From an uncultured Gammaproteobacteria bacterium (GTDB lineage: Bacteria; Patescibacteriota; Patescibacteriia; Patescibacteriales; UBA12075), in the NCBI GenBank assembly GCA_964539005.1, contig CAZIGB010000002.1:3024-38652 (forward strand): a DNA stretch of 35,629 nt, written 5' to 3'. The notes beneath the pieces were generated by a model. That model worked only from the letters and a program-made list of their open reading frames with translations, was not told the origin of the DNA and searched no databases. The first letter of the stretch is position 1. Each line of letters starts with the position of its first letter. A program made the position numbers and the translations under genes. Of this stretch, positions 1-35,629 are shown one piece after another.

Positions 1-619
1 TGTCGGGAAGCTTGTTCTCCGTTTTGTAGTCGGGGAAAACTTCTCCGAGAATACCACCTAGACGGACGAACTGTCTGGGTGGATTACCGATCGGCTTAAT
101 ACTTCTTTTTACGGAAATGCCGATCGGGATAAGAACCGCTTCTCTGAATTTCCTGTTGTCAACCGTTCTACGAGCAGTGAAAAAGCTCGAGAGAAATTCA
201 GGATAATCCAGTGAAAATTCCAGATATCCATCCGCCTCCGCCTTTATGATTGTCGGTGATTGATCGGCCAGATAGAATTTTTCTGAACGACCAGGAACTT
301 TGAGGCTGATGATATCACGGATCGGAATCTTCTTGGCGCTTTCCAGGGTCATAATCGTTTCGTCCCAGGTGAAGAAGGGGAGAAACACCTTAAAAAGGCT
401 TTCGTTCTGATCATCAATAATGATGATTTCGTTTTTCTTGACCGGGATCCTTTGATTTTGCATTTCGGCACTTCCGAGATACTTGTTGACAAAGATGTTT
501 ACCATTGCCTGATCACTGATTGCCGGTTTGGGGATGGGTTCGGGGTGGCGGGATTGCCAAAAATCATGAAAGAGAAAAAAGACGAAAACGGCTGCGAGAA
601 GGGAAAAGAAGACTTTCAT
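1..619 (-). CDS. hypothetical signal-anchored/secreted protein (3' end cut by window edge)
   Basis: Absent from the ORF track because it runs off the window. Reading the minus strand from the ATG at 619-617 (preceded by AGGAG: taggagtcgtcATG) gives an uninterrupted frame to position 1. It starts MKVFFSLLAAVFVFFLFHDFW, a hydrophobic signal or anchor. The start is 8 nt after the stop of the 628-2055 gene, so co-transcription is likely. Confidence 0.55.
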   Translation of the reverse strand, partial: MKVFFSLLAAVFVFFLFHDFWQSRHPEPIPKPAISDQAMVNIFVNKYLGSAEMQNQRIPVKKNEIIIIDDQNESLFKVFLPFFTWDETIMTLESAKKIPIRDIISLKVPGRSEKFYLADQSPTIIKAEADGYLEFSLDYPEFLSSFFTARRTVDNRKFREAVLIPIGISVKRSIKPIGNPPRQFVRLGGILGEVFPDYKTENKLPD

Positions 620-627
620 GACGACTC

Positions 628-2055
628 CTATTTTTTCAGGATGTTCTTTTTGATGAATTGCCAGATTTCTTTAAGCGAGAAGAAGAAGCCGGCGATGCTG
701 CTTGCATCGGTGCCTGAGCTTTTCTGGGTAAAGAAATCCATTACCTCGGTTCTAGACTTGTAGACGGTCAGAATCACGCAGAATGATATCCAGTTGTTTA
801 TACTGAGCGTGCCTACTTTTGCGAACAAGAGCTTGAACAAGTTCGTGACCCAAGCCAAGAAACTGGGATCAGGGCTATCAACTATCATTCCCATCTGAGT
901 AAACATTTCAACTGCTTCGGCACCCAGGGGGTGATCGTAGGCGGTACCATGGTAATCTACCAATGAAATCCTGCTCACCATGATCAAGATGATCATACCT
1001 ATTCCGAAAAGGACGGGCCATTTCGGATAAGGATTTTGGGGGTGGCTTTGCGATTTTTTACTTACTGGGTCTACCGGCTGGGTAAGTTCTTCGTAAATAT
1101 AAACCGGCAGGGAAAGGATAATTGCAATTGATGCAAAAGCCAATCCGTCGAGTAGAGCAAAAGCCAAAAGGGTAATGATAATGGGACCCCAAATTCCTCG
1201 TTTTCCGTCACTGTCAACCTTGTACCACATAACAAAGCCAAGGACCAAACAGGCAATGTATTTGCCGAACCAGCCTGTAAACTGGCAGAGAAGGTAAATA
1301 CTACCAAAGAGCAAAGTCGTGGTCAACACATAGCTTATCGCTTCTTTTCGGTTGTGTTTCCAGTTTTCACTCGAATTCAGGATTTTGGTGAATTCGCTTT
1401 GTTTTTTCCATCCAGGTACGGTTTTGATCAGTTTTTGGTCGACATTTCCGGTGCTGACCAAATATTCAAGCTCATCCCCCACCATTTTCCGAGAAATCGA
1501 GTCTTCGAACTCGAAGTGGCCATTGGCGTCGGTTCTTCCTTGGCCTTTGACCTCGTTGTTCAGAGACCAGCTCAGCGGGCAATGCGGGCGGGGCAGATCC
1601 GAAACGGTCAGGACTTTGGCTCTCATCTTAGCGACGTAGGCTTTGTTTCCTGGCTTGATCGTTCCGTCGAGCTCGATCTTGGCCGGATAGGGCAGATCGA
1701 TCGTTTTTTTGCCGCGCTTATCAGTGCCGCTGATTTCGGCCATGAATTCGGCCTTTTTACAGTAGGGGTCATAGCTGATATTCAAGCTGAGCGATGACTT
1801 GCCTTCGTTGTCGCTCCGACCAGCAGCAATAAATTCGCCGTCTTTGTAGAGCCTGAAAGGAGTGTTGGTCTTACTTTTGCCGTTTTTGTCATCGATTACC
1901 ACCAGTAGAGTGATACGATAAGCAGTAGGGGTAATTCTAATCGCGCCTACCTGGCAGATTTCGATCTTATCAGTTTTGGGCGGTGTTTTTTTCTGCTGGT
2001 TCGGCTGATTCTGCGGGGTTCCGGCTTGTCCTTGATTCTGATTTCCATTTGCCAT
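628..2055 (-). CDS. hypothetical multi-pass membrane protein with a soluble beta-rich N-terminal half
   Basis: 475-aa ORF with GGAGGA upstream of the ATG. It has a Q/N/P-rich N-terminus and then two segments with prealbumin/CarboxypepD_reg-like signatures (SDNEGKSSLSL, TDANGHFEFED). The C-terminal half holds about 6-7 hydrophobic helices. I recognise no family. Confidence 0.7.
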   Translation of the reverse strand: MANGNQNQGQAGTPQNQPNQQKKTPPKTDKIEICQVGAIRITPTAYRITLLVVIDDKNGKSKTNTPFRLYKDGEFIAAGRSDNEGKSSLSLNISYDPYCKKAEFMAEISGTDKRGKKTIDLPYPAKIELDGTIKPGNKAYVAKMRAKVLTVSDLPRPHCPLSWSLNNEVKGQGRTDANGHFEFEDSISRKMVGDELEYLVSTGNVDQKLIKTVPGWKKQSEFTKILNSSENWKHNRKEAISYVLTTTLLFGSIYLLCQFTGWFGKYIACLVLGFVMWYKVDSDGKRGIWGPIIITLLAFALLDGLAFASIAIILSLPVYIYEELTQPVDPVSKKSQSHPQNPYPKWPVLFGIGMIILIMVSRISLVDYHGTAYDHPLGAEAVEMFTQMGMIVDSPDPSFLAWVTNLFKLLFAKVGTLSINNWISFCVILTVYKSRTEVMDFFTQKSSGTDASSIAGFFFSLKEIWQFIKKNILKK

Positions 2056-2276
2056 TGTGTCCTCCTGGGTATTGTTTTTGTTAAATTGTCAAAGTCCGGT
2101 GAGGTAGCGCTTGGCGCATTTTGCCCTCATTATGAGCTTATTTTGTTTAAAATAAGCCTAAATATTGGCAAAGCTTGATTATTTTCTCGTTTAGGTCTAA
2201 ATGTTCAGGGTAATAGAGAATTATAGCATATTTTGACTTTTTCGTCAATGGCGAGCTTAATTTTTTACCCTAATAA

Positions 2277-2285
2277 TGCTATAAT
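2277..2285 (+). promoter_or_regulatory. extended -10 element TGCTATAAT upstream of the GH1 gene
   Basis: TGnTATAAT match 36 nt upstream of the ATG at 2322, with no convincing -35 box. Confidence 0.4.
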
Positions 2286-2321
2286 ATTACTAGGTAAAAA
2301 CAGTAACTAATATTAGCCAAT

Positions 2322-3614
2322 ATGACTAAAAAAATAGCTGATAACGGAGAAATGGAGTTGAGTGGATTCATAGAGCCGCCCTTGGTGCCCGAAGGTGATT
2401 ATTTTTTTCCAGAAACCTTTCTTTGGGGAAGCTCTAGCTCTGCTTATCAGGTAGAAGGAGGGATAAAGAATGACTGGAGCGAATGGGAAAAGAGTGAAGC
2501 GCGGCTAGCGGCCCTCGAGCGGGAAGGCAAAGACAAAGATGATTATATCTGCGGTCAGGCAGTGGATCATTATGAGCGAGCTTCAGCCGATATTGCCCTG
2601 GCCAAAGATCTGGGTAATAATGCGATCCGGATCGGCCTGGAATGGGCTAGAATCCAGCCCGCCGAAGACACCTGGGATGCGACCGCAATCAATCATTACC
2701 GCGAGCTTTTGCGCGAAGCCAAGGCCAAAGGACTGACTACTGCCGTTACGCTCTGGCATTGGACAAACCCGCTCTGGCTCACCGAGCAAGGTGGCTGGAC
2801 CAATAAGAAAGTGATCCAATATTTCGAAGCCTATACTGAGGTGATCATTCGTGAATTAGGGGCCGAGATCGATCTCTGGCTGACCTTGAATGAGCCCCTG
2901 GTCCACGTAAGCAATGGCTATCTCAAAGGCGAGTTTCCGCCGGCCAAACATAATCCTTATCTGGCAGAAAAGGTTTTTCGCCATCTCGGGCGAGCGCATA
3001 AGGCGGCTTACAAGCGTATCCATGCCCATTTCCCAAAAGCGCAAGTCTCAATTACCGGACTTATAAATCATTTCGAACCAGCTAGCGAATTCAATCTGAT
3101 CGAGCTAGCCATCGCCTCATTTTCCCATTATTTCTGGAACCACCGTTTCCTAGCCAAGATCCGCAAGCAGATGGATTTCATCGGGCTTGATTATTATTTC
3201 CATGACCGCATAGTCTGGTATCCACCCTTCCACAAAAACAAGAACGAGCGCGTGACTGATCTGAATTGGGAGATTTACCCAGAAGGAATCTTAGAAGTCT
3301 TGCGTTATCTCCAGGGATTCAAAAAGCCGATCTATATAATGGAGAACGGTCTGGCTGATAGCGAGGACAAATACCGAGCCAATTTTATCAAAGAACATCT
3401 GTATTATATCCATACCGCGATCAGCGAAGGGATTGATGTGTGCGGCTATTTCCATTGGTCATTACTGGATAATTTCGAATGGGCTAAGGGCTGGACGGCT
3501 AAATTCGGTCTTTATGAAGTGGATCGTCAGACCTTTGCTCGGATAGAAAGGCCGAGCGCAGCTGTTTATCGGCAAATCTGTCAGGCTAATGGTTTTAGAA
3601 TCTCGCAAGATTAG
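2322..3614 (+). CDS. glycoside hydrolase family 1 beta-glucosidase
   Basis: 430 aa. GH1 catalytic motifs are present: TLNEP (acid/base Glu) and the I/YxxENG nucleophile motif (YIMENGLAD). Also FLWGSSSSAYQVEG near the N-terminus and the WSLLDNFEW motif. Confidence 0.9.
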   Translation: MTKKIADNGEMELSGFIEPPLVPEGDYFFPETFLWGSSSSAYQVEGGIKNDWSEWEKSEARLAALEREGKDKDDYICGQAVDHYERASADIALAKDLGNNAIRIGLEWARIQPAEDTWDATAINHYRELLREAKAKGLTTAVTLWHWTNPLWLTEQGGWTNKKVIQYFEAYTEVIIRELGAEIDLWLTLNEPLVHVSNGYLKGEFPPAKHNPYLAEKVFRHLGRAHKAAYKRIHAHFPKAQVSITGLINHFEPASEFNLIELAIASFSHYFWNHRFLAKIRKQMDFIGLDYYFHDRIVWYPPFHKNKNERVTDLNWEIYPEGILEVLRYLQGFKKPIYIMENGLADSEDKYRANFIKEHLYYIHTAISEGIDVCGYFHWSLLDNFEWAKGWTAKFGLYEVDRQTFARIERPSAAVYRQICQANGFRISQD

Positions 3615-3657
3615 TTGTCTGTAATCAGGTGAGTCATTTTTTTTAAGCATCTTTACT

Positions 3658-4623
3658 ATGTGGCTTTTTGTTGCCCTAACGTCTTATTTTATCAATGCCG
3701 GAGTATATGTGGCAGACAAGTTTCTTCTTTCCAAGAAGATCCATTCTTCGGTTACATATGCTTTTTTTGTCGGGGTCTGGAGTATTTTTAATTTCCTAAT
3801 CTTGCCACTTGATCCTTGGGTGCCCAATTTGCGCGAGTTTGGTTTGGATATTTCTGCTGGTCTGCTTTTTCTTTTTACGCTCGTAATTTGGTACAAAGCC
3901 CTCCACCAATCAGAGGCGACCAGAGTGGTGCCGATTGTCGGAGCCTTGATCCCTATCTTCAGTTTTATGCTCTCTTATATCTTCCTGGGCGAGACACTCA
4001 ATCTGCAACAGTTCGTCGCTTTTGTAGTTCTTATATTTGGTGGTATTCTGATTTCGATCAAGCCCGCTCGTTTCCAGGTAATTCGCGAGGTATTAGATCG
4101 TTTTCGTAATGTTTTTGGAGATATTTTTGGCGGTATTCACGCTAGTTATCGTCCGACCAGACGCCTGATTTTTAACTCGGCTGCCTCGGCTCTGCTTTTT
4201 GCTTCGTATTATGTTTTGGTAAAATATATCTATACAACTCAGCCCTTTATCGGCGCCTTTGTTTGGTCGCGGCTTGGCACATTTATCGGTACCATGCTTA
4301 TCTTGTTTGTCCCGGAGTGGCGCCACTTGATAATCCGTCACCAGAAGGGCCAGAAATCTCCGGGCAATATGACCTTCTTTCTCTCGGTCCGCTTTTTGGC
4401 GGCCATTGCTTTTATAATGCTCAATTGGGCTATTTCTCTGGGTAATGTTGCGCTGATAAATTCGCTTCAAGGCGTCCAATATATGTTTCTCCTGGCGATC
4501 GTCCTTCTTCTTTCGAGCCGTTTTCCTAAAATAATGAAAGAGGAACTTTCTGCTGGAATCTTGACGCAGAAACTGATCGGAGCGAGCCTGGTTTGCGCCG
4601 GACTTTATCTGTTAGTCATTTAA
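3658..4623 (+). CDS. EamA/DMT-superfamily-like 10-TM membrane protein
   Basis: 321 aa in two halves of about 5 hydrophobic helices each, separated by a basic loop. This matches the drug/metabolite transporter duplication pattern. The call rests on topology only. Confidence 0.6.
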   Translation: MWLFVALTSYFINAGVYVADKFLLSKKIHSSVTYAFFVGVWSIFNFLILPLDPWVPNLREFGLDISAGLLFLFTLVIWYKALHQSEATRVVPIVGALIPIFSFMLSYIFLGETLNLQQFVAFVVLIFGGILISIKPARFQVIREVLDRFRNVFGDIFGGIHASYRPTRRLIFNSAASALLFASYYVLVKYIYTTQPFIGAFVWSRLGTFIGTMLILFVPEWRHLIIRHQKGQKSPGNMTFFLSVRFLAAIAFIMLNWAISLGNVALINSLQGVQYMFLLAIVLLLSSRFPKIMKEELSAGILTQKLIGASLVCAGLYLLVI

Positions 4624-4644
4624 ATTGTCTTTTTAACAAAGTCT

Positions 4645-6204
4645 ATGCTTACGTATATCTCGCTGTTATTTTTATTTTTTTACGGTGTTTTGGCAACTTG
4701 GCGGATAGATTGGGCTCTTGGGTTTTTGATTTTTTCTTTGCCTCTTTATGTTGTGCGCTTTTCTTTTTTTGGTTTGCCACTTACTCTGCTTGAGGGGATG
4801 ATCTTGATTTGTTTCGGAGTGTGGCTCATTAAGAATGGGAGAAAAATGAGTCAACGGATAAAAGCCCGGCTTATTTTTTGGAAACAGTCAGAGAGAGATC
4901 TTGCAAGCCCGAACTTTCGTTATCCTTTCGATGTTGAGATTATCCTAGTCTTGTTTGTCTCTTTTCTGGCTATGGCTGTGTCGGATTTTTCTAATCCGGC
5001 AATGGGTATCTGGAAGGCTTATTTTTTTGAACCTCTCCTGGTTTATATTCTTGTCTTTAATGTTTTTTTTGCTCCTAGCCAGGAAGAAAAAGCGGATATT
5101 GATTATTTGCATCGGTCTTGGGCAAAGATTATCTTGCCTCTGTCATTCTCCGCTTTGCTGATTTCTCTGTTTGCGATATACCAGAAAATTAGTGGTGACT
5201 TTATTCCGAATCCGCTCTGGGCAGCAGCTGGCACGCGACGCGTCACTTCCTTGTTTGCTTATCCGAATGCAGTCGGACTTTATCTCGGTCCGATCATTGT
5301 CCTGATGAGCGGATTTTTGCTCTCGATCGCGGCCAAGCACAGTCAGCGTTTTTGTGGTCGCGAGGCTTGTGAAACTTGGTCGCCCTTTTCTTTCTCTTGG
5401 TTTTTTGATTTGCCATTCTTCGAGAAGGCAATTATTGGTTTGCTAAAAATTAGCACTGTCTTTTCTCTTCTGGCAATCTATTTTGCTAAGTCTGATGGAG
5501 CTTTGATTGCAGTCGTCTTGGCTGTCGGGCTTATGGCCTTTTTCTATGAACCTCTGACACGGATCGGTATCATTCGTTTTATTTTGGCATTTATTATCGG
5601 GATATCGATAATATCTGCTCTCATACTGCCTTCGTTGCGACAAAGGGCCTGGGAGTATTTACGCTTGGAAGATTTTTCTGGCCAGGTCAGAAAAGCCCAA
5701 TGGCAAGAAACCGGCATTATGTTACGCGACGGTAATTGGCTCTGGGGAGCTGGTCTATCCGGCTATAGCACAGCGATCGAGCCTTATCATGCTCCAGGCA
5801 TATATCTGCATACGGATAATCCGGATCATGAAGAATTGATCGTGAGCTCGCCCGAGTATCAAGCCCGATATTGGCAGCCTTTGGAAATATTTATGTATCC
5901 TCATAATATCTTTTTAAATTTCTGGGTCGAGCTGGGTTTGATGGGGTTTTTGGTTTTTCTTTGGATAATATTCAAAGCGCTTTACCAGTCTTTTTTGGGC
6001 TTGTTCGGGGAAAAAGATCCAGCGCGCCGCAGCCTGGCAATTACTTTGCTGGCTACGATTTTCGTGATTCTGATTCATGGCATTGTCGATGTGCCATATT
6101 TTAAGAATGATCTTTCCGTTTTGTTCTGGTTGATTATTGCTTTGGTCGGATTATTAAGATTATCTTCTAATAGAAAGGGCAGAACAGGCAAGCAGGAGGT
6201 CTAG
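4645..6204 (+). CDS. O-antigen ligase-like (Wzy_C family) polytopic membrane protein
   Basis: 519 aa with more than 10 TM helices and a large loop. The motif YPHNIFLNFWVELGLMGFLVF is typical of O-antigen ligase/Wzy_C proteins. Confidence 0.7.
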   Translation: MLTYISLLFLFFYGVLATWRIDWALGFLIFSLPLYVVRFSFFGLPLTLLEGMILICFGVWLIKNGRKMSQRIKARLIFWKQSERDLASPNFRYPFDVEIILVLFVSFLAMAVSDFSNPAMGIWKAYFFEPLLVYILVFNVFFAPSQEEKADIDYLHRSWAKIILPLSFSALLISLFAIYQKISGDFIPNPLWAAAGTRRVTSLFAYPNAVGLYLGPIIVLMSGFLLSIAAKHSQRFCGREACETWSPFSFSWFFDLPFFEKAIIGLLKISTVFSLLAIYFAKSDGALIAVVLAVGLMAFFYEPLTRIGIIRFILAFIIGISIISALILPSLRQRAWEYLRLEDFSGQVRKAQWQETGIMLRDGNWLWGAGLSGYSTAIEPYHAPGIYLHTDNPDHEELIVSSPEYQARYWQPLEIFMYPHNIFLNFWVELGLMGFLVFLWIIFKALYQSFLGLFGEKDPARRSLAITLLATIFVILIHGIVDVPYFKNDLSVLFWLIIALVGLLRLSSNRKGRTGKQEV

Positions 6205-6235
6205 TCATAGAAGGACTAGGAATATTTAAAAAATA

Positions 6236-6262
6236 GACCGTCACTAGAGTGGCGGCCTTTTT
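6236..6262. terminator. hairpin plus T-run between convergent genes
   Basis: agaccgtcactagagtggcggcc followed by ttttt. It lies between the stop at 6204 (+) and the stop at 6275 (-). Confidence 0.45.
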
Positions 6263-6274
6263 GATTTCTGGAAG

Positions 6275-7339
6275 CTAATTTTTCTGGCGATTGTGTAGAG
6301 TGCAGCTATAGCAGTCTTTTTCTGTTTCGACTTTTTGGTTTGGGGCACACATGTGATTGCCAAAAATGATTTTGCGGCAATGATTATTTTTGTTCAATCG
6401 GTCGATGTCTGCTTGAGCTTCTATTAGCGAAAGATTGGAATAAAAACGCCTTTCGCAAGCGCTCGATGTTTCAATGATCGAGCTGATTTCTGGAAGATCA
6501 CGGATCATTATTAATTGAAAAATTTCGTGTTCAAGCCATTTTTGGGCAATCTGCTTGGCTGATCTGATCCCGTGATTTGATACTTTTAGTTTTTTGACAT
6601 CATGCGTGAGTGCTTTTAAGTCGATCTGACCACTGTCTGGTTTGCGATAGGGTAATTCTCTGCCTATTTTCCATTGAATAAAGCTTGATTCATCGCCGAA
6701 GGGAAGAATGTTGATGAGTTTTAGAGCATAGTTGGCGTACTTGTTTAAGAGGCAATGATAATAATCGTGCTCTTTCATGAGCTTACCGAGGGCATATTTA
6801 TCAATGCCAAGCTCAAAGGGGTCATCATTCCATTCCAGATAACGGATCATCTGCTTCAACTGTATCCACGAACCGAGCAAAGGAGCGTTTTGCTGGAATA
6901 TTATCCGGTTTGCGAGCCTCAAATAGTCTTCTAATCTTTGATCGTAGTGGCGATATTGCCAGAGGTAATAGGTAGTAGCGATAATTGCTTGTATTTGTTC
7001 CTGCTGGTATTTTGGGTTTGTACTGGCTTCGGAGAGATATATCTTGTCGTATAGGCTTTTCACTAGTTCATAGTCTAGAATATGGCCATTCTGACAGATT
7101 GTTCCAGGCTGGAGATCAGAACAGTGAGGGATAAAATGAAGGATATTGGCCAGGTAGGAATAGTCGAGATCAGGGGCGCCGAAGACAGAGATTAGCTCGA
7201 TTATTTCTGATCTTTTTGGTAATAAATGAGGAGTTGTTGATATCTTGGTTTCTGGGGAGTTAGGGCGCACATGGCCGCTTCGGTATTTATTTTTGAGTTC
7301 GAGTCTTCGTTCTTGGCGGTCTGGATCATTTTTGTTCAT
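6275..7339 (-). CDS. hypothetical protein with a C-terminal Cys/His cluster
   Basis: The ORF track gives 6275-7435. I prefer the internal ATG at 7339 because AGGAGAAAAATAAA precedes it (MNKNDPDRQERR...). The C-terminus is HCRKIIFGNHMCAPN...CYSCTLH, which looks zinc-binding. No family recognised. Confidence 0.6.
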   Translation of the reverse strand: MNKNDPDRQERRLELKNKYRSGHVRPNSPETKISTTPHLLPKRSEIIELISVFGAPDLDYSYLANILHFIPHCSDLQPGTICQNGHILDYELVKSLYDKIYLSEASTNPKYQQEQIQAIIATTYYLWQYRHYDQRLEDYLRLANRIIFQQNAPLLGSWIQLKQMIRYLEWNDDPFELGIDKYALGKLMKEHDYYHCLLNKYANYALKLINILPFGDESSFIQWKIGRELPYRKPDSGQIDLKALTHDVKKLKVSNHGIRSAKQIAQKWLEHEIFQLIMIRDLPEISSIIETSSACERRFYSNLSLIEAQADIDRLNKNNHCRKIIFGNHMCAPNQKVETEKDCYSCTLHNRQKN

Positions 7340-7514
7340 TTTATTTTTCTCCTGGATTTTGAAGGAACAAACGGTTATTTCTGAGATGTTTACATTTTTG
7401 TTTTTAGATGTCAAGGAGGCGCTTTGGGTGGACATTTTGTTTTGTGGCGCCCGCTTCCATAGTCGGGGATGAATGTGTTATAATAAGCAGGTAAGAATTT
7501 AGCATGTTGATATT

Positions 7515-8915
7515 ATGAGGAAAAAGCTTAAAATGCTTTCTTTGGTGCTTGTTTTTGTCCTTCTTTCAGGGGCAAGCTGTAAGGTTCAGGATAAGAGCGT
7601 GACTCAAAAAATGGAATCAGTCAAGCTGACTTATTGGCGGGTTTGGGATGGGCCGGATACTTTTAGCGCGATTATCAACAAATATCAGGAAAATCATCCT
7701 TTTGTAAAGATCGAATATAAGCTTTTGCGTTATGAAGAATATGAGCAGAAATTACTGGAAGCTTTTGCAAGCGATCGCGCTCCGGATATTTTTTCTATAC
7801 ACAATACTTGGACCAGGAAATATCATAATCGAGGTTGGCTGAAGGAAATGCCGGCCGAGACTACAATGGTCTATCCGGAAGTGAAAGGCTCGATCAAGAA
7901 AGAAATCGTTCCGACTTTACGCAAGAATCCGAGTCCTTCGCTCAATGAAATCCGAAGCCGATATGTCGATACGGTTTATGATGATGTAGTCATAAAAGGC
8001 AAAGACGGGAAGACGGGTGTCTATGGCCTGCCAATGGGGGTGGACACCTTGCTCATGTTTGTTAATCGGGATCTTTTCAATAATGCCGGCATCACCAGTA
8101 TTCCTGAGTATTGGAACAAGGAGTTCCAGCAAACAGTCCGCAGGCTAACCAAGATGGACAACAAGGGACAGATAATCCAATCGGGTGTAGCTCTCGGAGT
8201 GGGTGGGAATATCGATCGATCTAGCGATATATTGTCTATCCTCATGATGCAGAATGGGGCAGAAATGATGAACTTGGAAAATACGCTCGTCACTTTTAAT
8301 GCTCCCCCGATCGGTATCACGGATAAATCCAAGATACCAGGTGAAGACGCGCTACGCTTTTATAGCGATTTTGCTAATCCGGCTAAGGAAATCTACGCTT
8401 GGAACAATACTATGGATAATTCGCTTGATCTTTTTATCCGGGGCAAGCTGGCGATCATGTTCGGCTATAGCTATATGATGCCACAGATCAAGGCTGGTAA
8501 TCCAAAGATGAACCTGGTTATCAGTCGTCTGCCTCAGATCGAGGGTAATGACCCGGTTAATTTTGCGAATTATTGGGTGGAAACCGTGGCTTCAAAGAGC
8601 AAGCATCAGAATGAGGCTTGGGATTTTATCAAATTTGCGACCGCTGCTGAACAAGTCCCGAATTATCTGGAAGCCACCAAAAAATTGTCAGCCATTAGGA
8701 CCTTGGTCGAATATCAGAAGCAGGACTTAGAGGTCGGTCCTTATGCTGATCAGGTGCTTACAGCCAAGAGCTGGTACAAGGGTAATGATGCGGGGGCAGC
8801 GGAAAAAGCGATGCGTGATATGATGGATAGTGTTGCCAAGGGCGAGGTGGCTATCAAAGAGGCGATCGGCGCGGCCGTCTCCAAGGTGCAGCAGACGGTT
8901 GATGCTGAATTTTAG
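7515..8915 (+). CDS. ABC transporter extracellular solute-binding protein (family 1, sugar-type), probable lipoprotein
   Basis: 466 aa with a signal peptide ending LLSGASC (lipobox-like). The size and sequence style (WRVWDG.., PDIF.., YGLPMGVDTLLMFVNRDLF) are typical of SBP_bac_1 proteins. No permease or ATPase gene is adjacent. Confidence 0.8.
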   Translation: MRKKLKMLSLVLVFVLLSGASCKVQDKSVTQKMESVKLTYWRVWDGPDTFSAIINKYQENHPFVKIEYKLLRYEEYEQKLLEAFASDRAPDIFSIHNTWTRKYHNRGWLKEMPAETTMVYPEVKGSIKKEIVPTLRKNPSPSLNEIRSRYVDTVYDDVVIKGKDGKTGVYGLPMGVDTLLMFVNRDLFNNAGITSIPEYWNKEFQQTVRRLTKMDNKGQIIQSGVALGVGGNIDRSSDILSILMMQNGAEMMNLENTLVTFNAPPIGITDKSKIPGEDALRFYSDFANPAKEIYAWNNTMDNSLDLFIRGKLAIMFGYSYMMPQIKAGNPKMNLVISRLPQIEGNDPVNFANYWVETVASKSKHQNEAWDFIKFATAAEQVPNYLEATKKLSAIRTLVEYQKQDLEVGPYADQVLTAKSWYKGNDAGAAEKAMRDMMDSVAKGEVAIKEAIGAAVSKVQQTVDAEF

Positions 8916-8934
8916 GACTATTTTACCTTAATAT

Positions 8935-9339
8935 ATGATGAAGAGATTCAATTATATTGTCGGAACGATCGTGCTTGTTTTTGCTTTTGCCAAAGAAACA
9001 TTGGCCTGGGATGAGAACTTGCATCTGGTCCCTGATAAGGGCAAGGAGAATGGCGATTATCAGCTTAGTGATTTTGTCTTGGTCGCATTAACGGTAGCCA
9101 AGATGATTCTGGCTGTATCGGGCGCGATGGCGGTCCTTGCTTTTGTCTGGGGTGGTTTTATGTTTGTCTTTTCGGCTGGTAATAAGGAGCGAGTCGAAAA
9201 AGGGAAGACCTCACTTATTGGTGGAGTAATCGGACTGGCGATAGTGCTCCTAGCTTATACCGCGGTTGATTTTTTCCTCAAGAGTCTAGGCTGGACAGAT
9301 GGAAACGAAGATTTTGGCAAATGGAACGCGGTTGACTAA
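8935..9339 (+). CDS. TrbC/VirB2-like small pilin paralog (P0)
   Basis: 134 aa with a signal peptide (..KETLA/W), a variable segment, TM1, the loop WGGFMFVFSAGNKERVEKGK, then TM2 (IGGVIGLAIVLLAY). This is the same architecture as the 15.9-18.9 kb array. Confidence 0.75.
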   Translation: MMKRFNYIVGTIVLVFAFAKETLAWDENLHLVPDKGKENGDYQLSDFVLVALTVAKMILAVSGAMAVLAFVWGGFMFVFSAGNKERVEKGKTSLIGGVIGLAIVLLAYTAVDFFLKSLGWTDGNEDFGKWNAVD

Positions 9340-9349
9340 AGATTGGATT

Positions 9350-10027
9350 ATGAATTTGTTTGAAAAAAAACCGATTATTGAGAGCTCTCAAGTCATTGCC
9401 CGAGAGCTTAGACAGGCGCGCGAAACACGCGGTCTTTGTTTGGCTGAAGTTGCGGAAATACTCAAGATGAATGTAAATTATTTGGAAGCAATGGAATGCG
9501 GAAATTTTTCATTACTGCCAACCGGTATCTATAAAGTTAATTTTCTTCGGGAATATGTCTTGTTTCTTGGTTTGCCACTGGAAGAGTTTTTGGATCTTTT
9601 TGAAGATAGCCAACGAGGTCAGAATATTCTTCGGGAAGAGGATTTGTTCGTGCGAAAAGCAGGTAATGTGCATTTCTCATTGACGATTCCCAAGTTAATC
9701 AAGAATTTGCTTATCTTTTCAGCTTCAGCCGTCTGTTTGACCTATTTGGCATTGAGTATCAATGACATAGTGGCTCCCCCGGAGCTTAGTATTGATTCCC
9801 CCTCACTTGATACGATAACCGAAGAAAAAGAGATCATGGTCCGGGGAACGACTGTGCCCGAGGCTGAAGTCCACATCAATGACGAACTGGTCCTGGCTGA
9901 CAAGAGCGGTGTATTCGAAAAAAAGGTAGAATTGCGGAGTGGCTTGAATACGATCGTAATCAGTGCCCAGAAAAAATATAGCCGAGTCAGCGAGCAGGTA
10001 AAGAAAGTGCTTGTTTCTGGGGGCTAA
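9350..10027 (+). CDS. RodZ-like HTH (XRE-type) bitopic membrane protein
   Basis: I chose the start at MNLFEKK (9350), which avoids overlap with the upstream gene. The N-terminal HTH is LRQARETRGLCLAEVAEILKMNVNYLEAMECGNFSLLP. A single TM follows (LLIFSASAVCLTYLALSI), then an extracytoplasmic beta-rich domain. Confidence 0.65.
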   Translation: MNLFEKKPIIESSQVIARELRQARETRGLCLAEVAEILKMNVNYLEAMECGNFSLLPTGIYKVNFLREYVLFLGLPLEEFLDLFEDSQRGQNILREEDLFVRKAGNVHFSLTIPKLIKNLLIFSASAVCLTYLALSINDIVAPPELSIDSPSLDTITEEKEIMVRGTTVPEAEVHINDELVLADKSGVFEKKVELRSGLNTIVISAQKKYSRVSEQVKKVLVSGG

Positions 10028-10034
10028 ACCCTGG

Positions 10035-10064
10035 TTTGCATTTTGGCTCTAAATATCATATAGT
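10035..10064 (+). promoter_or_regulatory. candidate recA promoter (TTTGCA-18-TATAGT)
   Basis: Hexamers at 10035-10040 and 10059-10064 with an 18-nt spacer. Confidence 0.35.
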
Positions 10065-10071
10065 TCACAAT

Positions 10072-10090
10072 AGAAGCATATGATGCTTCT
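10072..10090. promoter_or_regulatory. perfect palindrome AGAAGCAT-ATG-ATGCTTCT directly upstream of recA
   Basis: 8-bp arms with a 3-nt centre, followed by tttt. It is either the terminator of the RodZ-like gene or an operator/attenuator for recA, whose ATG is at 10103. Confidence 0.5.
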
Positions 10091-10102
10091 TTTTAAATAA
10101 AA

Positions 10103-11215
10103 ATGACATCTTCCACGGGATGTCCGCAGGCTAATAATATGAATAAAGAATCGAAAAATCAGGAAAAAAAGGATGCTAGCGATAAGGACATGAGATTCGT
10201 GGCTGCCAATGAGGCCATGGAGCAGATCAAGTCCAAGTTTGGCGATGGCGCAATCATGAAATTCGGTGAAGCGCGCAAAACAAATGTTGATGCCGTGCCG
10301 ACTGGCTGCTTGTCTCTCGATATCGCGCTCGGAATCGGCGGGGTGCCACGAGGACGCATTATCGAGATATTCGGTCCAGAATCATCGGGCAAGACTACTC
10401 TGGCCCAGCATATCGTAGCTGAAGTACAGAAGCTCGGCGGAATTGCCGCTTTTGTCGATGCTGAACATGCTCTTGATCCGGATTATGCGCAGAAGATCGG
10501 TATCAATATCAAAGAGATGCTTATATCGCAGCCCGATACAGGCGAGCAGGCAATGGAAATCGTCGAGACTCTGGTCCGTTCTAATGCTGTTGACGTGATT
10601 GTCATCGATAGCGTGGCAGCGCTGGTACCGCAGAAAGAAATCGAGGGCGAGATGGGCGACCAGCACATGGGGCTTCAAGCGAGACTCATGAGCCAGGCCC
10701 TGCGCAAGCTCACTGGCGTGGTATCCAAGACCAAGACCGTCGTGATCTTTATCAATCAGATCCGGCATAAGATCGGAGTTTTCTTTGGTAATCCAGAAAC
10801 AACAAGCGGTGGCAATGCGCTCAAGTTTTACTGCTCTATCCGAGTCGAGGTGAGACGTAGCGCTCAGATCAAGCAGGCTGACAAGATAATCGGTAACCGC
10901 GTCAAGGTAAAAGTCGTAAAGAACAAGGTGGCCGCCCCTTTCCGGACCTGTGAATTCGATATCATGTACAATGAAGGCATTTCTATCTCGGGCGATCTAC
11001 TTGATACGGGTGTTGCTTATGGCGTGATCAAGAAGGCGGGCAATTCTTATAGCTTTGGCGACGTAAAACTCGGGGTCGGGCGCGAAAATGCCAAACGCTT
11101 CCTTAAGGCTGACAAGAAGCTCATGAAAGAGATCAGGAAGAAGATCATGGTTGAAGTGAATGCGGCCGAAGGCGATACAGGTGAAGCGGCGGTGACGACG
11201 ACAGCTGACGCTTAA
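10103..11215 (+). CDS. recA: recombinase RecA
   Basis: Walker [10 protein letters not shown], the [11 protein letters not shown] motif, the IVIDSVAAL Walker B region, and L1/L2 regions ([38 protein letters not shown]). The true start may be the ATG at 10139 (MNKESK). Confidence 0.95.
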
Positions 11216-11282
11216 CTTTTGATAGATTGACAATTGACATTTAACAATTGACTTTTCACCTATTTACTTCCTGTTAATAAAC

Positions 11283-11319
11283 AAAAAAGACGTTACTTAA
11301 AAATTGTATCGTCTTTTTT
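11283..11319. terminator. bidirectional terminator between recA and efp
   Basis: aaaaaagacg...cgtctttttt stem flanked by an A-run and a T-run, between convergent genes. Confidence 0.6.
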
Positions 11320-11390
11320 GTTTATTAAATTTGAGAAATAGTCAATCCTGCCGCTAGGCAGATGTCAAAAGTCAATTGTCAATTTTTTCT

Positions 11391-11948
11391 CTATGCTCTT
11401 TCTACGTATTCGCCAGTCTCGGTGTTGACTTTGATCAGGTCTCCTTCGTTGATGAACATCGGGGCGTTGATAACAGCGCCGGTTTCGAGCTCGATCTGTT
11501 TCTGGACATTACCAGCCGAATTGCCTTTGACTCCGGGTGGCGCGCTCGTCACCTTAAAGGTCATTTTGATCGGCAGGTCGATCGCGACCGGCTGGCCGTT
11601 GAAGTAAAGGACGTCGACATCGATACCTTCCTTGAGAAAGCGGATCTGATCACCGACTTGGTCCAGGGGAACATTGAATTGCTCGAAGCTTTCATTGTCC
11701 ATGAGATAAGCGTCCCGCTCGTCTTTGTACATATAATTAGCTTTCTTGCGATTGATGTCTGCTTCTTCGGCTTTATCATTGCCCTGGAAAGTCCGTTCCA
11801 GGGCATTACCGCTGATCAGGTTCTTGAGCTTGGTTTTGAGCACAGCGCCGCCACGGCCCATCTTGTGATGTTCGGCTTTGACTACGATGTAAGGTTCATT
11901 GTTGGCAATGATTACTTTGCCGATCTTTATCTCGCTGAGGCTTAGCAT
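11391..11948 (-). CDS. efp: elongation factor P
   Basis: 185 aa. The N-terminus MLSLSEIKIGKVI...EPYIVVKAEHHKMGRGGAVLKTKLKNL is typical of EF-P, with three OB-like domains. Confidence 0.95.
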   Translation of the reverse strand: MLSLSEIKIGKVIIANNEPYIVVKAEHHKMGRGGAVLKTKLKNLISGNALERTFQGNDKAEEADINRKKANYMYKDERDAYLMDNESFEQFNVPLDQVGDQIRFLKEGIDVDVLYFNGQPVAIDLPIKMTFKVTSAPPGVKGNSAGNVQKQIELETGAVINAPMFINEGDLIKVNTETGEYVERA

Positions 11949-11954
11949 AGTTCT

Positions 11955-12176
11955 TTATTGGTTAGTGAAAGGCATCAGAGCCATGATACGGGCGCGCTTG
12001 ATGGCATTGGACAATTGTCTCTGGTGTTTGGAGCAGACACCGGTTCTTTTGCGGGGAAGAATCTTTTTGTACATGTTCACAAAGCGATTGATCGTGCGAA
12101 TGTCTTTGTAATCGATGTCATCGATGCCTTCTACGCAGAAGTGGCACATCTTTTCTTCGTTCATTTCTTGTTTCAT
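11955..12176 (-). CDS. rpsR: 30S ribosomal protein S18
   Basis: 73 aa. It carries the CHFC..IDYKD...L..F......ILPRKRTG.C.KHQR.L..AIKRAR..AL motif. Confidence 0.95.
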   Translation of the reverse strand: MKQEMNEEKMCHFCVEGIDDIDYKDIRTINRFVNMYKKILPRKRTGVCSKHQRQLSNAIKRARIMALMPFTNQ

Positions 12177-12185
12177 AGCTTTAGT

Positions 12186-12644
12186 TTAGAAGGGAATATT
12201 TTCTACCCTTATCTCGTCTTCTTGGACGTCGTTATTCTCATCTATGGAGATAAAATTTTCTTCGGGACCGCTCGGCATCGGTACGTGCTCATTGCCATAG
12301 CCACCTTGGGTGGCGCCGGCTCGATCGAGCATGATCATGTTTTCGACGATTATCTCGGTGCGATAACGCTTGATACTGTCTTGTCCTACCCAGTCCCTGG
12401 TCTGGAGCCGGCCTTCGATATAGACTTTGGCTCCTTTTTTGAGGTAGCGTCCGATAACATCGGCAAGCTTGCGCCAGGCGACGATATTGTGGAATTCTAC
12501 TTTTTCCTGTTTCTGGCCGCTCTGGTCGGTCCAGACATAATTGGTGGCCAGAGAGAAAGTGGCGACATTCTGTCCCGAGGGAGTGTTACGTACTTCGGGA
12601 TCCTTGGTTAGGCGTCCAATGATCATGGCTTTGTTCAAGTCCAT
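12186..12644 (-). CDS. ssb: single-stranded DNA-binding protein
   Basis: 152 aa with an OB fold (MDLNKAMIIGRLTKDPEVR...FHNIVAWRKLA) and an acidic C-terminal tip ending IPF. Confidence 0.95.
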   Translation of the reverse strand: MDLNKAMIIGRLTKDPEVRNTPSGQNVATFSLATNYVWTDQSGQKQEKVEFHNIVAWRKLADVIGRYLKKGAKVYIEGRLQTRDWVGQDSIKRYRTEIIVENMIMLDRAGATQGGYGNEHVPMPSGPEENFISIDENNDVQEDEIRVENIPF

Positions 12645-12712
12645 AGTTTTTTGGCCTTTCCGGCGCGCGCGAAGCGCAGACGGAGAGGCGAGAATGTTTA
12701 ATTAGATCTTTT

Positions 12713-13210
12713 TTAGAGGAGGTCATCAGTCTCGAGGATCTTGTCCAGTTTGTCATCGAGCTCTTTGGCAGAAAGTTTGCGGACGCTTTCTTTTTCTTTG
12801 GGAGTGGCCTTCTTTTCTTCTTCAGCCGCTTTTTTAGCCGCTTTTTCGCTGACGATCCGTTCGTTGCGAGCTTTTTCAGCCGCAATCTGTTCCTCGGTCT
12901 TGGCGGCTCGATTCACGATCATGTGACGAAGGATTTCGTGATTCATGCGTAGCTCAGTGTGGACTTTGTCCAGGTCGATCCCGGGAAGATCGAATTCGGC
13001 CAGGAAGTAGTAGCCGTAATGTTCGTGTTTGACCGGGTAGCAGAATTTCTTCTTGCCCCAGTTCTCATCATAGGTGACCTTGCCTCCTTTTTCTTCGATC
13101 ATCTGATGTACTCTCCCCTTGATGCCCTTTGCCTCGTCTTCGGTGTAGCGATTTGGCACGATGTAGAGCAGTTCATAGTGGGGGATTTCGCTTGTCTTGT
13201 TTTTTGCCAT
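12713..13210 (-). CDS. rpsF: 30S ribosomal protein S6 with a long charged C-terminal extension
   Basis: The N-terminal ~95 aa are S6-like (YELLYIV...W GKKKFCYPVKHEHYGYYFL). This is followed by about 65 aa of K/E/A-rich tail ending ETDDLL. The gene order rpsF-ssb-rpsR is canonical. Confidence 0.9.
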   Translation of the reverse strand: MAKNKTSEIPHYELLYIVPNRYTEDEAKGIKGRVHQMIEEKGGKVTYDENWGKKKFCYPVKHEHYGYYFLAEFDLPGIDLDKVHTELRMNHEILRHMIVNRAAKTEEQIAAEKARNERIVSEKAAKKAAEEEKKATPKEKESVRKLSAKELDDKLDKILETDDLL

Positions 13211-13225
13211 AGGTTTATTAAGAAA

Positions 13226-13305
13226 TAAAAAAACGCAAGATATCCTCTTGCGATCCGGCTAGTTCCCGTTCGGCTTTTAGGATACCTTTGGTCCGAATCC
13301 GGACC
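13226..13305 (-). promoter_or_regulatory. structured rpsF 5' leader (two hairpins, the proximal one terminator-like)
   Basis: On the minus strand the hairpins are ggtccggattcggacc (13290-13305) and cgcaagaggatatcttgcg (13234-13252). The second is followed by a run of 8 T (A-run 13226-13233 on +) and lies about 15 nt before the rpsF ATG. Confidence 0.4.
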
Positions 13306-13398
13306 AACCTCATTTGGTTATGGAAAAGGTAACGTCTTATTTGACTAAAGACTAACATAAGTGTTATAAAAAAGCAAGACTAATAATAATCGCTAAAA

Positions 13399-14580
13399 AT
13401 GACTTATTTTTTCCATCTTGGAACAAACACCGCTCTTTCTTTGGCTGAGCTTTTCTCAGTTCTCCCGCTGGCAAACAAAGGTAGTTTTGTTGCTAAGGAT
13501 TTATTTCTGGTCGATTTGGATCAGGCTTTAGACGCCACGGCGCTAATGGCTAGACTGGGCGGGACGATTAAGATCGCTCAGGTTTTAGCGCAGGGAATCC
13601 CTCTTTATAGTCCAGAAATGTTAAAAGTGATAACAGAATCTTTTGAGCCGGGCGAAGGAAAGTTCAAATTCGGGATTTCGAATCATGCCAAATTTGCTTC
13701 TCCAGCCAAGGATAAACGCTTGGCCTTAGGGATAAAGAATTTTCTAAAAGAAAAGGGGATTAGTTGTCGCTGGGTAATTTCGAAAGAGCCGATCCTGAGC
13801 TCGGTTATTGTCGAGCAGAATCTGATGCGGAACGGAGCGGAAATCGTGATTGCCGGTGATTACAAAAAAAGTTTCGTGGCGCGTACTTTAGCGGTTCAGC
13901 CCTGGAAGGAGTTATCCTTTCGTGATTATGGCCGGCCGAGTCGAGATGACCATTCTGGCATGCTTCCGCCTAAGCTCGCGCTTCTGATGCTGAATTTGGC
14001 AGGAGCAAAAAAGGATGAGCCGATCTTGGATCCTTTTTGCGGCTCGGGCACAGTGCTTGGCGAGGCGATAGTTCTCGGTCAGACGCATGTCTATGGGAGC
14101 GATATATCAGCCAAGGCGGTAGAAGATAGTCGGGCTAATATTGCCTGGCTAGAAAAGAAATATCCCTCAGTCTCTCGGATCGTGGAAATAAGCGAGCTCG
14201 ATGCTAGGCTGCTTCACAAGACCCATAAGCCAGCATCCATCAAAGCAATCATCACAGAGCCTTATCTCGGACCGCAAAGGGGGCAAGTAGATCCTGTAAA
14301 ATGGAAGAGGGAATTGGACGGACTCTATACCGCGTCTCTTCGTTCTTTCCAATCAGTCCTTACTAGAGACGGAAGAGTGGTCATGATCTGGCCGATCAGG
14401 ATCGAAGCAGGCAAACAGATTTTTTTGGCGCCGGATACCAGGGGCTATCGGCATGTGTCGCTTTTGCCAGCGGGCTTTGAGGCAGAGACCAGGCGTCACT
14501 TGAGCAAAAGAAACACCATCATCTATGGTCGGGAGGGGCAGAAGGTCTGGCGAGAAATAATCGTGCTTGAAAAAGAGTAA
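13399..14580 (+). CDS. SAM-dependent RNA methyltransferase (UPF0020/Trm11-like)
   Basis: 393 aa with SAM motif I DPFCGSGTVLGEA and motif IV-like ITEPYLG (a DPPY-type variant). The N-terminal ~180 aa could be a THUMP-like RNA-binding module. Confidence 0.65.
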   Translation: MTYFFHLGTNTALSLAELFSVLPLANKGSFVAKDLFLVDLDQALDATALMARLGGTIKIAQVLAQGIPLYSPEMLKVITESFEPGEGKFKFGISNHAKFASPAKDKRLALGIKNFLKEKGISCRWVISKEPILSSVIVEQNLMRNGAEIVIAGDYKKSFVARTLAVQPWKELSFRDYGRPSRDDHSGMLPPKLALLMLNLAGAKKDEPILDPFCGSGTVLGEAIVLGQTHVYGSDISAKAVEDSRANIAWLEKKYPSVSRIVEISELDARLLHKTHKPASIKAIITEPYLGPQRGQVDPVKWKRELDGLYTASLRSFQSVLTRDGRVVMIWPIRIEAGKQIFLAPDTRGYRHVSLLPAGFEAETRRHLSKRNTIIYGREGQKVWREIIVLEKE

Positions 14581-14589
14581 TAAGGCAAA

Positions 14590-14625
14590 TAAAAAACACA
14601 GTTCATAAAGCACTGTGTTTTTTTG
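14590..14625. terminator. bidirectional terminator between the methyltransferase gene and ychF
   Basis: aaaaaacacagt...actgtgttttttt between convergent genes. Confidence 0.65.
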
Positions 14626-14632
14626 TATTTTT

Positions 14633-15694
14633 TTAACGGTTGACGAGGAAATGACAGACATCTCCATCCTGAACCACATAGTCTTTGCCTTCGCTCCGGA
14701 GAAGACCCTTGTCTCTCGCCGCTGTTTCTCCGCCAAGCTCGACAAAAGTATCATAGGGGACGATCTCGGCCCGGATAAAGGCTTTTTCAAAATCAGTATG
14801 GATGACTGCGGCGGCCTGAGGGGCTTTGCTGCCTTTTTTTACTGTCCAGGCTCTGGTTTCTATCTCGCCAGTCGTGAAGTAAGTGATAAGGCCGAGTAGT
14901 TCATAAGCGCTGCGAATAAGCTTGTCTAGGCCTGAGAGCTCGAGTCCGAGTGCCTCGATGTATTCTTTTTTTTCTTCATCATCAAGGGCCGAGATTTCTT
15001 CTTCTTGCTTGATGTTTAATGGTAAGACGGTCGCCCCCTCGATCTTGATCTGGCATTTGTCCGGCTCACTTGTGTTGATGACATAAATAATCGGCTTGAG
15101 AGAGAGTAGGCCAAGACTCTTGACTATCTTTATTTCATCTTCGCTGAGATTGGCCAGGCGAGCTGGTCGGCCAGCCAGAAGCTCTGTATTTACTTTGTCC
15201 AGGATGAGCTTTTCTTCGATCGCGGTTTTTATTCCCGCTTTGGCTTCCTTGCTGACTTTGTTCAGGTGCTTTTCGACTGTTGCCATGTCTGCCATGATGA
15301 GCTCGAGTTCGATCGTTTCTTTGTCTTCGAGCGGCGCGATACGGCCATTGACATGGATGATATTGTCATCTTCGAAATCACGGATAACCATGCAGATCGC
15401 GTCGCATTCCCGGATATTAGAAAGAAATTTATTGCCTAGACCTTCACCTTGGTGAGCGCCCTTGACCAGGCCAGCAATATCGACAAATTCGATGGTGGTC
15501 GGGATGATCTTTTTGGGCTTGGAGATATTGGCTAGTTTTTCGAGCCGGCTATCTGGCACTTTGACAACCCCCACATTCGGGTCGATGGTGCAGAAGGGGT
15601 AGTTTGAGGCTTCGGCGCGACTATTGGAGAGTGAGTTGAAGAGGGTGGACTTGCCGACATTCGGGAGCCCGACTATTCCGATGGATAATGACAT
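14633..15694 (-). CDS. ychF: ribosome-binding ATPase YchF
   Basis: 353 aa with G1 [42 protein letters not shown] and a C-terminal TGS-like region (AWTV.KG..AP.AA..IH.DF..GFIRAE). Confidence 0.95.
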
Positions 15695-15792
15695 TTTGGC
15701 TATTTATTCCGCGTAATGACGGACGATATATTAAATATGCATTTATTAGGATAGATTATTTCTGTTTTTTCAGCAAGACGGCTTGCGCTTTG

Positions 15793-15821
15793 TTGTGGAA
15801 TATTGCTGATTATGGTAAAAT
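15793..15821 (+). promoter_or_regulatory. candidate promoter of the pilin operon (TTGTGG-17-TAAAAT with TG extension)
   Basis: -35 at 15793-15798, a 17-nt spacer and -10 at 15816-15821, preceded by TGg. It lies about 100 nt upstream of the first pilin ATG. Confidence 0.45.
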
Positions 15822-15920
15822 TTAGGAAATGTTAATAACTAATCTTTTCAAGCCATGAATTAAGAAGTCATGTAATGATTCCTTGATAATGGTTTGAAAT
15901 AAATAGAATGGGGGTGAATT

Positions 15921-16376
15921 ATGACTAAACAAATTTTGAAAAAAGCATCATCACTGCTTATCGTAATGGTATTTGCTTTTTCGTTAGTTCTTGTTTCGAA
16001 TGTTTCAGCTCAGGTTGGTCAGGGTATCGGATGGGATACTCAATCAGGTAGTGCCAATCAGACCACTTGGGGTAATACAGCTGAAAACATTCAGCAAAGA
16101 GCAGCCCTTGGTAATGATGATCCTCGCAATATCGCGGCTAATGTCATCAATATCATCTTGGGTTTCCTTGGTATTTTGGCAGTTGTCCTCATCCTCTATG
16201 GCGGATTCAAATGGATGACCGCGGCCGGCAACGAAGATAAGGTTTCAGAAGCTAAAAAGCTGCTGGTCGCTGGTGTGATCGGTTTGATAATTATCTTAGC
16301 TGCCTTTGCTCTCTCTACCTTTATTCTTGACGCCGTCTTCCGTGCTACTACTTCAGGAGAGTATATTGAGCCATAA
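15921..16376 (+). CDS. TrbC/VirB2-like small pilin paralog P1
   Basis: 151 aa with a signal peptide (..NVSA/Q), a variable G/N/Q/T-rich segment, TM1 (INIILGFLGILAVVLILYGG), the loop FKWMTAAGNEDKVSEAKK and TM2 (VIGLIIILAAFAL). GGGGGTG lies upstream of the ATG. Confidence 0.85.
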   Translation: MTKQILKKASSLLIVMVFAFSLVLVSNVSAQVGQGIGWDTQSGSANQTTWGNTAENIQQRAALGNDDPRNIAANVINIILGFLGILAVVLILYGGFKWMTAAGNEDKVSEAKKLLVAGVIGLIIILAAFALSTFILDAVFRATTSGEYIEP

Positions 16377-16394
16377 TAACCGAAATATTTTTTT

Positions 16395-16419
16395 GGGCTC
16401 GAGATTATGTTTCGAGCCC
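16395..16419 (+). promoter_or_regulatory. GC-rich intercistronic hairpin after the first pilin gene
   Basis: GGGCTCGA (16395-16402) pairs with TCGAGCCC (16412-16419) across a 9-nt loop. A T-run precedes the stem but none follows it, so this is not a canonical terminator. Confidence 0.4.
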
Positions 16420-16474
16420 ACTCCCTTGCTTCTAGATTTTGCTAGCGGCAGAGGAGTTAAATAATAAAAATACT

Positions 16475-16870
16475 ATGTTTTTCAAAAGAATACTAGCCTC
16501 TTTGTTGATTATTTTTTCTTTCGCTGTTTGTCAGCCGCTTTTAGCGCAGAGCGGAGAGGGTGGATCGGATGCGCGCCTTTGGGGCGGTTATGCGGATGAT
16601 ATTCGGGATACTACTGGCTTAGGGGAGGATGATCCTCGTCATATCGCCGCTAATATTATCAATATCATCCTTGGTTTCCTTGGTATCATTGCGCTTGTTT
16701 TGATTATTTATGCTGGATTTAAGTGGATGACAGCGGCTGGAAATGAGACCCAGGTAGGTGACGCTAAAAAATTACTAGTAGCAGCTGTTATTGGGTTAAT
16801 AATTATTCTTTCTGCATTTGCCTTGTCATCGTTCGTGCTGGATGCGGTATATCGGGCTACAACCGATTAG
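16475..16870 (+). CDS. TrbC/VirB2-like small pilin paralog P2
   Basis: The track ORF starts at a TTG at 16439. The ATG at 16475 (MFFKRILASLL..) gives a proper signal peptide (..LLA/Q). The core IINIILGFLGIIALVLIIYAGFKWMTAAGNETQVGDAKKLLVAAVIGLIIILSAFAL is closest to P1. Confidence 0.85.
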   Translation: MFFKRILASLLIIFSFAVCQPLLAQSGEGGSDARLWGGYADDIRDTTGLGEDDPRHIAANIINIILGFLGIIALVLIIYAGFKWMTAAGNETQVGDAKKLLVAAVIGLIIILSAFALSSFVLDAVYRATTD

Positions 16871-16880
16871 CTGAAATTAG

Positions 16881-17294
16881 ATGTTCAATCACACAAAAAA
16901 GTTTTATCTAAGATCATTACTCTCTGCTTTTATCCTTAGTCTGATGGGTTTTGCCTTTGTGGCACAGGCTAGTGATTCGACCGTAAAGGGCTTGGATGAA
17001 GCAGCTGGCAAGGCCAAGATCGGCAAGGAAAGCAAGATGGTCCAGGACATCCCGTCGGCGATCGGCCGGGTCATCGGAATTGTCCTCTCTTTTATCGGTC
17101 TGGCTTTTTTTGTGCTGATGGTCTATGGCGGGGTAATCTGGATGTTTGCCAGAGGTAATGACCAGGAAGTAAGCAAAGCCAAAGATCTTATCCAATCAGC
17201 AATCATCGGTCTGATCATTGTCTTGTCTGCTTATGCTCTCACTATCTTTGTCGGCAATGCCTTGACAAGCGGCGCGGTGACTGGCCCGAATTAA
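16881..17294 (+). CDS. TrbC/VirB2-like small pilin paralog P3
   Basis: 137 aa with a signal peptide (..VAQA/S) and the core VYGGVIWMFARGNDQEVSKAKDLIQSAIIGLIIVLSAYAL. Confidence 0.8.
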   Translation: MFNHTKKFYLRSLLSAFILSLMGFAFVAQASDSTVKGLDEAAGKAKIGKESKMVQDIPSAIGRVIGIVLSFIGLAFFVLMVYGGVIWMFARGNDQEVSKAKDLIQSAIIGLIIVLSAYALTIFVGNALTSGAVTGPN

Positions 17295-17295
17295 T

Positions 17296-17685
17296 ATGTT
17301 GATCCGATACTTGCTAGCTTTTTCACTTTCATTTATTCTCATTGCTTCTTTTTTTGCCATTCCGGTTTCTGCTTTTAATTTTGAATCCCATAGCGGTATC
17401 AAGAACACTGGCTCTGCGGCTGGCTATGACGCGGCAAACCTGACTGATGTTTCTTTTTCGCAGACAGTCGGCAAGATTATCCGGATCCTTCTTTCGCTCA
17501 TCGGTGTTTTCTTTTTTCTCCTTTTCTTATATGCTGGTTTTATCTGGATGCTTTCGCGCGGCAATACCCAAGATATTGAAAAGGCAAAGAAGATTATGCA
17601 GAATGCCCTTATCGGTTTGATTGTCGTATTGATGGCTTATGCTATTACGGTATTTGTCACTCAAGCAATTACCCGCGCAGTTTAA
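17296..17685 (+). CDS. TrbC/VirB2-like small pilin paralog P4
   Basis: 129 aa with a signal peptide (..PVSA/F) and the core LYAGFIWMLSRGNTQDIEKAKKIMQNALIGLIVVLMAYAI. It starts 1 nt after the P3 stop. Confidence 0.8.
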   Translation: MLIRYLLAFSLSFILIASFFAIPVSAFNFESHSGIKNTGSAAGYDAANLTDVSFSQTVGKIIRILLSLIGVFFFLLFLYAGFIWMLSRGNTQDIEKAKKIMQNALIGLIVVLMAYAITVFVTQAITRAV

Positions 17686-17689
17686 TCTT

Positions 17690-18097
17690 ATGTTCCGAAA
17701 ATATTTTTTTCATTTATCAGTCTTGGTTCTTGTTTTGGGCTTTTTTTCTTTCTTTTTTTTGACTAGCGCTAGCGCGCAAAATCTGACCGACTGGAAGGGG
17801 GTCCTGGATGATGGGGCCGGTGCAGGCGGAGCAGGCTACAAGACAGAGCTGACTTCACCCGAGCCGGTAATCGGTGTTGTTATCAAGACTTTATTGTCTC
17901 TACTTGGCGTCCTCTTTTTGATCCTGATGATTTATGGCGGTTTTACTTGGATGACGGCCATGGGCGGGAATGAGAAGGTTGAAAAGGCCAAGAATACGAT
18001 TACGGCGGCTGTTATCGGTCTGATCTTGGTTCTGGTTTCTTATGCGGTCAGTTATTTTGTAATAAAAGCCTTGACGGGTGCCACTCTGTCTTTCTAA
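17690..18097 (+). CDS. TrbC/VirB2-like small pilin paralog P5
   Basis: I chose the ATG at 17690 (MFRKYFFHLSVLVL..), which avoids overlap with P4. The signal peptide ends ..SASA/Q and the core is IYGGFTWMTAMGGNEKVEKAKNTITAAVIGLILVLVSYAV. Confidence 0.8.
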   Translation: MFRKYFFHLSVLVLVLGFFSFFFLTSASAQNLTDWKGVLDDGAGAGGAGYKTELTSPEPVIGVVIKTLLSLLGVLFLILMIYGGFTWMTAMGGNEKVEKAKNTITAAVIGLILVLVSYAVSYFVIKALTGATLSF

Positions 18098-18108
18098 AAA
18101 TAATCCTT

Positions 18109-18495
18109 ATGCAGAAAATTTTCCGCTCATTCCTCTCCGCTCTGATCCTGGCCTTTGTCCTGATGTTGCCGGCTCTAGCCCTGGCAAATCCGAGTCCGGA
18201 TGGACCGCTTGGTAAGCTGAATAAGACGGCCAAAGAAAGCGGCTTTAATGATAATGCGGCTAATATTTCTTTGCCCGCGGCAGTTGGCAAAGTGATTAGC
18301 ATGCTACTCGGTCTTTTAGGTGTCATCTTTCTCGGTCTGATAATCTATGCCGGTATAATGTGGATGATTGCCGCCGGTGACGAGAGCAAGGTTACCAAGT
18401 CCAAAGACACGATGAAGCGGGCAATTATCGGCTTGATCATAGTGGTCGGCGCTTATGCGATCAGCCAATTCGTCGTTTATACATTAGCCGGTTAA
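18109..18495 (+). CDS. TrbC/VirB2-like small pilin paralog P6
   Basis: 128 aa with a signal peptide (..ALALA/N) and the core IYAGIMWMIAAGDESKVTKSKDTMKRAIIGLIIVVGAYAI. Confidence 0.8.
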   Translation: MQKIFRSFLSALILAFVLMLPALALANPSPDGPLGKLNKTAKESGFNDNAANISLPAAVGKVISMLLGLLGVIFLGLIIYAGIMWMIAAGDESKVTKSKDTMKRAIIGLIIVVGAYAISQFVVYTLAG

Positions 18496-18499
18496 GCTT

Positions 18500-18922
18500 A
18501 TGAAGAAACTTAGCACTATAATCTATTCATATCTTTTTATATCTTTGTCTTTTGCTTTTGCGGGTATTGCCAGGGCTAATCTCCTCAATACCGAAGGGCA
18601 GACCGCGATTAAGGATAATATGAAAGGCGCGGGCGATAAAGGCGGCTACAACACAGCTGGCGGTGACGGCTCGTTTATCTTTTCTACGGTGGCGGGCAAG
18701 GTCGTGGCAGCGGTTCTCGGACTTTTGGGCATCATCTTCCTGATCATGATTATAATCGCTGGTTTCAATTGGATGACAGCGGCCGGTGATGCTGGCAAGG
18801 TCGATAAGGCCAAGGCTACCATTTTCCGCGGGGTAATCGGTCTGATCATCGTCGTTACGGCTTATATCATAACCGCTTTTGTCTTCAAAGCTTTGTCCGG
18901 ATTAGTCGGCTCACCTGGTTAA
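18500..18922 (+). CDS. TrbC/VirB2-like small pilin paralog P7
   Basis: 140 aa with a signal peptide (..GIARA/N), a Gly-rich variable segment and the core IIAGFNWMTAAGDAGKVDKAKATIFRGVIGLIIVVTAYII. Confidence 0.8.
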   Translation: MKKLSTIIYSYLFISLSFAFAGIARANLLNTEGQTAIKDNMKGAGDKGGYNTAGGDGSFIFSTVAGKVVAAVLGLLGIIFLIMIIIAGFNWMTAAGDAGKVDKAKATIFRGVIGLIIVVTAYIITAFVFKALSGLVGSPG

Positions 18923-18941
18923 GAATATTCTTTTTTTCAAT

Positions 18942-18975
18942 AAAAAGAAGCGGCTATCAGGATAGCCGCTTTTTG
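18942..18975. terminator. strong bidirectional terminator closing the pilin operon
   Basis: aaaaagaagcggctatc/gatagccgcttttt gives an 11-bp stem flanked by an A-run and a T-run. It lies between convergent genes. Confidence 0.8.
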
Positions 18976-18986
18976 CTTTTGTGAGA

Positions 18987-19427
18987 CTATTGACACTGAG
19001 AAACATCTATTGTCAGATAATCCCGTGTCTGAAGATGATTCCAGGAGTCGACATAGTAAAGATCGTCTCGAGGCGAGGGTGGGATGGCGATGACCTTGGT
19101 CCGGCTCGAAATGATGAGCCGGTCGTGGTAGTCGATTACCCGCGCTTTGTGGGGTACGTATTGGTTCCAGCCGATTTCATGAGTTCCCATCCGGAGCTGA
19201 GCTTTGTAGCATTGGCGTGGCGCCAGGGTGAGGCCAGCCAGGGCGCCGTCAAAGAATTCGACACCGCCGAAAGAATTGTTTACGACGTAGACGACTACAC
19301 CGCCGTGGTAATCTTCGGCAATGAATTGTACGGGGGCCTTTTCGTAGACTACGTGCCCGCAAGCACTCAAGGCCATTGCAACAAATACCAGAACGCTCGC
19401 GAATACGGACTTCTTTGCTTTTTTCAT
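18987..19427 (-). CDS. hypothetical lipoprotein
   Basis: I prefer the start at MKKAKKSVFASVLVFVAMALSAC because AAGGAGAGAAAA precedes it, and the lipobox L-S-A-C is canonical. The mirror ORF on the plus strand (18981-19466) has no such features. Confidence 0.65.
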   Translation of the reverse strand: MKKAKKSVFASVLVFVAMALSACGHVVYEKAPVQFIAEDYHGGVVVYVVNNSFGGVEFFDGALAGLTLAPRQCYKAQLRMGTHEIGWNQYVPHKARVIDYHDRLIISSRTKVIAIPPSPRDDLYYVDSWNHLQTRDYLTIDVSQCQ

Positions 19428-19601
19428 TTTTCTCTCCTTGGTGAATGGGTTGCGCAATTGCAATGATTAGGCTATACTTAGCTTGTGATATTTTCTAATA
19501 AACACCGAAACTAAGCACAAAAGCCTTATTTTAGAGAACGATGGATTATTATATCATTTTTTATATAATCTGTCAATATTATGATAAGCTTTTCCAAATA
19601 A

Positions 19602-21428
19602 ATGAAAAATCTATTCAAAAACTTTGCCATCCTCTTGATTGTCTTTTTGGCGGTCGCAATGATATTTTCCAGCCTAAATGGTGGCGGAAGCAATGTCGAG
19701 CGCATCGGGACAGAGAAATTTATTGCTCAGGTCAAGAATGAAGAAGTGAAATCCATCGTTGTCGAGGGGACAAAGATGACAGTGACCTTGAAAGATGACA
19801 AGCAGCAGATCGTCAAGAAAGAGAGTAGCGAATCTCTGTCCGAGGTCTTTAAGAATTATGGCGTGGAGCCGGATAAGGCGACCAAGATAAATATCGAAAT
19901 CAAAGAAAATGAAGGTAGTGCTTATTTCTTCGCCAATATCTTGCCTTTTCTTTTGCCTTTCCTCATAATCGGCGTCTTTATCTATTTTATGATGAAGAGT
20001 GTCCAGGGCGCGAATAGTCGGGCAATGATGTTTGGCCAATCCGGCGCAAAGGAATTCGATAAGGATAACAAGGACAAAGTAACTTTTAAGGACGTGGCCG
20101 GAGTCAAAGAAGCCAAAGAAGAATTGTCAGAAGTAGTCGAGTTTTTGCGTTTTCCCAAAAAGTTTCAAGATCTGGGAGCCCGGATCCCGCGCGGGGTCTT
20201 GCTCCTCGGTAGTCCCGGTACTGGCAAGACCTTGATGGCTAGGGCCGTGGCCGGTGAAGCCAATGTTCCTTTTTTCCATATTTCCGGTTCAGAATTTGTC
20301 GAGATGTTTGTCGGGGTTGGCGCTTCGCGGGTCCGTGATCTTTTTAAGAAAGCAAAAAAGAATGCCCCTTGTATCATCTTTATCGATGAGATCGATGCAG
20401 TCGGCCGTCGGCGCGGGGCCGGACTCGGTGGCTCGCATGATGAGCGGGAGCAGACCCTGAATCAGATCCTGGTCGAGATGGACGGCTTTGATCCTCACAC
20501 CAATGTAATCGTGATTGCCGCGACCAATCGACCAGATGTCCTCGACCCGGCCCTGCTTCGCCCTGGCCGTTTCGATCGCCAAGTGATAATGGAAAATCCG
20601 GATATTGCTGATCGGGAAGCGATTTTAAAGATCCATGCTCGCAAAAAACCGCTCGGAAGCGAGGTTAAAATTCGTCGTATTGCTGAGAGAACACCAGGAT
20701 TTAGCGGGGCCGATCTGGCGAATCTTTTGAATGAAGGAGCGATATTGGCAGCGCGCAAGAATAAGAAAACGATCGATGACGAAGAGATCTATGATGCGAT
20801 CGAGAAAGTGATGCTCGGACCAGAGCGCAAATCGCGCATTATCAATGACAAGGAAAAGAAGATTACGGCTTATCATGAAGCAGGCCACGCCCTAGTCGCC
20901 CACTTTTTGCCGAATACGGATCCAGTCCACAAGATCTCGATCATCGCCCGTGGCCAGGCTGGTGGCTATACTCTGAAACTACCACTGGAGGATAAGCACA
21001 TGCATACTAAGTCCGAGTATGTCGAAGAGCTTTCTGTCCTTTTGGCCGGCTTTATCACCGAGAAAGAAACATTCGGAGAAGTAACGACTGGAGCCACCTC
21101 TGATTTACGGCGCGCAACTGCGACCGCTCGTCGTTTGATTACTGATTTCGGCATGTCGGATGTCCTGGGGCCACGAACATATGGTCAGAAAGAAGAAATG
21201 ATTTTTCTCGGACGGGAGATTAGCGAGCAGAAAGATTATAGCGAAAAGGTAGCTGAACAGATCGATGAAGAAATTTCTCGTTTCATAAGCCAGGCTGCCG
21301 AAAAGGCCAAAGAAATAATCCGGACCAAAAAGACAGAGTTAGAAAAGATTGTTGAAACCTTGCTCAAGCAAGAAACGATTGAAAAAGATGATTTCGAAAA
21401 ATTGGTTGGCAAAAAAATAAATGCCTAA
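19602..21428 (+). CDS. ftsH: ATP-dependent zinc metalloprotease FtsH
   Basis: 608 aa with two N-terminal TMs, AAA+ Walker A GSPGTGKT, Walker [13 protein letters not shown] ([20 protein letters not shown]) and the zinc motif HEAGHA. Confidence 0.97.
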
Positions 21429-21433
21429 AATAC

Positions 21434-21460
21434 AAAACCGCCCGATCGGGCGGTTTTTTT
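21434..21460 (+). terminator. rho-independent terminator after ftsH
   Basis: aaaaccgcccgatcgggcggttttttt. Confidence 0.85.
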
Positions 21461-21522
21461 GACATTTAATCTAGATTAAGCTATATTTGACTCTGATCTT
21501 TCAAAAATAAGGAGGTAGCGGC

Positions 21523-21822
21523 ATGAGAGAATATTTCCTTTTTCCATTTCCAAATAATTCATTCGGGCTAGAAAGAGGCACAGTTTTAGTTGCAAATGAA
21601 GAGATAATGAAATACGGTATCAATCAAGGGGAATTGCTTGCAATCGGCTTTGATGGCAGATGTGTTTGTAGTGGGAATATCCGCTGGACGATCAATGAGA
21701 TCGAGGCCGAAATCGATCTGGGACTGTGGGATATTTCCGAGCAAACGATGAACTTTGATGATGCAGAGTTGTTTCTTGATTTCTTGCTCATCGTTGAAAA
21801 TCGTTCATTCTGCACTCACTAA
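21523..21822 (+). CDS. hypothetical small protein
   Basis: 99 aa with a strong SD (AAGGAGG, 7 nt spacing) and its own terminator downstream. The segment ERGTVLVANEEIMKYGINQGELLAIGF vaguely resembles an AbrB/SpoVT-type swapped hairpin, with low certainty. Confidence 0.5.
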   Translation: MREYFLFPFPNNSFGLERGTVLVANEEIMKYGINQGELLAIGFDGRCVCSGNIRWTINEIEAEIDLGLWDISEQTMNFDDAELFLDFLLIVENRSFCTH

Positions 21823-21824
21823 GT

Positions 21825-21851
21825 AACCGGCTATTTTTAGCCGGTTTTTTT
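21825..21851. terminator. hairpin plus T-run shared by convergent genes
   Basis: aaccggctatttttagccggttttttt. It overlaps the last codons of trmD on the other strand. Confidence 0.6.
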
Positions 21852-22505
21852 GTTTTTTTCTTTCCAGGCTTCGATCTTGGCATGGTCGCCCGAGAGCAGG
21901 ACTTCTGGCACTTTAAGGACTTGGCCTTCGTCGTCCTGAAAGGTTTCCGGTCTCGTGTATTGGGGATATTCTAATACACCAGGCACTGAATGGGATTCAC
22001 TCTCCGGACTAGCGGGATTACCAAGGACGCCGGGAAGGAGACGGACGATAGAGTCGATCATGACCATGGCGCCGAGCTCCCCGCCTGTCAGGACATAGTC
22101 GCCGATTGAGATTTCTATATCGATATAATTTAGGAGGCGTTCATCTACTCCCTCGTAACGGCCGCAAATAAAGATTAGATTTTCGTAATCGCGCGCATAG
22201 TCCTGGGCTAAGCTTTGTTTCCAGCCTTTTCCGCGGGCAGAAAGGAGGATAGTTCTTGTTCTTTCTTGTCCTATCTTCTTTTTTATGTCCTTTAGAGCAC
22301 GATAAAGAGGCTCGATCTTCATGAGCATGCCAGCGCCGCCGCCAAAAGGTGTATCATCGACACTGCGATGCTTGTCTGTGGTCCAATCGCGCAGATCGTG
22401 GGTCTGGATTTTTATAAACTTATTTTCTTGGGCTCGTTTGATTATGCTTTCGTTGATGTAAGAGTCGAGTATATGAGGAAAGATGCTCAAGATGTGGATA
22501 TTCAT
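21837..22505 (-). CDS. trmD: tRNA (guanine37-N1)-methyltransferase TrmD
   Basis: I chose the start at MNIHILSIFPHIL, which is a canonical TrmD N-terminus. The longer track ORF starts inside the upstream hairpin T-run. Motifs present: DDTPFGGGAGM, ICGRYEGVDER, SIGDYVLTGGE. Confidence 0.92.
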   Translation of the reverse strand: MNIHILSIFPHILDSYINESIIKRAQENKFIKIQTHDLRDWTTDKHRSVDDTPFGGGAGMLMKIEPLYRALKDIKKKIGQERTRTILLSARGKGWKQSLAQDYARDYENLIFICGRYEGVDERLLNYIDIEISIGDYVLTGGELGAMVMIDSIVRLLPGVLGNPASPESESHSVPGVLEYPQYTRPETFQDDEGQVLKVPEVLLSGDHAKIEAWKEKNKKTG

Positions 22506-22520
22506 ATATTTATCTTTAAC

Positions 22521-22555
22521 AAAAAACCACAAAACAGTCAGGATTGTGGTTTTTT
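22521..22555 (-). terminator. terminator/attenuator-like hairpin between the KH gene and trmD
   Basis: aaaaccacaa/ttgtggtttt stem flanked by an A-run and a T-run, about 25 nt after the KH gene stop and just before the trmD ATG. Confidence 0.45.
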
Positions 22556-22577
22556 GGTATTTTATATCTAGTAGATA

Positions 22578-22913
22578 CTAGATCTTGAAATCGTCGATTG
22601 AAGAAGTATCAATGTCTGCGATTTCCGGTTCGCGTTCGCGACGTGGCGGTCTCTGGGACCCTTCCGGTTCGTTAATCTTCAGATTGACGCGGGCGTTGTT
22701 CTTGGCGCCGACGATCTTCAGAAGCGTGCGGATGGCTTGCGCGGTCTGGCCGCGGCGGCCGATCACATAGCCCATATCGGATGGATCGATGTTCAGTGTC
22801 AGGAGGACACCTCTTTCATCAACTGTCCTGTCGGTCGAGACCTTGTCCGGTGAAGCAACGATAGACTTGACTACAAATTCTAAGAATTCTTGGTCCTGGT
22901 AGTTTTCTGCCAT
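22578..22913 (-). CDS. KH-domain RNA-binding protein (YlqC/UPF0109-like) with a charged C-terminal tail
   Basis: 111 aa with the KH GxxG motif (VIGRRGQTAQAIRTLL). It occupies the conserved position between rpsP and trmD. Confidence 0.85.
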   Translation of the reverse strand: MAENYQDQEFLEFVVKSIVASPDKVSTDRTVDERGVLLTLNIDPSDMGYVIGRRGQTAQAIRTLLKIVGAKNNARVNLKINEPEGSQRPPRREREPEIADIDTSSIDDFKI

Positions 22914-23022
22914 ACTTTTGTCCTTTGGGATCAGTCAGGATAATTGTCTGCTCGTGATCCGAAAGATCAATTATTAATTAGTAATATAAATCATCATTTC
23001 GGTGATGACCCATCTATATGAT

Positions 23023-23051
23023 ATGATAGCAGTTTTGCCGTTTATTGTCAA
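23023..23051 (-). promoter_or_regulatory. candidate internal promoter TTGACA-17-TATCAT (TG-extended) for KH-trmD
   Basis: The minus strand reads tTTGACAataaacggcaaaacTGcTATCAT. It lies downstream of the rpsP stop and about 100 nt upstream of the KH gene. Confidence 0.5.
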
Positions 23052-23086
23052 AAACTTTGAGCGGCTCCGCTTTGTTAAAGAAATCG

Positions 23087-23374
23087 TTATTTTTTCTCTT
23101 CTTTAGCCTTGCCTGGCTTGGAAGCTTTAACCTTCTCGCCCTCGATAATCCCTTGACCGACCAAGAGGTTATTCACGGTTTCGGACATCTGAGCGCCATT
23201 GCTGAGATAGTGATCGATCCGGTCTTTCTTGGCGACCAGTTCTTTGCTGAAAGGATTGTAAGAGCCCAAGATTTCCAGAGCCGTGGCATAGGTGTCACGA
23301 GTTTTTTCTGAGATGATCAGGCGGTACATCGGCTTTTTCTTCTTGCCGAATCTTGATAGTCTGATGGTAAGCAT
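23087..23374 (-). CDS. rpsP: 30S ribosomal protein S16
   Basis: 95 aa. The N-terminus MLTIRLSRFGKKKKPMYRLI is a canonical S16 start. Confidence 0.95.
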   Translation of the reverse strand: MLTIRLSRFGKKKKPMYRLIISEKTRDTYATALEILGSYNPFSKELVAKKDRIDHYLSNGAQMSETVNNLLVGQGIIEGEKVKASKPGKAKEEKK

Positions 23375-23570
23375 TTTTCTCTTTTTTCGGGACTGGCTTG
23401 AGCATGAACGACGGTTCGACCAGTGCCTGATTTTTAATAAAATAAGGGGTTTAGAGCTAGTCTAAACCTGCTAATAGTCTAACAGAAGCCGCCCCTAAAG
23501 TCAAGAGCGACTGGCTGGGCGAGCTAGAAATTAAATTTTGGCGCTTATCCTTTTGGAACTGTTCGTTTTT

Positions 23571-23579
23571 TGCTATTAT
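23571..23579 (+). promoter_or_regulatory. extended -10 element TGCTATTAT upstream of the GGDEF-like gene
   Basis: TGn plus TATTAT, 60 nt upstream of the ATG at 23639. Confidence 0.35.
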
Positions 23580-23638
23580 ATTGGTAGGGATGCGGCAGAG
23601 ATGAGCGTCTTGATTATTGATTATATAAAAAGATATAA

Positions 23639-24787
23639 ATGTCTGGATTCAAAGAAAAAAATCTGGGTAAGGACTTGGATTACGGTGAATATGCTCGTTA
23701 TTTTAAGGATTTACCGCAAAGCTATGAAAGCCAAGGGGTGAACAATGATCTGGAAGCGATCAAAGGGGCGGAACAGCAGTTTGATCAGACTGTGGGAAAG
23801 CGCCTGCTTGCAGCCGGTGTCCATGAAGCCTTGATCGATGATTTGCGGGTAGAACATGTGCATAAGGAATTGCTCGAAGTTGATAATCGGAGACAGGGAG
23901 ATGATCTGGAAGCGATAAATGTTGTGAATTCGAAGCTCGATGAGCTGCGTTATGATAATGTAACTGAGCTTCTGACTCGAGGCGAGTTTTTCGTCCGTCT
24001 AAAGGCTCAAGCCAAAGTTGCCTTGGGATTCAAAGCGGAACAAGAACCCAGTGACGAGGAATGGCTGGAAGCGATTCGAGAGAGTGAACAGAGACTGAGC
24101 AAGCAAGACCTGAATGTCATGATGTCCGATGTCTCTTATCTCGGTTTGGCGAACAATTATATCGGGCATGCTAATGGGGACGCTTTGTTAAAAGGAATAG
24201 CGGAAAAGATCAAGGAAAAGTTCGGGATAGCTTTTCGCTACGGCGGTGATGAGCTTTGCGGGATATATGACGAGAATTTATCCCTATTGATCGATAAAAA
24301 AAAGCAGACAGAAAAAGAGATCAATGATATGAAAGATCTGGCTGGTCTGGGGGATTATGGCTTAGTGCCAAATATTGATGTTGGTTTTGCGAATATTTCC
24401 GAAGCTTTGAAGATTTATCGTGAACTAATGGCTGATGCTCAGCTTTCGGGTGAGATGAGTCACGATGTTCTTAGGAATTTCAATGATCTCTGGGTGTCGA
24501 TCGCAGACAAACGCTCTTTTGAGATAAAAGCGGTCAAGCGGATCGGGGTCCTGATCGAGAGAGAGAATCAAGGACAATCAATCGAAGGGGGTATGACAAA
24601 AGGGGCTTACGATATCAAGCCAGAAAAGCTGGAAGAATTTCGTCTTAAGCTAAACAGCGGGCAGGATATAGGATCGGATATAATGGATTTTATCCGTTCA
24701 GAAGAAGGCGCTCGGCTAGCTAAGGTCAGTGATCCGCGAAAAAGGATCATGGCTGAGGCAGTCTTGCGTTATCTCAAGCTGCTCTAG
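23639..24787 (+). CDS. GGDEF-family nucleotide cyclase-like protein (GGDEL variant), no TM or recognisable sensor domain
   Basis: 382 aa. GGDEF-domain landmarks appear in order: LLTRGEFFVRL (the LTGL.NRR.F equivalent), VMMSDVSYLGLANNYIGHANGDALL (the DiD.FK.iND.yGH..GD..L equivalent), FRYGGDELCGIY (the GGDEF position), and VGFANISE...IADKRSFEIK (the SiG...AD.AlY.AK equivalent). About 35 aa are inserted between the first two landmarks. Confidence 0.65.
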   Translation: MSGFKEKNLGKDLDYGEYARYFKDLPQSYESQGVNNDLEAIKGAEQQFDQTVGKRLLAAGVHEALIDDLRVEHVHKELLEVDNRRQGDDLEAINVVNSKLDELRYDNVTELLTRGEFFVRLKAQAKVALGFKAEQEPSDEEWLEAIRESEQRLSKQDLNVMMSDVSYLGLANNYIGHANGDALLKGIAEKIKEKFGIAFRYGGDELCGIYDENLSLLIDKKKQTEKEINDMKDLAGLGDYGLVPNIDVGFANISEALKIYRELMADAQLSGEMSHDVLRNFNDLWVSIADKRSFEIKAVKRIGVLIERENQGQSIEGGMTKGAYDIKPEKLEEFRLKLNSGQDIGSDIMDFIRSEEGARLAKVSDPRKRIMAEAVLRYLKLL

Positions 24788-25539
24788 CTTGGCCTGTTTT
24801 GCCGTCTTATCCGAGCGGCGCGCAAAAAAAGCCAGATGTCCAAAACTAATAAAGCGAATAAGGAATAGAGTGAAAAAATTTTAAGAAGTTCCCAGTCCGG
24901 GAATCTTTTTTTGATTATTTTTGCCTCTTTTACATAGATAGTTTCACAGGCGCCATTGCCCGAATCATCGCGACTCAGGCTCGTCCCGCGATAATTGCTT
25001 GAGTCGTTTTCTGCGTAGCGCGATAAGACACCGCGAATGTGGACCTGGTCACCGATCTGCATCTGACGGATGGTATCACGGACTTTTTCCTTGTCAGAAA
25101 ACAGGTGATTGTTTGAGAGCTGATTGCCATGAAAGGCGCCATTTAGCTGGCCAAACCAGCGATAATAACAAGTCCACTCGCCGCTCTTGAAGCTGACTTG
25201 CTGGTAGGCATCGCTTTTTAGATTGTCTCCCCAGATAACGCAGATGTCCTTCAGATTGACTGAGTCCTTGTCATGATACATGTTGTACCAGGCCTTGATA
25301 TCATTGACTGATACGACCAGTCCCCAGAGCTCGTAGTCGGCAATCGGCTGGACAGTGTAGGATTTTTTGCGGTAATCGAAGCGGAAGTCGGTGAGAGCAG
25401 TAGAACTAGCCTGGACCGGCGCTTGCAGTAGCCTTTTATCGATTTCTTGTTTGTCGGGTAATGATTTTTTCTGCCAGAAAGAAAGGAGTAAAAGGAGAAA
25501 AAATAAGAGGTAGGCAAATTTGACTAATTTTATTTTCAT
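24784..25539 (-). CDS. hypothetical bitopic/hairpin membrane protein (TM at both ends)
   Basis: 251 aa with an N-terminal TM (FAYLLFFLLLLLSFW), a ~190-aa Trp/Tyr-rich middle domain and a C-terminal TM (IFSLYSLFALLVLDIWLFL) followed by a basic tail. The stop overlaps the GGDEF-like gene stop by 4 nt (convergent). Confidence 0.6.
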   Translation of the reverse strand: MKIKLVKFAYLLFFLLLLLSFWQKKSLPDKQEIDKRLLQAPVQASSTALTDFRFDYRKKSYTVQPIADYELWGLVVSVNDIKAWYNMYHDKDSVNLKDICVIWGDNLKSDAYQQVSFKSGEWTCYYRWFGQLNGAFHGNQLSNNHLFSDKEKVRDTIRQMQIGDQVHIRGVLSRYAENDSSNYRGTSLSRDDSGNGACETIYVKEAKIIKKRFPDWELLKIFSLYSLFALLVLDIWLFLRAARIRRQNRPS

Positions 25540-25545
25540 GTCTAA

Positions 25546-25554
25546 AGTATAGCA
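25546..25554 (-). promoter_or_regulatory. extended -10 TGCTATACT placed 6 nt before the ATG (leaderless-type arrangement)
   Basis: The minus strand reads cTGcTATACTttagacATG, and there is no SD. Confidence 0.4.
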
Positions 25555-25606
25555 GAAAGGAAGATACTAAAAAAGAAAAAGATCAGACTAAAAAAGGAGG
25601 GAGCTA

Positions 25607-25801
25607 ATGGATTGCAAAGAGCAAGGCTGTGGGGGTCAGATAAATTATCGCGATTTCCAAAAAATCCAGTTCAGTAATTCATTCCAATGCGCTCATGCCT
25701 GTCAGAAATGTGGTCGCTTGTATGGTGGCCAAGGAGAACCCTTGTATGACAGCTATGGGCGTAAACTTTTTTGCTTTAATGGCAAGATTATTTCAAAATG
25801 A
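25607..25801 (+). CDS. small zinc-ribbon-like protein
   Basis: 64 aa with a strong SD (AAGGAGGGAG), Cys pairs CKEQGC and CQKC, and a terminator 20 nt downstream. Confidence 0.5.
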   Translation: MDCKEQGCGGQINYRDFQKIQFSNSFQCAHACQKCGRLYGGQGEPLYDSYGRKLFCFNGKIISK

Positions 25802-25820
25802 AAGCTCTTCATTTTCAACG

Positions 25821-25847
25821 CCATGGATCTTTGATCCATGGTTTTTT
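25821..25847 (+). terminator. rho-independent terminator
   Basis: ccatggatctttgatccatggtttttt. Confidence 0.8.
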
Positions 25848-25922
25848 ATTTCCCAATGATTTTTAGCCTAGACTGTGATTTTTTTTGGTTATTGACTTTT
25901 GCTTGATTATTTTCTCTAAAGA

Positions 25923-25931
25923 TGCTATAGT
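25923..25931 (+). promoter_or_regulatory. extended -10 TGCTATAGT upstream of the helicase gene
   Basis: TGn plus TATAGT. It implies a ~125-nt 5' UTR if the start is 26063. Confidence 0.4.
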
Positions 25932-26062
25932 ATCTTTTATATAAACTCTGTTTGTCAAAAGACAACAGATATAAGCCCTGCGGGGCATGGACTCGAACTT
26001 ATTCTGATATTGGCTCATTATTTCTTAGTGACCTACATATAGGACTCGGGTCGCAAAAGAAT

Positions 26063-27628
26063 ATGATGAAAAAGACACAAGAAGCCTCAGGCTTCGCAGG
26101 TCTCGGCATCGTGCCGAGTCTTTTAAAAATGCTCGATAGTCTGGGCTATGAAAATCCGACTCCTATCCAGCAACAAGCAATTCCGGTCGTTTTGTCCGGA
26201 CAAGATGTATTCGGTATCGCTCAGACCGGTACGGGTAAAACTCTGGCTTTTGGTCTGCCGATGATCCAGATGTTGCCTCAGCACAAAGGGAAGGGGCTAG
26301 TCGTTCTGCCGACAAGAGAGCTGGCTGTGCAGGTCGAAGAGAGTCTCCGAGAAGTCGGAGCAAAATTTGGTTTGCGCACGGCAGTTCTTATCGGCGGAGA
26401 GCCGATCGGCAAGCAACACAAAGCCCTGAAAGCTGATCCGCACATTATTGTCGCTACTCCAGGCCGTCTTCTGGATCATGCTGAACAGCGCACTGTTGAC
26501 CTGTCCAAGACCAAGACTCTGGTCCTTGATGAAGCGGATATGATGCTTGATATGGGCTTTTTGCCTCAGATCAAGCGGATACTAAAGCTCGTGCCGTCTG
26601 AGCGTCAGACCATGCTTTTTTCCGCTACTATGCCTGGCGATATCGTAGGCATAGCTACTGAGTATATGAAGACACCGATCCGGATCGAAGTGGCGCCAGC
26701 CGGGACTTCTTCGGAGAATGTCGAGCAAGAGTTGATCGTTGTCCGTAAGGAAGAAAAATTTGCTGAGCTCGAGCGTTTACTTAAAGAAAATGACGGGACA
26801 ATGCTTATTTTCTTGCGTACCAAGCATACGGTCAAAGGTATCACAAGGAAGATCAATACTCTCGGTTATAAAGCAGCCGAGATCCATTCGAACCGCTCCC
26901 AGAGCCAGCGTCAGCAAGCTCTCCAGGGCTTTAAAGAAGGCAAATATCAGATTTTAGTCGCGACCGATATCGCTGCCCGCGGTATCGATGTCAAAGGCAT
27001 CGGCCTTGTAATCAATTATGATCTGCCGGAGAAGTCGGGTGATTATGTGCATCGTATCGGTCGGACCGGCCGAGCAGATAGAACGGGCCGGGCGATTTCT
27101 TTTGTCTTGCCAGCTCAGATTCGAGATGTGAAGGAGATTGAAAAATTAATCCGCAAGAAGCTGACGATCAATAAGAATGAGGAAGAACTGAAGGAACTGT
27201 ATCGTGACGCCTCGATCGAGGAAAAGATCTTGAAGATCCAGAAGAATGCCAATCGGCGTTCTTCTTCGGGGCGACGCATGTCTCCAGTTCGTTCAGGCGG
27301 CAATACGGCCAGTGAAAGACCGAAGCCCGCTTATCGTGGCGGGTCGATTGTCAATTATTCAAAGCCCAAGGTGGTCGCTAAAAGACCGGCACCAGCTCCA
27401 GTTTCTCGATCAGCTCGACCAAATAAATCTGCATTAGCATCAGCTGGCCTGAGTGATTTTTTTCCTGAATCGTCTGATCCCTTGGCTCCGAGCAAGGAGC
27501 GGATCTATCCCAGCCGGGAAAGACGAGGAGCTAAGCCGCGCGATAACAAGCGAGCGATGCCAAAGCGTCCAGAAAGGATGCTGACCGATAGAGAGCGTTT
27601 CCAGCGTTCGATGCGGGGAGACAGATAG
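26063..27628 (+). CDS. DEAD-box ATP-dependent RNA helicase with a basic C-terminal tail
   Basis: I chose the start at MMKKTQEASGFAGLG. The Q-motif region (F..LG....L...L...GYENPTPIQ), AQTGTGKT, PTRELA, DEAD (VLDEADMM), SAT, ARGID and HRIGRTGRA are all present. The last ~150 aa are R/K/S/P-rich. Confidence 0.93.
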   Translation: MMKKTQEASGFAGLGIVPSLLKMLDSLGYENPTPIQQQAIPVVLSGQDVFGIAQTGTGKTLAFGLPMIQMLPQHKGKGLVVLPTRELAVQVEESLREVGAKFGLRTAVLIGGEPIGKQHKALKADPHIIVATPGRLLDHAEQRTVDLSKTKTLVLDEADMMLDMGFLPQIKRILKLVPSERQTMLFSATMPGDIVGIATEYMKTPIRIEVAPAGTSSENVEQELIVVRKEEKFAELERLLKENDGTMLIFLRTKHTVKGITRKINTLGYKAAEIHSNRSQSQRQQALQGFKEGKYQILVATDIAARGIDVKGIGLVINYDLPEKSGDYVHRIGRTGRADRTGRAISFVLPAQIRDVKEIEKLIRKKLTINKNEEELKELYRDASIEEKILKIQKNANRRSSSGRRMSPVRSGGNTASERPKPAYRGGSIVNYSKPKVVAKRPAPAPVSRSARPNKSALASAGLSDFFPESSDPLAPSKERIYPSRERRGAKPRDNKRAMPKRPERMLTDRERFQRSMRGDR

Positions 27629-27652
27629 AAGATATTTGGATCAAATATGAGA

Positions 27653-27684
27653 ATAGCTCCGATTCTGGAGCTGTTCTTTTTTTT
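27653..27684 (+). terminator. rho-independent terminator after the helicase gene
   Basis: atagctccgattctggagctgttctttttttt. Confidence 0.75.
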
Positions 27685-27795
27685 AGAAAAAGGCTTTTCT
27701 GGTGGCTTGAATTATCTTTTGATTTGTGATAGAAATATCAGCATGGACAGGCGAAGAGCCTGAAAGACAAAACAATAACAGAGAGGAAGAAAAAA

Positions 27796-28479
27796 ATGGA
27801 TGGAATGGTCATGATCGGGAGTGATCTGGAGGTTGACAGCAGTCAGCTTCTGATAAAGGTGGATCTGGGGCATTTGGCTTCGATATTGCGGCCTTTGTTC
27901 TGTAAGCAAGAAACTGTTCTTTACAACGTTTTTACTTACCTGGATTTTCCAAATTTTCATCGGGAAGAATTATCTTTTTTTCGGCTAAATTTCTTTGGGC
28001 TGCAAGGTGTTTTGAATGTCTATCAGATGCCAGGATTAAACTGTGTGCGAAGCTCGAAGATTTATTTCAAGCCGCATCACAGCCTGCACGATGAAAAATG
28101 GGATTTCTTTGAGCGGATGCGTTTAGCCGGTTTTCAGGTTTTGTTCAGTCTCTCGGCGAATAAAGATGTTGACCCTTTGATTGTCGAAGATATCGCTGCT
28201 CTGCGCTCCTTCGAAGGAAATATTTGCCTGAATCTGGTGAGCGGTGATGCTGACTATCTGATTCTGGTCAAGAATTTAAAAGAACACCAGGAAAGTTTGG
28301 GTTATAAAGTGCATCTGCGTATTTTTTCCTGGAGTGATCAGTTAAATCCGTTGTGGAAAGAGCTGGCTGATCAGATTATTTATCTCGACGATGTGGTTCG
28401 TTTTTTTGACAAAGGGGCAAAACATGCATTTCCGCCCATTGATCTGGATTATGCTTTGTTGGAAAAATACGAAAAATAA
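27796..28479 (+). CDS. NYN/LabA-like (PIN-fold) domain protein
   Basis: 227 aa. Three acidic NYN landmarks appear in order: VFTYLDFPNF (the DG.N position), NKDVDPLIVEDIAAL (the VD..i..D position) and LVSGDADYLILVKNLKEH (the SGDsDf.pl...l position). The first ~45 aa are unassigned and the start is uncertain. Confidence 0.55.
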   Translation: MDGMVMIGSDLEVDSSQLLIKVDLGHLASILRPLFCKQETVLYNVFTYLDFPNFHREELSFFRLNFFGLQGVLNVYQMPGLNCVRSSKIYFKPHHSLHDEKWDFFERMRLAGFQVLFSLSANKDVDPLIVEDIAALRSFEGNICLNLVSGDADYLILVKNLKEHQESLGYKVHLRIFSWSDQLNPLWKELADQIIYLDDVVRFFDKGAKHAFPPIDLDYALLEKYEK

Positions 28480-28503
28480 CCCAGCTTAAAAAGGAGATAA
28501 GCG

Positions 28504-29088
28504 ATGAATAAGATTAGGGTGATATCTTTTTTTGTCTGTATGACGATTTTATCCGCTTGCGGTAACAACACACCCGGAGAGAGGGAGGAGCTAATAGAAA
28601 AAAGCTGGTCTGAAATGCATTCGGCTTATCAGAAAAGAGCTGAGCTGGTACCTGATCTGGTCGGAGTCGTTCAGAATTATGCAGCTGATAAAAGAGATGT
28701 ATTCGTTGCGGTTATCGAAGCACGGGCAAATCTTTTGACGGCTGAGACGGATAGCAGCGCCGATGCGGAAAAGGCTAATAAATTTGTCGCTAAGCAGAAG
28801 GAGCTTTCTGTGAAGCTGGTTAAGCTCATCGCATTAGCGGAAAAAAATCCGGTGATCAAGGCTGATGCAAACTTCAAACGTATTCACAGTGAGCTGGCAA
28901 CAGTCGAGGGCCAGATCGTGTCTGCTCAGAAGAGGTATGTGTCGGCAATCAAAGATTATAATGAATCGATCCAGGCCTTTCCGGCTAATTTGACCGCCAA
29001 AACGCTCGGTCATGAAGCCAAGAAGACGCTGGCAGTCCAAGATGGGGGAGCGACTAAAAGGGCGCCCCAGCTTAACATCGTCAGATAA
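28504..29088 (+). CDS. LemA family protein, lipoprotein-anchored (LemA-1)
   Basis: 194 aa with the signal plus lipobox ILSAC. LemA landmarks are W....S.YQKR.EL.P.LV..V..YA..E..VF..V.EAR and Y...I.DYN..IQ.FP.NL.AK.LG. The SD is AAGGAGA, and the gene starts 24 nt after the NYN gene. Confidence 0.85.
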   Translation: MNKIRVISFFVCMTILSACGNNTPGEREELIEKSWSEMHSAYQKRAELVPDLVGVVQNYAADKRDVFVAVIEARANLLTAETDSSADAEKANKFVAKQKELSVKLVKLIALAEKNPVIKADANFKRIHSELATVEGQIVSAQKRYVSAIKDYNESIQAFPANLTAKTLGHEAKKTLAVQDGGATKRAPQLNIVR

Positions 29089-29110
29089 TCTTCTATGCCA
29101 ATCTTGTCAG

Positions 29111-29138
29111 GGTCCGATCTTTGGTCGGACCTTTTTTT
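29111..29138 (+). terminator. rho-independent terminator after LemA-1
   Basis: ggtccgatctttggtcggaccttttttt. Confidence 0.8.
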
Positions 29139-29375
29139 GTTTTCTGATAATGAGATCGCTATCTGGTGCTTTGCTAGTGTTGAATGATGAAACAGAGAGG
29201 AGAAGATGATACGGGTCTCTTTTTGGCTTGGAAGCTTGATCAGGGGATGATTGAGTTCAAATAAGCACCACTCAATTGTTTGGTGATTAATTTTTGTCTA
29301 ATTTTAAATATAATAATCGATATTCTGATCAAAGGCGTAAATTTTGGCCCAAAATAAGGTTGATTAGCGGGATAA

Positions 29376-29404
29376 TTGACATTTTGTCAATAATATGCTA
29401 AAAA
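29376..29404 (+). promoter_or_regulatory. promoter TTGACA-17-TAAAAA (TG-extended); the -35 box is half of the palindrome TTGACAtttTGTCAA
   Basis: -35 at 29376-29381 and -10 at 29399-29404, preceded by TGc. The inverted repeat TTGACA/TGTCAA spans 29376-29390. Confidence 0.55.
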
Positions 29405-29493
29405 CTGAGAATGTTTAAGTGGTTTTTGTTCATTTACAATTGATCTGTCCGATTGAATTACTGGTCAAATCCATGAAAAAAAAGGAGGAAGTC

Positions 29494-29946
29494 ATGGAAG
29501 GGAAAAAAAGAGTGATCTCGGTCGCAGTGTTAACAGCTCTTTTGGGTTCACTGACGGCTTGCGATTATGATCCGAATGTCAGCGCGCAAAGAGATGTTTA
29601 TTCCAGAATCGAAGATTGTGTGGCTGATTGGGGCGATATGGCCCTGTGTCAGCAAATGGATGAAACTGCCAAAAAAGAATTGGAAGAGGAAAAGGTCAAA
29701 AACAATTCTTCAGGCGGTGGTGGCAGCTTTGTTTATCTCGGTCACCCTTTTTATGGACCCACCTATTACGGTAGCCAAAGGGTTGCCTATGTCGGTGATC
29801 GGGAAGTAGCCGCCAAGGGTTTCCGAGCAGCTAGCACAAAGTCAACTTTTGTCAGGTCTTCAACAATACCCTCAAAGATTTCAGCACGAGCTGGTCTGGG
29901 GGCAACTGGAAGATCAATGAGCCGTTTCTCCGGCATGGGAGCTTGA
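29494..29946 (+). CDS. DUF1190 (YjfM-like) lipoprotein
   Basis: I chose the start at MEGKKRVISVAVLTALLGSLTAC because AGGAGG lies 5 nt upstream, and the lipobox is L-T-A-C. YSRIEDCVADWGDMALCQQ matches the E. coli YjfM segment Y..REDCVAEFGEGQCQQ as I recall it. The C-terminal RAGLGATGRSMSRFSGMG resembles the YjfM C-terminus. Confidence 0.75.
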   Translation: MEGKKRVISVAVLTALLGSLTACDYDPNVSAQRDVYSRIEDCVADWGDMALCQQMDETAKKELEEEKVKNNSSGGGGSFVYLGHPFYGPTYYGSQRVAYVGDREVAAKGFRAASTKSTFVRSSTIPSKISARAGLGATGRSMSRFSGMGA

Positions 29947-29947
29947 A

Positions 29948-31114
29948 ATGGAAAGAAAATTATTCCGGGAGCGAGGCAATTGGAAGAAGCGTTGTGAAGA
30001 CTCGGGCTTTCTTTTTCACACGATAGAAGGAGAGCGATATTGGCAGGAGGGAGTCGCTTATTGTTTTTCTCTCCAAGAAATCGACGCCATAGATGACGCA
30101 ACCCTTGAACTTCACTCCATGTGCATTAGCCATGTGGAAGAGGTCGTGAAAAGTGGCGATTATGAAGGTTACTCTTTTCCGGATTGGGCTAAATCAATGA
30201 TCGAGTCCTCCTGGAAAAAAAAGGATCCGCATATCTATGGTCGCTTTGATTTCTGCTTTCGAGACAATGAGATCAAGCTCCTCGAGTATAATGCTGATAC
30301 GCCGACTTCTTTGTTGGAGGCCGCTGTTATCCAGTGGAACTGGCTCGAAGATCTGGAACTACCTGATCAATTCAACAGTATTCATGAGAAACTAATTGAA
30401 AGGTGGCAACGGATTTCGGATCGATTGCCCCTTGGCCAAAAGATATATCTGTCTACGATCAAGGAGGCGGGAGATGAAGATTGGGGAAATCTGAGCTATC
30501 TTGCAGAAACGGCGGTTCAGGCCGATAAGGACTGCTCGCTGATCAACCTTGAGGATATCGGTTGGCAAGAAAAGGGACGGTACCACAGCGATATATTCGA
30601 CAATCCGATTGTCGCCCTTTTCAAGCTGTATCCCTGGGAATGGTTATTGCAGGACGATATTTATGGGAATCTGGCTAAGTCGAGCACGCTTTTTCTTGAG
30701 CCGGCTTGGAAGATGCTTCTTTCAAATAAAGCCTTGCTGCCACTTCTCTGGAAGAAACACCCGGATCATCCGTTCCTATTGCCAGCATATTTCGAAAGTG
30801 AAAACAAGGAAGTGTGCAAAAAGGGCAAGTGGGTGCGTAAGCCCTGTCTTGCCAGAGAGGGCTCCAATATCTCACTGTTTGAAAATGGCCGTTCCGTTTC
30901 CTTGTCTGGGTCAAGTTTTGTCCCGGCCTATGATGCTGATTATGTCTTGCAGCAGTGGTGCGATTTTCCGTCATTTGACGGCTGGCATCCAGTCATCGGG
31001 TCATGGGTTGTCGGTGACGATACGGCTGGCATCGGTATTCGAGAAGACAAAGGTTTAGTGACTGGAAATTCCAGTTGTTTCGCCCCCCACTACTTTGAGG
31101 AGAGAATAAGATGA
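29948..31114 (+). CDS. glutathionylspermidine synthase-like ATP-grasp amide ligase (YjfC-like; no CHAP amidase domain)
   Basis: 388 aa. The N-terminus R.RGNWKKRCEDSGFLFHTIEGERYWQEGVAYCFSLQEIDAIDDATLELHSMC is characteristic of the GSP_synth pre-ATP-grasp family. So are YGRFDF..........LLEYNADTPTSL.EA and LEPAWK.LLSNKALLPLLW. It starts 1 nt after the DUF1190 stop. Confidence 0.85.
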   Translation: MERKLFRERGNWKKRCEDSGFLFHTIEGERYWQEGVAYCFSLQEIDAIDDATLELHSMCISHVEEVVKSGDYEGYSFPDWAKSMIESSWKKKDPHIYGRFDFCFRDNEIKLLEYNADTPTSLLEAAVIQWNWLEDLELPDQFNSIHEKLIERWQRISDRLPLGQKIYLSTIKEAGDEDWGNLSYLAETAVQADKDCSLINLEDIGWQEKGRYHSDIFDNPIVALFKLYPWEWLLQDDIYGNLAKSSTLFLEPAWKMLLSNKALLPLLWKKHPDHPFLLPAYFESENKEVCKKGKWVRKPCLAREGSNISLFENGRSVSLSGSSFVPAYDADYVLQQWCDFPSFDGWHPVIGSWVVGDDTAGIGIREDKGLVTGNSSCFAPHYFEERIR

Positions 31115-31500
31115 ATGCGGCTATATCTTTGTGGTTGTTTCTGGTGTATTTCGTGTCTGGCGTATCGATGCTTTGGCTTTTTGCGAAGCTCTATATGTAC
31201 GTTACTCCCTATGATGAAATACAGGAGATCAAAGACGGAAAGAAAGCGCCAGCGATAGCCTTGGCAGGGGCGATGATCGGTTTTGTTTTGCCCATTGCTT
31301 CAATGTCCTATCACAGTGTCGCATTTCTGGATTATGTTTTTTGGAGTTTTATTGCGGGTTGCTTACAGTTGGCTTGTTTCAAGTTTTTGTATCGATTCTT
31401 GCCTCGAGAAATCGAGAGCGACAATCAAGCTGTCGCGATTTTCTACGCAGGCGCATCCATCTGTATCGGCGTGATAAATGCTTTTTCTCTCATTCCTTGA
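31111..31500 (+). CDS. DUF350 (YjfL-like) membrane protein
   Basis: 129 aa with 4 TMs. The pattern Y.YVTPYDE...I.....APAIALAGAMIGFVLPIAS......FLDYVFW.....C.QL..F.......P..IE.DN.A.A....G.S.C.G..NA matches YjfL as I recall it. The start overlaps the ligase stop (ATGA), which suggests translational coupling. Confidence 0.8.
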   Translation: MNAAISLWLFLVYFVSGVSMLWLFAKLYMYVTPYDEIQEIKDGKKAPAIALAGAMIGFVLPIASMSYHSVAFLDYVFWSFIAGCLQLACFKFLYRFLPREIESDNQAVAIFYAGASICIGVINAFSLIP

Positions 31501-31513
31501 AGGAGGATTTCTG

Positions 31514-32107
31514 ATGTTGTATTCCTCGCAAAAAATATTTACTTTTTTTGTCGGACTTTGTCTCATCTCTTCTTTATCTGCCTGTGGCTATAACACCCTC
31601 GAGCAGCGGGATGAAAGAGTGAAGATGTCTTGGTCGCAGTTACAGTCTGTTTATCAGAAAAGGACAGACTTGATTCCGAATCTCGTGAAAGTTGTCCAGG
31701 CCTATGCGGCGCATGAACGTAGCGTGTTTGTCGCCGTCACAGAAGCACGGGCAAAGGCTTCGGTCCATGACGCAAAATTGGGCAACGATGAAGGGAAAAA
31801 CAGCAAGTTTCTTGAGTCGCAAAAGGAGCTTTCTGCCGGATTGTCACGGCTGATCGTTGTCGCTGAAAATTATCCGCAGCTCAAAGCGGATCAAAATTTT
31901 CAACATCTCCAAGCGGAGCTGGTGCAGATCGAAAATCAGATCGTGGCGGCCAGAAATCGTTATACCCGGGAAGTGATGCAGTACAACAATGTTGTCCGCT
32001 CCTTTCCCACAAGTCTCACAGCTAAGGTTTTTGGACATCAGGTCAAAAATCAGCTCAGCGTTGAAGACGAAGGGGCGATTAAAAGGCCCCCGGAAATTAA
32101 GCTCTGA
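31514..32107 (+). CDS. LemA family protein, lipoprotein-anchored (LemA-2)
   Basis: I chose the start at MLYSSQKIF because GAAGGAGG lies upstream, and the lipobox is L-S-A-C. It shares the LemA landmarks of LemA-1 (WSQLQSVYQKRTDLIPNLV, YNNVVRSFPTSLTAKVFGH). The two paralogs are clearly related but diverged. Confidence 0.85.
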   Translation: MLYSSQKIFTFFVGLCLISSLSACGYNTLEQRDERVKMSWSQLQSVYQKRTDLIPNLVKVVQAYAAHERSVFVAVTEARAKASVHDAKLGNDEGKNSKFLESQKELSAGLSRLIVVAENYPQLKADQNFQHLQAELVQIENQIVAARNRYTREVMQYNNVVRSFPTSLTAKVFGHQVKNQLSVEDEGAIKRPPEIKL

Positions 32108-32125
32108 ACAAATGAGCGAACAACA

Positions 32126-32154
32126 CGGCCCAAGCATCTGCTTGGGCCGTTTTT
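32126..32154 (+). terminator. rho-independent terminator after LemA-2
   Basis: cggcccaagcatctgcttgggccgttttt. Confidence 0.85.
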
Positions 32155-32336
32155 CTATATTTAGGTTCTTTGACATATTTTATGGGTAAAGATTTGAAAA
32201 ATGGGAGTGGCCAAAAGTCATCCCAGGGAGTTTGAATAAGCGGTTTGTAAAAAGTAGCCCAACTACACTTTCTTTTGTTTTGTAAAAGAAAAAGCCAGTA
32301 CTTGAGTAAAGCAACTGGCTCGTGTGTTTTTGTCTG

Positions 32337-32561
32337 TTATTTTTTTCTATAAAATACCCAATCCCTATGACACATTGTGTTGCAGCTTATCCATGTAACA
32401 TCGTAGTCGCAATTGAAGTCAGGGTAGGGCAAATCAAATTCCCGATGCTCAATGTTTGTAGCTAGCTCTTGTAATCGGGTTCTTTCCGTCTCCGTTGAAG
32501 TTTTCGCTTTTTTACGGAGAAAATTTACCAATTGTCCTTTTGTCCAGAAGCAGTAAGTCAT
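32337..32561 (-). CDS. hypothetical small Cys/Trp-rich protein
   Basis: 74 aa with a good SD (CAGGAGAAATACC before the ATG), located in an AT-rich segment. No family recognised. Confidence 0.5.
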   Translation of the reverse strand: MTYCFWTKGQLVNFLRKKAKTSTETERTRLQELATNIEHREFDLPYPDFNCDYDVTWISCNTMCHRDWVFYRKK

Positions 32562-32934
32562 GGTATTTCTCCTGTAAGAAATTTAGGATTGTTAACTAAG
32601 GATTGTTGGGACTTAGAAGTGGAATTTTACATGTTTCCTCTCACAAGTTATTTTTAAAGAGCATTATTGATTAAGGCGTGATATTTCCCATTGTCTCATG
32701 ATTTCACTTGGACGATCGTCTATAAAGGGGATTTTTTTTCATCGTTTTATCCCTTTTGAGTAGTAATGAACATTTCCTTCCTTTGATAACCATACTATAA
32801 CACAAACAGCCTATAATGTAAATTATAAGCCACAAAAAGACGAATAATGTTATTTTATACAAATATATTTGCTTAATAATAAATAATAAGCTATACTTAA
32901 ATATGTAAATAAATTACGACAATAGCATAATATA

Positions 32935-33675
32935 ATGATCGATTATTCTATTTTTAAAAGCTTCGGCCTAAGCGATAAAGAAGCCATGATTTATCTATAC
33001 ATCCTGGCAAATACCAGCACTGGTGCAAGCGAAATCGAGAAAGGCACGGGAGTAGGGCGGACATATATTTATGACATTGCGGAAAAATTGATTGATAAAG
33101 GATTTTTGAGGCAGTCACAGAAGGAGAAGAAAAAAGTTTTTATTGCCGTATCGCCAAAAGAGCTACTATCTAATCAGAAAAAATTACTTTCAGATTTTGA
33201 AAACAATTTAAAAGCGCTGGAGGAGCTTGAGAAAAAAGATTTACAGAAGCCGGAGATAGTTTATTATTCTGGCAAAAAAGAGTTGGCGAGCATGATGGAG
33301 AATTTTATCTCGCGCTCGATAGATAAGGAGGCAGTCGCCTTTAGTGATGATTCATTCTATACAGTCGAACAAGGCGAACACCAAGAAAAGGAAATTAACA
33401 AGCGCCTTAAGCAAGGCGTATTCTTTCGCGCTTTAGCCCCGATGTCTATAGCCGTAATCAAATCGAAGAAAAGAGATAAAGAGGAAAATAGAGAGACTAG
33501 AATGCTCCCAAGGGATGGATTTGATCTAAAAGTTATGTTGGGGGCGCACGGGTCAAAGACAGTGGTCGTGAATTATAAAAAGGACTTTGCTTTTGTGGTG
33601 GAGGATAAGGACTTGGCGGATACAGTTAAAGAGCTGTTTAATTTCATTTGGAAGAGTGGGAAAATATTGGAATAA
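32935..33675 (+). CDS. TrmB-family-like wHTH transcriptional regulator
   Basis: 246 aa. The N-terminus F.SFGLSDKEAMIYLYILANTSTGASEIEKGTGVGRTYIYDIAEKLIDKGFL is typical of TrmB-type wHTH proteins. A coiled linker and a ~130-aa C-terminal domain follow. Confidence 0.65.
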   Translation: MIDYSIFKSFGLSDKEAMIYLYILANTSTGASEIEKGTGVGRTYIYDIAEKLIDKGFLRQSQKEKKKVFIAVSPKELLSNQKKLLSDFENNLKALEELEKKDLQKPEIVYYSGKKELASMMENFISRSIDKEAVAFSDDSFYTVEQGEHQEKEINKRLKQGVFFRALAPMSIAVIKSKKRDKEENRETRMLPRDGFDLKVMLGAHGSKTVVVNYKKDFAFVVEDKDLADTVKELFNFIWKSGKILE

Positions 33676-33742
33676 ATCAGCGGATTTTTATATTTTGGAT
33701 AATACAAAAACTCCCTTTCGAAAAGGAGTCGTTTTTGTTTTA

Positions 33743-33810
33743 TTGGTGGGTGAGGGGGGAACGAATCTCTCTCCAATATGGAAAGTTGCTACAAAAAAAT
33801 ACTATACCTG
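33743..33810 (-). pseudogene. decayed tRNA-Gly-like sequence (ghost copy, cannot fold)
   Basis: Manual alignment to the tRNA-Gly at 35336-35408 gives collinear blocks in the same orientation: gggtRagggg, cgaa, ctctctcca, tggaa, aaaaa, tactataccYgc. The TTCCA anticodon-loop remnant is kept, but the 5' half of the T-stem is deleted. Confidence 0.45.
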
Positions 33811-34000
33811 CTCCCATTAAGTCGTAACTTCAGAAAATTATAGCTGTTATTGTCCCGGTGTTATAGGCACTTTAAAGGTTGGTAAAATATATATTATCGA
33901 TTCCCTTTTGCGCGATTGTGCGTTTTGCATAGCATCTGTCAGTTATTGGCAAGAGTTGCGCTTTATGCGAGTAAGTTAACGATTTTATTAATAAACTCTA

Positions 34001-35023
34001 TTACAAAATGTTTGCCAATCCTCTTTTAATCATAGACTCAACTTCAGCATTAGCTCTAACATATTTAATTTTTATCCCAGGATTTTCATTTGCAAAAACG
34101 CGGAAAATCTCATCAACAAAAGCCTGCCCGACAGAGTTAACATTGTTGAAATCCAGCACTACGGTTTTGAATTTTTCTAAGCCCATCATAAGCCTTTTTG
34201 CCTGTGATCTTGAAACGTGCGGGTCATTTGGATCAGAGCTAAGCGAAACAGCAACAATTGTTTTGTCAAAACCTAAATTTTGATCCGTAAAACGATCCAT
34301 TACTTCTTTTGTGGTTCTAGTTGTATCCAGGGACAGGTTCATGTTTATCAAAGTGCCTTGACCGAAACTCTCAGGCTTCTCTTTTGAGAGAAACCACTCA
34401 TCACCCTTAAACTGATAATACAAATCAGTTGATAATATTGAGAAACTATCAAAAACCCTTGAAGTAAAAAATATTCCTTCGCCAGAATGCCTCGATGGGT
34501 CAGTTGTAAACTTGCCCTTTGATAAATGCAACAAAGACTCGCGAGCAGATTCAAGCTTCAGTGCTTCCTGAATCTTTTTGAAAATTCCGATTCCATCATC
34601 AATAATGCATATCTCAATTGCATTGTTTTTTATTTCGACTTCAGTAAAAATATTCTTACCTCCAGAATGATCAATGGCATTGTTAAACATCTCAGTAAAT
34701 CCGTATGCAACAATCTGTTTTATGTTATTACTGTATTCACTGAGCATTGGTTTGATGTATTTTGACCAAATTTTGTCTTCGGCAAGCTCGGAATTTATTT
34801 TACAGCTGAAATTTATTTTTTTACTACCAACAAGAAAATATTTTGTTGACTTTGTTCGGCCTATTTTAATAATCTTTCCATTTTTAATTTCTTTTGAAAG
34901 ATGTTTATGGGCTGTCTGCCTTGAAAAACCAAATTCATTGGCCAAGACATTGCTAATATCCTCTGGATGATTAACTATTTTTTCATAAATAAATTCTTTA
35001 ATTTTAGCAGTTTTATTTTTCAT
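34001..35023 (-). CDS. fused wHTH + GHKL (RsbW/SpoIIAB-like) ATPase + STAS-like (DUF4325-type) protein
   Basis: 340 aa. The N-terminal wHTH is FGFSRQTAHKHLSKEIKNGKIIKIGRTKSTKYFL. GHKL boxes are N (FNNAIDHSGG), G1 (IIDDGIGIF) and G2 (HSGEGIFFTSRVF). The C-terminal ~90 aa (VVLDFNNVNSVGQAFVDEIFRVF...) resemble the STAS-like DUF4325 module. Confidence 0.7.
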   Translation of the reverse strand: MKNKTAKIKEFIYEKIVNHPEDISNVLANEFGFSRQTAHKHLSKEIKNGKIIKIGRTKSTKYFLVGSKKINFSCKINSELAEDKIWSKYIKPMLSEYSNNIKQIVAYGFTEMFNNAIDHSGGKNIFTEVEIKNNAIEICIIDDGIGIFKKIQEALKLESARESLLHLSKGKFTTDPSRHSGEGIFFTSRVFDSFSILSTDLYYQFKGDEWFLSKEKPESFGQGTLINMNLSLDTTRTTKEVMDRFTDQNLGFDKTIVAVSLSSDPNDPHVSRSQAKRLMMGLEKFKTVVLDFNNVNSVGQAFVDEIFRVFANENPGIKIKYVRANAEVESMIKRGLANIL

Positions 35024-35110
35024 ATTATTTATTTCTAAAGTTTATTTTTTTTATTGTAAACTAAATTTTGTTTATTGTCAACTATAATATAATTATTGTA
35101 AACATCTTGA

Positions 35111-35140
35111 GCTAAAATTAAAATAACCTCTTGCGAGGTT
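35111..35140 (-). terminator. hairpin plus T-run following the orphan tRNA-Gly 3' fragment
   Basis: The minus strand reads aacctcgcaagaggtt followed by attttaatttt. Confidence 0.5.
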
Positions 35141-35151
35141 GCTTTAATTTG

Positions 35152-35173
35152 TGAGCGGGTAAGGGGAATCGAA
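35152..35173 (-). repeat. exact 22-nt duplicate of the tRNA-Gly 3' end (att-like scar)
   Basis: tgagcgggtaaggggaatcgaa is identical to 35334-35355, in direct orientation 182 bp away. The flanks are also related (gctttaatttg versus gctttatct). Confidence 0.85.
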
Positions 35174-35295
35174 GAGGCGGAAGCCCCACACCGTTATAGC
35201 CCAGCGAAGGGAGGTTTTTTTATAATATTTCTAATACTAATGTCTAATGGTTTTATTGTTGTATTATCAGTAGGCATTCTCGCCACTCTACCCAC

Positions 35296-35325
35296 ACAAA
35301 ATAAAACAGTCCCAAAAGGGGACTG
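35296..35325 (-). terminator. rho-independent terminator after tRNA-Gly
   Basis: The minus strand reads cagtccccttttgggactg followed by ttttatttt. Confidence 0.7.
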
Positions 35326-35335
35326 CTTTATCTTG

Positions 35336-35408
35336 AGCGGGTAAGGGGAATCGAACCCCTCTCTCCAGCTTGGAAGGCTAGCATAAAAAGCCACTATACT
35401 ATACCCGC
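35336..35408 (-). tRNA. tRNA-Gly (anticodon UCC)
   Basis: The reverse complement is GCGGGTA-TA-(D arm with AGTGG)-CTAGC-CTTCCAA-GCTGG-AGAG-AGGGG-TTCGATT-CCCCT-TACCCGC-T. The acceptor, anticodon and T stems pair. The D stem is weak (3 bp) and CCA is not encoded. Confidence 0.85.
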
Positions 35409-35436
35409 GGTTGAGTTCTTCTTTTTTACAGCTGGG

Positions 35437-35510
35437 TCGGGGTGCAGGGATTTGAACCCTGGATCTCCTGCTCCCAAAGCAGGCGCCCTAGCCAGCTGGG
35501 CCACACCCCG
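35437..35510 (-). tRNA. tRNA-Pro (anticodon UGG)
   Basis: The reverse complement is CGGGGTG-TG-GCCC-AGCTGGCTA-GGGC-G-CCTGC-TTTGGGA-GCAGG-AGATC-CAGGG-TTCAAAT-CCCTG-CACCCCG-A. This is a perfect cloverleaf and CCA is not encoded. Confidence 0.93.
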
Positions 35511-35574
35511 ACTCAATTGTAAAAATATTTTAATACTTGGATTTTCCGCCCGAGGCGGACCAGCCTTGGGCTGG

Positions 35575-35629
35575 GAACCCTGGATCTCCTGCTCCCAAAG
35601 CAGGCGCCCTAGCCAGCTGGGCCACACCC
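35575..35629 (-). pseudogene. second copy of the 5' ~55 nt of tRNA-Pro (no matching 3' part; runs into window edge)
   Basis: 35575-35629 is identical to 35454-35508. After the T-loop TTC the copy continues into a 30-nt GC-rich double hairpin (35545-35574). It never regains the T-stem or acceptor 3' strands. Confidence 0.6.

Follow-up and report, generated by a model that had tools for sequence, protein, structure and literature searches.

We propose, as the probable reading, that the eight small proteins P1-P8 encoded in a 35.6-kb stretch of DNA (the window, meaning the whole stretch analysed) are non-redundant VirB2-like pilins of the Patescibacteria type, carried on an ABY1 chromosome and served by T4SS machinery encoded elsewhere in the genome. 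Each precursor would pass through Sec and have its signal peptide removed by signal peptidase I behind the AxA motif, and the mature pilin of 100-120 aa would form a helical hairpin in the membrane with both ends outward and, by analogy with VirB2 and TraA, its conserved short basic loop ([AG]G.xWMxAxGN...KxK) in the cytoplasm. A VirB4-powered T4SS of the monoderm type, encoded elsewhere, would then extract and polymerise the subunits into a pilus or conduit for host-cell contact, a step that we infer from the genetics of Southlakia and from the occurrence of VirB4 in further ABY1 genomes with arrays. The locus is a further example of a kind of array described in 2023-2025. VirB2-like arrays in Patescibacteria have been catalogued (441 arrays of 2-11 genes in 383 assemblies; PMC12102498, Quinonero-Coronel et al. 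2025) and reviewed (PMC12857230), and a homologous array is needed for epibiotic growth of Southlakia epibionticum, where it is essential by Tn-seq (PMC10633639); the statement in the initial annotation of this DNA that such proteins are not experimentally characterised is therefore superseded.

Table 1. Features of the pilin locus and its neighbours in the window.
Feature	Coordinates	Strand	Description
SBP_bac_1-family lipoprotein	7515..8915	+	Pfam E 1.8e-27; lipobox-like N-terminus
P8	8935..9339	+	Solitary eighth paralog, 134 aa, directly downstream of SBP lipoprotein gene; PF18895 35.5 bits
HTH_25 / Glucodextran_B (RodZ-like) protein	9299..10027	+	Follows P8
Possible promoter	15793..15821	+	TTGTGG (15793), 17 nt, TGgTAAAAT (extended -10); read from sequence
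P1	15921..16376	+	VirB2-like pilin, 151 aa; best-conserved member, orthologs 60-75% identical; PF18895 40.4 bits; TrbC E 1.3e-4; NF045849 42.9 bits
P2	16475..16870	+	Pilin, 131 aa from ATG (also the gene call in independent contigs); alternative TTG at 16439 gives 143 aa; PF18895 36.5 bits; TrbC E 3.3e-5
P3	16881..17294	+	Pilin paralog, 137 aa; PF18895 32.1 bits; positional orthologs 51-53% identical
P4	17296..17685	+	Pilin paralog, 129 aa; PF18895 36.8 bits; positional orthologs 43-52% identical
P5	17690..18097	+	135 aa from internal ATG 17690; alternative start 17639 gives 152 aa and would overlap P4; PF18895 30.3 bits; NF045849 40.4 bits; orthologs keep QNLxDW...GAGY...SPEP
P6	18109..18495	+	Pilin paralog, 128 aa; PF18895 33.7 bits; TrbC E 4.7e-4; orthologs 51-57% identical
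P7	18500..18922	+	Pilin paralog, 140 aa; PF18895 33.8 bits; orthologs 52-58% identical
Bidirectional intrinsic-terminator-like hairpin	18945..18974	.	13-bp stem, 4-nt loop, T-runs on both strands; terminator scan
Small lipoprotein gene, convergent	18987..19427	-	Lipobox LSAC

Re-checking the ORFs recovered the seven same-strand genes of the initial annotation (15921-18922), spaced by 98, 10, 1, 4, 11 and 4 nt, as well as the strong bidirectional hairpin that ends the array, and together they have the appearance of a single, tightly coupled operon with one terminator and no internal switches. P1 is the only array gene with a clear Shine-Dalgarno sequence (GGGGGTG). The promoter-like element annotated upstream of it can be read at 15793, but is weak, with a -35 hexamer matching 3/6, and the consensus promoter scan did not pick it up. 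Trace of RNA is limited to two 151-nt contigs in one RNA-labelled library, and the cited literature, as far as it was available, reports no filament for any Patescibacterium; both observations are counted against the preferred reading. A search of the 35.6-kb window with an HMM built from the family returned no copies beyond the eight.

The proposed membership of a T4SS-pilin family held when Pfam HMMs were run, with 8/8 proteins above the gathering threshold of PF18895 (T4SS_pilin), the previously annotated eighth paralog among them. Matches to PF04956 (TrbC/VirB2) fall below the gathering score (best 24.5 vs 27.9 bits), yet are in register and reach E 3e-5, and an hhalign comparison of the family (56 aligned sequences) with A. 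tumefaciens VirB2 gave E 2.3e-5 and kept helix 1, loop and helix 2 in register. The 40-bit cutoff of NF045849, a Mycoplasma ICE pilin-like conjugal transfer protein, is reached by P1 and P5, with P7 under it at 31.4 bits. By hydropathy, P1-P7 each begin with a hydrophobic signal that has an AxA-type site (in order VSA/Q, LLA/Q, AQA/S, VSA/F, ASA/Q, ALA/N and ARA/N) followed by two more hydrophobic helices, and the predicted cleavage motif is kept in pilin orthologs; on hydropathy and motif conservation all eight proteins are predicted to carry a signal peptide ahead of a membrane hairpin of two helices, in agreement with the plan first annotated. The hairpin is confidently predicted by AF2, which in P1 places its helices at 68-100 and 105-144 with pLDDT >90. 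Foldseek found nothing significant, its matches being only generic hairpins (ATP synthase subunit c, for example), and a PDB sequence search with the pilins gave no match; these nulls, like the sub-threshold TrbC/VirB2 score, are counted against the preferred reading. The generic Foldseek hairpins and weak Pfam matches to other membrane families (FixQ, DctQ, DUF898) would also suit unrelated small membrane proteins that match pilin HMMs through hydrophobic composition, an explanation made very improbable by the passing of a curated threshold by every one of the proteins, by the same Pfam assignment in >1,500 family members and by non-hydrophobic motifs (DP before helix 1, G..WM, GN, K) in register with VirB2. 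The proteins share with Agrobacterium VirB2 (PDB 8CUE, 8EXH) and RP4 TrbC (PF04956) an Ala-rich cleavage site, two hydrophobic helices and a short loop, and with Agrobacterium VirB2 the in-register motifs DP, ILG..G and G..WM. They differ in a loop 8 residues longer, an N-terminal extension before helix 1 longer by 25-40 aa, the sub-threshold PF04956 score, the lack of a linked virB operon, a monoderm host and seven paralogs instead of one, and there is no evidence for their cyclisation.

The host is an ultrasmall Patescibacteria (CPR) bacterium of class ABY1 and the locus is chromosomal. Homologs are named Falkow-, Uhr-, Magasanik- or Komeilibacteria or Patescibacteria, and the syntenic relative GCA_002869165.1 (1.43 Mb) belongs to ABY1, which bears out the CPR origin initially annotated. 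The array is flanked by housekeeping genes, and at least six genomes share the gene order ychF, array, ftsH, trmD, khpA. GC content is uniform across the window, which holds no integrase, relaxase or T4CP gene, and no homolog of the array occurs among 72,556 plasmids. The idea of pilins for ordinary conjugation, encoded by an integrated mobile element and favoured only by family resemblance to VirB2/TrbC and to the Mycoplasma ICE protein, is close to refuted by the conserved flanks, the missing mobility genes, the uniform GC and the plasmid null, and we give it almost no weight. The Mycoplasma protein (Mbov_0395 family) is likewise a small hairpin protein, of a wall-less/monoderm MPF-FATA-type system, but is encoded in single copy on mobile ICEs, whereas the locus described here is not mobile.

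Domains of VirB4, VirB6, T4CP, relaxase and prepilin peptidase were not found in the scanned window ORFs of at least 100 aa, in agreement with the initial annotation. Their absence is no peculiarity of the locus: in 80 ABY1 loci surveyed, an array normally has 6-8 genes, no recognisable VirB4 or other T4SS gene lies within 10 kb of any of them, and an array without adjacent T4SS machinery is thus the normal ABY1 arrangement. Six array-bearing ABY1 genomes without recognisable VirB4 within 10 kb of the array are listed as VirB4-positive, while the closest named syntenic relative, GCA_002869165.1, is listed as VirB4-negative; this listing, and the lack of any T4SS component in the window or within 10 kb of the 80 arrays, are counted against the preferred reading. 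The same two observations speak for a T4SS-independent surface or membrane module in which the hairpin proteins act without VirB4, possibly with the SBP_bac_1 lipoprotein, one possibility being a scaffold or conduit that captures host carbohydrates. No gene for an ABC permease or ATPase adjoins the lipoprotein gene, which in ABY1 is conserved next to pilin genes more than any other neighbour: a homolog stands directly upstream of a pilin gene in 47/81 loci although other flanking genes differ. The same hairpin domain also occurs fused to giant Ig-domain proteins, where it resembles a membrane anchor and not a subunit of a filament. We nevertheless consider such a module unlikely, given the six VirB4-positive listings, VirB4 in ~80% of Patescibacteria genomes (PMC12102498) and the location of the Southlakia pilins inside an essential T4SS cluster (SEML1_0006-0019; PMC10633639); a single VirB4-negative MAG may be incomplete, and inheritance of gene order could account for the SBP adjacency. 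P8 occupies the same position in three relatives (L004, L011 and L092), and a RodZ-like gene follows it in ~20 loci, its part in the pilin system being uncertain. The LSAC lipoprotein has no Pfam match and is probably not a general pilin partner, since conservation of its gene is confined to the syntenic lineage.

Comparison of the arrays of six genomes, this one included, gave copy numbers of 7, 7, 7, 7, 7 and 8, nearly constant over a divergence at which YchF is only ~70% identical, with strict one-to-one positional orthology (about 51-75% identity on the diagonal vs about 30-35% off it). The N-terminal segments, described initially as hypervariable, do differ between paralogs (22% identity vs 47% in the core), but are 43-53% identical among orthologs and keep their motifs within each ortholog group. 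Between orthologs they evolve ~2x faster than the core (pN 0.33-0.40 vs 0.17-0.23), and their two-strain dN/dS of 0.066 (core 0.031) falls in the range of neighbouring housekeeping genes (0.014-0.064 for RecA, YchF and a methyltransferase). By these estimates the segments are paralog-specific and under purifying selection, not hypervariable in evolution, which argues against the interchangeable repertoire of the initial annotation and the antigenic-variation or host-range reading suggested by PMC12102498. There, seven equivalent major pilins with differing exposed N-termini would be expressed alternately to match hosts or escape recognition, as the divergence of these segments between paralogs, their faster evolution between orthologs and the precedent set by virB2 paralogs in Anaplasma and Bartonella (cited in PMC12102498) might suggest. 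We find this quite improbable in view of the positional orthology, near-constant copy number, conserved motifs and low dN/dS, the apparent single-terminator operon without internal switches, and a search for P1/P2 gene conversion that detected none. The tandem virB2 genes of Anaplasma phagocytophilum and Bartonella likewise lie side by side as several divergent copies, separate from some of the T4SS genes, but these are diderm animal pathogens whose paralogs are thought antigenically variable (cited in PMC12102498), whereas the copies here are old, fixed in position and under purifying selection. P2 itself is supported as an old duplicate of P1, the pair being maintained by purifying selection as initially annotated, by a core identical at 60/75 positions with saturated pS (0.83) and by five further genomes that have both copies in matching positions; the DNA strings first given as an example, at 16200 and 16712, differ at 9/36 bases and encode GGFKWMTAAGNE and AGFKWMTAAGNE.

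Like the published Patescibacteria arrays (PMC12102498, PMC10633639), the locus consists of tandem same-strand divergent PF18895 paralogs (125-150 aa), is chromosomal, lacks a relaxase and belongs to a monoderm phylum, and its 7 genes (8 if P8 is counted) fall within the size range of PMC12102498. It differs from the essential six-pilin array of Southlakia epibionticum ML1 (PMC10633639) in lying outside any T4SS cluster, from the emphasis of PMC12102498 on Microgenomatia and Saccharimonadia in its ABY1 lineage, and in a P1/P2 identity of 55-65%, slightly over the 54% maximum given there. The initial annotation therefore stands as to family, protein plan, absence of machinery, origin and the P1/P2 pair, and falls as to interchangeability and the lack of experimental characterisation. 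New here are the fixed ychF-ftsH array site in at least six genomes with its strict positional orthology, the purifying selection on paralog-specific N-terminal segments, the ABY1 norm of 6-8 genes without recognisable VirB4 within 10 kb (80 loci) and the SBP_bac_1 lipoprotein gene directly before a pilin gene; the available text of PMC12102498, PMC10633639 and PMC12857230 makes no mention of the orthology, the N-terminal selection or the SBP neighbour. On our preferred model of VirB2-like pilins served by a distant T4SS, the seven array pilins are ancient, positionally fixed and individually conserved paralogs, not interchangeable variants, so that a separate role for each is most likely. One division of labour may be a major subunit (P1, or P1 and P2) with specialised minor, tip or initiating subunits, another a heteromeric filament, and the surface displayed would be that of the paralog-specific N-terminal segments.

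All eight pilin-like proteins of the window, the seven encoded in tandem (P1-P7) and a solitary eighth paralog (P8), belong to the T4SS_pilin family, scoring 30.3-40.4 bits against PF18895 (gathering threshold 26.6 bits), as the initial annotation had supposed. In keeping with that family they are small, open with a signal-like stretch and continue into a hydrophobic hairpin of two helices, as judged by hydropathy and AlphaFold2; the P1 model places the hairpin at residues 68-100 and 105-144 with pLDDT above 90, and the N-terminal segment is predicted with low confidence. The likeness to TrbC/VirB2 claimed at the same time stands in part. Sub-threshold matches to PF04956 (TrbC/VirB2) occur in five of the eight pilins (P1, P2, P5, P6 and P8; E 3.3e-5 to 6e-3 in four and 0.11 for P5) and none reaches its gathering threshold of 27.9 bits, the best being P2 at 24.5 (E 3.3e-5) and P1 at 22.5, but hhalign aligns a 56-sequence alignment of the family with A. 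tumefaciens VirB2 (query identity confirmed against PDB 8CUE) over 55 columns in register at a probability of 75.9% and E 2.3e-5, pairing the DP before helix 1, the ILG..G inside it, the G..WM at its end, and helix 2. NF010431 gives 19.6 bits against a cutoff of 103 bits. NF045849, the Mycoplasma ICE Mbov_0395 family of pilin-like conjugal transfer proteins (cutoff 40), scores P1 at 42.9, P5 at 40.4 and P7 at 31.4 bits; that family is ICE-borne, and the locus in the window is not an ICE. Foldseek searches of the PDB with full-length and mature AlphaFold2 models return nothing significant, just generic helical hairpins (best E 0.8-1.3, ATP synthase subunit c) and no pilin among the top 50, a two-helix hairpin being too simple to discriminate, and the sole match in an hmmsearch profile search of PDB sequences is a spurious one to the signal peptide.

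The locus is a regular new example of a kind of feature already published, the VirB2-like pilin arrays of Patescibacteria (PMC12102498, PMC10633639 and PMC12857230). The first of these searched 3,035 Patescibacteria genomes with the same Pfam model and describes, across 383 assemblies, 441 arrays with 2-11 VirB2-like genes each (identity mean 25%, maximum 54%), with a pilin gene near virB4 in only 1,135 of 1,948 assemblies, and its authors suggest host-range or antigenic versatility. Under the definition used there, at least two PF18895/PF04956 genes in tandem or with one non-pilin gene between them in a Patescibacteria genome, our array has seven contiguous genes, the genomes syntenic with it and the sources of its homologs fall in the Patescibacteria class ABY1, and its members are likewise strongly divergent, pairs sharing 28-39% identity except for P1/P2 at 55-65%. 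The statement in the initial annotation that such pilins are not experimentally characterised is out of date, as Tn-seq in Southlakia epibionticum showed the row of pilin genes within its T4SS cluster, where coupling protein and relaxase are absent, to be essential (PMC10633639). The review PMC12857230 speculates on a conduit for uptake from the host.

Pilin genes and other features, in positions of the window or of the related pilin locus named
Feature	Coordinates	Strand	Length	Basis or remark
P1	15921-16376	+	151 aa	ORF listing
P2	16475-16870	+	131 aa	start as called on independent contigs
P3	16881-17294	+	137 aa	ORF listing
P4	17296-17685	+	129 aa	ORF listing
P5	17690-18097	+	135 aa	ORF listing
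P6	18109-18495	+	128 aa	ORF listing
P7	18500-18922	+	140 aa	ORF listing
P8, solitary paralog	8935-9339	+		
SBP_bac_1 lipoprotein gene	7515-8915	+		
Divergent 3' end of P2	16795-16867			
Array terminator	18945-18974	both	13-bp stem	terminator scan
Small lipoprotein gene	18987-19427	-		lipobox LSAC
ORF without family	628-2055	-	475 aa	C-terminal membrane helices
ORF without family	6275-7435	-	386 aa	
LemA cluster	28504-32107			
Low-GC stretch	32000-35629			GC 0.34-0.39
tRNA-Gly(tcc) and tRNA-Pro(tgg)	35335-35511			
Giant pilin-HMM proteins, L034	7118-9820 and 9860-15727			
Giant pilin-HMM proteins, L042	7687-9933 and 9965-20041			
Giant pilin-HMM proteins, L087	9875-11809 and 11822-18484			
Double-length pilin, L017	11030-11818			two PF18895 stretches

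The seven ORFs lie on one strand, as first described (15921-18922, +), with the most plausible start codons taken, and are spaced in order by 98, 10, 1, 4, 11 and 4 nt. The strong bidirectional terminator was recovered by the scan as a hairpin read on both strands. The proposed promoter fares less well: the motif TTGTGG(15793)-17 nt-TGgTAAAAT is readable in the sequence, but it is weak and missing from the consensus-scan list. All pilins begin with a signal-like segment followed by two further membrane helices (hydropathy), their AxA-type cleavage sites fall where the initial annotation had placed them (hydropathy and alignment), and the alignment is invariant at L80, G84, G95, G103, K112 and I120-G121-L122 in P1 numbering. 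P8 is likewise real, and a family HMM search found no copy in the window beyond these eight. Rfam and tRNA scans of the window gave nothing inside the operon, the only hits being two tRNAs at 35.3-35.5 kb. As for expression, the only traces are two 151-nt contigs over 17055-17338, both from one library of doubtful RNA status (six RNA-labelled runs listed, four compared), too little to be of use. P1 leads the operon, is its best-conserved member and has the sole clear ribosome-binding site of the array, and may therefore be the major subunit.

The locus is a stable part of the chromosome. The block ychF (reverse)-pilin array-small reverse lipoprotein gene-ftsH recurs with eight pilins in GCA_002869165.1 (class ABY1) and with seven in JGI Ga0645779_04113, in GCA_054029735.1, in a landfill strain about 97% identical to the window and in GCA_054039075.1, where the contig is cut just after the lipoprotein gene and leaves ftsH beyond view. 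The upstream order of solute-binding protein (SBP) gene, pilin, HTH_25 and RecA is kept too in GCA_002869165.1, GCA_054029735.1 and the landfill strain, and in the four syntenic genomes more distant than that strain, housekeeping proteins are 66-89% identical to those of the window. A pilin set brought in on a mobile element was considered and rejected given housekeeping flanks shared by related genomes, a search that found no plasmid homologs, and a uniform GC content across the array. A family search returned more than 1,500 matches; among the 120 listed, all but one carry PF18895, and those with source names are Patescibacteria, Parcubacteria or Falkowbacteria. The organism is found in bioreactor, wastewater, digester and landfill metagenomes.

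The small lipoprotein gene that converges on the array terminator matches no Pfam family, and we rejected it as a general pilin partner, with homologs in all syntenic genomes but at no other ABY1 locus. Elsewhere in the window, two further ORFs without Pfam or NCBIfam family (628-2055 and 6275-7435) have no homologs in any of the related loci compared. Downstream, two LemA genes cluster tightly on one strand with a small lipoprotein-like ORF, DUF350 and the gene of a protein resembling glutathionylspermidine synthase (PF03738, E 1e-131), which is an unusual gene set for a reduced CPR genome. The low-GC stretch beyond it, over a TrmB-family regulator, a DUF4325 histidine-kinase-like ATPase and the two tRNAs, may be an acquired segment.

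Each pilin of the array can be followed from genome to genome. Between the window and three other genomes, pilins at the same position match at 43-75% versus about 25-40% elsewhere, P1 and P2 cross-match at about 50-56%, and the extra copy of the eight-gene relative is of the P1/P2 type. Identity among paralogs is 22% over the N-terminal segment and 47% over the core, and among orthologs it is 43-53% and 65-74%, with paralog-specific motifs in the N-terminal segments of the ortholog alignments. Per-region dN/dS is unusable between genomes, where synonymous sites are saturated (pS 0.7-0.8), and informative at strain level alone; there, against the landfill strain (dS 0.06-0.11), the values are 0.23 (signal peptides), 0.066 (N-terminal segments, on small counts of 3.5 non-synonymous versus 14.5 synonymous changes) and 0.031 (cores), with RecA, YchF and the methyltransferase at 0.014-0.064. 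P1 and P2 share 60 of 75 core residues at a pS of 0.83, and the stretches of the two genes singled out in the initial annotation, located at 16200 and 16712, differ at 9 of 36 bases with one amino-acid change; judged on their sequences the pair are an old duplicate, and the earlier view that they are not a recent duplication holds, with no sign of recent gene conversion. At its 3' end P2 carries dense third-codon-position differences from the landfill strain, nearly all synonymous; conversion of P2 by P1 was considered for these and dismissed, 9 of 26 alternative alleles matching P1, which is chance level. Taken together, positional orthology, conserved N-terminal segments and the age of the P1/P2 duplication speak against a repertoire that is interchangeable or diversifying rapidly (interchangeability was one of the possibilities raised in the initial annotation, which viewed the N-terminal segments as hypervariable), and favour seven distinct maintained functions.

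Secretion machinery is absent from the surroundings, as first noted: Pfam and NCBIfam searches of the ORFs scanned in the 35.6-kb window, those of at least 100 aa, found no VirB4, VirB6 or other mating-pair-formation gene. The large ORFs scanned are all housekeeping or of non-secretion kinds, running from GH1, an EamA transporter, Wzy_C, the SBP_bac_1 lipoprotein and an HTH_25/RodZ-like protein through RecA, EF-P, SSB, S6, a methyltransferase and YchF up to the array, and past it through FtsH, TrmD, KhpA, a GGDEF protein, a DEAD helicase, LemA, GSP synthase, DUF350 and TrmB; of the five ORFs that match neither database, none has a VirB4-type Walker A motif. This separation extends across ABY1. 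A P1 scan of species-representative genomes gave 80 loci, many labelled uncultured Gammaproteobacteria; those with lineage-naming titles are all of ABY1 type (Falkow-, Uhr-, Magasanik- and Komeilibacteria) except one Saccharimonadales. With the window counted in, the longest tandem run is six genes in 29 loci, seven in 11 and eight in 7, with a maximum of 12. Neighbouring proteins were clustered, and Pfam was run on recurrent clusters and on those Walker A-bearing ORFs outside annotated clusters that are 400 aa or longer; this yielded NTP_transferase, GT2, SMC, ComM, PPDK, LGT, MFS, IF-2, DnaA, a MoxR-like ATPase and one 607-aa Walker A ORF without a Pfam match, its motif at the extreme N-terminus. 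Across the 80 arrays, nothing closer than 10 kb was recognisable as VirB4 or as another T4SS component. Table S1 of PMC12102498 includes six array-bearing ABY1 genomes, all VirB4-positive, and lists GCA_002869165.1, the closest named syntenic relative of the window (a 1.43-Mb ABY1 MAG with 1,358 CDS), as VirB4-negative. We think it probable that the organism of the window has a VirB4.

The same loci hold pilin-family proteins of other shapes. In six related loci (L034, L042, L068, L087, L069 and L078) the family HMM also matches giant proteins, 550-3,358 aa long, usually paired and adjoining HisRS and a Peptidase_S26 gene, and a 900-aa protein of L034, the only giant checked with Pfam, has a PF18895 hairpin near its N-terminus followed by a Big_5 Ig-like domain; the hairpin seems to be reused there as the anchor of large surface proteins. 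Double-length pilins with two PF18895 stretches also occur (P0001-P0006, of about 250-263 aa, and one in L017), and at Uhr-/Magasanikbacteria-type loci (L047, L050, L051 and L073-L080) the array-leading pilins are long, at 220-490 aa, with extra N-terminal regions.

The most constant companion of the pilin genes is the SBP_bac_1 lipoprotein gene, with homologs in 50 of 81 loci; in 47 of the 81 (L019, L039, L046 and L058 among them) a pilin gene follows it on the same strand at a distance of under 300 nt. Three layouts are seen, including one in which the SBP gene stands at the front of the complete array, in many cases preceded by NTP_transferase, and another, that of the window, in which one pilin gene and then HTH_25 come after it and the main array lies at a distance of 2-7 kb. 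The SBP gene of the window has no ABC permease or ATPase gene beside it. The accessible text of PMC12102498 does not mention this association, and in the indexed literature we found no paper joining VirB2, Patescibacteria and solute-binding. The adjacency could be inherited gene order; its persistence while other neighbours change suggests a functional link. Mildly novel, in our view, are the constancy of the seven-paralog architecture, the separation of the arrays from virB4 throughout ABY1, the one VirB4-negative close relative and the SBP partner.

We propose that the pilin precursors would be exported by Sec and cleaved by signal peptidase I, leaving mature proteins whose two ends face outwards and whose conserved basic loop faces inwards. 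They would then be extracted and polymerised by a T4SS of the VirB4 type with genes elsewhere in the genome, giving a pilus or conduit at the host interface that is heteromeric or divides labour among its subunits and probably displays the N-terminal segments on its surface. A bolder and rather unlikely reading joins the ABY1 pilin genes and the preceding SBP_bac_1 gene in one conserved surface module, in which seven non-redundant hairpin subunits would form a heteromeric filament or conduit that works with an SBP lacking its own ABC transporter to take carbohydrates or other molecules from the host, in the lineage of the window perhaps even without VirB4, given that its closest relative is listed as VirB4-negative.

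Apart from the Patescibacteria T4SS with its pilin array, no T4SS is known to be essential to the bacterium that has it. The present locus leaves its classification as a regular example of a published kind unchanged, and adds three testable constraints on what these pilins build and why there are so many of them. Antigenic variation and interchangeable subunits are unlikely models for paralogs that are ancient, keep their order and are each conserved, and these features favour a filament that is heteromeric or has a division of labour. Uncoupled from virB4, the ABY1 array offers a clean setting in which to study how pilins reach their machine. Finally, the conserved SBP lipoprotein partner provides a concrete candidate for the purpose of the structure.
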